Shown piece after piece: positions 1 through 64,000 of a stretch of 64,000 nucleotides of DNA. This stretch comes from Minutocellus sp. GHC0000111 (Eukaryota). A program made the position numbers and the translations under genes. Below the pieces are notes generated by a model that saw only the letters and a program-made list of their open reading frames with translations, did not search any database and was not told where the DNA came from. How positions within the stretch are numbered: position 1 is the first letter of the stretch; each line of letters begins with the position of its first letter. The stretch covers positions 1,674,001-1,738,000 of the forward strand of contig OZ361259.1 in NCBI GenBank assembly GCA_977018835.1, in the 5' to 3' direction.

Positions 1-778
1 CGACGGCAGAGGCAGAACGCACTACGAGCTGTCCCCAAAGGACATGGACGACGACACCTACTCCTTCACCGACCGTCCGCACCGAATCGCCGGAACGATC
101 CCCACGAAACAATTCGTCAAGGACTTTGGCACCACGTTCAGCATCGAGTCAGGCGGCCGGCCCAACGGCGTCGTCACCTTCCGCCACGCCGACGCCAAAA
201 GCTTCGAGGGCCCGCTCATCTCGGTCTTTGTCGAGGCCGCCCGCCACAAGGACAGCGGCAAGTACGTCTACGAGCTGACGCAAAGCGAGGAGCAGGAGGA
301 GGTGAACGCTCTCCGGGACTTCTTCCGCGAGGAAGAGGGCGGAAGCAATGACCCCGATGGCGTCGGTGTCGTCGAGTACGAGATGTGCTCCATCTTCATT
401 GACGCCAGTAACGAATGCGATCCTGCCAACGTTGACTCCTGCAAGATGGGCAATTGTGTGTGGAAAGAGTATAAGAGCGACTGCGAAGCATGTCAGTGCT
501 ACGTTTCTGGATATGGAGAGAGCAAGGCGCCTCCTTACTTTTGCGAGAAGAGTGCAAGAACTGGGAACAAGGCGAAGTGTGTGGACAAGAGGCCTAACGG
601 TGACATTTGTCACATGAGCTGGCAGTGCAAAGGTGGGTATTGCAGGCAAGATGGCTTTTGCGCATCGCTCAAAGACAATGGATCTAAATGCAGTAAGTCC
701 GAAGAATGCTGGTCAAATTATTGTGCCTCAAGGGGAGGGAAGGAACCGAAATGCAGGTTGAAAATCGATCCGCGATGA
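1..778 (+). CDS. 5'-truncated (window edge) secreted protein with an FTDRP-motif domain and Cys-rich C-terminal modules; tandem copy A
   Basis: Open frame to TGA at 778. Nt 1-~511 match 2674-~3184 with one visible mismatch. The C-terminus has repeated C-x5-C-x4-C modules. Confidence 0.8.
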   Translation, partial: DGRGRTHYELSPKDMDDDTYSFTDRPHRIAGTIPTKQFVKDFGTTFSIESGGRPNGVVTFRHADAKSFEGPLISVFVEAARHKDSGKYVYELTQSEEQEEVNALRDFFREEEGGSNDPDGVGVVEYEMCSIFIDASNECDPANVDSCKMGNCVWKEYKSDCEACQCYVSGYGESKAPPYFCEKSARTGNKAKCVDKRPNGDICHMSWQCKGGYCRQDGFCASLKDNGSKCSKSEECWSNYCASRGGKEPKCRLKIDPR

Positions 779-2203
779 GGGCAGAAAAATGAATTAATGA
801 CGACGACGTTGAGCATTGTGCAAGGGTGGACATTATGAGAAAAGTGGCAAGAGCGCAAAGACAATGGATCTAACTAACAAATACGGTGCAAACGAGGAAT
901 GCAGATCAATGGTGTGTCTTTCAAAAAACAACATGCTGAAAACCTGGCAATGACACTTAGGACTCAATCAATTCATCGCATTGCAAAGAGTGAACGTTCT
1001 AACATTTCGGACTAGCACATTGCATTTTTCAGAAAACAGTAACAACTCCTTACATGTTAGAACACATGCGACAGAACAGCGTGCACACGAAAGAAAGCTA
1101 GTGCACTGTGCATGAGGTACAGAGGTGCGTCACGAAAAGGTAGAACAAGCAGGCTGGTCTGGCAGGTTGTTAACTACGTGTGCGTGCGCACGTGGCTGCT
1201 TAGTGGCCTCGCGCACCTCTAGCTAGGCACCTACGTAGCTAGGTAGGACACCACTTCACTCTTCTTAAATCCACAGTTACATGGTTTAATGCTCTAGATC
1301 CACTGTCTTAGAGAAAAATCAAAAGCCGGCCCGTCCATGCCGCAAAAAGTCGACAGTGGTCCACTAGATTTTGACCGAGAAGTCTAGTCAATGCCTTTGT
1401 CCGCCGTCAGAACTCATCTAGTGTTCCTGAACTTACTCCTATGCTCCAGGGCATGGAGGGCAAGAAGAGGGGCGCATGTCAGCCGAGTGATAAGCGAAAG
1501 AGAAAGAGAATTGGCACACTGTCCAGCAGAGAGCGCTGTGTGGAGGATGCCGGAGATGCGCATCTTGAGGCCAAAGAGACACGAAGGCAGACCGAACATT
1601 TCTTGTCAAAGAAGGCTGGAAAGAAGTCTATCTAATGTGTGCTTGTGGTGTGCCACCAGATAGTTGGAAGGAGGACCTAACAGAGGAGCTCTGAGCACAG
1701 CATGTTTCCTTTACGTGATTTGTCCCAAAATGTGATCCTGAGTTTTTCTCGGTGAGGCCAACATTTATGCCCCGAAATGTTGTGCGGCAGACTGCGAATC
1801 CATCAGACACTCTCTCACCAAAGCTCTGGGGTCAGCAGTCCTTCAGCGCCGTCGTTGCACCTGCGTGATGGGATAGGCAGGTTCACCCTACACACTTCTA
1901 CACATGGAAAGATTACCACCAAGACTTCTTCCGAGGCTTGACGAAGGTTCTACGTGCGTTGCTCTGCGCGCCTGTTGTCGCCTCCGGCACCCCGCCGGCA
2001 CCAGATGGCACCTTTACATAGTCCCCATGACCCCAAAATTGGGATCCTTCGAACCATCCAAAAATCACCAACGAGGATGTGACGTCAAATCACTCCCCCC
2101 AACCCCCCAAACCCCACCATGGGCGCCTTCACTTACCAATTGGTACTACGTAGTATTGCTCATCCAATCAAACCAGCCAGTTCAGATACGCTACTGCCGA
2201 ACA

Positions 2204-3474
2204 ATGGCAACCCGCGCCGTCGCAATTTTGTTATGCCTGCTCTGTTACGCGGCAGCTGCCCCACGCAGCAGCAGCGCGGTCTCCGACGGCGAGGAAGCGA
2301 CGCCGAGCCAAGTGATCCCTTGGCCGAGCCAGCCGAAGTCGACAACCTCGGCCGCGGTGCGACTTCCACTCGACGCGGCGGTCCGGTTCCATGAAGCCGC
2401 CGGCGGGGCCTTCCGAATCCTGAAGAAGGAACGGCGCCGCAGCAACTACAAGAAGGCGTCGGATCTGCCTGCGGCCGAGCAGCAGGACCGGGCGCTGTCG
2501 CCGTCAAATCTCCGTTTCCTCACCAGCGGCGACAACTCCTGCACCGACCAGCTCAACACGTGTCAGGTTGAACTCGACAATTGTCGGGAAGGCAAGGCGG
2601 CAGAAGCAGACGACAATGCCCCGTCCTACCTTTACGTGCAGATGGCCCAGACCTGCAAGCTGAAGCAGAAGACCGACGGCAGAGGCAGAACGCACTACGA
2701 GCTGTCCTCAAAGGACATGGACGACGACACCTACTCCTTCACCGACCGTCCGCACCGAATCGCCGGAACGATCCCCACGAAACAATTCGTCAAGGACTTT
2801 GGCACCACGTTCAGCATCGAGTCAGGCGGCCGGCCCAACGGCGTCGTCACCTTCCGCCACGCCGACGCCAAAAGCTTCGAGGGCCCGCTCATCTCGGTCT
2901 TTGTCGAGGCCGCCCGCCACAAGGACAGCGGCAAGTACGTCTACGAGCTGACGCAAAGCGAGGAGCAGGAGGAGGTGAACGCTCTCCGGGACTTCTTCCG
3001 CGAGGAAGAGGGCGGAAGCAATGACCCCGATGGCGTCGGTGTCGTCGAGTACGAGATGTGCTCCATCTTCATTGACGCCAGTAACGAATGCGATCCTGCC
3101 AACGTTGACTCCTGCAAGATGGGCAATTGTGTGTGGAAAGAGTATAAGAGCGACTGCGAAGCATGTCAGTGCTACGTTTCTGGACATGGGTCGAAACCCA
3201 ATAACAAACATGAGTTGAATGAGACGCCTCCTTGCTTTTGCGCGAGAAGAGTGCAAGAACTGGGAACAAGGCGAAGTGTGTGGACAAGAGGCCTAACGGT
3301 GACATTTGTCACATGAGCTGGCAGTGCAAAGGTGGGCATTGCAGGCAAGATGGCTTTTGCGCATCGCTCAAATCGGGCATTGATCGCTGTGGTGCAAACA
3401 TGGAATGCAGATCAATGCGTTGTTCTAATGGTTATTGCCAAGCTACTAAAGATTGGACGGACTGGCTCGACTGA
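2204..3474 (+). pseudogene. Tandem copy B of the secreted Cys-rich protein, frameshifted near 3241
   Basis: ATG 2204 is followed by a signal peptide (MATRAVAILLCLLCYAAA). Relative to copy A (TTTTGCGAGAAG) there is an extra CG (TTTTGCGCGAGAAG, 3241-3242), which moves the Cys-rich tail into ORF 3232-3474. Confidence 0.75.
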
Positions 3475-3768
3475 CGCACATGTGCATGTGTGAGAGGATT
3501 GTAGGCCACTAAAGTGAAGTGAATTTGTTCGCTACCCCATTCTACTTGTTCTGCATGTTTTGGTGGTTGTTACGATACATGAGTCTCACCCGTTCATTGG
3601 GGCCGGGTGGTTTTTGTTGATGTTGTGGGTTGCCTTCATTCGCTTGACAGTCTTCGCCGTCGGCGACGTTTCGGGGGGTCACTTTTGGGCTGTTGTTTTG
3701 GGGCCATACGATATCCGAGGAAGACAGATGACGGCTTCATCATTCCTCCCAACGATATCCCAGCCCAC

Positions 3769-4944
3769 ATGACAAATTCCACTTACAGCGGCAGCGCACG
3801 CTGTGATATGGCCCATGATCAGGCAGGCCAGCATCAAATGCATCAAGGCACGATACGACGTCGACGAGGGGCCCTCGCATGTTTCGTCGTCGGATGTTCT
3901 GTGCTCTACTTTCACTTTCCTTCCTCCTCGAATACGATGCGGAGGTCACTTGCCATGGAAAGCAAAACAGACGTATCAACCAAGAAACGCCCACTCTTGA
4001 AGCTTTTGGAAGGAGGAGGGCGCCTCGGTGATCAGCTTTTCATGTATGCCTCCCAACTTGGCCTGGCTAAGACACATGACATGGACTCTTGTATGGTCAA
4101 GACCGATCAACGTTTGACCATCGAGCAGATGTTTGTAGGACCAATCGAGTGGTGCGATGACGAAGAATACGACATCGAGTGGGTGGGTGGCTGGAGATCT
4201 GAGAAGGTCAGCCAGCTTCGACGCGTCGACGACGATGCGGATCTTGTCTATGGATTGAGTGGATACATGCACTCGCCTCGAAACTTTGTCGCGGCCAAGA
4301 CGCCCAGCGGAGACTTTGTCGACTACAGCGACCTACTGTATGAAAAGCTGACGTTGAAAACAGATGCAGAGTGGCAGGACGCGATACAAACGATAATGAA
4401 AGAGGGCGAACGCGACGAAGATGAATCCACTGAAGTAATAAAGGTTGGCATCCATGTTCGGCGAGGAGACAAGGTTGATGATCCCAAGTACACCGTGGCT
4501 GATGCCGACTACTATCGAAGGGTCATGGACTATTTCCGCAAGAAATACAACCGTGATTGCGAATCAAGCGGCGACACAGAGGATTGTAAAAGGGCTCGAG
4601 TCAAGTTTTACATTAGCACCGACACAATTTCCTGGATTGATGAAAACGACGAAACATTCGAGCATCCGGACGTCGTACTGTTATCGAATGCAGCCGAAAC
4701 AGAGGAGGAAGATAACGTGTGTGTCATGATCGACTTCGCAATGCTTACAAAATGCGATCACATTATCCTTTCGGGAGGAGGATTTGGTTTTTGGGCGGCC
4801 TATCTTGGTGCCAATCAGAATGGTGGGGAAGTGATCATCGGGTCAGCACAAGAGCATCTCAAAATGAGAACATCTAGCCTTGAGGAGTGGACCAACATTG
4901 ACAAAGTAGACTTCGATGCAGAGAACATTGCGGCTGTTAAATAA
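3769..4944 (+). CDS. Glycosyltransferase family 11 (alpha-1,2-fucosyltransferase-like), type II membrane protein
   Basis: GT11 motifs GRLGDQLFMYA, VGIHVRRGD and DFAMLTKCDHIILSGGGFGFWAAYL, plus an N-terminal TM segment. Start codon uncertain (3769 or 3808). Confidence 0.9.
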   Translation: MTNSTYSGSARCDMAHDQAGQHQMHQGTIRRRRGALACFVVGCSVLYFHFPSSSNTMRRSLAMESKTDVSTKKRPLLKLLEGGGRLGDQLFMYASQLGLAKTHDMDSCMVKTDQRLTIEQMFVGPIEWCDDEEYDIEWVGGWRSEKVSQLRRVDDDADLVYGLSGYMHSPRNFVAAKTPSGDFVDYSDLLYEKLTLKTDAEWQDAIQTIMKEGERDEDESTEVIKVGIHVRRGDKVDDPKYTVADADYYRRVMDYFRKKYNRDCESSGDTEDCKRARVKFYISTDTISWIDENDETFEHPDVVLLSNAAETEEEDNVCVMIDFAMLTKCDHIILSGGGFGFWAAYLGANQNGGEVIIGSAQEHLKMRTSSLEEWTNIDKVDFDAENIAAVK

Positions 4945-5006
4945 CATGTATCTCTAAATTTACTGTTGCGCTTATTTATTCTCACGATTGTAAATCACTC
5001 TTCCAA

Positions 5007-5265
5007 CTACCCACAAGTGCCGTCATGTCGGCACTTTCTCCCGGCGGGGCACTGGCTAGAGTAGCGGCACATGCTCGACGTTGTCTGGGTCATGAGGTTA
5101 GACGTCGTGCCAAGTCCAGCATCTAGAATCACATTGGGTTCAGCTCGTCGGGTCATCTTCTCCTTGATCTTGGCCGGTCCCTGCTTCTTATTGCCGGGAT
5201 ATTCGCGAGATGTTTCGCTAAGGAAGAGGGTTGCCACGCCGGCGACCATGCCAGCGGCGGTGGAG
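5007..5265 (-). pseudogene. 3' fragment of the subtilisin-like S8 protease gene (STAAGMVAGVATLFL...CRHDGTCG*), separated from the 5' part by the 7.1-kb insertion
   Basis: Translation continues the S8 catalytic helix (consensus GTSMAxPHVAGVAAL) and joins in frame to 12370+ across the duplicated TGGAG. Confidence 0.88.
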
Positions 5266-5313
5266 AGTGATCATTACAGTCTAAGCTACTACTTTAAAGT
5301 GCCTACAATTGGA

Positions 5314-6680
5314 TTACTCAACATGCACTGAAAAATCGTTGTCCTTGACAGTAAATGCTCGAGCAGCTGCTTCTTCGTTTCTCAAGTGGTTGTGTGCGCA
5401 GGTGTACCAAATGGAGCGAACTGAACTGAAAATGTCGTCGCCCTTTTCATTCTTGTACTTTGTCAGTGCATCGTGCCTTCTTTTGTCCAGGGTTCGATTT
5501 GTGTGCAAACTGATTGTCGTTGGCCACCATTTAGTTCGGAGCCAGTCGTACCCTTCAACTAGCTTCTTCTGGTTGTCTGTGCGACTTGCGACCTCCACCT
5601 CCAGCACCGCCAAGACGTCATCCACGAATCCAATGGCCGTGGCCTCGTCGTCTCGATCGTTCTGCTCCTCCTCCGTCAAGTCTCGCTTGAAGTGGCCGAG
5701 AAAGGTGGCGTTCTTCAGTGCAGACAGGTAGTTCATCTGCCTTCCGGCTTGGTGTGCTTGCTTCACAAAAGCAGCGGCCAGGTACAGCAGGACGTGCCTT
5801 GGGGTGGATCCATCAGCCACTGTTCCGTCGTCGTTTCGATAGTACTCTCGACCCTGAGTCTGCTGTGTCGACACCCCTCCGGAGCGATTGGCCCCCCAGC
5901 AGCCGGCTGGACTCTCGGGTCGTCCAGGAACTGATCAATGTGGGGGGCGGTGGGTCTGAGCAGGGCCCGGATGGTCTCCACAAACTTGTGCCGGTGGCGG
6001 TAGACGATTGCCGTCATGGGCAAAGCGCCCTCGCCAGTGCCGTCGTCGTCGCCGCCGTCATCGTCGTCGTCACCCCAGAGGAAAGCATCTTCCTCGGCCT
6101 GCCGCTGATCCTTGATGGCCAGGCCCTCCTGCGTCGGCTCCACAGAGAGGCCGGCCCTGCTGCTGCGCTGCATGGCCGCAAATGACGCGTAGGCCGTGCC
6201 GTCCTGGCCGGGAAAAGACGGGAGGAACATTGCCGTTTGCTCGGCCTCCACCACCTCCGACCATGCATCTATGAAGCTGCTTTCTATGGCCTCGAGAGCT
6301 GTAGCCCCCCCTGCCCTCTCTTGCACCATTTCGAGGAACTCTTCATGGGAGACCCCCAGGGCCACGGCGGCGTCGGCCAGCTCGTCGACCAGTTTCCCAA
6401 ACCACTGGTCCGGAGCTCCGGGTTCATCGATGGCCCTCTGGATCTGCTCCTGGACAAGCGCGCTCGCCGCTCGCACGGCGATGCTCTCTGGAGGGGCTGG
6501 CACGTCCGAGAGTTGCGGTGGGACAGGCGCCGTGGGCACGTCTACACCCAGCTCTTGAAGCCGCTGGCGAGCTGTGGCTGCGGTGGCCAGTGCGCGGGCT
6601 ACATCGTTGGGATCATATGTTGGTGGGTCTCCCGCACCTCCGCCTTGCGTCCCGGCGGGATCGGCTCGTTCGTCACTCAT
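5314..6680 (-). CDS. Element ORF1, unknown protein; probably one gene with a frameshift at about 5875-5930
   Basis: Overlapping ORFs 5763-6734 (ATG at 6680, MSDERAD) and 5314-5874. The second frame is open up to ~5930 and the overlap contains a C6/G6 run (5892-5897). Confidence 0.6.
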
Positions 6681-6786
6681 GGCGACGGCCCAGATATGAA
6701 TGGCCGTAAGCTCCCCCCCATATTTTCCCCGCATTTCAAGTTTGCTTTCCCCCTCATTCCTACTTTTGCTTCATTATTTGACTGTT

Positions 6787-8214
6787 ATGGTATCCACCGC
6801 CGCCGAACCCACGAGCAACGGCCGCCGCAGCTTGCGCAGCAGCAGTAATAAGGAAAAGAAGAAGCCCGATGGCTGCCTAACTGGCAAGGTTGAGTACCTC
6901 CATGCGCCTGCTCCCCACGCCATCATCACCGAGAACAATCGCAAGAGACGAGAGACTGAGGCGGCCAAGATGGCGGCCGAGGAGCAGATGCAGCAGCAGA
7001 AGCGCACGCGCATGTCGGAGGTGACGGCGGCGACGGCCGATGCGTCAGTATCCAGCAGCGGAGGCGATACTGAGGGCGGTAATACCAATGGGATGCAGAT
7101 GGATGATGATGATGCAGAAACCACCATGGCGGAGGTCGCCACCACCACCACCAACAATAACAACAACAACAACAACACGGAACCGGCTGATACGGCAACG
7201 GACGGCGCCAACGAGCCTTCCGACGGAGAGGACGGAGATGCCAATGGCGTGCCCGGGACGATATCCGTCGTCGGCCCGGACCAGGCCAACGCTGTCGGCC
7301 GCAGCAATGGTGCCGGTGCTGGTGCCAATCTCAGTGATGCGGCCGTCGGTGGCAGCACCAGCCATGGGGACGGGGCCGAAGACCAGCCTGCGGATGGGGC
7401 GGGCGGGACGGGCGAGATGAACGTCGTTGACCCGCTTGTCGGCATTATGCGGTCGTACTGTGCTTTGAAAGGGATTGGCGTCGACAAGGCCGAGCTGATG
7501 GCAATTGCCGCCCTTAGAGCTGCCACGGGTGAAGCGGAAGTTACCGGTGGCGGTGATGGCGGTTGTATCGGTGGTGCCGCCGATGTGGGCCGCCTCACTA
7601 TCCCCCCCGCCAATGGCGGCGGGGGACAGCCTACGGAGGAGCAGATGGCCTTTGTTCGGACGTCCGTTGGGTTGGCCGATGCATCGGATGCATCGCCGGA
7701 AGTGCTGCTGAATGCGGTGGTCCCTTTGTGCTGCTCCCTGGCCATGGACTGTTACCTCCTGGGAAAGGAGCTGGGTGCTTCCAGTCGGGCAGGGATTATG
7801 GCGGCCGAGGCGCTGTCCCAGGAGAAGGGGAAGGGAGTGGGGCTTGGAAAGGCCAATGCCGAGCTTGCAGCCAAATGCAATGGGCTCGAGGCAGACGTAA
7901 CGGAGCTAAGCCAGAAGCTAGAGACTTTGAATGTGGAGGAGGAGGAGGAGGAGGAGTGGGAATTCATAGCTCACGATGGTGATGAGCGATACCATTGGGT
8001 GCCTTGTCTGTTGAGCGGAGACCTGGATCGTGGCCACAACCGTCTGCTCAACTCAATCTGTGACAATCTCAGTTTGCCCAGGACTGGTAGAATGGAGGAC
8101 AAAGTCCATCGCCTGCGCTCATACGTTGGGGAGAAGGCAGCTGAAGCCCGTTGGGTCAGCGATGACGGCGATGACAGCGATGGTGCAGAGGAGGAGGCAA
8201 TGGACGAGGAGTAA
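6787..8214 (+). CDS. Element ORF2: low-complexity N-terminus, coiled coil and C-terminal SAP-like motif
   Basis: ATG 6787, basic NLS-like patches, poly-N/T and poly-E tracts. LLNSICDNLSLPRTGRMEDKVHRLRSY resembles the SAP consensus (L...C...GL...G.K..L..RL). Confidence 0.65.
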   Translation: MVSTAAEPTSNGRRSLRSSSNKEKKKPDGCLTGKVEYLHAPAPHAIITENNRKRRETEAAKMAAEEQMQQQKRTRMSEVTAATADASVSSSGGDTEGGNTNGMQMDDDDAETTMAEVATTTTNNNNNNNNTEPADTATDGANEPSDGEDGDANGVPGTISVVGPDQANAVGRSNGAGAGANLSDAAVGGSTSHGDGAEDQPADGAGGTGEMNVVDPLVGIMRSYCALKGIGVDKAELMAIAALRAATGEAEVTGGGDGGCIGGAADVGRLTIPPANGGGGQPTEEQMAFVRTSVGLADASDASPEVLLNAVVPLCCSLAMDCYLLGKELGASSRAGIMAAEALSQEKGKGVGLGKANAELAAKCNGLEADVTELSQKLETLNVEEEEEEEWEFIAHDGDERYHWVPCLLSGDLDRGHNRLLNSICDNLSLPRTGRMEDKVHRLRSYVGEKAAEARWVSDDGDDSDGAEEEAMDEE

Positions 8215-8332
8215 AATGTAGCAAGTCAATGTCTGTCGGACGGAAAGTGAAGAGGTAGAAGTAGATCTAGAGATAGCAGTAGAGTCGGATGGTAGATAAT
8301 TTAGTTTAGGGGATCATTCATTCTAGAAACAT

Positions 8333-10072
8333 TTATTCCTGATCAGATGCTTTTCGAGCCTCCCTCAGCTTTGCCCTTGTAACACGAACGCCCTCATCAA
8401 ATTCATATTGCAATATTTCCTGCATGTCGCTATAAAATTGCGACAGGCATCCCTCGTGGTCCTCTACCTTGCCCTTGCGATATCTGTTGACAAAAGGATC
8501 AACAATCCAATCGAACTGGCCACCGTGCCGGTGGCTAAAGGCCTGCAATGTCCTAGCGCCGTCCTCCAAATACTTGTTTAAGTATTGGCCGATAGAAGCC
8601 ACCGTTTCATTTACCCCTCCTCTATTTTCGGGAAATACGCAGGAATCGAGCTGGGCCTCGAAGTTCCCACCACCGTCACAAGCTGCAACCGCTACGCCAA
8701 ACGCTTTCACGTGAGAATTTGGCCCCGAATAATACAAACCAAGTCCAACTTTCTTATTGCCCATTTGATGAAACGATCGAAGGGCCACTTCATCCGTTGG
8801 CATCACTCCACCGTACATGCCCTCCACGATGGCACAAAGAGAGAAAAGAGCCATGGCTCTTTGATTCTCGTTGCTGGTACCGCGAAATACGTCAGTCGCG
8901 AAGGCATCAACATATTCCTTGACGGTATTCGACATGAGAGACATTCCTCTGTACGTGAGGTATTGCTTCGGAGTCCAAAGACCCAAATCGATGGCGCGGT
9001 TGTACACTATCTCTGCATCTTCATCGCGCATTGTGTGCGTAGGAAGGACAGTAACGATAGTGCTGAAAAAAGCGGTATTTGAAAGCATAATCTCCGCCTC
9101 CGCCGCGGACTTTGCCTTGGAAATAAGATGGTTTCGAATTCTCATTCTTCTGGACACCTCATCCTCCGAAAGATACGGAGTTGGCTTGGTAGCGTTTTCG
9201 ATGCAGAAGGACGCATCGTCGAGATGCTCCAGAAACACATTCCAGAGCATCCAAAACATTCTCGGCGTATGCATGTATCGCATAACGATATCCGCGCCTC
9301 CCATGGCAGGATCACGTCTAATGTAACACAGGAATTTGTTGAGCGATTCCAACCGACCACCTTTCATCAACACTACCGACCGTGCCTCCTCATCGGATCC
9401 GTTGAGAATGCTATCCAATTCTGACTGGCTCCATTCACTCTTCTTTTTTGTAGATACGCGCGCATTGTACAATTGCTCCCGATAAGACGTGAGTAGATAC
9501 GGCTCGCCATTTCGTATCTCGTCCTTCTTTTTCATCTCATGGGGAACCAAGTGAGTTGCCACTTTGTGCTTTGCAAAGCAAACCAGCAAATTTCCGAGAG
9601 TATCAGGATTGTTCTTGCATGCTCTATCAATCCAACGAAGATGGCTGTTGTTGATGATATCGCCCGCTCTTATCCGCTCGTCGCTCCGTATCGGTACCAT
9701 TGCATCACACATGTTCGGGGGCAGCACATACTCCAACTCTTTGAACAGGTTGTTCTTGCCTGCCTGCCAGTAATGCGTTACAAATACATTGTAAGCGATG
9801 GCTCGGCCGGACCGGACAGAGTGCTTCACCGCACCTTTGTTCCAGGCAAAGGATGGCTTGGATATGATAATGCCAGCTGCTTTGCTCTTGGCTCCATCGT
9901 TGAGCATCTCGATTGTTGGTTGACGCTCGCGCTGGACATAAGCCGACTGATTGGCGCCGCTTCTCTTTGGCTGGTTGTGCCGCTTGCTACTTGGGACACG
10001 CTGCCGACCGGGCCCTTTGGGTCCTTTCGCAGGGCGACCACGGCTGCGCGCCTTTGGCTTTTGAGTATCCAT
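8333..10072 (-). CDS. Element ORF3: basic N-terminus plus divergent HhH-GPD (endonuclease III/Nth-like) DNA glycosylase fold
   Basis: FFSTIVTVLP...TPKQY...RAMALFSLCAIVEGMYGGVMPTDEVALRSFHQMGNKKVGL...PNSHV...VNETVASIGQ follows Nth motifs in order. The open frame extends to 10210, so the start is uncertain. Confidence 0.7.
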   Translation of the reverse strand: MDTQKPKARSRGRPAKGPKGPGRQRVPSSKRHNQPKRSGANQSAYVQRERQPTIEMLNDGAKSKAAGIIISKPSFAWNKGAVKHSVRSGRAIAYNVFVTHYWQAGKNNLFKELEYVLPPNMCDAMVPIRSDERIRAGDIINNSHLRWIDRACKNNPDTLGNLLVCFAKHKVATHLVPHEMKKKDEIRNGEPYLLTSYREQLYNARVSTKKKSEWSQSELDSILNGSDEEARSVVLMKGGRLESLNKFLCYIRRDPAMGGADIVMRYMHTPRMFWMLWNVFLEHLDDASFCIENATKPTPYLSEDEVSRRMRIRNHLISKAKSAAEAEIMLSNTAFFSTIVTVLPTHTMRDEDAEIVYNRAIDLGLWTPKQYLTYRGMSLMSNTVKEYVDAFATDVFRGTSNENQRAMALFSLCAIVEGMYGGVMPTDEVALRSFHQMGNKKVGLGLYYSGPNSHVKAFGVAVAACDGGGNFEAQLDSCVFPENRGGVNETVASIGQYLNKYLEDGARTLQAFSHRHGGQFDWIVDPFVNRYRKGKVEDHEGCLSQFYSDMQEILQYEFDEGVRVTRAKLREARKASDQE

Positions 10073-10512
10073 GGCTGCAAAGCGATATGTTTGCGATCGG
10101 CCGCCAGCAAATGCAAGCATGGAAAAGACAAAATGTGATTTTTCGTTGGATTTTTCGATTGTTTTTTCGACCAGGGGGAGGCTGATTTGATTTATTTTTA
10201 ATTTCATCACATGAAAAGATACAGATACAATACCTACCTTCCCATCTTTCTCACATCATGTACTTTCAGCATAAATATCAATATTTCTTAGAAAGGACCC
10301 CAAACCGTCAAAAACAGAGCTTTGCTTCTTCTCGCGCGGCATGTCGCGTGCCTTTTGGAGGGAAAACGGGGGTCTCCTCCTTTAAATTCCCCCTTATATT
10401 CTGAGACAAATGGGTTATGAGTCAGTCATGCATTCATCTCACATGTTGCGTTGCCGGCACCGGAGGAGCGGTTGTACTGGGCCGGAGTTGCTGAAAAGGA
10501 GGAGGGAACATC

Positions 10513-12198
10513 ATGAACTTCCGTAACATCGCTATTGCTGCGCTTGCCGCTCTCGGCTCTCAGCCGACAGAGGTGTCCGCCCGCGCTCTCCGCCACCGCC
10601 AGGGGGAGGCCTCATCCACCCGAGGCGATGGGCCATCGCACCATCCATGGGCGTACGGCGCAGCAGCTGCTGCAGCGGCGGCATTTGCTGCGGCAAATAT
10701 GGTGGGCGGAGGCCGAGCTCGTGGTGGCCGCCGCTCAGCTGCCAATGGCGACGAGGAGGAGGTCGACGAAGAGGAAGACATCGCCCCCCTCCCCAGCTCG
10801 TCTGACACCCCCGGAACAGCCAATCCTCTCGCGCGCATGGGGTCTGTTCCGGGACCAATCCCCGGGGCGGCACGGGAGGTCGAGTCCGCCCCTGCTATTC
10901 GCCGGACCGGACCACGACTTGGCAACACGTCCGGCCAAAGGAGGCGCCGCGACACTCTCCGCATGCTCGGGGGGCAGCCACCAGAGCTCATACCAGAAGG
11001 CACTCCCCCGTCTGGACTAGAGATCGACGTCCCGATGTTTGAGATAGACCGAGAATACGAGAAGGCAGGATTCGAGCTCACCACGCCGGGCGTGTTTTAC
11101 CACGAACGGACGCAAATGCCCTACCGTCTTGTGGGTGTGCTGGAGGGAACCAGGGACTGCCTGGTTCGCCTCCGAGTTCTGGACGACGTTGTTGATGCCA
11201 CGGAAACGGCCACCGCCCATCAACAGCTCGAGGACGCGCGGCTAGATCATTCGGCGGAGTCGATAGGCGACATCCTTCTGACCATTCCTATTGCCATCGA
11301 CGATGACTCTGATCTTACCCGTCCCTTCGGATACAAAGGCCTACGGAAGGCGCCAACCATCAAGGCTCTAAAGATACCATACGAGACCGAGCAGGAGATT
11401 GCTGACCACATCGCCGGCATGAGGGGAGAGTATGTCGTCTACTACAAGGTGATCAACGGGGAACGGAAGAGGAAGGTCGTGAGGTCAGCAGCAGGGATCC
11501 CTCGGCGTGCGAACCTGAAGAACTACCGCGTTGATGAACTTGTTATGATATCCAAGGCTACACCGGAAGAAAGATCGCTTCACCCTCGCGTCCCAAGTTA
11601 CGGCGGCACCGTTGCCGATTGTCAAAGGTTTCATGCTGATTTGTCCAAGCATAAAAATCTTGTGCTTGCGACATACGCTAAGTACATAGTTGGGCGTGAT
11701 CTAGTGCCAGTTTCAGACTTGGAAATGGTCCCAGCAGCTGGGAAGCACTGGGTGATCGCAGAGGAAATATTGGCCCAGCGCATGGACACGTGGGGAGAGT
11801 ACAAGGACTCTGCAAATTTTGTGGGTACCGCGAAAGTTACTTACCGCAAAATAACTGCACTTACCAATGCGGTGATGTTTGGCACACACCACAAGCTTAC
11901 ACCGAACTGGAGCGATGACTACCATTCCTGCCACCTGGGTTGCGAAGGAGAACACAACGGCACCTGCACACTGTACACTCACGTGACGTTTGGTACGGCG
12001 AAACTAAACGAAGGCCTTCACAAGAAGTGCCCTGGCCACATCGTCGTGGTGCAACCCGGCGGCAGGCTCCGTGCGTACAAGGTGTGCCGATGTGATGCAG
12101 ACCCCAGCCAGACCCCAGCACAACTTTGCTGCATGAAGATGAGGGTAGTTTCAGTTGGAGCGGAGGTGCCCCTGGTGTGGGTCGGAGGAAGGGTGTAG
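10513..12198 (+). CDS. Element ORF4: C-terminal His-Cys box / His-Me finger zinc-binding endonuclease (I-PpoI-like homing endonuclease family)
   Basis: HSCHLGC..HNGTC....HVTFGT...N....KC.G...CRC...CC matches the SHLC-HN-xxC-xxxxH-x8-N-x5-C pattern of the His-Cys-box zinc loop. Confidence 0.72.
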   Translation: MNFRNIAIAALAALGSQPTEVSARALRHRQGEASSTRGDGPSHHPWAYGAAAAAAAAFAAANMVGGGRARGGRRSAANGDEEEVDEEEDIAPLPSSSDTPGTANPLARMGSVPGPIPGAAREVESAPAIRRTGPRLGNTSGQRRRRDTLRMLGGQPPELIPEGTPPSGLEIDVPMFEIDREYEKAGFELTTPGVFYHERTQMPYRLVGVLEGTRDCLVRLRVLDDVVDATETATAHQQLEDARLDHSAESIGDILLTIPIAIDDDSDLTRPFGYKGLRKAPTIKALKIPYETEQEIADHIAGMRGEYVVYYKVINGERKRKVVRSAAGIPRRANLKNYRVDELVMISKATPEERSLHPRVPSYGGTVADCQRFHADLSKHKNLVLATYAKYIVGRDLVPVSDLEMVPAAGKHWVIAEEILAQRMDTWGEYKDSANFVGTAKVTYRKITALTNAVMFGTHHKLTPNWSDDYHSCHLGCEGEHNGTCTLYTHVTFGTAKLNEGLHKKCPGHIVVVQPGGRLRAYKVCRCDADPSQTPAQLCCMKMRVVSVGAEVPLVWVGGRV

Positions 12199-12369
12199 AG
12201 AGGCCAGCGTTCTTTTAAGTAGTAATTTCGAACTGTCGCCACACATGATGGAACCTTGAGCCTCTCCGGACACATAGCTGAGTTCCTAGCGCAAGGTCGT
12301 GACTGGTATGTAAGGTATTGACTTCTATAGCATTAACCTAAGCTATTCGTTATTGCTCAATTCAACTAC

Positions 12370-13879
12370 TGGAGGTGCCCTGAGCTTGGACGGATCCGTC
12401 GGTGCCAACGTTGGATGCACCGGTAATGGTGGAGCCAGGAGCAAAGAGGTCGATGCAGGCTCCATAGTTGGAGAAGGATGAACGCGTGTGAGATCCGGAG
12501 AGGCTGTCATCGACGGCGGCGACCGTAATGGCCAGGCTTGAGTAGGGAGAGAAGTTGCAGGCGTCAGCTATAGATTATTGAAAGAGGCAACAGAAAGGGA
12601 TCGATTGAGATATATCATGTGAAGGATACTGCAGTGAAGACATAAACTGTATATATTAATAAATAGAAGCCGACTACTTACCGTTCTCGTTTCCGGCAGC
12701 AATCACCACGGTAATGCCCTCGTTGACCATTTCTTCCACGGCCTGGTTCAGAATTTCACTCTGTCCCTGCAGACCCCACCCAATGACCGCCACGGCCTTA
12801 CTCTTGGTGCTGCCATGGCTAGCCTTGTGATTGCTCGCCGCCCATTCCATACCGCAAAGCACCGACGTCGTGGTACCCTCGCCGTTCATGTCCAAAACTT
12901 GAACGGGATGAAGCGTCGCCGCCTTACCGGCACCATAGGATGCTCCACCTGCAATCGAAGCAACGTGAGTACCATGGACAGTGTTCGACCAGTCACTAGA
13001 TCCACCGGTGCAGCTCGTGCCACTTTGCATCCTACCTGAGAACTCTTGATGGGCCGTGTGAATACCCGTGTCGAGGACGTAGAGATCGATATTCTTCCCA
13101 TCGTGAAAGTAAACATATGCTCCATTGCGCGGGCCGCGGGATGACATGCGATCTAGTCCCCAGTTTTTAGATGGATCGTCGATGTTGTTCCATCGCCACA
13201 TGGCCAGGGAACGATGCCCATCATCGACAAAGGTTTCCTCGAGCATCCGTTTGGTCTGCGCCTGCTCATCGGACAGTCGACGCTGGCTCCCGGCCTCCTC
13301 ATCGACATCCTGGGCCTCCTGGAGGTTTCGAACATGTTCGGCAATGGGCACCGCCTGGGCCGTACCTCGGGCGTAGACCTTGTAGTTGTTCTCCATCAGC
13401 ACGACGCTGGCATCGAGTGCCATGGCGGCAGCCTGAGCCTCCTTCAGTATGGCACTGAATCCCTTGATGGTTTGATCGTAGGTCGCCATCAGTGTGCCGC
13501 CGTAGGTGCTGATCAAAGAGGAAGCGGTCACGTCAGCCTTGGGCATGTTTCTACCAGTTGCGACAGTTACAATGTATTCCGAAGGAATTATATCAGATGC
13601 TGGCGGCGGGTTGGCCACGGCTAGATGACGCTCGGTGGTTTGAGAAGAGTCGGTCTCGAGACGGCGGAGGGGGTTGGCTTCGTTGCCATCGGGGGTACGC
13701 GTGTTGATCTTTTGAGAATCTTTGTTCTGTGACCGACTCTTGACTGCGAGATATCTTCGTTTTTGCTCGAAATTATCAGAGCTAAAGGATGTCATACCCA
13801 GAATGCACACGCCGGCAGCCATAAGAGTTATGGAGAGGACGGTCATGGTCCGCTTGCCGTCTCGTCGGCTGCCGGTCAT
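12370..13879 (-). pseudogene. 5' part of subtilisin/proteinase-K-like S8 serine protease (I9-like prodomain); exons 13879-12682 and 12567-12370
   Basis: Catalytic Asp (YVLDTGI), His (HGTHVAS), oxyanion Asn (AAGN), SNYG and IDLFAPG motifs, then GTS running into a stop inside the insertion. GT-AG intron 12681-12568. Confidence 0.92.
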
Positions 13880-14446
13880 TGTCGTTGGCTACTTTTGTGC
13901 GCGTTGAAAAAGATACGGAGCACAAGATGTGCTGGTTTTGGCTGATGAATGCAACGCTTTGATAGCAAAGCAACGTGGTCGCAAATATTGATTGCAGCGC
14001 CTACTGGAAGGGCATCGCAACTACACCTGATCAGTCTCTTCCGAGTGTTGCCTCCTTGCCTGCTGCTGCTAGCCTAGCTATCTGTCTGATTTTCGTGATA
14101 TTTCCGTTGTAGGGGGTAAGATTGCTTATTTCATTAACACATTTTTTTTGAAGTATCTGCTAACTGCTTCAATGTTTCTTAGCGTTGCTGAAATCGCATA
14201 AGCAAAGTGCCGATGACCTTGCCGATGAATTTTTCGATGCCTCAATCAAGAGCTGGCCGCCCGCCTACCAAAAGTTCTACGTGCTTCTACCGAGGAGAGT
14301 AGTCTCAGGGGAAGCTCGAGGAAGTCATCTTTGCATCTTGCGAGGGAATATAGAGGACATATCTTGAGGGCGGTTATTCTTTTTTACTGCCGGTCTCTCC
14401 GTATCTTGTGGATCATACAGTCTTTGAGCAAAAGTTCGACCCTACA

Positions 14447-16260
14447 ATGACTGCCACGGGTGGATTGACCCTCTCCTCCACTTCGATGGCCAGCATGACC
14501 AAGGCCAAGACCATCAGGCAGAAACGGCTCATCCAGGCATTGCCCCTTCTAACCGTCGGCCTGGTCATTGTCTGCTGCGATCTCCATCCAACCTCCACAT
14601 CGATTCGTCGCTCACTCCTCGAAAGCAGCGCGGCACGCTCCCTCCGTACTCTTACGCGAACATCGTCCGATTCCGACCCCTACGGGCGTACCTTTGGAAT
14701 CCTCAAAAATCGTGCCATGAAGGGAGCGCGCATCGCCAACGGACTAGTTAAACCCAACGGAGAAGTACGTCAACTCTCACCTGATCGTCAGCTATATCAC
14801 AATCCTCGCAAGTTGGTGCATTACAACGAAACCACGGGAGAGTGTTCGTTCAGCAAGACATTGGGTCCAACCGAAATTCCCAGCGATGTTACCTTTGAGA
14901 ATACCATTATTGTCGGTTATCCAGGTGGTGATAAGCGAACGATACTGAGGCAGATGGAGGCATTGACGGAACTGAGTGGACGTGACGCATGGGATTATGG
15001 TAAGTCGAGACGATATCAGCCTGTCAATACTTGTCCTCACGAATTATCTCTCACATGTATCCACTGCACTTTTTCCTCTTCATAGAATTCCTCGGCATGA
15101 CCGCCCAGCCGTACATCAAGACCAACTATCCCCATCACGAGGGCATTTGGGGTTGGCAAGACCATGCCGATCATGTCATTCTGGTTGTGCGAAATATCCG
15201 CGAGACCATCGACGAATATCATGACATCCTTGCTGATATTGACTACGCAAAGACCTGGGAAGAAGCCACCGAGAAAATTCCAAATCTGTACAACGGTTAC
15301 ATCGACATGGACAACTATGCTGGTTGGCGTGATGAGCGAGTTATGGATGAGGTAAGAGAATTCCGTCAGGGAAAAATATCTCAATGTTTGCGCGATTTCT
15401 AATGTTTATCCACCTTCTCTCACAATCGTTTACATCTCATTCTTTTATCCTCTCAGATTGGATGGTACGGCTGGGTCATTGACTACTGGATGGAAAGTGG
15501 GCTTATGCGAGATTATTTTGATCACAAGATCACCACACCAGCTCACTTTGAGCTGTTGAGAGAGCCCGAGACTTATACTTATGGCGAAGTTCAGTGGGAC
15601 GTGAGCAATTGCGCCACCGAGATCAACGAAACCAACCCTCTTCCCCTCTCCTATGATCCTCATTGCGCCAACGAAGTCTCTGGTGGATGCGAACCTGTTA
15701 TGGTAATGAGTGCTGAACGCCTCATGGACCCCGCCACTGGCTACGATGAGCATCGACGCATTGCCAACTACCTCAGTCAAACACCAGGTGTTCAAGATTA
15801 TCTCATCGAGCAACCAGAAGCTTGGGATTGTCTGTACGATACTCTCATCGTGAACAACCCCGATGGTGCACCCCCTGCAGAGTCGGTGGGCTATCACGAT
15901 CTTCGATGGCGTGATAGTGCCAATCCCAACCCTGCTGAGCATCCTCTATCGACAAGAATGCTCACTGAGATGGTTGAGCAGCTCACCCGCCTGATCAACA
16001 AGTACAGCGCATACGATCCCGAGACTGGCATCGACTGGACTCAGAAACAGATTGCCATCGATCTGGTCGATATATTGAAAGGCTATAGAACTGAAGTTCA
16101 AGCTGAGCTCGACGTTACCCCGAGTGCAGTTTGGACGCACGCCCCTCATCCACATTGGGTGATCTTCCCAATGTGCGGCGTCTCAAAGATACACATGGGA
16201 TTATTCTTATCCCCATATCACTCAGATGACTGTGTAGAAATATCTTTACTTCATCATTAG
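14447..16260 (+). CDS. Type II membrane protein, sulfotransferase-like family; introns 15000-15085 and 15352-15456; 3' end uncertain
   Basis: GTAAG...AG introns join the three ORFs in frame (DY/EFL, DE/IGW). YPGGDKRT, KTNYPH and ILVVRN resemble PAPS-loop sulfotransferase motifs. Confidence 0.6.
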
Positions 16261-16298
16261 AAATACATTATTATGCCACATTCCATCGTCGACCTTCC

Positions 16299-18359
16299 TC
16301 AAATATAACTCGCTGGAGTAAAGATGTAGTCGCCCCACGAGTTGCGTCCATAACCGCCGTAGTATCCATAATAGCCCGTCCATCGGCTGCGGGCCTGGGC
16401 ATCGTAAACTCTCTCCCGCTCACTGCGACGGATCTGATCCGAGAACCAATCCCCACCTCTCACACCTCCGTAGCCACCATAGTCGGGGTAGCTGTACCCG
16501 TACCGGCCCCAGTTGGAATAGCCAAAGTAGGGATCCCAATAGCCGTTGGCGGGGGCGTAGGCGGGGTTGTTGTAGCGCGAGTCGCTGTACGAGGTGCCGT
16601 AGCGGTCATAGCCGCGACGGAAGGGCATCTGCTCGGCCTCGGCGTAGGGGGCATCGGGAGTGCCGACGTTTCCATTGGCATCAGTGTTGACGTTAGGATT
16701 GGTATTAGCCTGCTGAGACGTGGCAAGGGCCGAGTTGGCGGCATCTCTCTCGGCGGACTCGAGGTAAGAGAACTTCTTCGCCGGTGTCTTGGGGGCGGCG
16801 TTCGCTTGAGCCGTTGCTTGTTGGGCTTGTTGAGGTGCTTGTGGGGCTTGATGAGGCTGCTGAGGAGCGTTATTCTGAGCACCCATACTGTTGAGGTAGG
16901 AATTTGTCGCTCCTGCTCCATTGGTGGCAGGGGTGGCCTGACCTTGCTGCTGCTGACCCTGCTGCTGTTGGCCCTGTTGCCGCATCTGCATCTGCATCTG
17001 TTGTTGCTGCTGCTCCGGTCCAGGGGGCAGCATGTTCTCCCCCCTCATCCTGCGCTCCTGCCAATCCCTTCGTCGGGCGTACTCCTGCCGTCCCCGTTCC
17101 TTGTCCATCTCGCGCTGTCCCTCGGCAAACTCGACGGTATCGGCGTAGTAGTCGGGACCGTTCCGCTGCGATCCCCACAGGTAGGCGTTGCGCCGTCCGT
17201 CGCCGTAGTAGTTGCCCCACCCGTAGTCGTAGACGAAGGGGTCGTAGTACCCCCACGGACCACCGCCGTAGCCATAGCCGTAGCTGTAGGGTCCATAGGC
17301 GTAGCCGGGGTTGGAATACCCATACCCATTGTAGTACGGACCGCTGTATGGGTAGTAACTCCCGGCGTAGCTCTGCCACGAATTCTCGTAGGGGGTGCCA
17401 TATCTGGACGACCCGTAGGCACCGGCCCACGGACCGTACCCGTAGGCCGAATCCCACACACCGTACCGTCTGCCGTAGTATCCGGCGCTGCCTCTACCAA
17501 AGGCCTCGGTGGCCTCCATCCGATTGCCCTCGGTCTTGGCGATGCGGCGGGCCTGGGAGGGGGTGGGCAGATATCGCGCGTCGACGGAGGGGTTGACCAT
17601 CCGGTCGATGTCAATGTTGGTACCCGACGTGGGAGGGCGGAGGGGCCTGATGTTTTGGTTCTGCTTGTAGGGCGTCCCGAGGGTGGTGTAGGAGCCGGTG
17701 GCTGAGTTGGCGAGGATGGTGGGACGGCGGGGGACCATCTGGCCGGCTGCCTGGCTGGGCTGCTCGATCTGGAGCTGGCCTGGGGTCTGAGTTTGGACGT
17801 GTTGCTGAGCTTGAGCCTGCTGTTGCTGTTCGAGAATGCCCTGACCCTGCTGACCAGCCTGCATCTGAGTCCGAGCCTGAGGCTGCACCTGCCCGCCGAC
17901 TCCAGCCTGACCAGGACCTGAGCTGCCCATCATCTCCCGTATAGTCTTGAGCTCATCCAGCGCGGCATTGAGCGCGTCGGTGGTCGTCTTGAGCTCCGTC
18001 TGCCACACGGTCGCTGTTGTCCCTCCTCCCATTCCTCCCGGGCTGCCCCCGCGCTGCGCCGCGCCGGCCCGCATGGCGTCGTAGCTGGCGGCCGAGTAGG
18101 CGCGCTTCAGCTGCTCGTCGTAGGACGCCATGGTGGACGCAGTTGTAGAAGAGGGTGGGTTCATATTGAGAGACAGGGATAGAGCCCGTCCAGGAGGAGA
18201 TGATTGGGTCCGTGTCACCCCATGGAACGAAAAGACATGGGTCTGCTGGAAGACATGATGAGAATTTTGGGCGGGAGGTTGAAAAGCGGCACATGACGGG
18301 CTCCATAAAGCCGCCGAGGCGGCAGCGGCCGCCGAAAGGCGCTTCATGATGCCGATCAA
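16299..18359 (-). CDS. Predicted plastid-targeted low-complexity protein (Q-rich and Y/G-rich)
   Basis: 686-aa ORF with a signal peptide ending SCAA-FQPP (ASAF-type), then poly-Q/A segments and Tyr/Gly/Trp-rich segments. Confidence 0.8.
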   Translation of the reverse strand: MIGIMKRLSAAAAASAALWSPSCAAFQPPAQNSHHVFQQTHVFSFHGVTRTQSSPPGRALSLSLNMNPPSSTTASTMASYDEQLKRAYSAASYDAMRAGAAQRGGSPGGMGGGTTATVWQTELKTTTDALNAALDELKTIREMMGSSGPGQAGVGGQVQPQARTQMQAGQQGQGILEQQQQAQAQQHVQTQTPGQLQIEQPSQAAGQMVPRRPTILANSATGSYTTLGTPYKQNQNIRPLRPPTSGTNIDIDRMVNPSVDARYLPTPSQARRIAKTEGNRMEATEAFGRGSAGYYGRRYGVWDSAYGYGPWAGAYGSSRYGTPYENSWQSYAGSYYPYSGPYYNGYGYSNPGYAYGPYSYGYGYGGGPWGYYDPFVYDYGWGNYYGDGRRNAYLWGSQRNGPDYYADTVEFAEGQREMDKERGRQEYARRRDWQERRMRGENMLPPGPEQQQQQMQMQMRQQGQQQQGQQQQGQATPATNGAGATNSYLNSMGAQNNAPQQPHQAPQAPQQAQQATAQANAAPKTPAKKFSYLESAERDAANSALATSQQANTNPNVNTDANGNVGTPDAPYAEAEQMPFRRGYDRYGTSYSDSRYNNPAYAPANGYWDPYFGYSNWGRYGYSYPDYGGYGGVRGGDWFSDQIRRSERERVYDAQARSRWTGYYGYYGGYGRNSWGDYIFTPASYI

Positions 18360-18846
18360 TAGACGAGTTGTCTGTCTTTCGGCAAGGGAAAGGCAGCCCA
18401 GGTCTCCCTTTCTCTACTTTGACCTTTCACCTCGAGCTCTCGAATGTTCTGGAGAATGGTGGACGTGGCGGCACTTTCAGTGCAAAATAAAAGCAAGCGG
18501 CACTGGCCTGGCCGGCTTGCTCGCTTGGCGCCATCGGGACTAAGGCTTGATCCCGCTTTTCGACATCTCCCGCCGCCCCGAAAGAGCATTGCAGCCGTGT
18601 GCGTCCTGGCTTGGCGATATACAGTATCGTTACCATCTATATACAAGTTACAAATGAGGTGTAGCGTCGATAGCTGCCCTGCTTTACACGGAAAGATCCT
18701 CACCTTCATATAAAAATGAAAAACAAAGGGAATGTGATTACATGTGGATTTATTTGGCTTGACTGATCCCGATTTTCGATATCTACGGTACTTGACGCGG
18801 AGAACAAGCAAAAGTGCATCCAGAGCAAAACGCATGTCTAATTCCA

Positions 18847-19958
18847 TTAGAATTGCCAAGGATTCTCATAAATAGTGCCCTTTGTGACACCAAAGATCAT
18901 TGTAAAGGCACCATAAATATCCACATAACTGCTGGGAAAGACACAAGTGAGGTCGGAGTTCGCTTCCTTCACCAACTCCAGTGAAACGTCACAATCACGG
19001 GCTTCATCCAAATTCCAGGCTTCGTTCGGACGTGTGTACTGATTGTCAAGCAAACAGAAAAATTGCAGCCGATGGCAGTACTTTGCAACTGCATTGAGAG
19101 ACACGAAAGTGAGCGGCTCCCTAACTTCTAAATCCAACACGTCCCTTCCACACGTGTCGCCAGGATCGTATTCAGCTTGAGCGTGAGCTCGGAAGCAGTT
19201 GACAAGTTCCAACGTTTCAAGGTTATCTCCGACATGACTGAGGAGTCTTTTAACGTGGTCATCTGTCATCCAGGGAACTCCAAAGAGAGATAACGTAGGC
19301 CTGTAAGATCAAAGTCAATCATCTTACTGTCGCGGGTTCTACTCGGTGCGACAGCTCCTCAAGCGAGGAACATGGTCTCTTCCCCTCGATTTGGACCTGG
19401 TGGAACAAGGGGTCCCTTGGGTGGAACAAATGAGCCTACTAGTACATCCCAGTACTCGTCCCGTTCCTCATCGACTACCGTCGCAAAGCGGATGTAGAAG
19501 TCGTAGTCATCGCCTTGCATGACCTCAGCACCATACAAGAGCGCCTCAGAACTACTTGGTCTCAGTTTCTCGACTCTTGCGGCGTATTGGGAGAGTAAAT
19601 GGCGTCTGTAGATAGGGGAGCTTCGAATCGCACGTTGACGCGGTGTTTCGCCATATGCTTTGCGCTTCGCATCAATCGCTTTGTCGACGGCGATCCAGGC
19701 ATCACTGGCAGCGTTCTTGACAAATTTGGATGACATCTCGCAATGCACTAGGGAAACAACGTCGAGAAAACCAAGGGCCCTCACAAATGCGTCATGAGAG
19801 TCACGTGCCAGCCAGACAAGCATGTTGTTATACCTGCCACTCGTTGCTGGCGGCAGGATAATTTTGTTTGTAGAATCGAGCAATGTGCTGGGCAATCTTC
19901 GTGCGGGTGGGAATGTTGCTTTGAGAGTGCCACTTGATGCTTCCTGTAGTATCGACAC
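18847..19958 (-). pseudogene. F-box/LRR-like protein, broken into ORFs 19359-19958 and 18847-19269
   Basis: AFVRALGFLDVVSLVHCEMSSK is F-box-like, and LETLELVNC / LNAVAKYCHRLQFFCL are LRR-like. No plausible intron bridges 19270-19360. Confidence 0.45.
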
Positions 19959-20748
19959 TCTTCTTAGTAAGGACGGGTGCTGGCTTCTTTTCGTCGTTAT
20001 TATTGGGCGTAGTGTCCGACTTTATGAGCTTTGAAGGCTGGTTGAATGCTGAAGTTGAGTGATAAAACGATGACGATCGCTTATTGTCGGTATTTTGGGG
20101 CGAATCTCTTTTCTTGGATTCGTTGGAAGCGTCATTGGTCTTGATTGATTGTTCTGTTGTGCCATCTTTCTCGAGGTTGGTCAGCGACGATGGATTCGCA
20201 GAATCGGCAGAAAAAGACGCGGAAGGCGAAGGTGCCGTGAGGTCAGATTTTGCGCTAATGTTGGACATGATGGGAAGGTGCGAGATGACGAAGAAATATG
20301 TTTATTCGGTTGATTTGTTCGGTATCCAATTCACTTTTGTTTCGTTTGTTCCGATGAATTGTGAAGATGCCATGCGCATCTCGTGCCGATTTCTTCTATC
20401 AGGAATTCAAACAGTCAGATGTCAAGCGTGCGAGAAAATTCGAAATAATCGAAGCCAAAGCGTCTGGCCGTCAGCTGTCAACGGCGTGGTCGCGAAAATT
20501 CAACACAAAAACGCCTTCGCGTCGTTCAGCAGCCGAACGAAGACAAGAGGGAGGGGCGGAGGGAAAGAACGCACGATGCCAACATTCAAGAAGAGGCAAA
20601 GGCCATGCCGGCGCAAGATTATTGTTGTCTGTTCTTGCTAGTTGCGCTGGCCCGTCGCTCTCCTTTCAACTGCCGGTCTACCGATGTCGGCACAACCAAC
20701 TTCTCCAAAGTAGCACATATCGTGCTTTCCCATATGATTTTGCAAGCC

Positions 20749-21750
20749 ATGAGTAGTGGAGGGCGACTGGAGGCATCAGAGGGCCCAACAATATCAGACG
20801 TTGGCCGTCCGTATCCGAATGTAGTTATTTCTTCCGACTCGTCGGATCCTGGCTGGGTCTATGGGGCTTCCCAGTATCTCAATCGATATGGCGTTTGCGC
20901 ACTCCTTGCTGGGCCCGCTGACGTCAGTGGTGCTGCTGGCGGCATCATAAGTGCCGAAACATGCAATAGAGCATCAAATGCCGCCCAAGAACGACTGGCC
21001 GAGCTCCACCATCGGATTGAATCTCGCGGAGAAGATCCAAATGGTGCCGATGGTGAATATCGCTACTTGGAAGTTGTATGTCGTGATCCCGGTGGCAATC
21101 GGTTCGATATGCCGGTCGGTTGGATGGCAGATGATGTCGAGAGTGGTGATATCAAGTGCACAAAAAGCAGCTTTGACCACCCGGGCATGCCACTAGAAAA
21201 AGAGCACGAGAATGCTTTGGAAGCATTCCATTCCGAGCTGGATGGCATTGTAAGCCCAGTGGTACAGCGACTCTTTGATTGCTACGAGACGGACTCAGAT
21301 GAGAGTGCATCATTTTCGGTAGCGTCAGCAGGATTTCTCAGCAATCGCCCAGGCTCCACGGCACAAAAATGGCACAAGGATGGTCCCGACCAAGGTTTCA
21401 TCGACGCATTTGTCCCGCTGATTGATGTGTCTGCTGAGCTTGGACCTACAGAAGTTCAAATTGGAACTCATACTTCTGATCAAAAGGATACGCGGGAAGA
21501 CGGTGAAGAGTCAATAACGTACTGTCACGAGAACTGGGAGGATGTGCCCTACTCCGTTGCGCCCATCTTGAAGAAGGGAGAAATTTTGCTTTTGGATTAT
21601 AGAACGGTGCATCGCGGTCTTGGCAATACAAGTCCTTTAACGACGAGGCCTCTCGCGTATGCAGTTTACAAGCACGAGAAATCATCAGATGGAGATACAG
21701 CAGGCGATGTGCGAAACTTTCCTGCAGCAACGACATTGGAGTATGACTAA
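20749..21750 (+). CDS. Phytanoyl-CoA dioxygenase (PhyH)-like 2OG-Fe(II) oxygenase
   Basis: QKWHKDG (HxD), FVPLIDV...GPTE and GEILLLDYRTVHRG..N...R. The start may lie further upstream (20576-20605). Confidence 0.85.
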   Translation: MSSGGRLEASEGPTISDVGRPYPNVVISSDSSDPGWVYGASQYLNRYGVCALLAGPADVSGAAGGIISAETCNRASNAAQERLAELHHRIESRGEDPNGADGEYRYLEVVCRDPGGNRFDMPVGWMADDVESGDIKCTKSSFDHPGMPLEKEHENALEAFHSELDGIVSPVVQRLFDCYETDSDESASFSVASAGFLSNRPGSTAQKWHKDGPDQGFIDAFVPLIDVSAELGPTEVQIGTHTSDQKDTREDGEESITYCHENWEDVPYSVAPILKKGEILLLDYRTVHRGLGNTSPLTTRPLAYAVYKHEKSSDGDTAGDVRNFPAATTLEYD

Positions 21751-21766
21751 GAACTAAGACTCATAG

Positions 21767-22468
21767 TTATTGAAGTGATTTAATCATGAACCCCGAATAT
21801 ACCTTGTGATCGAATACGAATCCCTCTTGCTCATACAAACTAGCAGCTGCCGCATTCTGATCTTGCTCGACCTTGAGCGTCACCGCTTCGACGTTGTCTT
21901 CGCCAATCTGACAATCCTCGCTCATGGCATGCTGTAACACAGCCTCCATCAAAGCTTTACCAATACCTCGTCGACGATACCTTTGATGAGTTCGCAAATT
22001 GGCTATATGTAGCCTATTGGGCAAAGTAAATGTCCGTCCTTTGGTAGCTAACAGAGGTTCTGCCTCGATGACCCCTACAATTTTTGTGAGGAAATCATCA
22101 TCTTTCTTGGCTTCATCACTGCCAAGTATTGCTGCAAATTGCACCGTTGTACCACCAAACGCTTCGTATTTTCCCGCATCTTTTGGAATTTTACCGTCTA
22201 ACCCAGTCCGTATTATTTGAAGTTCATCCATCTTTTGCTCGGCATCGTCTCCAGCAGGAACATCACCCAACGAAGTGTTCGAAGATTGCTGCTCAGCGAA
22301 TCGCATCCTTCGGTCACATCGCATGCTCCACCGACGAAAGGCAATGGTATCCAAGCAGTGTTCTTGAGTTAATATAGGATGAATAGTGAATGAGAGCCCA
22401 TTCGTTTCGACAATGACGAGCAGAAGAAGTAGGGCAACGACGTGGTGCCGCCACCCCATCAACATTGT
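21767..22468 (-). CDS. GNAT family N-acetyltransferase with N-terminal signal peptide
   Basis: HIANLRTHQRYRRRGIGKALM (motif A) and N.AAASLY...GF (motif B). Start approximate. Confidence 0.85.
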   Translation of the reverse strand, partial: TMLMGWRHHVVALLLLLVIVETNGLSFTIHPILTQEHCLDTIAFRRWSMRCDRRMRFAEQQSSNTSLGDVPAGDDAEQKMDELQIIRTGLDGKIPKDAGKYEAFGGTTVQFAAILGSDEAKKDDDFLTKIVGVIEAEPLLATKGRTFTLPNRLHIANLRTHQRYRRRGIGKALMEAVLQHAMSEDCQIGEDNVEAVTLKVEQDQNAAAASLYEQEGFVFDHKVYSGFMIKSLQ

Positions 22469-22824
22469 CCCGTGGCTACTTTCAATGGCTGTCAGAGCTA
22501 CATTCGTATGCACTTCTCTAATGACAGACGCTACAATTGTATTCACACCGATTTCATGGATGATCAGCGAAACGGTTTGAATGGGCAATGAGACCACAGG
22601 GGGGATAAAACACTAAAACACATGCGCCAAAATAATGCGTAGCTACGCCGCCTTGCTGGACGAGCTGTTCTGCTCTGACTCTGGGCTGAGGATGATTCGA
22701 TTGCGCACGATTCTTTTTCAGGAGGTATCGGTGGCTCATAACCTATGGCGCGTCACAGCAAGCTTGGTCATCGTCACAAGTCAAGACGCGGTACCCAAAG
22801 GCGGCGGTGAAGCAAAGGAGCAGG

Positions 22825-25800
22825 ATGGACAGCAACCCTTCGAATGGTAAAGGACAAGTTGCCTCGGTGGCATCCGGCGATATCGTCAGCGATCATGAGA
22901 TCTCAGCACAAGATGTGCCGGCTACAAACGCCCGCCCCGGCGCACAAGAGGGTGTTGAAGGGAACCCGAACTCTGCCGGTACCGCAAATGCGAATGCAGC
23001 ATCAACTAATGACCGGAGGGACACCCCCATGTCTCCGCGCGGTGATTTGGACGCGGCAGTAACAAACTTTGTCAAGCATGGGTCGTTTGATATTTCGAGA
23101 AATGGCGAGGGCGGTACTAGTAATGCTGAAAATGACTCAGGTGACGAGAAACCAGCACATGATGGTTCGCGTAATCAAAGGGACGATAGTAGGGAGGGAA
23201 ACGATACAACGAAAGGAACTCCTGATAATTCGGCGGTGCCCAAGATGGATGGTAGCAGAGCCATTCAATCATCTGCCCCAGCCGCTGACAAACCAAAGTG
23301 GTCCTCCCCAGGAGATGGCAATCCTCGTCAATCCGACCGACTTACCGTCAACAACAAGCCAGCCTGCGCCTACGACGGCTGTCCCAAGCAATCCCAAGGA
23401 CGCAGACTCAACTTTATGTGCATGGCGCACTTCAAATCCATCACCGGGGGCAAGATGATCACACCGATTAGCAAGACTGCCTACGATCCCAACAAGGTGA
23501 TTCCGGCAGAAGATGTCGGCAAAGGCTGGACGGTATTGGAAGTGCCCCGCATCAAGGTCAAGAAGACGAATGGAACGAAGACGGTGGACAAGTACTGGTT
23601 CTCACCCGTCAAGCACCACCGTTTTAGGTCGAGGGTGGAGATTGAACGCTTTCAAAAGGCATTGGAAGAGGTGGACGGTGGTGATGAAGATGCTGCCTGG
23701 GAATTATTCCGAAGGGGTGGCAAGAAGGACAGCCGATCGGCCAAGGGGAATGGCAATGGCGATGGCGATGATCGGTGTGAAGATAGCGATTCTTCTTCCG
23801 ACGAGGACGATACCAGCGATTGGATATGTGACAATTGCGGGGCAGAGGTTCCCGAATCGTTGTCGCGATGCAAGTGCTACCGATGGCGCAATGGCATTCA
23901 TCCCATGATGAAGAAGAAGTTTAGGCGCCAATGAGAACAGGCACGGGCATTGGCCGAACGTTCTGGCGATGATAATGAAGATCTCAATGGTGAATACTGG
24001 GATAAAGACGAGGGTAACGGCGGTGGTGCGGAGAAGGTACCCGGCGCAACAACCACGCGTTCTGGGCGCAAGAGCGGTCGCCGGAAGACCCTTGCCGACG
24101 AGCAGGCCAAGGCCGCCGAGGCAGCGACCAAGAAGAGACAGCGTGGCGCCAAGGCTGCTGCCGCCGGCAAGGAGGACACCATTTCTACTGCTAGCCCTGG
24201 AAAGAGTGCCATCGTCACAACAAAGAGCAGCAGGGCGGCACCACCAACGCCGGCCAAGGCGCGGAAGCGTGTCAAGTCATCTGCGAAGGCTCGGCGAGAT
24301 TCGCGAAAGCGAGAGGCGGCCGAAGAAGAGGAGGTGGCCGCCGAGGAGGGCAAGTTGAGCGATAGTTTTCATGCCACGATGCTACGGGCGGTCAACGAGG
24401 CGCCGAATCCGTATGCGCAGGCCCTTGCCGCAGCGGCTTTCGATGCTGCCGGCGGTGATGCTTGGCTCCGGGAGCATGTGACCAAGCAAGCCGTGAGGAC
24501 GAATGTAACCCTAAAGGTGCTGGGGATGGCACCGATTCCGCCAACAAAGATACTTTCAGCAAAAGAAGATTCCGTGAAAGATGTTTTGGAAGAGATCGTA
24601 TCCGCAGTCGAGGCTAGAGATCTTGCGGTAAACCTTCCGTCGAACTCGTTTGTTGTGTCCTTGAGCAAACCAATGGGAATCACCCTATCGCAGAAGGATG
24701 GTGGCGGCGTTCGAGTCTCAGCAATCAAGGCCGGCAGCCCTGCCGATGTTTCAGGCAAAGTCAAAATCGATGATACTCTTCTAGCAGTAAATGGAAAGGA
24801 TGTGAGAAAGAAGGAATTCCGCGCTATCCTTGATGTCATCGGCAAGAGTGGACCGTCCGTGGACATGCTCTTTTCCTCTAAAGAAGAACAGAAAGAGCAG
24901 CCAAACCATGCCATTACGCCTGAAACTTCTATTCCCATTGTCTCAGAGAAGAATAATCTTGTCGATGACAACTATACTGCAATGGAAATTGAGAATGAAG
25001 TACCTCCGGATACTCCCGCCGAGCCTCTGGTGGAAGACCCTCATTGGGATTGGGACGAGGCGAAGCAGATCAGCTACCGGCAAGTTCTGCGCATATCGGT
25101 CAAAGATCCTCACGCGAAGCAGCTTGTGACCGATGCTCGCATCAGTGGCATTCCTGTCGTTCTCACAGATCATATTGGATGGGCTGGGTTTGCCGCCCGG
25201 TGGCTCCGCCGAAAAGACACCGAGGAAGCCCTTGATGTATGTGGCGACGAGGAAGAAAAGAAGTCCGATGGTGGGAGGGAGGCTAGCAATGCAGAAACAA
25301 TCGATGGCAAAGCCCTCGATCTATCTGATCCTTCTCTCTACCTTGACGTGGAGGCAATGGCAGAAGATACTGGTGAGCAAGAGGTTCCGGTCATCAAAAA
25401 GAGCTATGACGACACAGATCCCATCGCCGGCAAAATCCCTCTTCATGTATTTTTGCAAGAGTCTTGGCCTTCTCGTACATCAAAGACTGCGCACAACCAA
25501 ACGCTCTACCTTCACCAATGGCAATTTCCTTTGAATGAGGTGGCAGGCCGAAAGCTTTGCCACCAAAGTCAGCCCCTTCCCAACTCAATTTTTGGAGAGG
25601 ATTTGCATAAGTATTGGCTGGATCGGGTGCCAAACGATTCCTCTCTGCAATATCTTTTTATGGGCAATGAAGAAACGATGAGTCGCATGCACAAGGACCC
25701 TGGCGGCCTTGCCATTACGATTGCGCCGATTGTTGGCGAAAAGGAATGCGTGCTTGTCCATAGAGATGACGGCAACACTTGCCTCTATCACTTGGAAGCA

Positions 25801-28800
25801 TCGATTGACCCCGATAACATTGATCTCGATGCCTACCCTCTCCTTGCAAATGCTCGTATTTGGCGAACAACGGTGAAGCCCGGAGAAATTCTTCTCATGC
25901 CACAGGGCACCTACCATCAATGTCGCAACGTGAAGTCCTGTCTCTCCTATAGTCGATTCCATCTGGATGAAGTGAATCTACCAGCGTTCTTACAGAGCTT
26001 GTTCGATGGGGACGCGACCGAGCTTCTGCACGACGAAGTCATCTGGAACGCGGTCGAAGCACTAATGAAGAAGGTGGACAAAGTCACCGATGCCGGCCAA
26101 GATCTTGTGAAGAATTCCATAAAAGAAGGGAAAGCCGCCCCACTTTCCCCAGGCGATATGCGGGTGAGCGAGGACATTTGCAAGGCAATTAATGCCCTCC
26201 GGTCACTCCGTCATGTTGCTCGCGAGATTGCACGTAAGCTCGACCTCCGGGAAGCCGTCAAGGGTGTTGGTGTCGACGAAATGCCCGGGCCGTCTTCCGG
26301 CACCAGCAAAATCGAGGGTGGTAAAGAGACCTGGTTTGCAATGGTCGAAGATATTGACTATTGTTTGCATGAATTTCGCTATCGCTTCTCCAAGGAGGTT
26401 CCGCCTCTTTCATTGCGGTGATGCTTGGCTCCGGGAGCATGTGACCAAGCAAGCCGTGAGGACGAATGTAACCCTAAAGGTGCTGGGGATGGCACCGATT
26501 CCGCCAACAAAGATACTTTCAGCAAAAGAAGATTCCGTGAAAGATGTTTTGGAAGAGATCGTATCCGCAGTCGAGGCTAGAGATCTTGCGGTAAACCTTC
26601 CGTCGAACTCGTTTGTTGTGTCCTTGAGCAAACCAATGGGAATCACCCTATCGCAGAAGGATGGTGGCGGCGTTCGAGTCTCAGCAATCAAGGCCGGCAG
26701 CCCTGCCGATGTTTCAGGCAAAGTCAAAATCGATGATACTCTTCTAGCAGTAAATGGAAAGGATGTGAGAAAGAAGGAATTCCGCGCTATCCTTGATGTC
26801 ATCGGCAAGAGTGGACCGTCCGTGGACATGCTCTTTTCCTCTAAAGAAGAACAGAAAGAGCAGCCAAACCATGCCATTACGCCTGAAACTTCTATTCCCA
26901 TTGTCTCAGAGAAGAATAATCTTGTCGATGACAACTATACTGCAATGGAAATTGAGAATGAAGTACCTCCGGATACTCCCGCCGAGCCTCTGGTGGAAGA
27001 CCCTCATTGGGATTGGGACGAGGCGAAGCAGATCAGCTACCGGCAAGTTCTGCGCATATCGGTCAAAGATCCTCACGCGAAGCAGCTTGTGACCGATGCT
27101 CGCATCAGTGGCATTCCTGTCGTTCTCACAGATCATATTGGATGGGCTGGGTTTGCCGCCCGGTGGCTCCGCCGAAAAGACACCGAGGAAGCCCTTGATG
27201 TATGTGGCGACGAGGAAGAAAAGAAGTCCGATGGTGGGAGGGAGGCTAGCAATGCAGAAACAATCGATGGCAAAGCCCTCGATCTATCTGATCCTTCTCT
27301 CTACCTTGACGTGGAGGCAATGGCAGAAGATACTGGTGAGCAAGAGGTTCCGGTCATCAAAAAGAGCTATGACGACACAGATCCCATCGCCGGCAAAATC
27401 CCTCTTCATGTATTTTTGCAAGAGTCTTGGCCTTCTCGTACATCAAAGACTGCGCACAACCAAACGCTCTACCTTCACCAATGGCAATTTCCTTTGAATG
27501 AGGTGGCAGGCCGAAAGCTTTGCCACCAAAGTCAGCCCCTTCCCAACTCAATTTTTGGAGAGGATTTGCATAAGTATTGGCTGGATCGGGTGCCAAACGA
27601 TTCCTCTCTGCAATATCTTTTTATGGGCAATGAAGAAACGATGAGTCGCATGCACAAGGACCCTGGCGGCCTTGCCATTACGATTGCGCCGATTGTTGGC
27701 GAAAAGGAATGCGTGCTTGTCCATAGAGATGACGGCAACACTTGCCTCTATCACTTGGAAGCATCGATTGACCCCGATAACATTGATCTCGATGCCTACC
27801 CTCTCCTTGCAAATGCTCGTATTTGGCGAACAACGGTGAAGCCCGGAGAAATTCTTCTCATGCCACAGGGCACCTACCATCAATGTCGCAACGTGAAGTC
27901 CTGTCTCTCCTATAGTCGATTCCATCTGGATGAAGTGAATCTACCAGCGTTCTTACAGAGCTTGTTCGATGGGGACGCGACCGAGCTTCTGCACGACGAA
28001 GTCATCTGGAACGCGGTCGAAGCACTAATGAAGAAGGTGGACAAAGTCACCGATGCCGGCCAAGATCTTGTGAAGAATTCCATAAAAGAAGGGAAAGCCG
28101 CCCCACTTTCCCCAGGCGATATGCGGGTGAGCGAGGACATTTGCAAGGCAATTAATGCCCTCCGGTCACTCCGTCATGTTGCTCGCGAGATTGCACGTAA
28201 GCTCGACCTCCGGGAAGCCGTCAAGGGTGTTGGTGTCGACGAAATGCCCGGGCCGTCTTCCGGCACCAGCAAAATCGAGGGTGGTAAAGAGACCTGGTTT
28301 GCAATGGTCGAAGATATTGACTATTGTTTGCATGAATTTCGCTATCGCTTCTCCAAGGAGGTTCCGCCTCTTTCATTCAGCAGGCCAAGGGGAAAGAAAC
28401 GCTTTGCTTTGCCATCGACACTGATGAAGTGCAAACGTGACGACGCCGCGAACATCACGGTGTACAATGGATACCAACGAGTTGATAATGACGAAGATGG
28501 AAGCCCAATATTGGCCTTCTCCACAGACATTGAGCGCGGATACATTTTGCTTTCAAAGGCCCCGGCACAAATGACGGAGGAAGAGCGACTGCAGATGAGC
28601 AAGAAGATTGCAAATCTTTCCATCGGCGAGACAATTATGGTCAAAGTGAAGAACAAAATGTGTGACGCGACTGTGATGGAGATTCGCAAGCACGAACACG
28701 CTGCATACATCAGCTACGAAGCCTACCCGGGTCTCTACGATGAATATCTACCAACAAATCTCTTGCGTGAACCCATTGGCGGCAAAGCAGAGGTGCCGCT

Positions 28801-29068
28801 GGCAGAGCTAAAGCCAGGAAAAGTTGTTATTGGGCTTGTGGGCGACAAACGGGAAGAATACCGAGGGACCGTCAAGTCAACAAAATCCGGACTGCTAATT
28901 CGAGCCAAGCTCAACTTTCGAGCTGGCATTTTTGTTGAGCGTTGGATTGATTCTGATGCGATTGTCGGGATAGGCGCGATTCAGAGAGGAAGAAAGAGGA
29001 AAGCATCTTTGAGCGATGGAGAAGGGGGCTCCTCTGATGCAAATGATAATGTCGAAGATTGCGAGTGA
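22825..29068 (+). pseudogene. Multidomain chromatin protein (CxxxxC..CxxH finger, MBD, RanBP2-like finger, PDZ, JmjC, Tudor-like), disrupted by an in-frame TGA and an internal tandem duplication
   Basis: GKGW...R...DKYWFSP....FRSRVEIERF (MBD), KPMGITL...SPADVSGKVKIDD.LLAVNG (PDZ), HKD...PGEILLMPQGTYHQCRN (JmjC). ORFs 22807-23934 and 23950-26421 are in the same frame, separated only by TGA 23932-23934. Confidence 0.8.
24452..28377 (+). repeat. Head-to-tail tandem duplication, 2 x 1,963 bp (24452-26414, 26415-28377)
   Basis: Sequence restarts at 26415 with GCGGTGATGCTTGG, identical to 24452. The six-frame ORFs repeat at a constant 1,963-bp offset. Confidence 0.97.
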
Positions 29069-29175
29069 GTGCAAAAGAACTAAGGGTTATTGCTAAGAAG
29101 CTATTATTTAGTAAAAAAGGGATCACTTGTAACTGCAATATACATGTATTAGGATTTTATCACATGAAATTAGAG

Positions 29176-32136
29176 TTACGATTTAGCCGACATACTCTTG
29201 CTTCGCTTCTTCTTGTCGGAGCTACTCGCCTGGTATTTCGGCAGCGTCCTGCGATTCACCATCTCACGCATGACCTTGTAAGGTGCCATCCGGCCCGTCC
29301 AAAGCTCAAACTGACCAACGCCCTGCTCCCACAGGATTTCCGATCCTCGTACCACATCAAGGCCAGCCTCCTCGGCCTGCGATATGAGCTTGGTCCAGTA
29401 GGGAATGTAGCTGACATCATAAACAATGGGCTTGTTCGATGGAGGTGACAATGCTCCTGCTTCATTGCCTTCTTCGTCCTCGGCGTCTTTGATGAGCCAC
29501 TGGGGTAGAACGAATTCGGCGGCCGGAGGGATGGCGCAAATAACTACTCGGACATCAGCGTCCATATCACGGAGAGCGCTCTTGAGTCCTCCCTCGAGAT
29601 CGTATACCACGCGTCCTCCAAAGGTATCGGCCAGCTCCGCAGCCTTGGTCGGGGTCCGGGGAATGAAGTAAATCTGCTCATATCCATCACCGAGCTCCGA
29701 CACGGCATAGGCGGCCGCCCGCGCGGCACCGCCGGCACCAACAATAAGAATTGCCTTGGACTTGTCTTGCTCATCAGCGCCCAGGCGTCTGCGTAAAGCC
29801 GTGTAGAATCCACGCCAGTCGGTGTTCTCGCCATACATGACGCGCTTGGATTCGCCGGTGGCCTCATCCTCGACTTGCTTGGCAATCACGGTGTTCACAG
29901 CACCAATCTTCTCGGCGGCCTCGGACAGCTCGTCCAGGTGTTTCATAATGGTCCGCTTGTGGGGAATGGTGACACTGCATCCGCCAAAGTCCTCATCGTT
30001 CCAAAGGTCCGACGAGCAGAACTCGTCAATGGATGGGATATCGACGAGGCTGTAGGAATGGGGCAACCTCGTCGCGGCAAAGGCCGCGCTTTGCATCTGC
30101 GGACTGACCGAGTAGGCAATGTTGTGCCCGACGATGCAGAACTTCTTGGGCTTGAGAAGGCCCATGACAATCTTGGTGGTCATGATCTCGCTGGCCGACA
30201 GTTGGCCGGGAGCAGCCACGAAGGGAAGCGACTCGTGCATTACGGGAGCAAAGCGCTCGTTGAGGACGCGGCTGAACTGTCCCGCCTCGCCGAGCATCAT
30301 GCCCAGGTACGGGATGACGGGATTGCCCCGCTCCTTGAGTTCGCGGGCAAAGACCTTGCCAGCCTCGTAGGCCTGCCGATCCTTTTCCGGGTCGTCGGAT
30401 TCGGCATCGACCGACAACACCATCTTGGCCGCATGCGCCCGTCCCTGGAGGGCGCACTGATGGTACAGCTCGACGGCCCTGTCCATAGTGACGGCATTGG
30501 GAACCTCGTGGTAGCTCCCCAGAATGTTGGACGTGTAGCATTCCTCGGCCAGACTCAATAATGCGTCCGTCTTGGTCGGGTCCCACGACGATTCCACGTC
30601 CAATACCTCCACACCCCCGCGCAATCCGAGCTCGAGGACACGGAACATGTCGGCAATGCCGTCGGCATCGTCGGGCCACGTCCCGGCCTGTCCGGCAGTT
30701 CTCACTGTGAATACAATGGGCATGGCATCATCAATTACCTCCAACCCAACCAAAGGTAACGCTGGCGCCCGCACGACGTGCGGTTGACACAACCTCCTCA
30801 ACACCTCGACGGAGTGCAAGATCTCAAACCGATCGGTGCGCTTGCCGAGCAAATCGGCCCGAAATTCCATGGCATCCACGTCCAAACACATGGCCTGCAC
30901 GTACGGTTCCACGTCCCACATGTCGGGAAACACAATGCTCAGAAAGAACGTGTTGTACCCAATCGTCAGCTCGGCGTTCTGTCCCACCACGGCCTGCTTG
31001 ACGGAGGAGGGTGCCCCCGGCTTGGGCGGGGGGAGGATGGCCCGGGCGACGAGGCGGGTCAGCTCCCACTCGACCCCCGACCACGCCGTCGACTGCTTGG
31101 TGGTCAGATCGGCCAGCTGGGTGAACTGATCGGGGGTGAAGATGGTCCGGAGGGTGGTCTCGGCGGTGCAGTCGTCTCCACTGTCTGCGCTCTTTTCTTC
31201 TCCCTCGTTGTCATCGTCATCGTCATCACAACCGGCCCCCGTCCGTGCCAATACCGTCATGGCATCCAACCCCTCGTCCTTGACGCAGATCTCATAATCC
31301 GAATATTTAATCAACACCTCCTCCTCCAACTCTTCTCGTCGCTTCACCGCCTCCTTGGACAACGCACCGTGGATGGGATGGACGTTGACGTACACGCACA
31401 GCAACCCCATGTCCTCGTACAGCGTTTTCGCGAGGTGGGTCAACCGCGATGTCAGCGTGGTGGATTCCGTCGTGGAGAATCTGCTGAGGGGATTGAAGGC
31501 CGGGTGGCCAAAGTCCACCACGATGACGGAGGAGCGGGTGAGCACACCCTGGGCGATTTGTTCTTCGATCAGTTCGGGGGTGAGGGTGACGGCCCCCCCG
31601 GCGCTGCTGCCCGAAGTGGCGCTGGACCCCAACGTGTGGAGTACGGCACCGTTGACGCTGGAAGCGGCCGAGGCCGATCCACCGGCGGTGGTGAGCGTGG
31701 TGACTAGGGATTCGGCCAGGCGGTTCAGCTCGTTGCCCGGACCGGAGGTTCCGAGGAGGACGATGGGTTTGTCGTACGATCCGGATTGGAACTTGCCGGT
31801 GGGCAAGAGGTCGTCGGCGGTGGTGGGGGGCGATTCTCCGTTGGTGGCCAACAGCGAAGACATGGTTTTGCGGATGTTCGACGCACCGACTCGTCTATTA
31901 TTGTCATTGATATTCCTAGCTCCACAGCGATTCAATATATTGGATCCCTCCAATCGTTTCTTGCTGTTGGTAGGCGAGCCGTTGCCATCCTTTGGCACTG
32001 CTGTCCTCAACGACGAAGATGTCAATGTCTGCGCAGAAGGCGTCACCCAGGCATCGGCACGAGATATGCTGCAAATTAGCAAGACGAGGCCGAGAGCCGC
32101 CGCCGATCGAAACATCGTCAAGGTCAAATTCAGCAT
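29176..32136 (-). CDS. aroDE: Plastid-targeted bifunctional type I 3-dehydroquinate dehydratase / shikimate dehydrogenase
   Basis: MEFRADLL, VFTVRT..QAG, GSYH and AAPGQL (DHQase I); GHNIAYSVSP, SVTIPHK, IGAVNT, GENTD, GAGGAARA and EQGVGQFELWTG (SDH). Signal peptide followed by ADA-W. Confidence 0.93.
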   Translation of the reverse strand: MLNLTLTMFRSAAALGLVLLICSISRADAWVTPSAQTLTSSSLRTAVPKDGNGSPTNSKKRLEGSNILNRCGARNINDNNRRVGASNIRKTMSSLLATNGESPPTTADDLLPTGKFQSGSYDKPIVLLGTSGPGNELNRLAESLVTTLTTAGGSASAASSVNGAVLHTLGSSATSGSSAGGAVTLTPELIEEQIAQGVLTRSSVIVVDFGHPAFNPLSRFSTTESTTLTSRLTHLAKTLYEDMGLLCVYVNVHPIHGALSKEAVKRREELEEEVLIKYSDYEICVKDEGLDAMTVLARTGAGCDDDDDDNEGEEKSADSGDDCTAETTLRTIFTPDQFTQLADLTTKQSTAWSGVEWELTRLVARAILPPPKPGAPSSVKQAVVGQNAELTIGYNTFFLSIVFPDMWDVEPYVQAMCLDVDAMEFRADLLGKRTDRFEILHSVEVLRRLCQPHVVRAPALPLVGLEVIDDAMPIVFTVRTAGQAGTWPDDADGIADMFRVLELGLRGGVEVLDVESSWDPTKTDALLSLAEECYTSNILGSYHEVPNAVTMDRAVELYHQCALQGRAHAAKMVLSVDAESDDPEKDRQAYEAGKVFARELKERGNPVIPYLGMMLGEAGQFSRVLNERFAPVMHESLPFVAAPGQLSASEIMTTKIVMGLLKPKKFCIVGHNIAYSVSPQMQSAAFAATRLPHSYSLVDIPSIDEFCSSDLWNDEDFGGCSVTIPHKRTIMKHLDELSEAAEKIGAVNTVIAKQVEDEATGESKRVMYGENTDWRGFYTALRRRLGADEQDKSKAILIVGAGGAARAAAYAVSELGDGYEQIYFIPRTPTKAAELADTFGGRVVYDLEGGLKSALRDMDADVRVVICAIPPAAEFVLPQWLIKDAEDEEGNEAGALSPPSNKPIVYDVSYIPYWTKLISQAEEAGLDVVRGSEILWEQGVGQFELWTGRMAPYKVMREMVNRRTLPKYQASSSDKKKRSKSMSAKS

Positions 32137-32639
32137 ATATTCCCTTTCTGCTGATGTGAATGCTCTTCTTCGCCCCTTTGCTGTACGTATGCCTTGGTTG
32201 GATACCGCCGTATCTCTTTTGGCATGCGGCCTTCAACACAAGTTGTGCTTTCGAAAATCGGCGGTCGAGAGCGCGAAGGTCCTTTCCGTCGTCCGTTTCT
32301 GCTTCCTTTCCTCGCCGATCCACAGCACCATCTGCCAGCCGGATGACTCGCATACTTTTGGTCGCACTTTCGGTGGCCGGCCGGCGCGCGAAGCAACCGA
32401 CCGGCGCGCCCAACGCGAGCCACCATGGCGGCAAAAATTCAAATTGCCGCCGCTACGTGCAGAACGAAGGCGATATCTCGCGCTGGTGTGGGAGAATTAC
32501 GGCACGAGACCAACCAGGTACTCCCGACATCCTGGTGATATCCCCGTTGGTCTCGATCCATAGTTCTCCATGAGCAAAAAAAATAACGGCCGCAATCCCG
32601 CGGTCAACACCGCAGACAGAGTTGCGGTGAAGGACGCCC

Positions 32640-34153
32640 TTGGCTGAACTGCTCGTCCGTCTTCGCAGAAAGGAACTTCATTGCTACAATTTCATCGGCA
32701 ACAACAACGACTCCTTGATGAATGTGTTGGGATGCAGTCCCATCATGTACGGCACCGTCATGCACACTGCGGGCATCTTGGGTTTGAAGAAGAAGAAACA
32801 CGAAGACTGCGCACGATGTGTTTTTTGTGAGAGGACAGACAACCAGAATGGATGGGATGAAATGGCATCAAGACACTGCCTTGCCGACGACGTTCAGCGA
32901 ACCCCATACAAAAAGAGCATATTTGTTCGCCTCGGTTCTGTCAATCCTCGTGCAGCCGACGCTCTCCATGATGATGGATGGATGGCTTTCGACATGTGGT
33001 CACGGTCGAGCAACAATTTCGCCTCGAAATGCCGCCGCCGCGGCTCAATTTGACGAAGGCATGTAATGCATTCCTCAAGTCGGTCGCACCACATGTGTCG
33101 GTGGGATATGCAGCGATGGACTACGAAATCAACAGGCAGATGTTGCTCGAGGCCCAGAAGTTCCCTGGTGGGCACAATGGCCAGGACGATGGGTGGGACA
33201 ATGACGACGATGTTGGGACGGTGGGCACCCTGACCACGACGGAGGCCGGCGAGATCAGTGAGGACGATGACGACGAAGACGAGGACTATGTGCCCTGTTA
33301 TGAGGACGAAGCTGACATTGCAAGAGAGGACGCTACACATGAAGCACACATGCAGCAGCACTTTGAGAAGAGTCGTCAGAAGCACGGTGATGGCGAGCCA
33401 GAGATGGGAGCTGTCGATGATGCCGAGGATGACGATGCCCCTCACTTCCATTTCCTGAAAAAGGCCGGCATTGAGGCGGCCGACTCAGGTAAAATAAGGG
33501 CAGTGCTGGCAGAATGCTGGAGAGCTTTATCTGTTAACATTTCTGATGGCAACAACAAGAAGAAACCAAGGACAATAGAGTTCATCCACCATAACACCTC
33601 CACCAAAGGAACTCTCCTAGAGCACAATCGCGAGGAAGATGGCATGACGGATGACGACATCAAAGAGCTCTGCAAAGCTTGCTCTAATTTGCTCCACACT
33701 CTTGACGCAATGTGTTCCAGGTTTCTGAAATGGTACATGAAATGGGATGACGAGGCAAAGAAGGCTGTGAGAGAGCTTGAAGCATTGATTGCAAGTGCCC
33801 TCAAGCAAGCACGGGCAATCGGTGTTAGCACAACGCCCAAGTGGCACTTGCTCGAAGATCACATCTTGGACCAACACATTTGGCTAGTGAAGAATGGATG
33901 GGGCGGCATCTATTGGCTCGACGAACAGTTTGTAGAGCGAGCCCACCAAGAGGGCGTTAAGGAAGATCGTCGGACTCAGGGCGTCAAGGGACATGAGGCC
34001 CAACAGACGGCGCAGTTCAAGGCTGAGGAGAGGGCATCCAATCCAAAGGTCGAGGAGAGGCGGGAGAGCGAAACTCTCGGGTGGCAAGAACAAGGAAAAG
34101 GACAAGGACCGAAGCTGTTAAAGCAGAAACTGATGACAAGCGCCAACAAATGA
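32640..34153 (+). mobile_element. Degenerate DDE DNA transposase remnant (Transib/Chapaev/RAG1-like C-terminal motif)
   Basis: TTPKWHLLEDH...GGIYWLDEQFVERAHQ resembles the TPKxHxxxxH...G..xEQxxExxH signature. The upstream frame is fragmented and no ends were defined. Confidence 0.6.
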
Positions 34154-35293
34154 TCATGATGGCCACCGATGGAGATGAGGATGTAGAGATGGGAGCAGGG
34201 CATGTGTAAAATTAGAAAATGAAATTACACTGCTGCTACACAACAAATGAATTGCATGATCCAACTTTTACAAACAGTGTCGCGATTGAGCAAAAAAGTA
34301 AATAGTGCACCCAAACAAACACATCACGTCCTTCTTAACTCACCCATTTATCTCCCAGACCAAAAAGTCCCTTTGTCGGGTTGATTGTTGCATAAACTTA
34401 TCCCAATACTATCTGTCTCTCCTCGGGCGCAAAATTATTGTCGGAATTCCGGGAGGTCGAGTGGGGATGCGATCGGTCGGGATCAGCGAGAGTCGGTCAT
34501 ACGGGGGATGCGGCGCAATCCCGGCAGTTTATCATCAACAACAACGTGGGAAAGTACCAGAGGGTCTGGGGCATCACAACGGGAGCACGACGAGCACAAA
34601 GACGGAGCAATGGTGCCACCCCAGAGAAACGAACGGCCGACAGATGGAGGAAAAGTAGGCCGATGGTTCGTGGCGTTGATACGCAGCGGAGGCCAATCTG
34701 AGGACACAGTAAGCTTCAACTATATCCAAACATGATAATGAATGCGTATTTGGCACGAAAATATAGTTATACGCCGGCGCAACGCCGACGGACCACCATG
34801 GTGTTGGACGGTCAAAGAATGGGTGACGAACGAGATTGGGTTTTGGTGGGTTTCTTCGTGACGTGTTCGTCTTCTGCCGAAAAACGCTTCATCCGACCGG
34901 CGAAACAAGGCTGTGGATCGATCGGTCCTTTGCCTCATTTTCCCCAGGAGCGGAAGACAAAGGAGTGAGTTAGGCACCTCTTTTGGTCATCCTCCCGCAC
35001 GCATATACATCGCGTTGCCAGATATTCACTCGGCAGTTGTCTATACAATTGTAGTATATACCAGCGGCGAGTGGTCCATCGTCGCATTTTTAACCGACCT
35101 GCCGGCCATTCTCACCGTAGCAGCAGTGGACAAGAACCGCGACCAACTATAACCGAGCAACTGGGAAAGGAAGACAAGGTCAGCCAGGGGGGTGTACGTG
35201 TGGTAGAAAACAAAAGGCATCGAGCGAGACCGAACTGCCTTGTCCTTGTCGCTTGGTTGGAGTTGGACTACAGCAGTCAAACGCAAAGAACCA

Positions 35294-35653
35294 ATGGCCC
35301 TCTCCCCGCAGACCTCCCGTGCCTTCAAGCTCCTCACCGTCGCCGCCACGACCGCCACCGGATTTCACTGCGTCTTCCGCACCGACTACGGCGATGAGGA
35401 GCACTGCTTCTCCGACCTGCAGCGGTGGTACAATGCCAAAATAGATGGGATGATGGGGATCGATACGAAGTACGTCGAGGCGGAGCGCATAGAGAGGTTG
35501 GAGAAGCAAAGGAAAAGGGAAGAAGAGTTGAGGCAACGGGTGCAGGGTGCGGCAAGGCGGTTGGGGGAGGAATTGGACGATCGGCCCGGAGGACGAGGTA
35601 GAAAGCACGGGGGGCAGAGTTTAACGGAAGAGGTGGTGGCAAAGGAGCGATGA
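35294..35653 (+). CDS. Small hypothetical protein with coiled-coil C-terminus
   Basis: ATG 35294, coding-like GC3, and an AT-rich 3' region after the stop. Confidence 0.6.
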   Translation: MALSPQTSRAFKLLTVAATTATGFHCVFRTDYGDEEHCFSDLQRWYNAKIDGMMGIDTKYVEAERIERLEKQRKREEELRQRVQGAARRLGEELDDRPGGRGRKHGGQSLTEEVVAKER

Positions 35654-35877
35654 TGATGGATAATGTGGGTGTGTAACGATAGATTGTAAAGGTATTTCTA
35701 GAGTACTTCTGCCCGGCACTAAAAACCAATTGTATTGTGAGTATTATACAAGTTCTAATTTAAAATGATCAATCTTGAGCGAAACAAGCTTTGCTTGTGT
35801 CCATACTCGTATATTCTCCATGTCGGCGACCCGAGCCTTTGCTTGAATTCTTTTGCTCAAAATACTTATATATGTCA

Positions 35878-37109
35878 TTACAATGAATCCACCTCGGCGG
35901 CAGGAGCAAGCTTGGAGAACGACGCCGAGTACGTACCGTTGGCCATCTCCAAAATCTCCACCGAGGAATCGTTGATGGGCATTACAATCCCACCCTCCTC
36001 CGCCAACTCTCTCCCATTGGCATTCCTATTCCTTTTGTTTCGATCGAGCAGCTCCTCGTCCTCCAGCAGCAACGGGACGGCCCGGGGGTCGCAGCTGGAA
36101 ATGAAAGCGCCGCGGCTGAACAGACACGTAAAGGCCGGGTTGCCCGTGGCCGCCAGCTTCTTCATCAAAATTGTGCCGCAGTTGTTGTCGACGGGGACGA
36201 CGGGTTCAATGATGTTGCTGTTCGAGACCGACGTTTGTTGTTGGAGGAACCGTCCGTCCTTGTTCTTGACGCGCTTCCTCCGTCCGCGCATCTGTGGTTT
36301 GAGGTATTGGCATGTAGAAAGGTTGAGTTTGGGCCAAGATGTGTGAGTCAGAGTAGGAATGCCCAAGATATATATCGACATTGAGCAAGAGCAGCGCAGA
36401 AAACTGGCGAGTTTGATCAAAGCAAAGAAAAGCAAAGCAAAATAACACATCATGCAAGTGAAGAACATACCACGGCCTTCTTAATTCTGCGCTTCTTGGT
36501 CTTTCGACGACGCTGGAGCTGCCGGTCGCCATGGTCGCCGCCGACGGCAATGCTGGCGTCAATTTCCATTTCTGCAACCTCATCGATCTCAGTTTGATCC
36601 TCCTCCTCCTCGAGCCGCACCAGGTCTCGACCACCACCATTCCTCATCGAGCTGAGGCCTTGTACGGCCGCCCCACCATCGCCAAAGTCCAAATCCAGCA
36701 CCCCAATCTTTTGCAGCTCGTCCTCGGTAATTTCCACCTCGTCGATGTAGATGCACGGATCCGTGCACTCGTTCAGCGTCTCCTGCAATATGTCGAGGAA
36801 GATCGCCCCGTCCCTCGGCTCGAAGGGTTCCTCGGCACCGGGACCGTACAAGGTAATAAAGGCCGCCTCGGTGAAGGGGTTGGGATATCCGTCGCAAAGT
36901 TCCAGAAAGGCGGCGGGGCCGTTGCTATTGGAGTAGGCGTCGGCCTTGATGGCGTCGACGGCGGCGTTCTGGCGCTTGTATTCCGAGTAGGTCATGATTC
37001 CGTCGTTGGTCTCGTCGGTGGCGTAACTTGAGGCCTTTGCTGCCGAGTTTGCCGCGGAACAAAGGACGAAGAGGGCCGAGGAACACCGTCGCCTCCTTCT
37101 GCCGATCAT
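35878..37109 (-). CDS. Secreted hypothetical protein; exons 37109-36471 and 36291-35878
   Basis: Signal-peptide-like N-terminus. Phase-0 GT-AG intron 36470-36292 joins KKAV/MRGR. Several RxL motifs (RDL, RQL, RFL, REL). Confidence 0.7.
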
Positions 37110-37486
37110 GATGGGATTCCAATAGGACTGTTGGAACGAGCGCAAGGTCTCAAAATGTAGGATAATAGCAACAGAGGAGAAGTTCTGGGATGAAGATTGC
37201 ACTTTACTTGTGATTTATTGCATGCATTGCATGAACGCGTCGGATAAGTTTGTCATCTAATCGTGAGATGGGGCCATTGTGCTGTTGCGATGTTCGTGAC
37301 AAAGCTTTCCGTCGAGCGTCATGCGTCAGGGAAAAGGGCATAAGTACTGTATTTGATGTTAATTGTTTGCCCCTCAAAAACACCGAGCTCAAGAACGCAG
37401 GACCGGCATGACAACCCAACGAGTTCACAAAGGACAAATCAAATCGTCTCAGCTCTGCATAAATTTAGCAATACCAACAGCACATT

Positions 37487-37918
37487 ATGTACCCCAAGAA
37501 CGTGCTCGGCTCAGTTGCCCTGCTCATATCGTCCGCTGGCACGGTCGATGGGGCTGCGGCTACTTTGCTCCCGAGCGATGCCATAAAGCAAGAACAGCAA
37601 TTGCCGTCATCATCTCAATTTCACGATCAGAACCATCATGTCCCTCAGGTAGCCAACCATCCTCGTCTCCTCCGATCAACCCGTCGGACCAGCGGCATTG
37701 GCGATGGGGAGGCTCCAGCACAACCGGCACAAGATGATGATGATTTGCAAACCAACTTGGCGGCTGCAGTGCTCCTCAAAAAGCGGCCGGCGTGGCAGAG
37801 GGACCGCACGCTCTACGAATACGACGGCAAGCTCAAATGGGGTTGTCATCATAGGACTTGTGAATGTCATCTTCACATGTTGCGAAGTTCTTCCCGTATT
37901 CCAGGAGTTTCTTGGTGA
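37487..37918 (+). pseudogene. Truncated secreted protein (signal peptide, RLL motif)
   Basis: Coding-like only to about 37835, after which it reads the antisense strand of the convergent ORF. Confidence 0.4.
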
Positions 37919-38114
37919 AGATGCCCTTCTTGCGCCCACTCTTGCGCTTACTCTTGCTGCTTCCACCGGTTTTGCTCGTGCCAAGATTTCTAACCTCGTC
38001 GTTGATTCCTTCCGGAGTGTACTCCTCAGCCTCGCCAACACGAACCTTGTTGGTCTTGAGGGCGTCGGCAGGGGAGGCAAGGGAAGCGAGGAAAAAGGCG
38101 GCGGCGAGCTTCAT
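37833..38114 (-). CDS. Short (possibly truncated) secreted protein with RNL motif and K/S-rich segment
   Basis: Signal peptide MKLAAAFFLASLASPADA, followed by RNL-GTSKTGGSSKSKRKSG. Confidence 0.55.
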   Translation of the reverse strand: MKLAAAFFLASLASPADALKTNKVRVGEAEEYTPEGINDEVRNLGTSKTGGSSKSKRKSGRKKGIFTKKLLEYGKNFATCEDDIHKSYDDNPI

Positions 38115-38888
38115 GTTTCTTTATCTATTCAAGGCATGGAAGAAGAACATCCAAAGAAAGGGAAGGCATTAGTATTGTTCCATTGATAGATGGCAGCAAG
38201 TTGCCATCATATCTATAAACAGCACAACGAGTTTGTGCTTCGAGCAGTTCAAATAAAAAGCAGTGATTCAAATATCATACTGCGGAGAAAAAGAGAATGC
38301 TGAGGGGTGTGGGAGAGATTAATGCACCAACAACCAGCTACCAACAATCGATGCATGCTGGAATTTTCCATTCGGTGCATTGCAGCGGGTGATTCCGTAC
38401 GACCTACCTTCAGATAACAATCAAAATCATTGAAAAATGCCGATCAGGTTCCGATATCCACCTTGGTATCATGAGGAGAGCAACAAAACAAGTGGAAACG
38501 AGCAGCTGCAACGGTGAAAGAAAGTTGTGAAGCAAAATTTGGTGGCATCATCAATTGCAAAGGAGTAGGTTTCACAATTCCGAGCAGAAAGTCCGCGAAA
38601 AGTAACAACAAACAAATAAATGATGAAATGCAACGGCAAAGCTGCTGCTGGAGGATCGGTGGATGGACCGGTACATGTACCGGTAGATCTAGATGGTAGA
38701 TGATCTGCACGTGACTACATGTAGCGCTTCACTACCGGTATGTAGCTAGTCATCCCTTCTTGGCATAATTCAAACGATAGCTGATAGCGCAGTCGCGTGC
38801 AGGTAGATCTAGATCTAGTAGCTTTTTTTAACATTAATGACATACAACCAAATAATTTACACGTACGGTACCGTACTCAAAAGCAAAC

Positions 38889-40539
38889 TCACGATACAAC
38901 ACCCTTTGAGCTCTGGACAAGGGGTTCCTCAGCCCCTGATCTTTGCTTCTTTTCTGCTCTCCTTGCACATGCATAGACCATGAATCCAACAACAAGTGCG
39001 GCAAGGGACGATCCGAACCAAATAAGCGACTTTACGCTGAGTCCAAGTGAATCCTTGCTGTAATTGTAGGCTGATGCGAACCTTCCAAATCTTCCGAAGC
39101 CACCCGAGCCCAAAACAGTACCAAGCAATTCAATCTCGACGATAGTTCCTTGCTCTGACGCCAAGGCGACATCACGAAAGTTGGCAGTCAGCATTTGGGT
39201 CTTCGTTCGAAACTTCATGCACTGGTTGACGCTGGTATAATCTGCATCGTCGTAGCACGCAAACTTGGTTCCATCGTCGGTCTCCTGATGATCATCTTGG
39301 TTGTAATTGTTGCTTCCGTCATTGCTCAAATCGTATGCCTTGCAAGGCTGGCACTTTTTGAATACGTCGAATGCATTGTTCCAAGACTCGAGATTCTGTG
39401 CCAGAGTGGCGGTGGTACCGTATCCATCTTCGCCCTCTGCGTCTCCAATGTATGTTTCAATCACCGTGACCGGGTCGCTAGATCCAGTGTACTCCTTGAC
39501 GCAGGATTGGTCGGTGTAAAGGCCAAACGTTAGACGCCCTTCCGGTAAGGGTTTCATGTCGTAGTATAGGTAGTTTCCAGCATCGTCGGTCTGGTCGGTC
39601 TGTGTGCAACCGCACGGCCATGCGTCGCGGTTGTATTGCATGAATTCGTATTCCTCTTCAGTCCAGACGCAAACACCTTCATGCTTGAACAGTTGTTCCA
39701 TCCAAGAGTGGTAGTTGGGTTCTTTGAAGAGACCAAGGAGCTTGAAGTTGGTGTCGCTGAGATGGCAATCGAACTTGGCACATCGGCCAGACTCGGCGAC
39801 GCAGGAGTCGGTATTCCAGCTGCCGGTGTGACGGTTGAAGAATTGATATTCGCCAATGCCTTCTCCGTTGTAGTCCAAATCGACGTACTGCAAAAGGGTG
39901 GGCAAATAAGAGCGTTAGGTAAGAAGATTTGAATCGACAAAAGAATGTTCAAAGAATGATAATGTGGAATGATCTCCTGCTACCCACAAAATACACAAGT
40001 GTACTCACCGCAGCCCAAAGAAGATACCGAACACAATTCCTCACAACATTCCCATCCTTGTCGTACTGGACCTCTTGGCCACCCTCCTGATCACCGCCGC
40101 CGTCCTCATCATATCCCCAGCAATCGCTCTGCGTCTCGTACGGGCTGTCACAATCGATGTAAAATCCCAAAAGTCGCCAGGCCTGGGCATATTCATCATA
40201 GTACGTCTCCCCACCGTCGATAAACTGCTTGGAATACTCGTCCCGACCGGCACCGTCGAGCAAAAACCGATCACGAACCGCTCGCAAACGCCGGGCCGTG
40301 GCGGGATCTTCGTCGGCAAAGTCGTTCGGCTGGTATTCCAGACGGGACCCGCTGGCGTCGGTGATGGACATCCAGTCTTGTCCGGTGGTGGGGAGGTTGT
40401 CCTTGTCGAGGAGTCCTTGGATGGTGGGCATGGATTGCTCGGTGGATGGAGTAGTTGCGTGGGATGACGATGATGTGCTGGCTCCGGCAGCAGCAACCAT
40501 GCCGGCGGTGGCGGCGATGCTAGCAAGAGTCGGCTTCAT
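38889..40539 (-). CDS. Type I membrane Cys/acidic-rich protein with RxL/RFL motifs (silicanin-like architecture); intron 40008-39888
   Basis: Signal peptide, RRL and RFL motifs, Cys-patterned luminal domain and C-terminal TM. The intron joins LWAA/YVD. Confidence 0.8.
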
Positions 40540-41026
40540 TGTGTTTGCGTTCTTCGTCGTCCTGACTCCGTATGGGCGGGCTACTATTGATTTCTTAGAA
40601 ATTTTTTATCACGTGCGATTGCCGTACTGTAGCTACGTGACAACAATTGTAGCATGTATCAAAGCAACTGAAGGAAGGGTAAATAACAATACCAACCCAA
40701 AATGCTCAGCAGGATGAAAGCCCTTCCAAGAATTCAACGCATTGCCATCTAATCATCAGTTGTTTCCCGTTGGCTTTGCATGCGCATTCCGTTCTTCTTC
40801 CGCCCATAAGTGAAAGTTCCATCGACTTCCAACCCAACGCTCTCTTCTTGTTTGCATTTGTTTTGCGGGCCGATGGCGCAAAAATTTGGCGCCACGACGA
40901 AGGCCTCAAAGTAGCCCCCCAACCTGCCTACCGCAGAAGCTCTTCACATGACTGACGCCCACCCAGACAGCATATCTCTTACTTTGGTGTATCTTTTCTG
41001 AAATTCAAAGAAGCACATAACACATC

Positions 41027-41545
41027 ATGAGGCTCGGCTGCTCCGCGGCCCTCTTGCTATGGGCGGCCACAATCGCGTCCGTCGTCGAGGCAGTATCCCG
41101 AGACAATTCGTACTACCGACCCGGATTCGTCAACCCGAACCTCGAGAAGCATCCGCTATACCATAAGAATGCCAAGAACGTTCTCGAGAACTTGTCGAGA
41201 TTCAAGGCTCTCTATGTCAAGTACGAGAATTGTGCCTGGGCCTACTATGGCAACCCATACGCGAACCGGTACAACGACGAGGAGAACTATGGCTGGGACG
41301 AAGACGGCGGCGGTGACGATACCACCATGGGCGTGGAGGCGTTTGCCGCGCCGCTGGGTGTGGATACCACCTATGGGAATGCCTATTGCACCATGATCCC
41401 ACCCGAGGATGGCAATGTGATCATCAACGACGACGACGATGACTACTATCATGACTACAAGTACAACTTCCAAGCCTTTACCAGCTACGGTACCGGATGC
41501 TCTCGGGGCAAATTTGTCACCGATGCGTATCATTGCATTGATTGA
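41027..41545 (+). pseudogene. Short secreted Cys/acidic protein, apparently a truncated relative of the same broad family
   Basis: Signal peptide, LYVKYENCAW and D/Y-rich tracts. Ends without a TM segment, next to the convergent ORF. Confidence 0.45.
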
Positions 41546-41565
41546 CTGAAAACAGCCAACACATA

Positions 41566-42369
41566 TTACATGTACTCATTACCCTTTAATTTTACGCAAC
41601 ATAGCAGCGTTTTGCCGTCGGGTTTTCCAGAATGAATCATGTAGCCGTTCTCGTCAAAGGCGCTATAAATATTGAGCCAGAGATCGTCCTCAAGCTCGAA
41701 GAGAAAGTCGGTTTGAACAGGAATGTTGCAAGATGTTCCTTCCCCACCTACCCAAACGGCTTTGATCGTTTTGCCGATTGCCTGGGACAAGTCAACTTCT
41801 TCAGTTGGGCCCCACCGTTCTTTCTCATATTCCTCTTCATCAAGGTCATTCGACAAGACCAAGTCGTCAAAATTCCACCATTATACCGAGACGAGCTTGT
41901 CTCCGCAAACAATTAGAGCTGGACTGGGCGTCTCCCACCAACCATATATGTCGAAGGCATCGACGAAGGGTTCATCGTTGCGCCGCCGCATAACGTTCAC
42001 GGCGTCAATCTCCCTTCCAACGAGGCAAGCACAGGTGTCCTGGATGTCTTGTACTTTCCGGTACAACTTTTTCGTCACCCACAACTCTCCCCAATCCATG
42101 TTGTTCTTTCGCTCCGATTCCGGTGGCAGCTCGGGCAGTTCCGGGATCTGGAGGAATTCCAACTCCAATGCCTCTTGTCGGCCATCATCTCCCGGGCCAT
42201 CCCCTGGAACCGCCGCGTGGAAGGTTGCCGTCGTTTTGGCTCTCGATGTCGGCAACCCGAGATGATAGCCGGGATGAAAACACTCTGCCCTTTCGACCGA
42301 GCTTGCTGCCAGGAGGGCAAGTTTGGTTGGAAAAGAAGGCGAAATATATCTCGAAAACCAAATGCACAA
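41566..42369 (-). pseudogene. Hypothetical protein split into two frames near 41865-41885
   Basis: Adjacent same-strand ORFs 41881-42369 and 41566-41862 with globular-like composition and no room for an intron. Confidence 0.4.
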
Positions 42370-42679
42370 ACAATGGCCGAAACTGCTTTATCCTTTGCCC
42401 CGTGGAGCGGCCTCTTCTGTAGCCACTAATCACGCCGGGAAAAGTGGAACGCTGGATGCGAGCATGGGCATCGTGCGTGACAGCTACAGCCACAGGACGG
42501 AGCGAACCCCGGCAGCCTCCTGGCTGGGTTCGCTCAATCGCATACCCCACTTATCAGGTCGCGCCCCATTTTTCTTCACCGACGTCATTTCGAACCGTCT
42601 ACCCAATTCTGGTCCCGCCTCCTCCACGCCATGAGTGGGCGGCCACCGCACAAAATCTCACCAAGCAACAGGCCAAGCC

Positions 42680-45600
42680 ATGTCGTCGACCCCGACGACG
42701 CCCAAGCGGCCCCGCTCCCCCACCGGCAGCAACCATGGCGACGAGGAGGTGCCGTCGTCGGCCATCGGATACTTTCTGTCGAGCGTCAAGAAGAGCGTGA
42801 CGAAGCGGATGCGGATCGGGTACGACTACCTCGGCGGGGGCACTACCAACGGACAGACGGAGGGGGATAACAATGGTAGTGATGGTGGCGCTGCTGCCTC
42901 TGCCTCTGGAGTTGCCGGCGGGGCCACCCCGCACGCCCACCGTGCAGCCTTGCCGCGGAAGGAGTTCGGTGCCTCGCCCGTGCTGGGCTCAACGCCCGCT
43001 CCAGCGGCTGGACCGGGCGGTTTTGGTTCGCCGCCCTTTGCCAGCCCGCCGGGGGTGGCTCCGTTTGCCTCTGGTGTGAGCGGCCAGAAGCCAAGGTCCA
43101 GCGGAAGTGGCAGTGGAAGCAAGGTGACCCGATTCGCCGACGGGAAGAAGACTACCGGAGCGGGTGGTTCGGAGGGTAAGTTTTGTAGGCAGGGTTGGTG
43201 TATTTGGTTTCGGTGTCCATTGTAATTTTGGCATAGCAGCGTGTGCATATATTGCATTGATGCGATGGACCGGCAACAACCTGACCCTGATAGGCGGAGA
43301 GAGGGAGAGGGATGGACCGGCCGGCCGGGCGTGCGCAAGGCGTGTTGGATGACTTGTGGGGGGGGGGAACGGCTATAACACTGGTTCTAGCTAGACCAAC
43401 GTCGTAGGCGCTGAAGGTGGAAAAAGAGGGTTGTTCATTCTGAAAGTTTCCCGTGGTGGCAGGGATGGATGGATTGTGCCTCAGGAAGGAAATGCGCTGG
43501 GGGGATGGACGAGGCCAATGGACACAAGTCCTTTGGTTGCCTTCTGTTGAGGATATATTTCTGAAACAGGCGAAAATGCTGCTGTTGGTCCGATGTGGAA
43601 ACTGGGGATCCGAGGTCTTTTGGTTCATTATGTTCATTATACTCACTCACTCACTCACTCACTTATTCACTCACGCACTCAACCTCGCATCTACTTCCCT
43701 TTGCATTAAACATTGCAACTTCCAAAGCAGCCACCTCTAAATCCTCCGGCTTCCAGGCCCGATCGACTCCCCATCCGTCCAAGAAGAAGACTCTGGCCAC
43801 CGTATCCTCCAAGGGACTGGCCCACAAGCGTACGCCCCGCTCGTCCGCCAAATCACCCTACCGATCGGTGACCAAGGCCAACCGATCGGCCTCCAGGCGA
43901 TACAACAGCTACCGTCCCAGTTCGGCCACGCTGTCCATCTCGGCCCGCAAGGCACGGCAGCACGGCCAAGGTGGTGGAGGGCAAAACGGAGACGTCGCCA
44001 AGGATACCGCCGATGCCGTCCGCGATCTGCTCCAGTCCATTGCCTCGCCTCCCGCAGGTGGAGTGGCGAGAGAAGAGGAGAAGAAGGACGGGAACGAAAT
44101 GTTTGGCTTTCAGGGTGCCAAAAAGACCCTGACGGTCAACAAGGTCAATCGCATCTATGGGCCTACTCATGGAAGTCGGATTGTCCCTTATGGGACCACC
44201 GGTGCCGGCATCGGTGGCAGCATGGCCCCTCCTCCGCCTCGAACTCCTGCCGCCGCAGCTGGTGGTGCTGCTGGTGCTTCCAAGTCCATCCTCCACGCCG
44301 GTCCTGGCCACGCCCACAGTGGCGCGCATCACGTTCAGTTCACCACCCCGGCACCCTCCACCAGTGCCCATCATCATCTCCCCTCGCACAAGACCCCGTA
44401 TCCCGGCCGCGGTACTGATATTGTAGCACCCACCAGTCCCGCCGCCGCCCACGGCGCGGACAAGCGGACCGGTGCCGTCCCCGACGGACACGTCCACTTT
44501 CAGTTCAACTCGCAGCAAACGACCGAGCTGAGCGTTGGCAAGCACGACCTCAAGGGCAAGTCGGAGCGGTTGCCCCACGATGCGTACCCCGGCCGTGGGG
44601 AGGATGGTGCCGTCAAAAAGATTCTTCCCGCACACAGCCAGCCGCTGCAAACTCCCAAGACCAAGGGTACCGATGGTGGCAGTGGTAGTGGTAGCGGTGG
44701 TGCCGTCCGGTATGTCGGCCCGCCCAACACCCCGCGCGATCCCAAGACCGGTGAGGTCCAGTCGACTTCCTCGGGTACCAAGTACGGGTACAGCTTCACC
44801 CCGTCCAAGCCCGTGCAGGCCGATGAGATTACCGACGCGGTATTGGCCGAGGTGGCCATTGAGCGGAGCGGTGTCGATGCCGCCGCGCCCAGTGCGGCCG
44901 GCACCAAGAAGGTGGATTGGGATTTCGACGGCGATATGCTCAGCCCCAGCCAGTATCGCAAGAAGCACAAGATGGGCAAGGTGGAGAAGAAGGCCAAGAA
45001 GGTGGTCAAGGGCACTCCTCATCCCAAAAAGGCGGGCGGTGGTCATGGTAAGAGTGGCGGTTTGCCGTACGCCTCCCCCGCCGCTTCGGCCCCATCTGGT
45101 TGTTCCGGTGGCAGTACCCTCGACAAGGCCCGAAGGACCGCGGCGGCACAGCAGAAGGCCACTGCCGCTCCTGCCCCGGCCACTCCTGCTCCAGGTCCAC
45201 CCCCGTCCTCTGGAGGAGATGTGTCCAAGAAGTACACCGGCTCATGGGGCAACCTGTTCTCTCTCAAGCCAGGACAGTGGCGCTGCGATGCATGCCGTAC
45301 CATGAACGAGGCCTCGGACAAAACCAAATGCCGATCATGTGAGATGGCCAAGCCCGGTGCCGAGGGTGGTGACGACGGTGGTGATGACGGCAAATCTTCC
45401 GCTGCCGCACCTGCCCCGGCAGCAACAATTGGTGCCGGAGGATTCGCGTTCGGTGCGCCCGCCCCAGTTCCTGCTCTTGATACCCCCGCCGCGGCACCTG
45501 CTCCCGGTGCAATCGGTACCGGCGGATTCTCGTTTGGTGCCCCGGCTCCGGCACCGGCCGCTAAGGAATCCGATGCTGCTCCAGCTCCAGCGCCTGCAGG

Positions 45601-47137
45601 TGGATTCTCCTTCGGCGCGCCGGCACCAGCTCCGGCTGGAGCTGATAGTGCTGCACCAGCACCTGCTGCGGGTGGATTTTCATTTGGTACCACCTCGGCG
45701 GCCCCTGCACCGGCCGATGCTGATTCCAAGAAGGACGATGCTGATAAGAAGAGCAATGAGACCAAGCCCGCTCCTGGTGGTTTCTCCTTTGGTACCGCGG
45801 CTGCTCCTGCACCAGCACCCGCAGCTAGCGGTGGATTCTCCTTCGGCACTGCAGCTCCCCCAGCCAAGAAAGAAGAAGCCAAGAAGGACGATTCTACCGC
45901 TGACGAGTGGAAGTGCAACAAGTGTGGCGCCTCAAATGCCGCCGGTATCATCAAGTGCTTGATGTGCCAAGCCGACAAGGACGAGAGTGGCGATGCCACT
46001 AAGAAGAAAAAGAAGCCAGCATCTACATTCGGTGGCTTTGGTGCTACTACCTCAGCGCCTGCTCCTGCACCTACTGCCGGCGGATTTTCCTTTGGCAGTA
46101 CCGCCCCCGCACCTGCTGCGTCCACTGATGAGAAGAAGGATGAGGCGCCCAAGCCTGCATTTTCCTTTGGAGCGGCAGCCCCTGCCCCCGCTCCTGCCGC
46201 CCCCGATGACAAGAAGGAAGAGGCACCCAAGCCAGCCTTTAGCTTTGGTACCTCTGCGCCTGCCCCTGCTGCCGAGCCGAAGAAGGACGAGGCTCCCAAG
46301 CCAACCTTCACATTTGGAGGATCTTCCGCTCCCGCCCCCGCTCCGGCTGCCGCTGGTTTCGGAGCGCCATCTGCGCCTGCGCCAGCTCCCGCTGCTGGAT
46401 TTTCGTTTGGTTCTTCAGCTCCTGTTGACGACGGGCGCTTGAAGGATGACCGCAACCCAAAGAAGAAGCGATCTGCTGGTGGTGACTCTGCAGCACCAGC
46501 ATTCACATTCGGAGGTGCTGCACCATCCGCACCAACTCTGCCGCCGGCAACCGGTGGCTTCGGCGCTGCACCTCCCGCCGCCGCTCCACCTGCACCTGCC
46601 TTTGCATTTGGATCCGCAGCACCACCGTCCGCCCCTACACCGCCACCTCTGGCATCCGCAGCTGTCAATCCTCCAGCCCCCGCCTTTGCATTCGGCAGTG
46701 CTGCTGCTCCGGCGCCAGCACCTGCTGGTGGGGCGGCATTCGCATTTGGCTCGGCCAACGCAGCCGCCCCGCCTCCGGCGCCGCAACCCTTTGGATTTGG
46801 AGCAGCAGCTCCAACTCCACCACCGCCTGCTTCTCAGCCAGGATCACAAAGTACCAGCCCCGTGCCACCGGCATTTGGATTCGGTGCGGCAGCCGCTCCT
46901 CCTCAGCAACCTGCCCCAGGTGGCTTCGGCGCACCGGCCGCTGGTGGATTCGGAGCACCGGCACCCCCTGCACCTGGTGGGTTTGGAGCACCTCCCGCAC
47001 AGCCCGGTGCTCCGGCGTTTGGAGGAGCTGCGGCCCCGGCCGGCGCCGGTGGATTCAGCATCGGTACTGGCGGAAGCTCGAATCAGGGTGGCAAGCAACG
47101 CCGCAGAATCGTAAGGGCACGACGGCCTCCTCGCTAA
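42680..47137 (+). CDS. Nup153/Nup1-like nuclear-basket FG nucleoporin with two RanBP2-type zinc fingers; intron 43176-43727 (or 43730)
   Basis: W.CDAC...N....C..C and WKCNKC...N....CLMC fingers, many GGFSFG/PAFxFG repeats, and a C-terminal RRRIVRARRP basic motif. Confidence 0.88.
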
Positions 47138-47489
47138 ATCTATCCTCTATAAGAGTAACGAAATGATAAACAAGAAGTCTTTCCGCATTTACAACGCAGT
47201 AGCTCCTTGTGAAATGCATCTCATTGCAGTCATATTTGACTTTGTTGCGTACTCTCTTTTTGCTGTGATCCACCATCGACAAAAGTTGCCTTGGCCTCCA
47301 TGTAATCTTCAACAGCCCCTTCAGTTCATAACCAAAGTACGTTCGCTGTTTGGTTATGTTATGTGCTTATATTTCTATACACCATTGACAAGCAAGCTGA
47401 ATGCAATGCCCCCATCAAACTGAATTGCCCAATACATTCATTTTTTGCTACCTCTACATACTCTAGCGTACCACCAAAGTATCGGCTCC

Positions 47490-48475
47490 TCACTTCTTGT
47501 TGAACATGTTGGCCATCTTTTGTGCCAACCGCAGCTCCGCCTCGTCCTCCTCCGCCACGGCCTCGGCCCGCTCGTACTCCTTCTCAATGGCCTCGTACTT
47601 CTCCTCCTCGGCCTTCTCCGCGTCCAACTTGGCCTTCAACACTTTTTTGGTCTGTACCTCCTCGGCCAAGTACCGCCGTTCGGCCTTCTCGGCCTGCCGT
47701 TCCTTGCGTTCCATCTTCTTTTCCTCTGCGAGCAACCGCTTCACTTCCCGCTCCTTGGCCGCCCGTTCGGCCTTGGAGGTGATCTTGGCCTCCTCCTCCT
47801 CGTCCTTTTGGATCTCCTCCTTGAGCTTGGCGATGATGGCCTTGTCCTTCTTCTCTTCCTCCTCGGCCTTCTTCTCGGCTTCCTCGATCTGGTGTTCAGA
47901 GAATGCAAAGGTATCGTGTGTTGGTAAGAATAGGTAATAAAATTAAAAGATGAAGGGGGTGGGTGGGAAGCAACCGCCATGCCCTGACCTAATCCATGCA
48001 TGCAACAGTAATTCGAACCACCGTCGCTTTCATTCCTTCATTCATGCATGCACCTGCTCAATTACAACAATGGCTGTACAGTACGCACCCTGGCCTCGGT
48101 CTCCTCGGCCAGCTTGGCCTCGTACTGGAAGTAGCGCTCGTTGTTCAGCTCCCGCTGGGCACGGATGCGGTCCTTCCGGGCCTCCTTCTCGGCCTTCTTG
48201 GTCTCGGCCTCCAACCCCTTGAGCATCTCCTTGTCGACCAGTTCGGTCGAGGAGAGGAGGCTGCTGCTGGATGAGGTGGAGGCGGCGGCGGCTGCTTGTG
48301 AGGTTTCGACTATGCGGACCGTCTCGACTTGCTGAGCGGGGGGGTAGGCGGGGACGGCAAAGGCGTCGGCGCACGAGGCCGTGGCCGCGGCGGTAGCGGC
48401 GAGGACGGTGAGGGACTTAATCTTCGTGCTGGGATGGACGGAGGAACAATGCGGTATCAGCACATCAACGGCCAT
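47490..48475 (-). CDS. Predicted plastid-targeted E/K-rich coiled-coil protein; intron 48088-47889
   Basis: Hydrophobic presequence followed by ADA-FAVP. GT-AG intron joins EAR/IEEAEKK in frame with 47490-47744. Start uncertain. Confidence 0.75.
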
Positions 48476-48774
48476 GACGCACTGACGCACTGGTCTTATC
48501 GGGACTGATTTTTATATCATTATTTTATCGGGACTCAAACCGACCGATGCGCAGCCGGCCTCATTCTCCGACAGACGAGCGAGCGAGCGAGCGTGCTGAC
48601 TTCTGCCCTCGCTGCTGCTGCCTCCGTGATAACTCCATCTCCGCCGCGAGTGAATGCTTTCGGGCGCTGCACGGGTCGGTATCTTCGCGTTGTAGCAGTG
48701 TCATTCTTGCGACAACCTTGAGTTGAAAAAGAAAAGGCAGCACATCTCGTGCGATTAGCGGGTAAAACAACACG

Positions 48775-50772
48775 ATGGAGAGCAATGCTGCCTCCGCTGC
48801 CGAACAGGAAAGCAGCAGCACATACGAGCATCTCCGTGCCCTCCTCTCTCTGGAGAATCCAACCTGCCAAATCTGCACGGAGGACATCCACGAGCTGAAC
48901 CATTGCTCGGCTGGTGAGAATGCAACCGCTCATGCCAGCACCAAGCAAGTTCGCCTGGTGCCCATGCCACATTGCAAGTGCCGGACCACGCTGGCTTCCG
49001 TGCACGTCCGTCCCTCGGACTTAACCCTGCCACCTACCGATACTACTGATAACACAGCCGATCAGTCCACCTTTCTGCAAGCTCTTCTCAACTCCCAACC
49101 CTGTCTGTCGGGGGATACCCCCAAACACAAACGCATGGGTGCCTTCACCCCACGCAAGTTGCCCACGACAACCTACTCCCACCGCACCACCTGCACCGAC
49201 TGCCTCCCGCAATGGACCAAGAGCGCCAACGACGTTCAGAAGTACAACTACAACGACGATCCCGAGGGGAATGAAATGTGCTTTACGAATGATGTTAGAT
49301 GTGCCCAGTGCAATCGGGTGTTTGCCAAGCGTACCGTCGATCGATTGATGGCGGGGGGTGGTGCAGGGGGGGACGTCGAAAGATGACGACGAATGGACCA
49401 GAAGTGTGGAGCATACGGCGAAAGTGGTGACATGGGCCGATAAGATCAAGGCATGGGCCAAGCGGGAGCTGGCGAATGGTAGCAGTGCCAAGGATGACCA
49501 CTCAAGTTCGGAGCAGCAGCTGACACCGGAGCAATCGCATCTTCGATCGGTCCTCCTCTCCATCATCAAGGGCGATACGTCTCCCTCCATCGGCCAAGAC
49601 GGCGTCCATCGGCAAGAAGTGCAGCACGGCGAAATGAAGCGCGAATTGATGCAGCGCGACCCAAAGTTTGCGCAGGAGGTGGAGGATATGGAATATGTCC
49701 GCAAGTTGGCCGAGGCGGAGAAAAAGGCGGCAGCAGAAGAGGAACGGCATAGGAGGGAAGCGGACGAGCGGATGGCACGGGAGCTGGCCGAGAAGGAGAA
49801 GGAGCGCGGGGACGGTGCCCAAGGGAATGGATCTGCTATGGGCGAGGCGACTGCACCAACACCGGGCCTCCCGGCAATTTTTGCATCGCATCAAACACAG
49901 ATGCGACAGCGTGAGGAGGAAGAGAAGAAGTCGGAAGAACTGGCTCGGCGGATGCAGCAGCAATGGGAGGAAGAGGAACGTCGGGAGAGGGATCGCAGGG
50001 AGAAACGCGATGCCAAGCTCGCGCGGAAGCTGTACAATTTCGATCAGCGGGAAAAGCAGGATCGAGATCGAAAGCGGAAGGGATCGACTGCGTTGTTTGG
50101 TGAGCCGGTGCGGAAGAGTCCGTTTGATGCGCAATTGAAGCAAAAGCAGCGGCAGCAGCCGAAGCCGACGACGACGACGAAGCCAACAAGTAAGCAAGAC
50201 GATGTTGTGGATATTACTGATAGTCCCACAAAAGATGGCGAGGATAAGAGCGATGGTGAATACGAAAGAATACCTCAGTCAGCGGCAAAGACGAAGGATA
50301 TGCCAAACGCTTGTCAGGAGAAGGTGAAGGATGATGAAGTTCATGATCTAGTCAATGATGACGGTAATGGCGATGATGACGAAGGAGAACTAATAACAAC
50401 GACAACGAGCCACAGTATTTTACACAAGCTGCATCGCCGTTCCCTACACCGAGGTCAGTGGACTCATCGGCACGGAAGAAACCTCCCCCGTCGTCAACGC
50501 CAGCATCCAATCGAAAGAATCCAATGTCAGGTAGTGCAACTCCGGGACATCGATCTAGTCCCCAAAACGGTGCGGACTTTTCATCTGATAAGAAGAAGGA
50601 AGTGGAATGGGATGAAGCTGACGATGATGATTTGAAGTTTCTAGTTGATATGGGTTTTCACTGGAAAGAGGCAAGGAGGTGTTACTTTGATGCTGACAAA
50701 AATGTTGAAAAGGCGGCGGCAATGCTGTCGAGTGCCATGGAAGAACGGGAGAGGGCAAAGAAGAGGGGATAA
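48775..50772 (+). pseudogene. Cys-rich (RING-like) + coiled coil + C-terminal UBA protein with two frameshifts (~49370 and ~50400)
   Basis: CQIC...CTDC...CAQC pattern and FLVDMGF..KEARR......NVEKAAAML (UBA). Three overlapping ORFs, with a G7 run at 49366-49372. Confidence 0.65.
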
Positions 50773-51162
50773 CCTCTCATCCTTGGAAGCAATTTCCTTC
50801 CTCTAGCTAGAATTACTAGTAGCTGCTGAGTTGCTTTGTAGAAATATATTTATATACATTCTAAAGATCAAGATCTAGGATTCGCCGTCCGGAACCAAAG
50901 GACTTGCCCATTCGCAGTCTTTTCTTCTCTCACGCCTGATGATTCGATGTGATGAGGTGCGACTTGTCTTAAACTGGTATGCGGGCAGAGGCATAAATGG
51001 ACAACTCAAGACCGCCTTTCCGCCATAATTCCGCCAACCTCGATAGTACTAGTAGTCAATAAATAGACAAGATTTATAGAGGCCAGGACGGGCTGACCTC
51101 CATACCTTCTCAGCTCATGCGCGCTCAGCAGCCCGAAACAAATTGAATTGAGAATATTTAAC

Positions 51163-52068
51163 ATGCGATCTCTTGTGACAGCGACTCTGGCCCTGCCTCT
51201 CGTCGTTGCTGATTCTCGTCGCGTCAACGGCAACAATAGTGAGAGGCTCCGACGACGACGTCTCAAGAAATTTGTAGCCAAGGTGAAATTCGCCGAGCAC
51301 GAAGTGGATGATATCTGGAATGAGGTTGATCTGGATAAGATTGCCAAGGCCAAGGCCAAGCCCGACGATGTCCCTCCCGTCGATCTTCCAGAAGATGAGG
51401 ACGACTTTGTGTGCGAAACAGCTGGCAGCTATTGTGAAAACAAAGATTTATGCCACAAATACACCAGGCTTCACGAGTCAACGATGCTTCTCATCGATGA
51501 GTCGAAAATGGACTGTTTCTGCATGCACGCGTGGAGTTATGAGGATGACTACTGCGACGAGACCAAAGGGTTCGATTCTATCAATTGTGCTTGTGAGGAC
51601 AATGAGGAAGACGATCTGGCACGAGACGACGTCGAACTGAACGATCCCGAAAGGACGCAGAGAGACATGGTCGTGGCGTGCGTGCGCTATTCTTTGGACG
51701 AGGGTGAGTATGAATAGATCACTGAAGATATTACAAAGAGGGAGTATACCAAGCTCGTATTTTCGGACGAGGATGCTGTCCTTCCGGATGCGTGTGCCAT
51801 GCACTTTGAAGATTGTGATCCGAGCGGGGTCGTCTGTGCCGAGAAGGCTGATCTAAATCCCGATAACGAAGCGAATGAAGATGCCGAAGAAGAGGCCGAT
51901 GAAGAGAAAGCTGCTGAGATAGGCGATGCTGACGATGAAGCCGATGAGGATACGTCCCCCCTGGGCAAGGAAATCGAGATGGAGGAGAGGCTGAGTGCAG
52001 AAATTTCGGAACTCGAGGCCAAGATCAAGGAGATCGAGACGTTGCTCGATGAGGATAAGAATATATAA
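51163..52068 (+). pseudogene. Secreted Cys/acidic protein with an in-frame TAG at 51715-51717
   Basis: ORFs 51148-51717 and 51799-52068 share a frame, which is open between them (EYE*ITEDITKRE...). Confidence 0.65.
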
Positions 52069-52157
52069 ACCTATAAGAATCTTTGCACTATACATACGCA
52101 TCGTTAGTAAACAATTTGGTTGCATTGATTTAGTTCTTTGCGTGCTGGTCAACGGTA

Positions 52158-54098
52158 TTACGCCATGGTGGCCGTCTGACTGTTCTTCTCGATCTGATCC
52201 TGGAAGCTGCCGTCGCTGCTGCTCTTGCTTCCCATGACGGCACCGGCGGCATCGCCCTCCTTCTTTTGCGCGGTGGCGCAATACTGCGTACTGGTGGGAG
52301 GGGATGAATCCGCGCCGTACATTCCATGGAGATGATTGTACGACAACGATGGTGGTGGGTGCGAACCAACACCGACCAGCGCTGCGCTCGCCATGAGCCT
52401 GTCGACGTTGCCCACCCTGTCCAGCAGCTTTTTGCGGGACTTGCTCGTCCTCAGCATGGTCTTGGAATGGCACGCCTTGAGGCCCATGGATCTATCCCAC
52501 TCCCGCAGCAACCGTTCGGATTGGGTGGAAATTTCGAGGGATTCCAGGAAGCGGTATTGGGAGGCGGCGGGGGCTTGTTGAGGTTGTGGTGGCAATGGTG
52601 GTTGAATTGCCAAGGGTTGGTGGTAGCCTTGGGGGGCGTTGATGTACTGGGTGGGGTAGGCGGAGTTGGTGTGGGCGTGGGTATGAATGTGGGCGTTGGT
52701 GTGGACGTTCGATGAGCGGGGGGTGACCTCGTCGACGGAAGCCGTGTGCATCATCACTTGCTGTGCCTGCTGCTGGTAGTTGTGGCTGGCGCTGCTGGCA
52801 GCAGGATGCCCCCCGGCATATTGTTGATACGGCCGAGGTTGCTGTTGGTGTTGCTGCCCTAGATACGATGGCTGCAGGGACGACGACGGCGGATGCATGT
52901 ACGCCGCCCTAAGCTCCTCCCTGGTCTCGGCCGGCAGCGCCACGTTGCAGGTCATCATCTCGTACGCGTAGCAGGATGGCTGCGTCGGGACAGCCGGCAT
53001 GTCGCTCTGGCTGCTCCGACCGGAGCTGGCGCTGCCATGGACGCTCCCGGCGATGGAGCTGGGCATCTTGACCTGGTGGTGCTGCTGCTCCGGTCCACTC
53101 TCCAGACCAATACCCGCCAGCAGGTCGTCGTACGCCAAGCTGCCGCCCGACCCCATCAAACCACTCAAGTCGCCCAACACGTCGTCCGCGTAGGGCGCCA
53201 GTCCGGGTGTGGCGGACTGGGCGGCGAGGTCGTCGTCAAACACCGACCCGGTGGCGATGGCCTCCTTGAGTTCCTGCGCGTCGAGCAGCTGGAGGAGATC
53301 GGTGAAGGACGTGGACGTGGACGTGCGGTTGGCGAGGGTCTTGCGGGTGGTGAGGGAGGAGGGGGACGTAGTGAGGGAGTGGGGCGGTAGGGCTTGTGCC
53401 GGCTGTGGCTGTGGCTGCACTTGCTGCACTGGCGGCACATGCTGTGCCATCTGCGCCTGCGCTTGCGGCATCTGGAACGGATTGTTCCCACCGCCGATGC
53501 TGCCGATGTCGTTGGTGTTGGCCGTGGTCGTGGTGGTCCTTCGGCGCTTCCTCCCTCCTTCTCCGCCAGCCGACGCCGACGTGGCCGAAGAGGAGGAAAA
53601 GGCCGTGCCGAACTGACGGTGGCACCATCGCTCCAGGTCGTCCAACAACGCGTCGCTGCTGCCGTCGGCGGGACGCTTGGTCGGCGGCAAGATGGTCGTG
53701 GTCGGTGTTGGTCTTGGGTTCTGTGCTTGTGGGCCGGCAGCAGCGGTGGTGTTGTTTTGCCGTTGGTACGAGGAGGAGTGGTAGGAGGATGTCCCAGAAT
53801 GACCGCCGCGGGGAACGTCGTTGAGCGGGGCCGTGAAGGTGAGGAGGGGCGGCTGCTCGTAGGAGGAGACCGCCGCTGTTGCCATGATCGTGGTCGTATT
53901 TGCGTTGGTCGTGTCATCGTGCACGGCGGGATGCGTTCCATCGTCGGACATGCGAGTCGGTGCCGTCTGTCGCGATGACGGATGGTGGACAATTTGGAAC
54001 GATTGGTTGGCCGAAGCGGCGGCAGGAGTTGACGAGGAGCACATGTCGTTATTACGTTGATCAGATTGACGACGGCGATGGTCCGGAAGCATATCCAA
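52158..54098 (-). CDS. Low-complexity Q/P/S-rich protein with a C-terminal helical motif (LREWDRSMGLKACHSKTM...SRKKL); possible nuclear regulator
   Basis: 646-aa ORF with an NLS-like RKRRR. Start uncertain. Confidence 0.75.
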   Translation of the reverse strand: MDMLPDHRRRQSDQRNNDMCSSSTPAAASANQSFQIVHHPSSRQTAPTRMSDDGTHPAVHDDTTNANTTTIMATAAVSSYEQPPLLTFTAPLNDVPRGGHSGTSSYHSSSYQRQNNTTAAAGPQAQNPRPTPTTTILPPTKRPADGSSDALLDDLERWCHRQFGTAFSSSSATSASAGGEGGRKRRRTTTTTANTNDIGSIGGGNNPFQMPQAQAQMAQHVPPVQQVQPQPQPAQALPPHSLTTSPSSLTTRKTLANRTSTSTSFTDLLQLLDAQELKEAIATGSVFDDDLAAQSATPGLAPYADDVLGDLSGLMGSGGSLAYDDLLAGIGLESGPEQQHHQVKMPSSIAGSVHGSASSGRSSQSDMPAVPTQPSCYAYEMMTCNVALPAETREELRAAYMHPPSSSLQPSYLGQQHQQQPRPYQQYAGGHPAASSASHNYQQQAQQVMMHTASVDEVTPRSSNVHTNAHIHTHAHTNSAYPTQYINAPQGYHQPLAIQPPLPPQPQQAPAASQYRFLESLEISTQSERLLREWDRSMGLKACHSKTMLRTSKSRKKLLDRVGNVDRLMASAALVGVGSHPPPSLSYNHLHGMYGADSSPPTSTQYCATAQKKEGDAAGAVMGSKSSSDGSFQDQIEKNSQTATMA

Positions 54099-55059
54099 GT
54101 ATCAGAGAGTAGCACTATCAGCTTTGTTGTGGGGCTTTTGGAATTGCAATGCACACAATCCGGCAGTAAAATGTGACTACCGCATCCTGTCCGTCCGACA
54201 AATGTCCGAGTTGGAGGTTCTAATCGGAGCAAAGAACATCCCTCCCCAGCACGATATCTTCAAAATGGCGATGGGTCATGGCGACGTGCGTAGTCATAGG
54301 CCGGCCTGCTTGCTCCTTTCTCGACACGCGCACAGCGCGCCTTGCTGGGCTTTCCCTCGAGATCGTGGCGATCGTGGTTTTATCGTGTTTTTGGCCGCGT
54401 GCGTCGGTCCGAAAATGACTTTTCCCACGTCACGTGCTTTCTTTCCGTGCGTCACTCCCGCCAAAGTTAGACAGTGGCAATGTCTCCGGGTCTCTTTCTG
54501 TCACAAATAAAAGTACGCAGGCGCCTAATTTTGAGTAGAAAAAGCGGGGGCCGGAGCGATCAGCGCTCAACATCTGAAACAGTCGGATCCAACGATAAGC
54601 TACGTATCAGAAAAGCCCAATGTCAATTCGATTGATCCCGTGTCGCTTCCCGGTCAATCGAAAGCCCAGAGAATAATGTCAATAAGTGAAGGAATGCGGA
54701 ACGTCGTCATCTGCTCCACAACTGCAACACACGCATCAAAACCTCTCAGGCAAAACGACGCACAATAAATGCATGCAAAATGCAGGCGCTCAGGAAGGAA
54801 GGATTTCTTTGGAACAACAGCCCAATACCGGGAGCGTCATGGGCCTTAAAAGCCCTCACACACAAATTTTCGCTCGAGCAGGAACGACAACGACAAAGAT
54901 CCCATGCCGAGAATCTTGACAGCTGTTTTCTTCGGCTTCCATCACATAAATCTGCTGCCGCCCCCGCACACAACACATCCCGAAGTTCATACATGTAAAT
55001 CGAACCAAGCCATCAACGCAATATTGCATACACATCGCCACCATCATCAAAACAATAAA

Positions 55060-56001
55060 ATGTACCCCAACGGCCCCATCTCGCACGAGCGTCACCACTT
55101 CGTCTTCTTCCTTGAGATCGAGCAGAGTCTGCAGGCCGAGCTTGATGCCGATGAGGCCAATGAAGAAGACGAAGAGGATTTTTCCAGCAGCGACGACACC
55201 AGCACCGAGAAGCACTCTGATGATCAAAATAATGACATCGAAGACGACGACGAATTCTTCCTCCCAACCTCATCCAAGAATCTACCCACCGCATCCGAGA
55301 TTTGCGCCAATGCAAGCTACAATAACAAAAATACAAAGAAAAACAACAGCACCAGGCAAAACACCGTAACGAATCTCATCAAGGCCAAGTTCAACCAAAA
55401 GATATTGTCCACACAACGAAGACAGACTGACGAGACGGTCGGCCTCGACGACGACGATGAGGGCTACGATGAGCAAGAAGAAATCCTCCGTCAGGTCTAC
55501 CGTCACGATAGTCTGGCGCATCGCATGTCCTCCTCCTTCACCCGTCGTCTATCGGATTGCATGCAGAATCTAGCCCTCGAAACGTCGCAGCCTCGTGCTC
55601 TGTCGTCGGTCACACAATACCAGAACGACGAGAACGACGACGACGATTCCATCGAATACGTAGACGACGGCGACGACAACTACACGCACAAAGTGGGCGA
55701 ATGCTTCGAGATGGACGTCTTTGTCGATCATCGTGCCCCCATGGGCAACAACAGCATGGATTCCATCACCACCGCATCGACGAGCAACGCCAACAGGAAA
55801 CAACAACATCGACGCAAGTCCACCACGAGCACGAATGCCATCAATGAAGGCCTTCTCAGGGCTCTTGAAGCAAGCAGCGGTAGCTGCAAGTTGTCCGACG
55901 ACGACTTGGTCCCCGCCGAGGTACAGATTGGAGATATTGCACGACGCATGGACCGTCGCTACTCCAGGAGAAGATCGTTCACCAACGCCTATGCTGCGTA
56001 A
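55060..56001 (+). CDS. Acidic, disordered hypothetical protein
   Basis: Long ORF with ATG in an AAAATG context and an AT-rich 3' region. Confidence 0.65.
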   Translation: MYPNGPISHERHHFVFFLEIEQSLQAELDADEANEEDEEDFSSSDDTSTEKHSDDQNNDIEDDDEFFLPTSSKNLPTASEICANASYNNKNTKKNNSTRQNTVTNLIKAKFNQKILSTQRRQTDETVGLDDDDEGYDEQEEILRQVYRHDSLAHRMSSSFTRRLSDCMQNLALETSQPRALSSVTQYQNDENDDDDSIEYVDDGDDNYTHKVGECFEMDVFVDHRAPMGNNSMDSITTASTSNANRKQQHRRKSTTSTNAINEGLLRALEASSGSCKLSDDDLVPAEVQIGDIARRMDRRYSRRRSFTNAYAA

Positions 56002-56223
56002 GAAGATGCACCGCATCAACCAGTTCCTTGGGCCTAAGATCTACTACCATTGTACAAATTTTGTTTGATTTATTTTGAATTGTACAAGATTTTGAGTGTA
56101 AACGAAAGAGTAAAACGTAACGTAAAAACAGTTAAAGCACATATCTTTTATTTTAAGACTACTTGATATACGCTTTACATACCATCCACGAGGTACTACA
56201 TAACGGTTGTAGAATTATTTAAA

Positions 56224-57465
56224 CTATTTCAGTTCTCCGCAGTCAGCAATGACTACCTTCTGGCTTGTCTTGCCGCTGGAAGATCCAACCGCCTCGATGG
56301 CTTTCACCACATCCATGCCATTAACGACGCTGCCGAATACGACATGCTTTCCGTCCAACCAGGCTGTTTTGGCCGTGCAAAGGAAAAATTGCGAGCCATT
56401 GCTGAAATGTGGAACAAAGCATCATAAATGCGCGAAACAAGGTGAGCAAGCGAAGTATGTTCTGATTCTTGTCATGCATTGACAACATTCGGCACAATAC
56501 GGACATAATTCCATGCATTCTCGGTCAGCAACTGACTCGAACCAATTACTCACGTATTCGGACCGGAGTTAGCCATACTGAGGATGCCTGGACCGGTATG
56601 CTTGAGCTTAAAATTCTCGTCCTTGAATTTTGCGCCGTCTGCCGGTCGTCACGAAGCGATGAAGCAAAGATGTTTGTAGAACTTGGTTAGCAGAATTGCA
56701 TGAAAACAGGACAGAGATGCGTGTAAATAATTTGAAGATATGGTGTGATCATACTCACAAATGCTCTTGCCACCAGTACCGTTGTGGTTAGTGAAGTCGC
56801 CGCCCTGGCACATGAAATCTACGAAATTGTATATAAAAAGTGATGAGGAGAAGGTGAAGCATTTCAATGAGTCACGCGGTCCATCTCTTCTAAAAGTCTA
56901 AAGATTCTCGCCAATTTTTTATGGCTATGCTGAAGTAATATATAGCGATAGTTCTGGCCAATTTCGTATCTGGCCAAGACACGAAACTAAAGTAGTGTAG
57001 CTCACCTGGAATTACTCTGTGAAAACTACTTCCTTTGAACCCGAATCCCTTCTCATGAGTACAGAGTTGCTTGAAGTTCTCCGCCGTTTTGGGCACCACG
57101 TCCGCCCGAAGTTCCATCCTATGCGGCGCGAATTCAGTGGTGATTGCCATGAGTGACGGAAGACCCAAACGTGAGATATGACAGTGCAATAATTATTCGG
57201 GTAAATGCACAAAGCAAAAAAATAATCCCTTCCTACATCAACACTCGCAACACGCAGAGACTTCATGTCTCCACCAATAATTTCTGATTCGTCCGTTTGT
57301 GCGTGCGTCAACTGTTTGACTGTTTCCCCGTCCACATCTTTCCATCCATTGATTCACTCACTCGATCCGGCCGGCCGACTGACCACCAATCTCAATATCA
57401 AAATATACCTTTGGGTTGACACCGCTGAACGCCGGGGCCTCTTCGGACGAGCTACCGCACCCCAT
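56224..57465 (-). CDS. Cyclophilin-type peptidyl-prolyl isomerase, 5 exons (57465-57362, 57118-57006, 56818-56759, 56638-56554, 56401-56224)
   Basis: Spliced translation: MGCGSS...[81 protein letters not shown]. All four introns are GT-AG. Confidence 0.95.
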
Positions 57466-57718
57466 GTTGGCTTGCTTGGCTTCAACCGTATCTTTGTTTT
57501 CTCTGGCTGGGTTCGGCGCCTGGTGGCGGCTGGGCGAGGTTTAGTGGCTACTGCAAAATCTTGTAGTGCCTAAAAGGGCCAAAAATTTCGACCGAGTCCC
57601 ATTTCGCGGTGTCAGCCAGTCCTTCAGTCCCTTTAGAACAAGTCAACCGCGCAACTCTCCCTCCAAGTTGGGTCACAACCGAGCTCATTCTCTCGCCCCC
57701 CAACGTGGTTACCACCAT

Positions 57719-59404
57719 GAGCACAACATCCAGCGCCGGCAGCGGCCGTACCATGTCGGTCCTGGAGCGAGCCCGGGCCCTTGAGGCCAAATGTGGCGGC
57801 GCCAAGCCAGCTGCTACTAACAAAGTCGCCAAAACCAGTCGAAGTCCCTCAAGGAATTTCGTCCCTTCCAAAGTAGGCAATACTGCCGAGGCGGGATCGG
57901 ACGGTGCACCTCAGCCTCATTCTACGGCCGCCACTTCGAGGGATGCAACCAAGATGGCGCCGAGGGCAAGCCGATACGCCAGTATTGCGAGATTACTCGA
58001 TGATGCCGATAGTAGCACCGTCGGACCAAAACCGGCACAAGATGTGACGGAGTGGCCCTCTACCGCGGAAACAGATCCCGCCAACAAGATTCCATCGACT
58101 TCGAGTGGTAAAAACAACGCACAACTCACCACCAAGCTATCCCTCGAAGACAAGATTGCATCCGACAAGACAAAGACTACTAAGCCAAGGACATCTGTGA
58201 AACGACCCTCCTCGAGTAGGAGTGGTAGCAAGAAGCTCAACAATTCCTTAAATACCACGCCGGCCTTTCTTACCCGAGCCGTGGCGTCCTGGAACAAGAC
58301 CGAGAAGTACTTTGACCCGCTCGATAGCGATCCATCGTCGTCGTCGGATAGTAACGGCAACGACGACGATGTTTCGGATGATGACAGCAAATGCTTGGCG
58401 GCGTCGACCAATTGCACCGGCAGCACTCATACGTCGGTAACGAACTCCTTCACGGCGGCCAGCTCGGTCACCTCAACAACTACCGGAGGAGACGCCACGG
58501 CCAACAGCCGTGGCACAGGAACGCGAGGCAGCGTCGATGCAGAACTGGATGCAGACCAGGGCGTGTCCTCGGAATCGGAGGACGACGACGATGAGCTCAA
58601 CTGATACAGCGGTGCCATGTTGGGATCTTTTCGTGGTTCTCGCGTTGGCATCAGCACCCGGCCCGTCAGTATTGACAGCCCCCCTCAAGTCATCCGATCC
58701 AAGATGCCAAGACACCAATCTTCAGGCACCGGCAATGGCAGTGACTTGAACTTTCACGGCTACCAGTCCAGTGACGATGAGACTGCGATACATGACAATA
58801 CGACTGCCGGTAACAGGGGCACAAAACTGAGGTCGAGGTCCATCAGTAGCAGTGCTGATACCAGCGCAACGATCGACGAAACGTCGACCTCGCTCTTCCC
58901 CGAGATATTAGTAGGATCCGATGACGAAGTCCCCCTTGGTATGATGAGAGGAGTCGCATCGAAATCTCTTGTATCGTCATCATCCTCGTCCTCGGCAACA
59001 TCGAATGGTTCTGTCGACTCGACCAAAGCCACTGTGACCAGGCGACCAGCCGACATATCTACCACCACTCGGGTTGTAACTACTGACACCAAGACGTCTG
59101 CTACGACCACTACTACCTCGTCTCTTACTGAAGATAACGATGCGACAAAGATGAAGCCTCTTTGGCAATGCCGTCTAGAGGACATGCGACTTCGACAGAA
59201 ACTGATGAAGGAACTGATGCATCGCGAGCAAGACGTGGCTGCTGCTAGTAGTGTACGCCTACCATTTCAGCACCACGCAGGGCCAATCTACCAACCAAGA
59301 TGCACCGGCAGGTAGTTGCCGGAGAGGAGGACTGGTCCAAAGACTTTGCGGACGATGCCTTCGTTGCATTCGATGACGATATCTTTGGCAGGAGCGAGAT
59401 TTAG
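57719..59404 (+). pseudogene. S/T-rich disordered protein with an in-frame TGA (58602-58604) and a probable late frameshift
   Basis: ORFs 57609-58604 and 58617-59315 share a frame. An alternative frame ends ...EEDWSKDFADDAFVAFDDDIFGRSEI* at ~59404. Confidence 0.55.
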
Positions 59405-59781
59405 ATGGAGTTTCCTTGAAATGTTCCTATAAGCTTGTCCGGTGCGCTTGACCTAAGTGGCGATAAGCACTTGCAATTGCAGAGAGGATCTGGCGTGAAA
59501 GTATATTCATGAAATTATAATTATGTTCTTATGTAAATGCTTGCAATAAACGAGAAACTACTTGCTCTTTTTTAAATGTGTTTACATGTACGTTTGTATC
59601 CTATGGGATCTACCAAAAGATTGTGCGGCACAATGTGTGAACGTCGATGCAATTGTCAACTGAGAACGACAGTGGAGCACTAACTGAGATCCTTATCCGA
59701 GTGTTCGATCATCTGCTGGTTCCGGCTTTGCCGTGTGTGCCTGGGTGGGACAAGCCCCGGTTTGAGGGTTCAATCTGCATT

Positions 59782-60090
59782 TTAAGTCGACGCCTCATTG
59801 ACACGTCGTAGAATTTCATCGATAAATGCAAATAAGTGGCGCTCACGTGCACGAGGAGGGTAAGGATCCCGAGAATTTTCTCCTCTTCTTCTTGGCGAAG
59901 GAACCTCTGTACTTCTTCGCTGATTAAGAGGCAGACTTGACTCGTCGTTTAGACTACTGAAAAATATGGTTCCTGGAGGCAGATGTTCAATCTTCACTTG
60001 TTCATTGGCACGCTTTGGGCGTGGAGCGCTATCACCTCCTCCTCCGTTCCTGCGCTGCGAGCAAACTTCGGGTTGATCATTTGAACTCAT
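59782..60090 (-). CDS. Small hypothetical protein, paralog of 60859-61279
   Basis: Shares QVKI.H, DESS.P and PYPP..RERH.FAF...I.R.V.E with the divergent ORF. Confidence 0.7.
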   Translation of the reverse strand: MSSNDQPEVCSQRRNGGGGDSAPRPKRANEQVKIEHLPPGTIFFSSLNDESSLPLNQRRSTEVPSPRRRGENSRDPYPPRARERHLFAFIDEILRRVNEAST

Positions 60091-60858
60091 TTTTGTGCGG
60101 CGAGGTTTGACTGGTTCAGTTGGCTACTTAGAGTGAAGAACAGACAGGGAAAAGCGACTGAATTGTTTTGGCTGGTAGAAATAATTTTTTTTGTTGGAGT
60201 GGAATGGCTGGCTGGTGTTGAGAGGTGATCTGACAGATCAGTCTTTGCTCCACTGAGATGACTCTACAATTGATTCGATTGTTGAATTGTGCCGGTGCGA
60301 GCGATTGGCGAATGCCTGGAGTACATGTACTACGTAGTACTAGTATGTAGTAGGCTGGTTGGAAAAGGGAAATAGGGCCTACCGACGTGTCTTTGTAGCC
60401 TACATACGTAGCTTAGTTAGTCGTGACAGTTTCTGAAAGAAGTGTCGTCGGCACATTAGGATGCATGCTGTTGTGTCAGAACTTTAATGACGCACGCACC
60501 CCTCAAGGGGAAGTGGGACAACACGGGACCATAAAAAAATCTGACTCTGACACAACAGCTTGTCCCATCCGGCGTTGCGCATCAGTTTGCAGAGCCGAAA
60601 ACGGGAATTTTGTCGCCTGCGTCTCGCCACGTAGGCCTACCTACACATGACAGGTCAGGCTAGCTAGACAAAATGACGCAGACATCGACAGAGTTCGGTA
60701 ATGCATCATTATCTTGCTCCCGCCATTTGCCATTTCAAGTGCACAAGGAAGACGGCTGCTGTACATGTGTCTCCATTTATCGTATTCATGTAATCAGTCC
60801 ATACCCATCCATCTTCATCGTCAGCTCTCGCTATCTTAGCTTCTCTCAAAACAAAATA

Positions 60859-61279
60859 ATGCCATCTGCCGGTACACCGACGCCCTCGCGTGATCTTGTC
60901 CGAAATCGGCCCAAAGTGCCGATCTCCTCGGCCCCAGACTTCGTCAACTTCCTCGTCCAAAAAGCGAACCACCACCACTACCGCCACCACCTCGAGGCAG
61001 GGAGAAGAAGGCGACAACACCTCTTCGATTCAAGAAAGCACCCCAAAGCAAGTCAAGATCGACCACTCGTCTCTTGCTGCATCTTTCCACCACGAGATTC
61101 TCAGAGATGAATCCAGCGAACCGAAGCGGCCGGTTCCACGAAGTCGTCGTCATCGTCAGACGACGGGAGGAGAAACCTTCCAGCACAATCCTTACCCACC
61201 TCTTGAGCGCGAACGCCACGTATTTGCCTTTGCCGAAGATATATGCCGACTGGTCGACGAGGAATTGGGCAATGCTTGA
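60859..61279 (+). CDS. Small hypothetical protein, paralog of 59782-60090; ATG 60859 is out of frame with the conserved part (possible frameshift)
   Basis: The conserved motifs lie in frame 60890-61279, which has no in-frame ATG. Confidence 0.55.
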
Positions 61280-61583
61280 GTGGTACCTGGGACACAGATA
61301 CCAGTTTTTTTATCAATCAAATCAGGCGGGGATAAAAATTTTGCTTAGTTAGAAGTCATACATGTAATGTACATAAAACAAACACCATTGATTAAACCAA
61401 GCAATGATTGTATGTATAGCAGATTTCCCCCGCCTTCTGCCCGATGTTCGAGCAAGGCAGCAACGGTCCAAACACGAGCAATGCACAGTATGTATACCAT
61501 TTATGCGGGGTAGAAGCATGGATGCACGGTCAATTGAAAATATAAAGACATTTTTTTGTGGCAAAACTATTTGAGAAAGCGCA

Positions 61584-63538
61584 TCATCCTTCCAAAAGGG
61601 TCTTCGTAATGCAAATCATGGCAAAGATGCTGAAGGCAACCACCACCCAGGCACAGGCCACCGAGGAACCGAAACCATCGTAATAGGTCTCGTATTGATA
61701 CAAGCCATGGTCGCTGGCGAATCGAATGCTGCCGATATAGAGCAGAGCTGGGATTGGAAATGCAGTTGCGATCGCGACGATGCCAGTCCAAGCTGTAATT
61801 ACTCCCAGATCTGATACGAACATGGCCCCAATGAGCGGTGGAATGCTCGATAAAAGCCGGAACAGTATGACTAGTCGTCGATTTTTCTGTTGATTAAAAA
61901 AAGACGCAAACAAGAGAAGGTCAGTGTACAACTTACTTCGATATAGAAATATGTATAGCATACATGTATCCCAAAATATCTCGCTCATTACCTCAGCTTC
62001 ATGGACTCCGTCTCCAAAAACGGCTGCCATGAGATTATTCCCCAGTGCAACAGTATTGAGTGGGAAAGAAGATATAACATTCAGCGCTGGAAATCCTAAA
62101 ACAAACATTGACATTGTCCGAGCCCACCATGCCACATTGATCCACATCGATGGATCATTTGGGCTTGGACCTCCACTACCTCCTACATAGGTGGACCAGT
62201 TGAGGTTCGAAGCCTGCTCAATCGACGATCCAAAGTAGGTTGTGACGCTATACCCCAGCAACCAAAACAAAACGCCAGTGATGAGAAATGTGTCCTTGAA
62301 AATAGAGCTCAGTTTCGTCTTGTCGTGTACAGGCTGAGACAGTACCGGGATGGCTGCGTGCATGATGGAGGTGAAAACTAGAACGCTGAACGCCGTATAA
62401 AATCCGTCGAACTTGAACATTCGCGTCGGTTCGGCGGCTCCATCTGGCATATTGGTGAAATGTACATTATTTTCGTCGTCGATGGCCACCAAAGAAGTGA
62501 TAATCATGACAAAGATAATGAGAAACCTGCAGCATGAATACATGACGTGGAACATAACCTGCTCTTTGAGCTCGAGACAAGATAGAGGAATGACTAAAAT
62601 CGCGTAGACAAGGGCGTAGAGGGTGTAGTCTGCTTCGTAGTGGTTGCTGAACGGCAGTGCCAAGGCCAAAGATGACGCAAAGACCGAGGTGAAGCCCCAA
62701 AGGCACCCATAGATATCCAAGGCGATGGATATCACATATGTCTTCTCTCCCCATGCGCCGAGGAATAAACGACAAAGTGCCGTAATCTCGAATTTTCTCT
62801 GTTTGACGACGAGACGAGATATTGCGCTGCATGTTGATGAGCTCGCGGTGCCCTTGTAATCCTCGACATGCCTTCTGCCGATTATTATAGGCGGTCTGGG
62901 CTCTGGCTCCTGGTGGACTTCCTCATACTGGTGGTGATGGGCATAAACTTCAGCAGGCTTTGTGTGCTCGATAGCTTCTTCGAATGTCTCGTAGCAGGGG
63001 TTGACCCACGTCGATCCATAGTAGTCGGTGCCGTGGTTCCTACTGTGTTCGTGGTGGGCATGCTGATGTTGCTGATATCCACTGTCAGCACTGTTAGCAA
63101 CTTGCTCTGACGATAGTAGCGACGATTCCTCGTCGATGACCTGTGTCGACTTGGTGTCCTCTTCTTCTGAATCTTCTTCTGTGTCGTCAAGGTCGTGATC
63201 TTCGACTACGTGGAGTTCAACTAGCTCCTCGGCGATTGCCATGCTCTCCAGCACATAGTTTTTGGTGATATTGCAAATGAGAATAACGACGGCCATCGTG
63301 AGGGTGCTGAGAATGATGCCGCCGGTGTAGAATGCCCACGCTGAAGGTACATGTAACATAAAAGTAGGAGGGGGAAACATGAGACACATGTTACAAATCA
63401 TCAAAGAATGCCGATGGCACTGCAATCAGACTTACGGATCGTGAGAAAGCCTGTTCCAACAATATAGTTCAAGGTAAAGCATATTGCGGTAGGCTTGGAG
63501 AAGCCGGATCGATGTTTTTGGTCGGCGTGTTCTCCCAT
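61584..63538 (-). CDS. Amino-acid transporter (Aa_trans / TMEM104-like); exons 63538-63436, 63340-61992, 61886-61584
   Basis: FTLNYIVGTGFLTIPWAF N-terminal signature, multiple TM helices and GT-AG introns. Confidence 0.88.
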
Positions 63539-63571
63539 GTTACTCTACTTTGGTATTGGAAGAGAAAGGAA

Positions 63572-63623
63572 GATGGCGAGAGAAAAGTGCCTGCCGCGAT
63601 GGCGAGAGAAAAGTGCCTGCCGC
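63572..63623 (+). repeat. Perfect 26-bp tandem repeat (GATGGCGAGAGAAAAGTGCCTGCCGC x2) upstream of the transporter ATG
   Basis: Read directly from the sequence. Confidence 0.9.
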
Positions 63624-64000
63624 AAGAGAGCGTCTAAAGTTGGCAGATCTTAGCAATGAGGTGCGCTTTTTATCGCTGCGTAGCTGTCCAAGAGCATCTC
63701 AGCTGGCACCGACCGTCGCGCATTTTCAGAGCGCCGGCGGGTTCTCGTTGGGGGCGGGCGGATGGATGGATGGGTCGGGTGGCCCTGCGAACCCCGACGT
63801 GCGTCTGCGAACCTTCCAAAATCTCGTCGCCGACCTCTTGGCGGTCGGATGGAATCAAGAGGCGGAGAGATGACGTCTAGCTAGTAGCTAGCTAGTAGCT
63901 AGCTAGAACTAGTAGATCTACCATATTGCAGCGCAACTTCACTTGACAATCAAATATAGATCTAATTAGATCTACAGGTAATACATTCGTTCGGTCAATG

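Follow-up and report, generated by a model that had tools for sequence, protein, structure and literature searches.

The 64-kb stretch of DNA analysed here (the window) contains a 7.1-kb insertion that is real and lies on one of two chromosome copies of a probable diatom, where it interrupts a subtilisin gene. Positions are those of the window.

5007..5260, minus strand: interrupted host subtilisin, 3' part
5249..5260, plus strand: host bases exchanged for three others in the element-free allele (5248 joined to 12370 in runs X1, X3 and X5)
5261..5265, plus strand: left 5-bp direct repeat TGGAG, within which lies the host protease's catalytic-serine codon (minus strand)
5266..12369, no strand assigned: inserted element, 7104 bp, hemizygous, single full copy
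5287..5299, minus strand: 13-nt motif immediately after the stop of ORF1b, pairing in inverted orientation with 12212..12224
5314..5934, minus strand: ORF1b, 206 codons, overlapping ORF1a in the -1 frame
5763..6734, minus strand: ORF1a, with an acidic central part of low complexity, start probably at 6680, 1-member cluster
6700..8214, plus strand: ORF2, mostly low-complexity, probable start at 6787
8333..10207, minus strand: ORF3, probable start at 10072, with a putative HhH-GPD domain of endonuclease III-like type near the C-terminus (about 8549-9082)
10513..12198, plus strand: ORF4, 561 aa, with a conserved middle domain and, at the C-terminus (about 11932-12132), a predicted nuclease domain of the His-Cys box (His-Me finger) type
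12212..12224, plus strand: 13-nt motif immediately after the stop of ORF4, pairing in inverted orientation with 5287..5299
12300..12368, plus strand: right-end module of about 70 bp, also present in other contigs, where the sequence on either side differs
12370..12374, plus strand: right 5-bp direct repeat TGGAG
12375..13879, minus strand: interrupted host subtilisin, 5' part, with a GT-AG intron at 12568-12681

Boundaries of the insertion and the scarred allele

The upstream part of the host gene matches Peptidase_S8 (E 2.9e-11), and the insertion breaks the catalytic-serine codon. An initial annotation had noted TGGAG at both ends and a subtilisin frame rebuilt by deletion. Frame reconstruction confirmed this, as in-silico removal of 5266-12374 leaves a frame that is open through the S8 catalytic-serine region and stops at 5007. 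The ends had also been regarded as fixed to the base; besides the 5-bp TGGAG reading, they also allow a 4-bp GGAG duplication with termini AGT...ACT, giving an element of 7105 bp. No target bases are missing on the filled allele, and a junction overlap of at least five bases has a chance probability of about 0.005. Shuffled sequences resemble each other as much as the terminal 75 and 71 bases do (P 0.24 in direct and 0.31 in inverted orientation). There is no TIR, LTR or split repeat, and the initial annotation likewise saw no TIR or LTR; the direct comparison rules out the ends as old direct repeats. Within the element there are no terminal or internal complementary repeats of the kind found in LTR, DIRS or Ngaro elements. 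A giant intron was also considered and rejected: the minus strand begins with GT, but there is no AG at the opposite junction.

In the public read contigs of X1, X3 and X5, runs which may not be independent, the left junction is spanned by contigs covering 5199-7101 (X1 and X3). None of the contigs listed spans the right junction, where pieces end at 12362. Depth of the element compared with the common flanks was 86 versus 166 in X1 and 101 versus 204 in X3, flat at the half-level in three runs, and an element-free allele was present in all three non-RNA runs. Half depth and the element-free allele together indicate a single-copy, hemizygous element and not a misassembly. The earlier view of a mobile insertion with no known transposase is supported.

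The target in the catalytic codon and the scar in the empty allele are observations that go beyond the first reading of the sequence. In the element-free allele, 12 bases directly beside the insertion site are replaced by 3, a net loss of 9 bp that stays in frame and removes three residues just after the catalytic serine. Among the indels listed, no other one that separates the alleles around the site falls in coding sequence. Of the exon-2 haplotype differences listed, six of seven are synonymous, the nearest lying 45 bp from the junction. These differences suggest that the haplotypes probably diverged with the host gene still intact and that the element was probably never on the empty haplotype, an argument against a simple excision footprint. 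The site is not palindromic: wherever the centre is placed around it, no more than 4 of 9 pairs are complementary.

The two ends differ in copy number. The summed depth of the right-end module is 8-16 times single-copy depth, and 11 of the 18 loose ends listed fall at 12299-12301 or 12351-12368. Unlike the right end, neither the left end (in the read contigs) nor the element genes recur elsewhere in the genome. The other right-end loci may be free 70-bp repeats instead of element ends. The 13-nt inverted pair is weak (P about 0.04, picked post hoc) and is at most a candidate 3'-end signal or subterminal binding site.

Predicted proteins of the element

Four apparently intronless genes had been proposed initially. 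The first is not one intact ORF: it consists of two overlapping frames, and its frameshift is seen in DNA and RNA contigs, with no indel there. ORF1b is probably the C-terminal half of the frameshifted ORF1. Profile searches gave no credible family match for ORF1a, and ORF1b has no relatives among longer proteins. As for the proposed identities, the His-Cys nuclease and the HhH-GPD enzyme are upheld at the level of motifs and weak profile matches; the SAP-like protein has no profile support. In ORF2 a stretch near 8035-8130, picked out by eye, may resemble a SAP motif. No SAP match to ORF2 was obtained in Pfam profiles or PDB sequences.

ORF3 is likely a DNA-repair enzyme, putatively of the HhH-GPD type. 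A 7-sequence HMM gave scores of 7.2-7.7 bits with colinear motifs, a weak match that compares with 3.1 bits for the best of 1000 shuffles. The catalytic Lys is kept in ORF3 and in its relative P0002, and the catalytic Asp in P0002 only: a stretch of 10 residues is missing from ORF3, and the catalytic-aspartate position that P0002 retains is among them. The C-terminal FeS-cluster cysteines of endonuclease III are absent from the ORF3 alignment, Pfam gave no match to ORF3, a viral scan for endonuclease III references returned none, and the N-terminal half matches no known family.

For ORF4, the His-Cys-box spacing occurs in 7 of 7 family members and in none of 20,000 shuffles. H474, H490, N499 and six Cys are invariant in the family alignment (A5), from which P0011, the seventh match of the relative search and a repetitive Cys-rich protein, was left out, as it was from the other alignments. 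The sole Pfam match of the nuclease domain is PF05551 (E 0.04, below the curated cut-off), and the conserved middle domain matches no known family. The spacing of the second His and the Asn equals that of H110 and N119 of I-PpoI, as given in PMC9587614. Both ORF3 and ORF4 have relatives in other samples. The present copy looks decayed, to judge from the ORF1 frameshift and the ORF3 deletion.

Searches for mobility enzymes and comparison with known elements

The initial annotation saw no DDE, tyrosine-recombinase, HUH, RT or capsid motif, and at the profile level this was borne out. The tested ORFs and alternative frames gave no Pfam, NCBIfam or PHROG match to DDD/E transposases, tyrosine recombinases, HUH enzymes or RT, a scan that remote homologues may escape, and the element has no profile match to capsid, polymerase or integrase. 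Rfam gave no ribozyme or other RNA match in the element at E up to 1, and no splice signal for its removal was found. Viral contigs, metagenome contigs and prokaryote genomes held no relative locus in scans that need near-exact words; locus L010 was rejected, since the word shared with this bacterial protein is accidental and the protein has no relation to the element. There was no relevant match to the element proteins among PDB sequences or in a phage collection. AlphaFold models (pLDDT 46 and 32) were too poor to judge folds, and fold searches with them gave no match, a result uninformative about the folds. The element genes each form a 1-member cluster, whereas a host gene falls in a cluster of 2 and a transposase-like ORF with many copies in one of 70. 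Single-haplotype depth and 1-member clusters indicate that they are not relocated host genes; with misassembly also refuted, neither of the two main objections named by the initial annotation holds. Neither a second allele nor a native locus for them was found in the read contigs and clusters. RNA contigs of run X6 cover the element genes and not the flanks; they miss most of ORF3 (8794-10398), missing cover being no proof of silence. No account of these genes in combination came up in searches of open-licence papers and preprints.

Two of the closest known systems have His-Cys nucleases. KolobokP, as described in PMC9587614, is a eukaryotic DNA element whose His-Me finger nuclease is of the His-Cys-box type; its spread has been proposed to rely in part on cleavage and repair, and its short solo end units are comparable to the recurring right end. 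It has a DDD/E transposase, long terminal direct repeats of 450-660 bp with TIRs, and a small nuclease that seemingly does not determine the target site (PMC9587614). The present element, in contrast, has no DDE match, dissimilar ends without long terminal direct repeats, and a 561-aa nuclease that has an additional domain and is encoded next to an HhH-GPD gene. ORF4 shares its metal-ligand and catalytic spacing (His...His-x8-Asn, Cys/His zinc set) with homing endonucleases of the I-PpoI type (PMC9587614), with which a highly conserved insertion site and a damaged empty allele also agree according to PMC3943268. His-Cys homing enzymes are described there as homodimers that require palindromic target symmetry. 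Unlike I-PpoI-type group I introns, the element lies in a protease gene and not in rDNA, has no ribozyme match, is not spliced out, and has a flanking duplication, a non-palindromic target and three more genes. Replitrons are similar in their short terminal direct repeats, lack of TIRs and important right end (PMC10288648), but no HUH/Rep profile match was obtained here, and that survey reports none from diatoms.

Origin of the insertion

The scar at the same spot on the other chromosome copy, together with a predicted nuclease and no recognisable transposase, makes a selfish element of an undescribed family likely. Our preferred reading, tentatively held, is that the single-copy, hemizygous insertion in the subtilisin catalytic codon is likely a decaying member of such a selfish-cassette family. 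On this reading it probably owes its insertion to an enzyme whose gene lies elsewhere, and its predicted His-Cys nuclease, ORF4, likely cuts the element-free allele. Since neither a second full copy nor a second target site was obtained, the mechanism is one that we infer. A transposase or recombinase acting in trans would recognise the right-end module of about 70 bp common to other loci and insert the cassette with a 4-5-bp duplication; no such trans-acting enzyme was found. ORF4 would then cut the intact empty site, and repair would copy the cassette to the homologue (homing); here, error-prone repair would have left the allele that is 9 bp shorter and probably resistant. In intact relatives ORF3 would act as a predicted glycosylase/lyase, ORF2 likewise being accessory, and such proteins may, for example, remove modified bases so that the element escapes silencing. 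The catalytic-codon target speaks for homing, conserved targets being typical of homing endonucleases (PMC3943268). Against it stand the non-palindromic target and the single scar in a single genotype. Classical homing elements splice out; here there is neither a splice nor a ribozyme signal, and the insertion destroys the allele.

A defective copy, the recurrence of only the right end and the want of a second full copy make a non-autonomous element at least as likely as one that moves itself. It is possible, if doubtful, that the cassette is a cargo-laden, non-autonomous derivative of a known DNA transposon, Crypton-like or from a DDE group with 5-bp TSDs (e.g. hAT5, CMCT), with the nuclease as passive cargo and the scar as an excision footprint or chance. 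CryptonS elements occur in stramenopiles (oomycetes, a diatom) at low copy number, with 5-6-bp terminal direct repeats and no TIRs (PMC3212892), and PMC12730594 describes 5-bp TSDs in hAT5, Kyakuja elements without TIRs and fungal transposons (KDZ, CMCT) with base-modifying, TET/JBP-type epigenetic enzymes as cargo. However, no recombinase or transposase remnant was present in any tested frame; the repeat differs from TATGG, the sequence that most CryptonS share, and so does the cargo from theirs (PMC3212892). In comparison with KDZ and CMCT, the cargo is HhH-GPD-like, the termini are not CA..TG and the TSD is 4-5 bp and not 7-8 bp (PMC12730594). An excision footprint, moreover, requires that the element was once on a haplotype with mostly synonymous differences up to 45 bp from the site.

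That the four genes themselves mobilise the element, as an autonomous new class, we consider unlikely. The His-Cys nuclease would make a staggered cut (the 4-bp GGAG, AGT...ACT reading), the glycosylase/lyase with ORF1 or ORF2 would prepare the ends, and host repair would join them. The failure to find a known mobility enzyme, the 4-base overhangs of I-PpoI-type enzymes (PMC9587614), the number of regions outside known families (ORF1, ORF2, the N-terminal half of ORF3 and the middle of ORF4) and the relatives of ORF3 and ORF4 in other samples are in its favour, but a single full copy at one target site, damage to ORF1 and ORF3, and a remote transposase that may have escaped the profile scan weaken it. 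Not very probable, either, is the broader proposal of a new eukaryotic mobile-DNA class without DDE, tyrosine-recombinase, HUH or RT enzymes. Here insertion at conserved protease active-site codons and drive between homologues would be the work of a His-Cys homing nuclease that is free-standing, a glycosylase for base excision and two further proteins, a natural, splice-free homing in a nuclear protein-coding gene.

Eukaryotic His-Cys nucleases have been linked to rDNA group I introns or to the DDE-bearing KolobokP (PMC3943268, PMC9587614). A free-standing one in a TSD-flanked cassette, located in a catalytic codon and facing a scarred allele, would, if true, extend homing-like drive to ordinary nuclear algal genes; an HhH-GPD enzyme carried by a transposon would be a counterpart of TET/JBP cargo and may serve against silencing; and if four genes suffice for movement, the transposition chemistry would be new. 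The insertion offers defined nuclease substrates in the intact site, the scarred site and the junctions.

One-off capture of foreign DNA (a virus, a polinton-like fragment or another protist) at a double-strand break, with the 5-bp repeat as repair microhomology, is highly improbable. Its single copy, rare genes and lack of terminal repeats would fit, as would the HNH nucleases and 4-6-bp TSDs of polinton-like viruses (PMC12220804), but the right end is the end of a repeated module, the filled allele retains all target bases, and capsid, polymerase and integrase matches and viral loci (near-exact-word scans) are missing. Polintons and polinton-like viruses, as characterized in PMC12220804, are 14-40 kb long with long TIRs, capsid and integrase, none of which is seen in these 7.1 kb. 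An assembly artefact or relocated host genes can practically be dismissed, since, despite the right junction unspanned among the contigs listed and other near-perfect tandem duplications in the window, the left junction is spanned, an empty allele exists, depth is flat at half-level in three runs, and the genes have no second allele or native locus.

A contig at depth 36-38 that has one additional base at 5780 is probably a low-complexity match, as are the loose ends around 6040. Position 9940 of the window is probably erroneous and reads C in all three non-RNA runs.

The insertion and its two alleles

The observation of an inserted element in the minus-strand subtilisin (peptidase S8) gene is confirmed and extended here. 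Its defining features in the window are as follows.

5261-5265: direct repeat TGGAG, left copy
5266-12369: the element, 7104 bp
12370-12374: direct repeat TGGAG, right copy
12568-12681, minus strand: GT-AG intron of the subtilisin gene

Deletion of the interior together with one TGGAG fuses both minus-strand protease halves into a single open frame, and the 5' part of the split protease matches Peptidase_S8 (E 2.9e-11) and also Inhibitor_I9, bearing out the bounds and the rebuilt subtilisin ORF described in the initial annotation. Within the repeat lies the Ser codon of a Gly-Thr-Ser motif, which we take to be the S8 catalytic serine. A junction overlap of at least 5 bases has a p of about 0.005 by chance. 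As GGAG is preceded by a T on either side, an alternative reading of the ends is a 4-bp duplication (GGAG) with AGT...ACT termini. The earlier statement that terminal inverted and long terminal repeats are absent agrees with the lack of significant direct (P 0.24) or inverted (P 0.31) similarity between the two ends, and neither end has an internal copy in the 64-kb window. The 64 kb contain exactly two copies of a 13-nt motif, inverted relative to each other and 13-14 bases past the stops of both outer genes (P about 0.04, chosen post hoc).

The stretch is contained wholly or partly in 14 of 18 listed sequencing runs (4 study codes), 8 of them RNA. Four runs, the non-RNA runs X1, X3 and X5 and the RNA run X6, were mapped onto it, all as assembled contigs. 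Contig depth stays even across the element, at about 86 in X1 and 101 in X3, where a shared flank has 166 and 204, respectively. The search for empty sites proposed initially was successful, as X1, X3 and X5 contain the element-free joint 5248 to 12370 at single-haplotype depth. Bridging of the junctions was observed on the left, by contigs covering 5199-7101; on the right, none of the contig pieces listed forms a bridge, and these end at 12362, where the graph branches. Half depth, the empty joint and the bridged left junction together indicate a real element, hemizygous and present as a single copy. The three non-RNA runs do not count as independent support: the window may itself derive from X1 or X3, and X5 may stem from that campaign too.

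On the empty allele, 12 bases at 5249-5260 are exchanged for 3 bases, an in-frame net loss that removes three residues immediately after the presumed catalytic serine. Among 7 listed exon-2 haplotype differences, the nearest of them 45 bp from the junction, 6 are synonymous. From these we infer that the haplotypes diverged with the gene still intact, and that the insertion occurred later, on one haplotype, the other never having inherited the element. As the origin of the scar, error-prone repair of a cut made at the empty site is thus more likely than a plain excision footprint. It is possible that the position of the scar beside the insertion site is a coincidence, or that a paralogue was mistaken for an empty allele. 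The two haplotypes are strongly divergent in the intron at 12568-12681, where a 269-base contig carries 38 substitutions and 9 gaps, indicating that both are old. In the adjoining glycosyltransferase-11 gene, about 120 bases (4698-4819) are absent from the other haplotype in X1, X3 and X5.

Genes of the element

ORF4, a protein of 561 amino acids, had been called His-Cys-box nuclease-like, and this assignment is upheld by motif spacing. An HMMER search of 1.84 billion representative proteins gave 7 matches, of which one was discarded as spurious and the remaining 6 are genuine relatives (E 2e-120 to 2e-5, identity 28-76%), all on contigs of at most 3.6 kb and one also in a marine-eukaryote transcript set. 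The His-Cys pattern with His-x8-Asn is present in 7/7 sequences (ORF4, five of its six relatives and an additional member of the cluster) and in 0/20000 shuffles; the sixth relative, P0007, departs before the nuclease domain and is outside this count. The sole Pfam match on the nuclease domain is PF05551, at an E of 0.04 that falls short of its cut-off. Residues 137-404 (10921-11724) form a conserved middle domain common to the relatives, a candidate DNA-recognition domain. Residues 291-360 were modelled with fair confidence (pLDDT 79-92), and no fold match was obtained for the middle domain.

ORF3 has one relative, P0002 (80% identity), which occurs on 8 contigs no longer than 8.7 kb. Its proposed HhH-GPD likeness was retained on a weak profile match: an HMM of 7 endonuclease III/MutY proteins scored 7.2-7.7 bits, where 1000 shuffles reached 3.1 at most. 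The HhH-GPD motifs are colinear in the alignment, from which FeS cysteines are absent, and a pairwise profile test aligned the same region in register, weakly (E 0.066). The aspartate motif is kept in P0002, and the window copy lacks 10 residues at that place.

ORF1, initially counted as one gene, consists of two frames offset by -1; DNA and RNA contigs run gap-free across the region of overlap, which shows the frameshift to be real. The SAP-like stretch of ORF2 was recognised by eye only, and Pfam profile and PDB-sequence searches returned no SAP match. In X6, contigs cover ORF1, ORF2, ORF4 and the 3' part of ORF3 (16/30 bins) and are absent from the host flanks, hinting that the element genes are transcribed, at a strand and level not readable from contigs.

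The recurring right end and possible modes of movement

Summed contig depth, which is no copy number, reaches 8-16 times single-copy depth at 12319-12325 in all three non-RNA runs. Of 18 listed loose contig ends, 11 fall at 12299-12301 or 12351-12368 and differ in their neighbours; no depth excess was seen in the bin containing the left end. The right-end module (12300-12368) recurs, and the left end does not. Other contigs part from the window sequence 1-3 bases from the repeat-defined end, and the module is therefore tied to the terminus. The other copies are either ends of further long elements or free 70-bp repeats.

Our preferred, tentative reading is that the element is an undescribed selfish cassette, probably inserted in trans via its right end, with a nuclease that likely cuts the empty allele. 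An enzyme encoded elsewhere would insert the cassette by acting on the shared right end; the ORF4 nuclease would cut the empty allele, driving copying of the cassette, and the scar seen here would be the resistant product of such a cut. Accessory roles would fall to ORF3 and ORF2. This reading is weakened by the lack of a palindromic target near the insertion site, the lack of detected splicing for the element, the single scar in its support and the KolobokP nuclease, which seems not to choose the target site (PMC9587614).

It is possible, albeit rather unlikely, that the element derives from a known group, is non-autonomous and carries the nuclease as passive cargo. In its mode of action the element would come closest to the transposon-borne homing endonuclease gene proposed for KolobokP (PMC9587614). 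Its ends resemble those of CryptonS (PMC3212892). In structural tests it departed from KolobokP, from group I introns with His-Cys box homing endonucleases (PMC3943268), from polinton-like viruses (PMC12220804) and from retroelements; PMC10288648, PMC12130899 and PMC12730594 were also used for comparison. An autonomous new class of element is doubtful. Profile scans of the main ORFs and 26 element frames and sub-frames matched no DDE, tyrosine-recombinase, HUH, RT or capsid family, as anticipated from the sequence, yet the enzyme scans were not exhaustive. One-off capture of foreign DNA is improbable, and an assembly artefact extremely so. No description of this gene set was found in open-licence papers and preprints, and the element, which is real, appears undescribed.

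Other features of the window

The plus-strand ORF at 32978-34153 has no Pfam match and carries a PKxHxLxxH...ExxH pattern, presumably that of CACTA/Transib-type transposases. It probably belongs to a transposon family that is abundant in this genome, because its cluster has 70 members on many long contigs; the clusters of ORF1a, ORF3 and ORF4 have 1 member each and that of a host gene of the window 2. Its surroundings have nothing in common with the element's ends. Upstream lies a 24-nt inverted repeat (32491-32569, 83% complementary, arms 31 bases apart).

A near-identical direct duplication (1-673 and 2674-3372, spacing 2673 bp), affecting a gene with a Cys-rich end, reflects either tandem gene copies or assembly duplication. 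Likewise, an exact tandem duplication at 24452-26714 (1963-bp spacing), within a PDZ/JmjC gene, is either internal or an assembly artefact. The window also encodes a RanBP-zinc-finger FG-repeat protein, which together with the spliceosomal intron marks the host as eukaryotic; the style of the genes may point to a diatom. At 9940 and 13443, all three non-RNA runs carry a base differing from the window; both are probably mistakes in this version of the assembly, and the database protein P0001 matches the reads at 9940.

What the first reader, a model, noticed from the sequence alone, without database searches (positions are those of the whole stretch)
8580..9075. Element-borne endonuclease-III-like (HhH-GPD) protein with catalytic Asp changed to Asn and no Fe-S motif
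Seen: YGGVMPTDEVALRSFHQMGNKKVGL parallels Nth (NGEVPEDRAALEALPGVGRKTANV) and keeps the HhH Lys. PNSHV replaces VDTHI after a shortened loop. VNETVASIGQ parallels INGLLVGFGQ. There is no C-terminal 4-Cys cluster. Established: Nth-family enzymes need Lys plus Asp, and DME/ROS1 5mC glycosylases use this fold. Inference: a repurposed DNA-binding or AP-lyase protein that could process ends or counter host methylation. The function is speculative.
Basis: partly seen in the sequence, partly recalled or inferred. Interest (0 to 1): 0.75.

Follow-up and report, generated by a model that had tools for sequence, protein, structure and literature searches.

The report
Broken glycosylase in algal mobile element
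A 7.1-kb DNA insertion in a marine eukaryote (likely a diatom) carries a likely distant relative of the repair enzyme endonuclease III beside a likely homing-type nuclease; this copy has lost ten amino acids including the predicted catalytic aspartate and is likely dead, while its relatives keep it, so the interest lies in the element and its predicted active enzyme, not in a repurposed variant.

Summary
The quoted motifs are real. They form the C-terminal domain of a ~580-aa protein (8333-10072, minus strand) that matches HhH-GPD glycosylases by profile (hhalign 85%; Nth/MutY HMMs E~0.01 for a relative). Structure models were too poor to test the fold. The 'Asp to Asn change' is not a family trait: all 9 relatives spanning the site keep FGD[SC]H, with a loop 10-15 residues longer. 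The window's 'PN' is the junction of a net 30-nt in-frame deletion, confirmed in runs of three studies. Lys-to-Asn spacing is 12, against 18 in 28 of 28 reference enzymes, so this copy is likely dead. The missing Fe-S motif is family-wide. The gene is element-borne: it lies in a 7,104-bp insertion (5266-12369) with a 5-bp duplication, which splits a subtilase at its catalytic-Ser motif on one allele. A colinear relative, with the His-Cys-box-like nuclease gene, occurs in a second organism. No transposase was found. Verdict: repurposing not supported; a decayed copy of a small, apparently undescribed, element-carried Lys+Asp glycosylase/lyase family whose substrate is untested.

The parts
5266..12369 (.). 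7,104-bp insertion element, present on one allele
   Evidence: Joint 5248->12370 in X1, X4, X5; contig depth ~86 inside against ~165-190 (two alleles of ~90-95) in the flanks of X1; length
5261..5265 (+). Left copy of the 5-bp duplication TGGAG
   Evidence: Sequence; organism B's empty site runs on from 5265 into the sequence of 12375 onward (loose end of X10)
12370..12374 (+). Right copy of the 5-bp duplication TGGAG
   Evidence: Sequence
8333..10072 (-). Gene for a ~579-aa protein: basic N-terminus, ~330-aa region of no known family, HhH-GPD-like domain, C-terminal helices (frame open from 10210)
   Evidence: 81% identical to P0002; RNA-library contigs cover parts of it (X6 9086-9445 and 9663-10058; X7 8634-8850 and 9358-9524)
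8580..9075 (-). HhH-GPD-like domain (residues ~379-544 of the 625-aa frame)
   Evidence: hhalign aligns 169 columns to Nth 29-204
8753..8755 (-). Lys486, aligned to Nth Lys120; invariant in the family
8717..8722 (-). Pro497-Asn498: junction of a net 30-nt in-frame deletion that removed the loop and the Asp kept by relatives
   Evidence: X10 contigs stop aligning at 8718 and 8724 with 14 and 51 extra letters
10513..12198 (+). 561-aa ORF with a C-terminal His-Cys-box-like (His-Me finger) nuclease domain, divergent from the glycosylase gene
   Evidence: PF05551 E 0.087, below cut-off; H474, C477, C485, H490, N499, H503, C506 conserved in P0004 (49% identical); RNA-library contigs 10519-12289 (X6) and 10471-11972 (X7, two contigs)
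6700..8214 (+). 504-aa low-complexity ORF of no known family
   Evidence: no family over a cut-off; pieces present in the X10 relative
5763..6734 (-). 323-aa ORF of no known family
   Evidence: pieces present in the X10 relative
5314..5874 (-). 186-aa ORF of no known family, overlapping the 323-aa ORF
   Evidence: pieces present in the X10 relative
12300..12366 (+). ~67-bp right-end unit, shared with many diverged copies that have different neighbours on both sides
   Evidence: Summed depth ~1,000-1,400 at 12324-12325 against ~86 inside; loose ends at 12299-12301 and 12366-12368; no meaningful Rfam match
12375..13879 (-). 5' part of the interrupted host subtilase (I9 + S8) gene, ending at the catalytic-Ser motif GTS
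   Evidence: Pfam Peptidase_S8 E 2.9e-11; the reading frame continues across the two flanks
5007..5265 (-). 3' part of the interrupted host subtilase gene

Best explanation
The 8580-9075 domain is a likely HhH-GPD glycosylase domain of a mobile-element cargo gene whose relatives keep both predicted catalytic residues, and this copy is likely inactive because a net 30-nt in-frame deletion removed its loop and Asp, leaving Pro-Asn at the junction. Shown: the insertion, its 5-bp duplication, the deletion relative to all relatives, conserved Lys and Asp in relatives, no Fe-S motif in any member, and linkage to the nuclease gene in two organisms. Inferred: the fold (profiles only), the loss of activity, and a recent date for the deletion. 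Mechanism I commit to for intact members (inferred, untested): a bifunctional base-flipping glycosylase/AP lyase. Asp and Lys would excise a modified base and nick the strand through a Schiff base, in the service of the element's own DNA. The likeliest substrate is 5-methylcytosine or an oxidised pyrimidine (about 0.3 for 5mC anti-silencing). The element shows no transposase, so it is likely moved in trans by relatives that share its right end.
For: Asp is kept in P0002 (81% identical), P0005 (59%) and the seven members of the P0006 cluster (36-40%): 9 of 9 sequences, three lineages. Lys-to-Asp spacing is 22, 22 and 27 in relatives, 18 in 28 of 28 reference HhH-GPD proteins, and 12 here. The 50 residues before the junction are the best-conserved block against P0002 (98%; other blocks 66-86%), which fits selection on the HhH core until lately. 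Organism B's contigs carry extra DNA exactly at 8718-8724. Fold: hhalign 85% against controls; NCBIfam mutY and nth; 5 of 9 PDB profile hits at E<=10 are HhH-GPD; 15 of 23 profile hits in 151 bacterial genomes are HhH-GPD genes, including the best 7. D138A abolishes both Nth activities. Element evidence.
Against: Both AlphaFold models were low confidence (pLDDT 34.8 and 45.6), so the fold is not structurally tested. All sequence matches are weak, and the two best PDB profile hits were unrelated anti-CRISPR chains (E 0.03). The deletion keeps the frame, the rest of the ORF is intact, and the PN form is in runs of three studies, one an RNA library, so a retained non-catalytic role is possible. 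No excess of changes in the window lineage was shown (10 vs 3, p 0.09; 7 vs 5, p 0.77). Organism B's extra letters were not displayed, so its Asp is inferred. The genomic context of P0002, P0005 and the P0006 cluster is unknown. Nothing tests the substrate.
Confidence: 0.68

Rival explanations
1. Repurposed Asp-less protein: the change was selected, and the protein binds DNA or acts as an AP lyase for the element.
For: In-frame deletion, ORF otherwise intact, Lys kept, PN form in three studies and in an RNA-library contig.
Against: 0 of 9 relatives share it. A spacing of 12 is unlikely to put the Asn where the Asp sits (inference from 18 in 28 of 28). Nth D138A loses AP-lyase activity and the ability to distort DNA. 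All PN carriers are near-identical, one recent lineage.
Confidence: 0.1
2. Homing-type selfish element: the His-Cys-box-like nuclease would cut the empty subtilase allele, the element would be copied in by repair, and the glycosylase/lyase would help by nicking or unmasking the target.
For: Nuclease motif with the I-PpoI H110-to-N119 spacing of 9. Insertion at a catalytic motif. Organism A's empty allele has lost a net 9 nt next to the site (X1, X2, X4, X5, X11), while organism B's is intact, as a repair scar would look. No transposase found.
Against: A 5-bp duplication and a shared multi-copy right end fit transposition. The 9-nt loss could be an excision footprint or an old allele difference (the alleles differ at many sites). 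Organism B holds both the element and an intact empty site. The nuclease match is under the Pfam cut-off, and S97/E114 equivalents are not kept.
Confidence: 0.15
3. Passive cargo: a captured, fast-evolving repair glycosylase carried by a non-autonomous element, with no role for the element.
For: This copy tolerates loss of the Asp. The right end is shared by copies with different inner neighbours, as in elements that swap cargo.
Against: Gene order is kept in two organisms at ~82-88% DNA identity. The HhH core is the best-conserved block. The family is far from ordinary Nth, with an extra ~330-aa region.
Confidence: 0.12
4. The domain is not HhH-GPD and the motif likeness is chance.
For: No Pfam hit; fold searches on poor models gave no HhH-GPD row.
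Against: Colinear profile match over 169 columns with Lys and Asp in register, beating all controls; four searches point to the same superfamily; the source's own name for P0008 is endonuclease III.
Confidence: 0.05

Closest known systems
Endonuclease III (Nth; E. coli b1633, PDB 2ABK, 1P59) and other HhH-GPD glycosylases (MutY, MIG)
   Same: Helix order, HhH motif with Lys120 equivalent, Asp138 equivalent in relatives, last helix of the domain.
   Different: No 4-Cys Fe-S motif; longer Lys-to-Asp loop in intact members (22-27 vs 18); ~330-aa N-terminal region and C-terminal helices; element-borne; this copy lacks the Asp.
DME/ROS1 (DML) 5mC glycosylases
   Same: HhH-GPD motif with Lys and Asp (in relatives) in an enlarged eukaryotic protein.
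   Different: DML proteins are 1,100-2,000 aa with a [4Fe-4S] cluster, a discontinuous catalytic domain and a conserved C-terminal domain (PMC6728418, passages); none of these is seen here.
KolobokP transposons (His-Me finger, I-PpoI-like nuclease)
   Same: Eukaryotic mobile element with a His-Cys-box-type nuclease gene.
   Different: KolobokP has a DDD/E transposase and ~450- or ~660-bp terminal direct repeats with inverted ends (PMC9587614, passages). Here there are no long terminal repeats, no transposase was detected, and there is a glycosylase gene.
Fungal DNA transposons encoding TET/JBP dioxygenases
   Same: Functional analogy only: elements carrying a DNA-base-processing enzyme proposed to erase silencing marks (PMC12730594, passages).
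   Different: Unrelated enzyme and fold; those elements encode transposases; 5mC as substrate here is untested.
CryptonS elements of oomycetes and a diatom
   Same: 5-bp direct repeats at the ends, no long inverted repeats (PMC3212892, passages).
   Different: CryptonS encode a tyrosine recombinase and mostly have TATGG ends; no recombinase was detected here and the repeat is TGGAG.

Membership tests
HhH-GPD superfamily | HhH motif within the helical glycosylase domain, by sequence profile | tested here: met
   hhalign 85%, score 42.7 vs <=20.7 in controls; NCBIfam mutY/nth for P0008; weak but consistent
HhH-GPD superfamily | Two-domain helical fold by structure | tested here: inconclusive
   pLDDT 34.8 and 45.6; the models are too poor to compare
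HhH-GPD superfamily | Invariant Asp after the HhH (family members) | tested here: met
   9 of 9 relatives spanning the site, aligned to Nth D138
HhH-GPD superfamily | Invariant Asp after the HhH (this copy) | tested here: not met
   Removed by a net 10-residue deletion; Asn at +12 from the Lys
Nth (endonuclease III) family | HhH Lys nucleophile (Lys120) | tested here: met
   Lys486, invariant in 10 of 10 aligned sequences
Nth (endonuclease III) family | C-terminal 4-Cys [4Fe-4S] motif | tested here: not met
   No Cys in the 30 residues from IGQ in P0002 and P0005, two in P0008; the window's only later Cys is residue 588
Nth (endonuclease III) family | Score over the curated nth cut-off | tested here: not met
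   15.1 bits vs 211.7 for the best relative
Nth (endonuclease III) family | Excises oxidised pyrimidines with AP-lyase activity | not testable with these tools
   Needs an enzyme assay
DME/ROS1 (DML) | 1,100-2,000 aa with a discontinuous catalytic domain | tested here: not met
   579-625 aa; the domain aligns to Nth without a long insert; features
DME/ROS1 (DML) | [4Fe-4S] cluster and conserved C-terminal domain | tested here: not met
   No Cys cluster; no Pfam family at E<=1 (window) or E<=5 (P0002)
DME/ROS1 (DML) | 5mC excision | not testable with these tools
   Needs an enzyme assay
His-Cys-box (I-PpoI-like) nucleases, for ORF 10513-12198 | Catalytic H98, H110, N119 with zinc-binding Cys/His | tested here: inconclusive
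   H474, H490, N499 with H-to-N spacing 9 as in I-PpoI, first gap 16 vs 12, conserved in P0004; PF05551 13.5 bits vs cut-off 27; P0004's tail gave no Pfam hit
KolobokP | Long terminal direct repeats | tested here: not met
   No long repeat between the element's ends; end-to-end likeness not significant
KolobokP | DDD/E transposase | tested here: inconclusive
   None detected in five ORFs by Pfam, PHROGs, NCBIfam or PADLOC, but the three ORFs of no known family were not searched for homologs
CryptonS | Tyrosine recombinase | tested here: inconclusive
   Not detected in the same family scans; unknown ORFs remain
CryptonS | 5-6-bp terminal direct repeat, mostly TATGG | tested here: inconclusive
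   A 5-bp repeat is present but reads TGGAG

The most novel reading that the evidence does not exclude
A new class of nuclear selfish element without a transposase: an I-PpoI-like nuclease drives homing into a conserved protease motif, and an Fe-S-free HhH-GPD glycosylase, evolved independently of DME/ROS1, strips 5-methylcytosine from the element or its target. This host shows the end of the cycle: a scarred, cut-resistant empty allele and a newly broken glycosylase.
Probability: 0.12. Interest if true: 0.88.

Novelty: new variant of a known kind. Interest (0 to 1): 0.47.

Why it matters
The headline claim, a repurposed Asp-less Nth, falls: the copy is likely broken. What remains is a small HhH-GPD family without Fe-S, carried with a His-Cys-box-like nuclease on a eukaryotic insertion element conserved in two organisms. 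I found no description of such an element in five full-text searches (mostly listings read). A survey of 15 species found no HhH-GPD gene expanded by mobile elements (PMC4860697, passages). If the intact enzyme removes 5mC, it would be a second origin of glycosylase-based demethylation and a new way for elements to escape silencing. The intact relative (P0002) and this natural deletion form a ready wild-type and mutant pair for the assay.

Tried and rejected
Structure: two AlphaFold jobs (P0002 full length, P0008 domain) gave pLDDT 34.8 and 45.6. Foldseek and VIA-align (best Z 6.0, helical bundles) listed no HhH-GPD chain; on such models this says nothing either way. ESM Atlas gave no usable hit twice.

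DNA context of relatives: none found in metagenome contigs, viral contigs or genome contigs; no whole genome is held. A search for longer relatives gave only P0001 and P0002. tblastn of P0008 against phages gave only tape-measure chance hits among the 20 of 74 listed. Against plasmids it gave 3 hits at E 4-10, one of them an nth gene.

Element ends: a direct-repeat likeness between the two ends is not significant (147 of 2,000 shuffles score as well; inverted 1,639 of 2,000). Terminal hairpins are not more stable than shuffles (z -0.02 to 1.01). Rfam gave 4 chance-level matches. Removal of the element as an intron of the host gene: 21 in-frame donor/acceptor pairs near the ends, none free of stops. 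CpG depletion: none (o/e 0.94 in the element vs 0.99 elsewhere), so no sequence trace of methylation. A Replitron-like reading (fuzzy right end, RG target) stays a lead only: no Rep gene was seen, and the paper found none in diatoms (PMC10288648, passages).

Other: the relative-rate test for relaxed selection was not significant. RNA-library contigs leave parts of the element uncovered, which is no evidence on expression. Earlier-findings look-ups gave nothing bearing on this. No paper supplements were opened; the KolobokP nuclease alignment (Data S3) could bear on the nuclease assignment.

Full report
Observation. The motifs are in a minus-strand ORF, 8333..10210. The closest relative, P0002, begins at the Met at 10072, so the protein is probably ~579 aa. 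Positions: YGGVMPTDEV 8815-8786, GNKK 8761-8750, PNSHV 8722-8708, VNETVASIGQ 8614-8585, with a single Cys after that. The window looks eukaryotic; 'diatom' is my inference from neighbouring genes and comes from no call.

Is it HhH-GPD? The window protein alone matches no such family in Pfam or NCBIfam and no such PDB chain. Searches found few relatives: P0001 (the same gene, one residue different) and P0002 among 7,997 scored candidates. A full scan of 1.84 billion representatives gave 4 hits: P0002, P0005, P0006 and P0007. The P0006 cluster has 7 members, and its source names one of them endonuclease III. With these relatives the link shows. P0008 hits only mutY (E 0.0068) and nth (E 0.013) in NCBIfam. 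The family profile gives 9 PDB hits at E<=10: 5 are MIG, EndoIII or MutY, while the top 2 are unrelated. In 151 bacterial genomes the profile rang in 23; 15 of these are HhH-GPD genes, including the best 7 (one locus gave no hit in my re-scoring). Against a profile of 28 HhH-GPD proteins, hhalign aligns 169 columns at 85% probability, score 42.7, versus at most 20.7 for 29 shuffles and 13.3 reversed. Lys486 falls on Nth Lys120 and the relatives' Asp on Asp138. Against E. coli Nth alone the probability was only 3.9%. Two AlphaFold models were too poor to test the fold.

The Asn. All 9 relatives that span the site read FGD[SC]H[VI]K; P0007 and P0014 do not reach it. Lys-to-Asp spacing is 22 in P0002 and P0005, 27 in the P0006 cluster, 18 in 28 of 28 reference enzymes, and 12 (to Asn) here. 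Against P0002 the window lacks a net 10 residues: twelve residues ending in the Asp are replaced by Pro-Asn. In run X10 (organism B), one contig stops aligning at 8718 with 14 letters left and the next starts at 8724 with 51 letters left, so it has extra DNA at exactly this place (the letters were not shown). The short form is real: contigs of X1, X2, X4 (one study, possibly the source), X5 (second study) and X7 (RNA library, third study) cross it with no gap. The 50 residues before the junction are 98% identical to P0002, the best block of the protein. I read this as a recent deletion in a conserved gene. Nth D138A loses both glycosylase and AP-lyase activity (PMC5924532, passages), so this copy is likely inactive. 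Against this: the frame is kept, and no relaxed selection was shown (p 0.09 and 0.77). The lack of an Fe-S motif is shared by P0002, P0005 and P0008, so it is a family trait.

The element. Contig depth in X1 is ~86 from about 5300 to 12300 and ~165-190 in the flanks, and X1, X4 and X5 hold a contig joining 5248 to 12370; X2 and X11 show the same junction as a loose end. The insertion is thus on one allele. It splits a subtilase gene (Peptidase_S8) just after the GTS motif, and the two flanks read in frame. TGGAG is duplicated at 5261-5265 and 12370-12374. Organism B's empty site runs from 5265 straight into the sequence of 12375 on, confirming a 5-bp duplication and a 7,104-bp element. Organism A's empty allele is a net 9 nt shorter at this site: a repair scar, an excision footprint or an old allele difference. 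Organism B holds a colinear relative at ~82-88% DNA identity in the longer listed pieces (about 81% in two short ones), with one contig spanning the start of the glycosylase gene and the nuclease gene. Its locus is unknown. The nuclease ORF (10513-12198) has one relative, P0004 (49%), a sub-threshold PF05551 match (E 0.087), and a conserved H-C-C-H-N-H-C series whose H-to-N spacing equals I-PpoI's H110-N119. RNA libraries X6 and X7 hold contigs over most of it and over parts of the glycosylase gene; contigs show neither strand nor level, and DNA can be present. The last ~67 bp (12300-12366) recur in many diverged copies with different neighbours. No transposase or recombinase was detected in the five ORFs; homolog searches were not run for the three ORFs of no known family.

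How it likely works. Intact members have the Lys and Asp of bifunctional HhH-GPD enzymes, so they would flip and excise a base and nick the strand (established chemistry, inferred for this family). Kept gene order in two organisms suggests a role for the element. Removal of silencing 5mC is the most attractive role by analogy with TET-bearing fungal transposons (PMC12730594, passages), but nothing here tests it; I give it about 0.3. The element is probably moved in trans by relatives sharing its right end. A homing cycle driven by the nuclease is the main rival, supported by the lesion in the empty allele and weakened by the duplication and by organism B's intact site.

Comparison. It works like Nth but fails Nth membership (no Fe-S motif; 15 bits against a cut-off of 212). 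It is not a DME/ROS1 protein by size, Fe-S cluster or C-terminal domain (PMC6728418 and PMC2715244, passages). The element is not KolobokP, lacking long terminal repeats (PMC9587614, passages). It shares only a 5-bp end repeat with CryptonS (PMC3212892, passages). Five full-text searches listed no eukaryotic element with this gene pair; for most papers I saw only the listing, and most subscription journals are not in the library.

Verdict. Observation confirmed; the repurposing idea is not supported. This is a likely broken copy of an apparently undescribed, element-carried, Fe-S-free HhH-GPD family. New variant of a known kind; interest 0.47.

Noticed in passing
window 9940: The window reads A where every laid run covering the place (X1, X2, X4, X5, X6, X10) reads C; database protein P0001 has Asp where the window frame has Tyr. 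Probably an error in the window's sequence; it lies outside the domain.
   Followed up: partly
window 5248-5265 / 12370: Organism A's empty subtilase allele has lost three codons in frame right after the catalytic-Ser motif, so both alleles of this protease gene may be damaged.
   Followed up: partly
window 12299-12368: Two other copies of the ~67-bp right-end unit are preceded by what reads as an ORF ending ELLYE[KR]-stop with synonymous differences (loose ends): a possible lead to the mobilising gene.
   Followed up: no
window 10186-10336: In run X10 the spacer between the glycosylase and nuclease genes has about three times the depth of its neighbours, with loose ends: shared with other copies or elements in organism B.
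   Followed up: no
window 8085-8160: The end of the 504-aa ORF resembles a SAP DNA-binding motif (recalled pattern); Pfam gave no hit.
   Followed up: partly
window 32978-34153: 391-aa ORF whose C-terminus (PKWHLLEDH...EQFVERAH) recalls Transib/RAG1-like transposase motifs (recalled); no Pfam hit. Possibly a second, unrelated transposon.
   Followed up: partly
window 24452-28377: Perfect tandem duplication of 1,963 bp inside a gene; a recent duplication or an assembly artefact.
   Followed up: no
window 1-673 and 2674-3372: Near-identical repeated gene segments about 2.7 kb apart.
   Followed up: no
window 4588-5232: The two alleles of the flanking DNA differ at many sites (for example 12 listed differences in 4863-4939): a very heterozygous or hybrid genome.
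   Followed up: no

Follow-up and report, generated by a model that had tools for sequence, protein, structure and literature searches.

A 7,104-bp insertion, bounded by a 5-bp duplication, interrupts a subtilase gene at its catalytic serine in the window (the whole stretch of DNA analysed, 64,000 nucleotides). One of its five open frames, ORF D, has a C-terminal His-Cys-box-like motif that sequence comparison confirms as real and beyond chance, and the protein likely works like a His-Cys-box nuclease. The domain very probably has the predicted His-Me fold, and it is probably active as a catalyst. The reading preferred here, a tentative one, is that of a non-splicing mobile element in which ORF D likely cuts the uninterrupted site, and repair either copies the insert or leaves a small deletion. 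The features are as follows.

5007..5265, minus strand: 3' part of the host subtilase gene, 85 codons to the stop, severed by the insertion
5261..5265, plus strand: left TGGAG, 5-bp direct repeat, likely a target-site duplication
5266..12369, no strand: the insertion, 7,104 bp, without terminal inverted repeats (TIRs) or long direct repeats in repeat scans
5314..5934, minus strand: ORF A2, 206-codon open frame, no family, in a different frame from A1, whose end it overlaps
5763..6734, minus strand: ORF A1, 323 aa, no family
6700..8214, plus strand: ORF B, 504 aa, mostly low-complexity, no family
8333..10072, minus strand: ORF C, 579 aa, C-terminal half weakly like endonuclease III (helix-hairpin-helix glycosylase)
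10513..12198, plus strand: ORF D, 561 aa, open reading frame with the C-terminal His-Cys-box-like domain
11932..12132, plus strand: His-Cys-box-like core, aa 474-540 of ORF D
12299..12366, plus strand: right end, 68 bp with a weak hairpin
12370..12374, plus strand: right TGGAG, overlapping the catalytic Thr-Ser codons of the host
12370..13879, minus strand: 5' part of the host subtilase gene (S8 with an I9 prodomain; catalytic Asp, His and Gly-Thr-Ser)
about 12568-12673, minus strand: ordinary intron of the host subtilase, read by eye

A sequence-only reading had quoted a peptide from the C-terminus of a 561-aa frame near the right end of the element. The peptide is found there, at the end of the plus-strand frame 10513-12198, and the element ends at 12369, 171 bp past the ORF D stop codon. 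The protein consists of a hydrophobic leader (about aa 1-23), a low-complexity linker, a middle region conserved in the family (about aa 170-400) and the C-terminal domain. The core residues are H474 (nt 11932), C477 (11941), C485 (11965), H490 (11980), N499 (12007), C506 (12028), C525 (12085), C527 (12091) and C540 (12130). H474 is the predicted general base and N499 the predicted metal ligand; C477, C485 and H490 would form one putative zinc site and C506, C525, C527 and C540 a second. The pattern H-x1,2-C-x4,8-C-x4-H-x8-N-x5,6-C (I-PpoI numbering), whose loop lengths were loosened after the alignment was seen, matches once in the six-frame translation of the window (127,998 residues); shuffled versions of ORF D gave it in none of 200,000 cases, and shuffles confined to the last 160 aa in 5 of 200,000. 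It also matches 6 of 11 collected proteins, which are all six that have the domain.

The protein family is small and without annotation. A word search gave one relative, P0002, at 49% identity (2 matches including self among 7,470 candidates), and seven matches, one of them spurious, came from a profile search against 1.84 billion representatives. The domain alignment has six rows; outside it are P0010, which is repetitive (four stretches) and unrelated, and two family members without the C-terminal domain, P0006 and P0011. The claim that the His and Asn are intact is borne out, as both are invariant in all six domain-bearing members, whose identity to the ORF D domain is 24-76% and, in the six-row alignment, 29-76%, together with seven further Cys and His residues (C477, C485, H490, C506, C525, C527 and C540). 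His412, upstream of the core, is also invariant; known enzymes carry an upstream Cys there. The H490-x8-N499 spacing equals that of H110-x8-N119 in I-PpoI and is kept in 6/6 rows. No locus related to ORF D was confirmed among the viral contigs, JGI metagenome contigs and phage records searched, and PF05551 scored above its cut-off in 0 of 301 bacterial genomes scanned.

How close is the site to that of I-PpoI? In the alignment of PMC9587614 the I-PpoI steps are His-Cys 2, Cys-Cys 5, Cys-His 5, His-Asn 9 and Asn-Cys 6, followed by Pro-Gly; in ORF D the same steps are 3, 8, 5, 9 and 7, again followed by Pro-Gly. One relative of ORF D has the first-step spacing of 2 and another the last-step spacing of 6, and three distant relatives retain the C-x-N-x-x-H of I-PpoI. 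The same alignment gives I-DirI the 7-residue Asn-to-Cys step seen in ORF D, as well as an E114V change, and PMC9587614 lists S97 and E114 as conserved across the I-PpoI group. Equivalents of these two residues are absent, with C473 and G494 standing at their places in ORF D, and neither is kept in any of the six rows. The match to an I-PpoI-type site that had been claimed therefore stands for the His, the Asn and the spacing; against it are the loss of S97 and E114 and the profile score.

That score comes from a search with PF05551 (zf-His_Me_endon), the check proposed along with the claim. A Pfam scan of the whole protein matched no family. With the last 161 aa, PF05551 was the sole Pfam match, at 14.5 bits (E 0.043), about half of its curated cut-off of 27 bits. 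When the six domain sequences were scanned singly against 24,736 families, two matched PF05551 (best E 0.051) and none matched any other family. The outcome is divided: that PF05551 is the only family matched by any of the six counts for homing, and a score at half of the cut-off counts against it. AlphaFold2 gave a pLDDT of 31 for whole ORF D from a 2-row alignment and of 39 for the domain from a 6-row alignment; the domain model, at this low confidence, places a strand-strand-helix on H474, H490 and N499. Foldseek and VIA searches with these poor models had portal proteins as best match (Z 5.8), which is taken as noise. PDB sequence and profile searches with ORF D did not list I-PpoI (1A73), the ESM Atlas gave no usable match for the ORF D domain or for ORF C, and NCBIfam, PHROGs and PADLOC gave nothing informative, PADLOC (a prokaryotic library) matching 0 of 7 proteins.

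The flanks of the insertion are one minus-strand subtilase gene, split at the catalytic Ser codon. Deletion of 5266-12369 plus one TGGAG restores an open frame with G-T-S-x5-V-A-G spacing, the canonical spacing at the catalytic Ser of subtilases, and the size of the insert and its duplication follow from this restoration. The subtilase tail is not repeated within the element, since blastn of the element against the window gave the self match only. Could the insert be an intron? A spliceosomal intron was rejected because 0 of 168 GT/GC..AG pairs remove the insert and restore the host frame, and a group I intron was ruled out by the lack of an Rfam match. No rRNA or intron family reached the Rfam gathering score in the 64 kb, and Rfam on 4900-12700 gave just four chance-level matches at E<=5. 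The domain was said to lie outside an rDNA intron, and this is supported; its host is the subtilase gene.

Nor do the ends fit other candidates. Ends of the Helitron type (A/TC...CTRR/T) do not restore the host motif. Imperfect inverted arms of 20 nt (5280-5299/12212-12231) were rejected as TIRs, since one sits 140 bp inside the end, and 31 open codons at 12226-12318 were rejected as a transposase relic, no family being matched. The arms come after the stops of ORFs A2 and D, and CTAAGCTA is found close to each end as a direct repeat (5281-5288 and 12338-12345); both are possible binding or polyadenylation signals. The five element frames (A2, A1, B, C and D) have no Pfam match to a transposase, recombinase, Rep or reverse transcriptase, a search from which a very divergent enzyme could escape. 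Neither a crude H-x-x-R...H/W...Y scan nor Pfam found a tyrosine recombinase in the five frames, and the HUH/HUQ motif of HUH Rep is likewise in 0/5, again with no Pfam match.

The right end has a history of its own. Its 68 bp recur in contigs with another upstream sequence, have at least three other downstream flanks among the 12 best matches listed, and stand at doubled depth, with loose ends at 12299, 12366 and 12368. The sharing of 12299-12366 with other loci indicates that the right end belongs to a multi-copy family with a different interior. In the DNA run X5 a loose end and a depth step at about 9026-9067 suggest a further partial copy of the right half of the element elsewhere; a joint 14114->9009 in the same run is taken as an artefact.

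What does the uninterrupted site look like? Public runs matching 5200-12400 number 18, of which 14 (from 4 studies) hold part of the element, and 4 of the 18 were compared, a set distinct from the four that carry the label organism A. Two DNA-type runs of one study contain the joint 5248->12370, in which three other letters intervene, at 88% likeness and with short sides of 30 and 21 letters, joints of a kind for which caution is advised. The empty allele is 9 nt shorter, in frame, exactly at the insertion site. Its haplotype is 7-9% diverged around the site (4588-5248 and 12370 to about 12613), one 120-bp stretch having failed to align. Pieces from X14 differ from the filled allele at 14/167, 40/430 and 9/127 letters, with 0 gaps in 724. 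In X5 there are 2 differences in 1,040 letters further right; the divergence is limited to a block that starts near 4588 and stops short of 12934, outside which identity (substitutions) is about 99.7%, and such a block within near-identical flanks fits a conversion tract. The X5 haplotypes have depths of 5.8 and 5.0, together about the 10.6 of the common flank, and one contig passes from the common flank into the diverged block; the halved depth and the bridging contig indicate that the block is allelic.

The listed changes are silent in 14 of 23 cases in the neighbouring GT11 gene and in 8 of 10 in the subtilase tail, so both alleles appear to have been functional through most of their divergence. 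The only indel among the listed changes of the empty haplotype is at the insertion point. The insertion and the 9-nt deletion both look recent and independent, at one codon, which is as expected from a site-specific cut followed by end joining. The in-frame deletion could, however, be an old tolerated variant. X14 has the scarred allele alone at the locus, yet exact element pieces are present, a pattern consistent with excision here and another copy at a different place.

ORF C has one relative, P0004, at 80% identity. Against endonuclease III, the C-terminal half of P0004 gives a pairwise E of 0.002, with the helix-hairpin-helix aligned and the Lys and Asp in register. Against an Nth profile (2 of 31 loci left out) it aligns over 110 positions at E 0.25 and ranks 1 of 1,063 including 500 shuffles; it scores 6.8 bits, the next being a shuffle at 5.7 bits, and the hhalign probability is 5.6%. 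ORF C matched no Pfam family, and the copy in the window is without ten residues, including the conserved Asp that P0004 keeps. These comparisons weakly suggest an Nth-like glycosylase gene, as a lead. A1 and A2 overlap at 5763-5934 in different frames, and RNA-library contigs cross the overlap without a gap, which argues for a real frameshift, two genes or recoding, and not for an intron or an assembly slip.

In each of two studies a single RNA-library contig covers ORF D (10711-12241 and 10638-12306), and such contigs also cover parts of A and B. The host flanks have zero depth in the RNA libraries (bins 3667-5134 and 12475-14300); there the DNA run X5 covers 30/30 bins. As the RNA runs were selected by matching words from this stretch, and these are contigs and not reads, they are a weak hint that the element, including ORF D, is transcribed. 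ORF C is without RNA-library cover, which is not taken as a sign of silence. The N-terminus of ORF D resembles a signal peptide (mean hydropathy 2.2 over 11 aa); the leader begins at the first ATG within the RNA-covered stretch and is absent from 3/3 relatives checked.

The gene content of the window is eukaryotic, with introns and JmjC, nucleoporin-like and aroDE genes. Plastid-leader motifs suggest a photosynthetic stramenopile, with a diatom as the probable source. Ordinary host genes include a GT11 fucosyltransferase (3607-4944), a fused dehydroquinase/shikimate dehydrogenase (29176-32136) and an FG-repeat protein with RanBP zinc fingers (43595-47137). A gene without known family is present as a near-identical tandem duplication (1-673 and 2674-3372). 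A PDZ-JmjC gene segment at 23950-29068 is also tandemly duplicated, with a spacing of 1,963 bp and 100% identity over the 300-nt copy shown; it is a recent duplication or an assembly artefact.

How might the element have come to this codon and spread? Under the homing-like reading, the ORF D domain would be an active beta-beta-alpha-metal nuclease in which H474 acts as general base and N499 binds the metal, and the conserved middle region would supply DNA recognition. The founding insertion would have required a break with a 5-nt stagger and an enzyme encoded elsewhere. From there, cut-and-copy gene conversion might carry the element from allele to allele in a diploid; no splicing would be involved, and one protease gene would be lost. 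The short empty allele would be an end-joining scar, resistant to recutting. His-Me nucleases act by hydrolysis of DNA and have no joining activity, so ORF D is unlikely to be the integrase behind the 5-bp duplication. The proposal that ORF D is the cutting enzyme of the element is upheld to the extent that it is the only recognisable nuclease there, and the empty allele may well be cut by it, but the proposal does not extend to integration.

Several observations count for homing: the insertion at a conserved catalytic codon, which is typical of homing sites as described in PMC3943268, the family-wide invariant active-site and zinc pattern, the strand-strand-helix on H474, H490 and N499 in a low-confidence model, the mostly silent divergence of the empty haplotype with a lone indel at the site, and, as a weak hint, RNA-library cover of ORF D but not of the host flanks. 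The main points against it are the site and the right end. His-Cys-box homodimers need site symmetry according to PMC3943268, and the reconstructed site is not palindromic (5/12 symmetric positions). The occurrence of the right end on several other flanks, with the 5-bp duplication, points to transposition at many sites. A length of 561 aa against the usual <200, the signal-peptide-like start, the loss of S97 and E114, and the scarred allele standing alone in X14 alongside element pieces also count against homing.

These same observations bear on the other explanations. Is the element a non-autonomous carrier of cargo genes, whose ends are recognised by a transposase or recombinase acting in trans? 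The nuclease would then be an accessory, as in KolobokP, with no part in choosing the site, and the short allele an excision footprint. The direct repeat at the ends, the terminal 68 bp with at least three other downstream flanks and doubled depth, the lack of a mobilising enzyme in the five frames, and X14, with its element pieces and only the scarred allele here, all suit this account, which comes close to the homing-like reading in probability. A footprint would be expected on the filled haplotype, whereas the empty one is about 9% diverged, mostly at silent positions; the element would have had to insert at this codon twice, once in each of two old alleles; and TIRs or long direct repeats were not found. 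The domain might instead be an inactive, zinc-stabilised DNA-binding module like SMAD MH1, itself a degraded I-PpoI-like domain as presented in PMC3384342, or a zinc domain with Cys and His ligands that is unrelated and only imitates the spacing. A sub-threshold HMM score, the 4/6 members without a PF05551 match and the lack of a PDB sequence match to I-PpoI would agree with this. It is nevertheless improbable: relatives with as little as about 30% identity still have the catalytic His and Asn without exception, the C-x-N-x-x-H persists in three distant ones, and in I-DirI, too, E114 is lost and the Asn-to-Cys step is longer.

A further explanation makes ORF D a secreted or cytotoxic nuclease of low specificity, carried as cargo in a toxin or addiction module with another frame as the antidote or repair enzyme. 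The leader at the first ATG of the RNA-covered stretch, the lost S97 and E114 and the glycosylase-like neighbour gene could be so accounted for, and His-Me domains are common as toxin modules in the surveys of PMC5714182 and PMC3384342. But the leader is missing in the three relatives, the lesion at the insertion site is left unexplained and, as a weak point, the prokaryotic PADLOC library matched none of the seven proteins, and this account is judged improbable. The homing-like reading also has a stronger form, that of a natural non-splicing nuclear gene drive of a marine alga: a 7-kb multi-gene element whose large, divergent His-Cys-box endonuclease would let it home into a protease active-site codon, with conversion tracts and resistance alleles from end joining left behind in wild populations, and with a base-excision glycosylase of its own, possibly against methylation silencing. 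This form is unlikely; were it true, it would represent a class of eukaryotic mobile DNA without transposase, recombinase or reverse transcriptase.

At this one locus the filled allele and a scarred empty one are both available and the target can be reconstructed, and with these at hand the cleavage target of an intron-free nuclease can be asked about. If homing is true, this would be a second independent route, after the yeast WHO elements, to non-splicing homing in nuclear protein genes, and would be relevant to the gain of heterozygosity and to gene loss in algal genomes.

How does ORF D compare with known systems? PF05551 corresponds to groups 2 and 12 in the classification of PMC5714182, and properties of His-Cys-box enzymes and co-conversion are described in PMC3943268 and PMC3384342. 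ORF D resembles I-PpoI and I-DirI in the order and spacing of H-x-C, C-x4-H-x8-N and C-P-G, in a preceding helix ending in Gly, in a second Cys-rich zinc site and in insertion at a conserved site of a host gene. It differs in its size (561 aa, with an extensive N-terminal part), in a longer loop, in one additional residue ahead of the first Cys, and in not keeping S97 and E114. Those enzymes belong to nuclear rDNA group I introns, whereas here there is no intron or rRNA, a protein-coding host is destroyed and the site is non-palindromic. A His-Me nuclease outside introns is not new, as KolobokP already has one: PMC9587614 describes these animal transposons as carrying a small I-PpoI-like nuclease with a DDD/E transposase, terminal direct repeats of 450/660 bp, TIRs and a target duplication of 3-5 bp. 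Common to KolobokP and the present element are an I-PpoI-like nuclease in a nuclear mobile element outside an intron and a short target duplication (5 bp here); the DDD/E transposase, long terminal direct repeats, TIRs and small nuclease were not found in this element.

The WHO elements of yeasts, in the account of PMC7282813, have a LAGLIDADG/intein-like enzyme and restore the host gene by a replacement 3' end. If the reading preferred here is right, this element would share with WHO a free-standing way of homing into nuclear protein-coding genes that involves no splicing and in which repair is by gene conversion or end joining, but it is without the replacement 3' end. CryptonS elements, among them one from a diatom, lack TIRs and have 5-6-bp direct repeats at their ends (PMC3212892), and Replitron-1 has variable right ends and duplications (PMC10288648). 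TGGAG repeats of the 4-6-bp class at the termini and the absence of TIRs recall Crypton and CryptonS; in contrast to CryptonS no tyrosine recombinase, and in contrast to Replitron and Helitron no HUH Rep, is present in the element frames. A literature search, which took in few subscription papers and had Repbase outside its scope, found no description of an element that lacks a transposase, encodes a large His-Cys-box protein and lies in a protein-coding gene of an alga and, within that scope, no report of a transposon-borne HhH glycosylase in algae. ORF D is a member neither of the intron-encoded His-Cys-box family nor of KolobokP; the insertion that carries it is of a kind not yet described, and its target can be tested directly.

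Follow-up and report, generated by a model that had tools for sequence, protein, structure and literature searches.

A 7.1-kb Insert with a Predicted Nuclease Gene Splits the Serine Codon of a Subtilisin-Type Protease Whose Second Haplotype Is Scarred beside the Insertion Site

In the 64,000-nucleotide stretch of DNA that we analyzed (the window), a 7,104-bp insert at 5266-12369, with TGGAG on each side, splits the Ser465 codon of a proteinase-K-type S8 protease gene. A filled haplotype, a haplotype that carries a small scar directly beside the insertion site, a target duplication, and a broken reading frame are observed, and the 7.1-kb insert is likely mobile DNA. As the best explanation we tentatively propose, at a little short of an even chance, that the element's predicted nuclease cut the empty homolog and that end-joining repair then left the scar. 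One diploid thus combines a filled and a scarred copy of the gene with a candidate nuclease that is intact.

The Protease Gene and Its Insertion

The S8 gene lies on the minus strand and is composed of the following parts, given in the direction of the gene.

12682-13879, minus strand: S8 protease exon 1, with an I9 propeptide and D, H, and oxyanion N motifs (Pfam PF00082, Peptidase_S8, E 2.9e-11; PF05922, Inhibitor_I9, E 1.9e-4)
12568-12681, minus strand: predicted GT-AG spliceosomal intron of 114 nt, donor at 12681, after which exon 2 resumes in frame as ADACNF
12370-12567, minus strand: 5′ part of S8 exon 2, ending G-T-S, aligning to aqualysin-1 160-222 (E 1.2e-8)
12370-12374, plus strand: right copy of the TGGAG duplication, containing the Ser465 codon TCC (12373-12371); C-TCC-A in gene sense
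5266-12369, no strand assigned: the insert, on one of two haplotypes, terminal inverted repeat of at most 3 bp
5261-5265, plus strand: left copy of the TGGAG duplication
5007-5260, minus strand: orphaned 3′ half of the S8 gene, from AAGMVAGVATL to the stop, with a Cys-rich tail

The GTS of this protein aligns with a GTS in aqualysin-1 that ends at residue 222, and we take that Ser222 to be the nucleophile; the duplicated 5-mer spans the TCC of the motif, as an earlier note on this DNA had read it. The same note's description of the two halves is also confirmed: translation of the 5′ half gives QGTSSS*, and that of the 3′ half, 7.1 kb away, gives STAAGMVAGVA, just upstream of which TAA and TGA stand in frame. 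Deleting the insert together with one 5-mer yields an in-frame coding sequence of 1,650 nt (549 aa, one intron). The reconstructed protein has five residues from GTS to VAG, the same spacing as in all four bacterial S8 homologs, and its sequence after the serine is atypical, with TAAGM where MAxPH is expected. An equally valid placement of the boundaries gives a 4-bp duplication, GGAG, and an insert that begins with AGT and ends with ACT. A search of the PDB with the 3′ half alone gave no match. The insert is also found in an independent short-read assembly (run X1), in which contigs covering 5199-7921 and 7967-12362 have one differing letter and no gaps. S8 paralogs in organism A are indicated by raised depth and loose ends at 12389-12478 and 13181-13466, together with a skip of 57 nt (in frame, depth 40).

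One alternative, to which we give only the slightest probability, is that the insert is spliced from RNA as an intron and the protease still functions. Transposon-made introns are widespread (PMC12130899, excerpt), and in gene sense the insert starts with a donor-like GTAGTT, but it ends with TCTCCA, and none of its six possible junction slides gives GT-AG. No nearby AG restores the protein: only one of the six in the last 60 nt of the insert keeps the frame, leaving an in-frame stop, and all eight listed in the next 115 host bases shift it. The earlier statement that canonical splicing would not repair the gene therefore stands. Contigs from RNA runs X6 and X8, which belong to two studies, match parts of the insert ORFs at 99% or more but include neither the S8 exons nor a joint; such contigs prove no transcription, and they neither show nor exclude a repaired S8 transcript.

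Inteins and group I introns leave no target duplication and restore the host gene. The analogy with them that had been suggested for this insert fails on both counts, since TGGAG stands on both sides, in-frame stops lie at both junctions, and no GT-AG splice restores the protein; an Rfam scan showed no group I family. Unlike an intron or intein that removes itself, the element would be selfish DNA that kills its host gene.

Given an insertion in the S8 coding sequence, the chance that a 5-bp duplication overlaps the Ser codon is 0.4%; for any codon of the triad it is 1.3%, and for the triad plus the oxyanion Asn it is 1.7%. These probabilities are post hoc and concern a single site, so they do not demonstrate targeting, in agreement with the earlier caution that one site cannot exclude chance. 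The principal rival explanation is a chance insertion in the serine codon by a cargo-carrying non-autonomous DNA transposon, in which case the indel on the homolog would be a footprint moved by homolog recombination or an independent or tolerated polymorphism, and ORF4, the candidate nuclease gene, would be otherwise employed, as proposed for KolobokP. We regard this combination of chance and footprint as a serious possibility that falls somewhat short of probable, and as nearly as likely as the nuclease-cut reading. A match to a catalytic codon has a probability of 0.4-1.7% per insertion, and a scan of a genome takes in many insertions; furthermore, KolobokP nucleases do not determine the integration site, according to an excerpt of PMC9587614.

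The Second Haplotype

The host has GT-AG introns and, judged by run depths, two haplotypes; the style of its genes may be that of marine diatoms. Depth in X1 is about 86 over the insert and about 170 in its flanks, which places the insert on one of the two; the other differs in one small host segment.

5249-5260, minus strand: 12 host bases of the T-A-A-G-M region, replaced by 3 bases on the other haplotype, a net loss of three codons right after Ser465

On this other haplotype 5248 is joined to 12370 with GTG between them, at a depth of 94.9 in X1 and 7.25 in X5, the joint being drawn from short contigs whose shorter side spans only 30 letters; X5 comes from another study and may be the same clone as X1, and X1 may be the window's source. 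Compared with a clean empty site the sequence lacks 9 bases, and its translation is G-T-S-T-L-V-A-G, so that GTS-TL-VAG stands against GTS-xxxxx-VAG in all four homologs, whereas the filled allele keeps the canonical spacing. A clean empty joint is absent among the three joints listed. We assign the scar to the second haplotype because depths match in pairs, the element (85.8) with the window-type exon (88.5) and the scar (94.9) with the variant exon (95.2). It is possible that the scarred sequence is a very close paralog instead of an allele, and also that the scar is a natural indel tolerated by a protease that was already odd after its serine.

Differences between the haplotypes in the exons, taken at half depth, fall at third positions in 20 of 23 cases and leave 20 of 22 codons synonymous (among the 40 of 104 entries listed). 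From this synonymous bias we infer that purifying selection acted on the S8 gene in each lineage, which makes the two lesions look recent. On this comparison, insert and scar both look younger than the split of the haplotypes, and the element is unlikely to have been present in both before that split, so a plain excision footprint needs an extra copying step. These points weigh against the chance reading, since the bias speaks against an old shared insertion. That reading requires either that two recent lesions arose next to each other in a 1,650-nt coding sequence, for which a rough estimate is 1-4% (host DNA of about 2.4 kb has two to three joints of the indel type), or a multi-step route of excision plus conversion. 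In its favor, the scar letters CAC plus T (gene sense) are the same as the last four bases of the insert, as a footprint might leave, and mitotic recombination between homologs is frequent in diatoms, if the host is a diatom (bioRxiv 2020.11.08.373134, excerpt).

That the two lesions are adjacent and both look young suggests a common cause, namely breakage of the empty homolog at this site, and the position of the scar beside the duplication in both X1 and X5 favors such a break. Under the nuclease-cut reading, the element would have entered at a staggered cut, the enzyme for which probably acted in trans because no transposase was recognized in the insert, and its insertion would have killed one allele of the S8 gene. 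ORF4, if active and able to recognize the sequence, would then have cut the empty homologous allele at the same site, and end-joining would have mended the cut homolog and left the 9-base scar; this is the order of events that we posit. If ORF4 does recognize the empty site, repair from the filled homolog would copy the element into it (homing), and an end-joining product would be a cut-resistant allele, which the second haplotype resembles. A 456-nt contig of organism B carries a match to 12370-12478 that is preceded by 250 other letters, so an S8 relative exists there without this insert.

ORF4, a Candidate Nuclease

Four open reading frames were considered in the insert.

10513-12198, plus strand: ORF4, 561 aa, intact, with a C-terminal His-Cys-box-like motif at about 11929-12135 (His474 at 11932, Asn499 at 12007)
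8333-10210, minus strand: ORF3, 625 aa, with a C-terminal HhH-GPD (endonuclease III/MutY-like) glycosylase domain
6700-8214, plus strand: ORF2, 504 aa, largely low-complexity, with a C terminus that looks SAP-like by eye
5314-6734, minus strand: ORF1, two overlapping frames (5763-6734 and 5314-5934) with a frameshift; no family

Counted from H474, the ORF4 motif has C at +3, C at +11, H at +16, N at +25, C at +32, and P at +33. When compared by the residue numbers given in the text of PMC9587614 (excerpt) for I-PpoI (H98, H110, and N119), the step of nine from H to N in ORF4 equals that from H110 to N119, and the first loop of ORF4 is four residues longer. The catalytic His, the zinc His, and the metal Asn are present at an I-PpoI-like spacing; E114 of I-PpoI is not kept. 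The only relative of ORF4 found, P0004 (49% identical), shares with it the pattern H-L-G-C...C..Y-T-H...N...H-K-K-C-P-G...C-x-C...C. In two of three C-terminal cuts of ORF4, PF05551 is the only Pfam match (E 0.1 and 0.041; 13.3 and 14.5 bits), below the curated cut-off of 27 bits, and Pfam gave no match for the third cut, for the P0004 C terminus, or for whole ORF4. PDB searches with ORF4 returned no His-Me nuclease, atlas searches with ORF3 and ORF4 were blank, scans of viral contigs with ORF4 and P0006 found no relatives, and the AlphaFold models (pLDDT 35 and 31, the latter for ORF4) are too low for use. On the strength of the motif we predict that ORF4 likely is a His-Cys-box nuclease.

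We count in favor of the nuclease reading that ORF4 alone is intact among these three genes, ORF1 having a frameshift and ORF3 lacking its Asp. Against it stand the assignment of ORF4 below the threshold, the failure to find a second S8 insertion, and a near-asymmetric site: the empty site mirrors only 5 of 12 and 3 of 12 positions, and I-PpoI binds a semi-palindrome (PMC9587614, excerpt).

A Glycosylase-Family Gene and the Remaining ORFs

ORF3 is a cargo gene from a DNA-glycosylase family. The six matches of an ORF3 search comprise one full relative at 80%, four related fragments, and one unrelated sequence. A profile of 12 endonuclease III/MutY sequences detects P0006 at E 1.7e-6, P0002 at 0.017, and ORF3 at 0.04, all of which score better than any of 237 window ORFs and 900 shuffles (the best of these having 0.35); P0005 and P0009, which are short fragments, do not appear in the 12 best entries listed. 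Alignment of the ORF3 family with the endonuclease III/MutY family by hhalign gives 92.6% (E 4.6e-7). In NCBIfam, P0006 matches mutY and nth at E 0.005 and P0002 matches nothing, and one member of the P0006 cluster is named endonuclease III. Like HhH-GPD glycosylases, the ORF3 family keeps the helix-hairpin-helix G-x-K and a downstream D-x-H; unlike them, ORF3 has about 370 unrelated N-terminal residues, sits inside an insert, and is without the catalytic Asp. The copy in the window is missing 10 residues and has N in place of this D, which is present in all four homologs and in E. coli Nth, and it is predicted to be inactive as a glycosylase. A scan of metagenome contigs with ORF3 found nothing, the alignment of six ORF3 sequences was too loose for scanning, and phage tblastn with P0006 gave chance matches only.

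The frameshift of ORF1 recurs in the X1 DNA contigs and is unspliced in two RNA runs, and a search of 1,785 candidates (362-2,000 aa) gave no homolog of ORF1b. Organism A contains relatives of the ORF1 middle at other places, as loose ends at 6038-6072 show; except for related DNA around 5780-6070, the insert body is single-copy. The C terminus of ORF2 has a possible SAP-like motif; its segment 7990-8169 has no Pfam match at E 10, and whole ORF2 is without a significant match. In Pfam, PHROGs, and NCBIfam, no ORF of the insert matches a DDE or tyrosine recombinase family, although a very divergent transposase in ORF1 is possible.

A transposase or recombinase that escaped recognition, Dada- or Crypton-like and encoded by ORF1 or supplied in trans, could have conferred a real site preference, inserting in one allele and cutting, or entering and leaving, the other. 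One enzyme would then account for both duplication and scar, and the related copies of the ORF1 middle are in keeping with this. Like this insert, Cryptons have short direct repeats and lack inverted ones, and the stramenopile CryptonS elements, known from oomycetes and a diatom, have 5- or 6-bp repeats (PMC3212892, excerpt). However, no tyrosine recombinase (R-H-R-Y) or DDE family is matched and the repeat is TGGAG rather than TATGG. A Dada-like target-specific transposon would be expected in several copies at one target sequence; of this insert one full copy is seen, the other loci sharing only the last 70 nt. We consider such an enzyme decidedly unlikely. ORF3 itself had been entertained as a tyrosine recombinase on account of an HxxR...GxW...Y look-alike and was rejected in that role, since the look-alike sits in a protein of the HhH-GPD family.

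The Repeated Right End and Other Loci

The end-to-end repeats of the insert are not above shuffles, the direct score being reached by 147 of 2,000 and the inverted score by 1,582 of 2,000. One end is shared with other loci.

12299-12368, plus strand: right-end sequence of about 70 nt, repeated at other loci of organisms A and B

Over this sequence, summed depth peaks at 1,450, 2,277, and 1,458 in runs X2-X4, against 62.5, 101, and 54 for the element, or about 22-27 times single-haplotype depth, a ratio inflated by overlapping contigs that are counted twice. At least 10 loose ends leave the insert behind 12351-12368 (among the 24 of 52 entries listed); seven of these 10 run into an AAGCC-AAAGGGT motif and three into other letters. 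Loci that share the 70-nt end differ from the element upstream of about 12300, and thus have its end and not its body. This occurrence of the right end in non-S8 settings is in line with chance insertion and, as far as these contigs can be read, would weaken site specificity without refuting it; the loci are no clean refutation because their upstream DNA is different, so that they are not copies of the element, and loose ends by definition leave out S8-like continuations. The right junction into TGGAGGTGCC is found in one contig per run at depths of 70, 109, and 55, comparable with the element depths above, and at this single-haplotype depth there is no second identical junction.

The homing-type reading of the earlier note consequently stands in part: it is strengthened by the His-Cys-box-like motif of ORF4 and by the indel directly beside the insertion site on the homolog, but a second insertion at an S8 GTS was found neither in the run contigs nor in public contig scans. 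Public scans of viral, metagenome, and prokaryote contigs with the end motifs likewise yielded no further loci. If targeting is real, a GGCACCTCCA-like consensus is expected at both junctions of full copies.

The adjacency of ORF4 to a repeated end raises the further alternative that ORF4 is RNA-guided, with the 70-nt right end as scaffold and the flank as guide, as in the restorative homing of TnpB and Fanzor. The order of nuclease, conserved end, and flank is that of such systems, in which a transposon-borne nuclease lies beside the right end and would cut the empty site, and RNA guidance would remove the difficulty that a nuclease relying on protein for target recognition is unable to follow a transposon (PMC13565253, excerpt). 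Nevertheless, the right end folds no better than shuffles (z 0.15 and -0.02; further values 1.23 and 0.39), it has no Rfam match below E 2.1, and at other loci the repeat is about 14 nt longer. ORF4 is predicted to have another nuclease fold and matches neither TnpB/IscB nor RuvC/HNH OMEGA families. We therefore regard RNA guidance as very improbable.

At those other loci, the longer repeat is bordered by variable sequence on both sides, and it could represent an independent small element or recombination site. ACTGG at 12302-12306 and 12368-12372 frames the repeated right-end sequence. A 48-nt piece at 12248-12295 matches organism B, where different sequence continues. Taken by its letters, the right end looks mosaic.

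Comparison with Known Mobile Elements

Two known systems invite comparison. KolobokP resembles the insert in carrying such a nuclease; it differs in encoding a DDD/E transposase, for which no insert ORF has a match in Pfam, PHROGs, or NCBIfam, and in lacking a glycosylase-family gene. As described in excerpts of PMC9587614, KolobokP also has terminal direct repeats of 450/660 bp and inverted repeats of 11-18 bp, neither of which the insert has; it duplicates TTAA, in contrast to TGGAG (or GGAG), and it shows no target preference. The His-Cys box endonucleases of nuclear group I introns (I-PpoI; PF05551, group 12 of PMC5714182, excerpt) share with ORF4 the H/C/C/H/N/C-P pattern, and with the locus an insertion at a conserved site and a homolog that resembles a cut-resistant allele. 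Unlike these, the insert has no ribozyme intron, does not lie in rDNA, has a target duplication, and destroys its host gene, and ORF4, with 561 aa, has a long N terminus without assignment in addition to its longer loop. The insert would be mobile DNA with a homing-type nuclease that works like a His-Cys-box homing element but is neither a group I intron nor an intein.

According to a 2026 review (PMC13565253, section 6.3), a homing nuclease guided by protein has little prospect of evolving in a transposon that moves from site to site and persists only in one that keeps to a single kind of target; for Dada, the target-specific group, the review knows of no report of such a nuclease. This argument cuts both ways for a site-specific reading of the insert. 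The most far-reaching form of that reading, which we hold to be unlikely though worth stating, is an intron-less eukaryotic homing element whose His-Cys-box nuclease recognizes the G-T-S codons of subtilisins, which spreads between homologs and destroys the host gene, and which occurs here beside a natural resistance allele and with glycosylase-family cargo. If true, it would in effect be a natural gene-disrupting drive. If ORF4 cuts nothing, what remains is an unclassified mobile element with a His-Me nuclease and a glycosylase-family gene, a pairing for which our search of the open-access literature found no paper.

Other Features of the Window

Several further features were seen elsewhere in the window. 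A 392-aa stop-to-stop frame at 32975-34153 (plus strand) contains a KWHLLEDH...DEQFVERAHQ stretch that presumably resembles the C terminus of a RAG1/Transib/Chapaev-type transposase; the frame has no Pfam or NCBIfam match, no clear terminal inverted repeats, and no similarity to the insert. Inside a PDZ-JmjC gene, 24452-26414 and 26415-28377 form an exact tandem duplication of 1,963 bp (100%), which is either an assembly artefact or a very recent duplication. A direct repeat of about 700 bp (1-673 and 2674-3372; 95% with gaps) copies the 3′ part of the ORF at 1904-3316. Convergent with the S8 3′ half is a glycosyltransferase family 11 gene at 3607-4944 (plus strand; E 2.8e-16), within which the two haplotypes differ strongly at 4638-4819. 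Further along, 29176-32232 (minus strand) encodes a fusion of type I dehydroquinase with shikimate dehydrogenase that is extended by a long N terminus, and 43565-47137 (plus strand) encodes a RanBP2-zinc-finger protein with many FxFG/GGF repeats that is nucleoporin-like.
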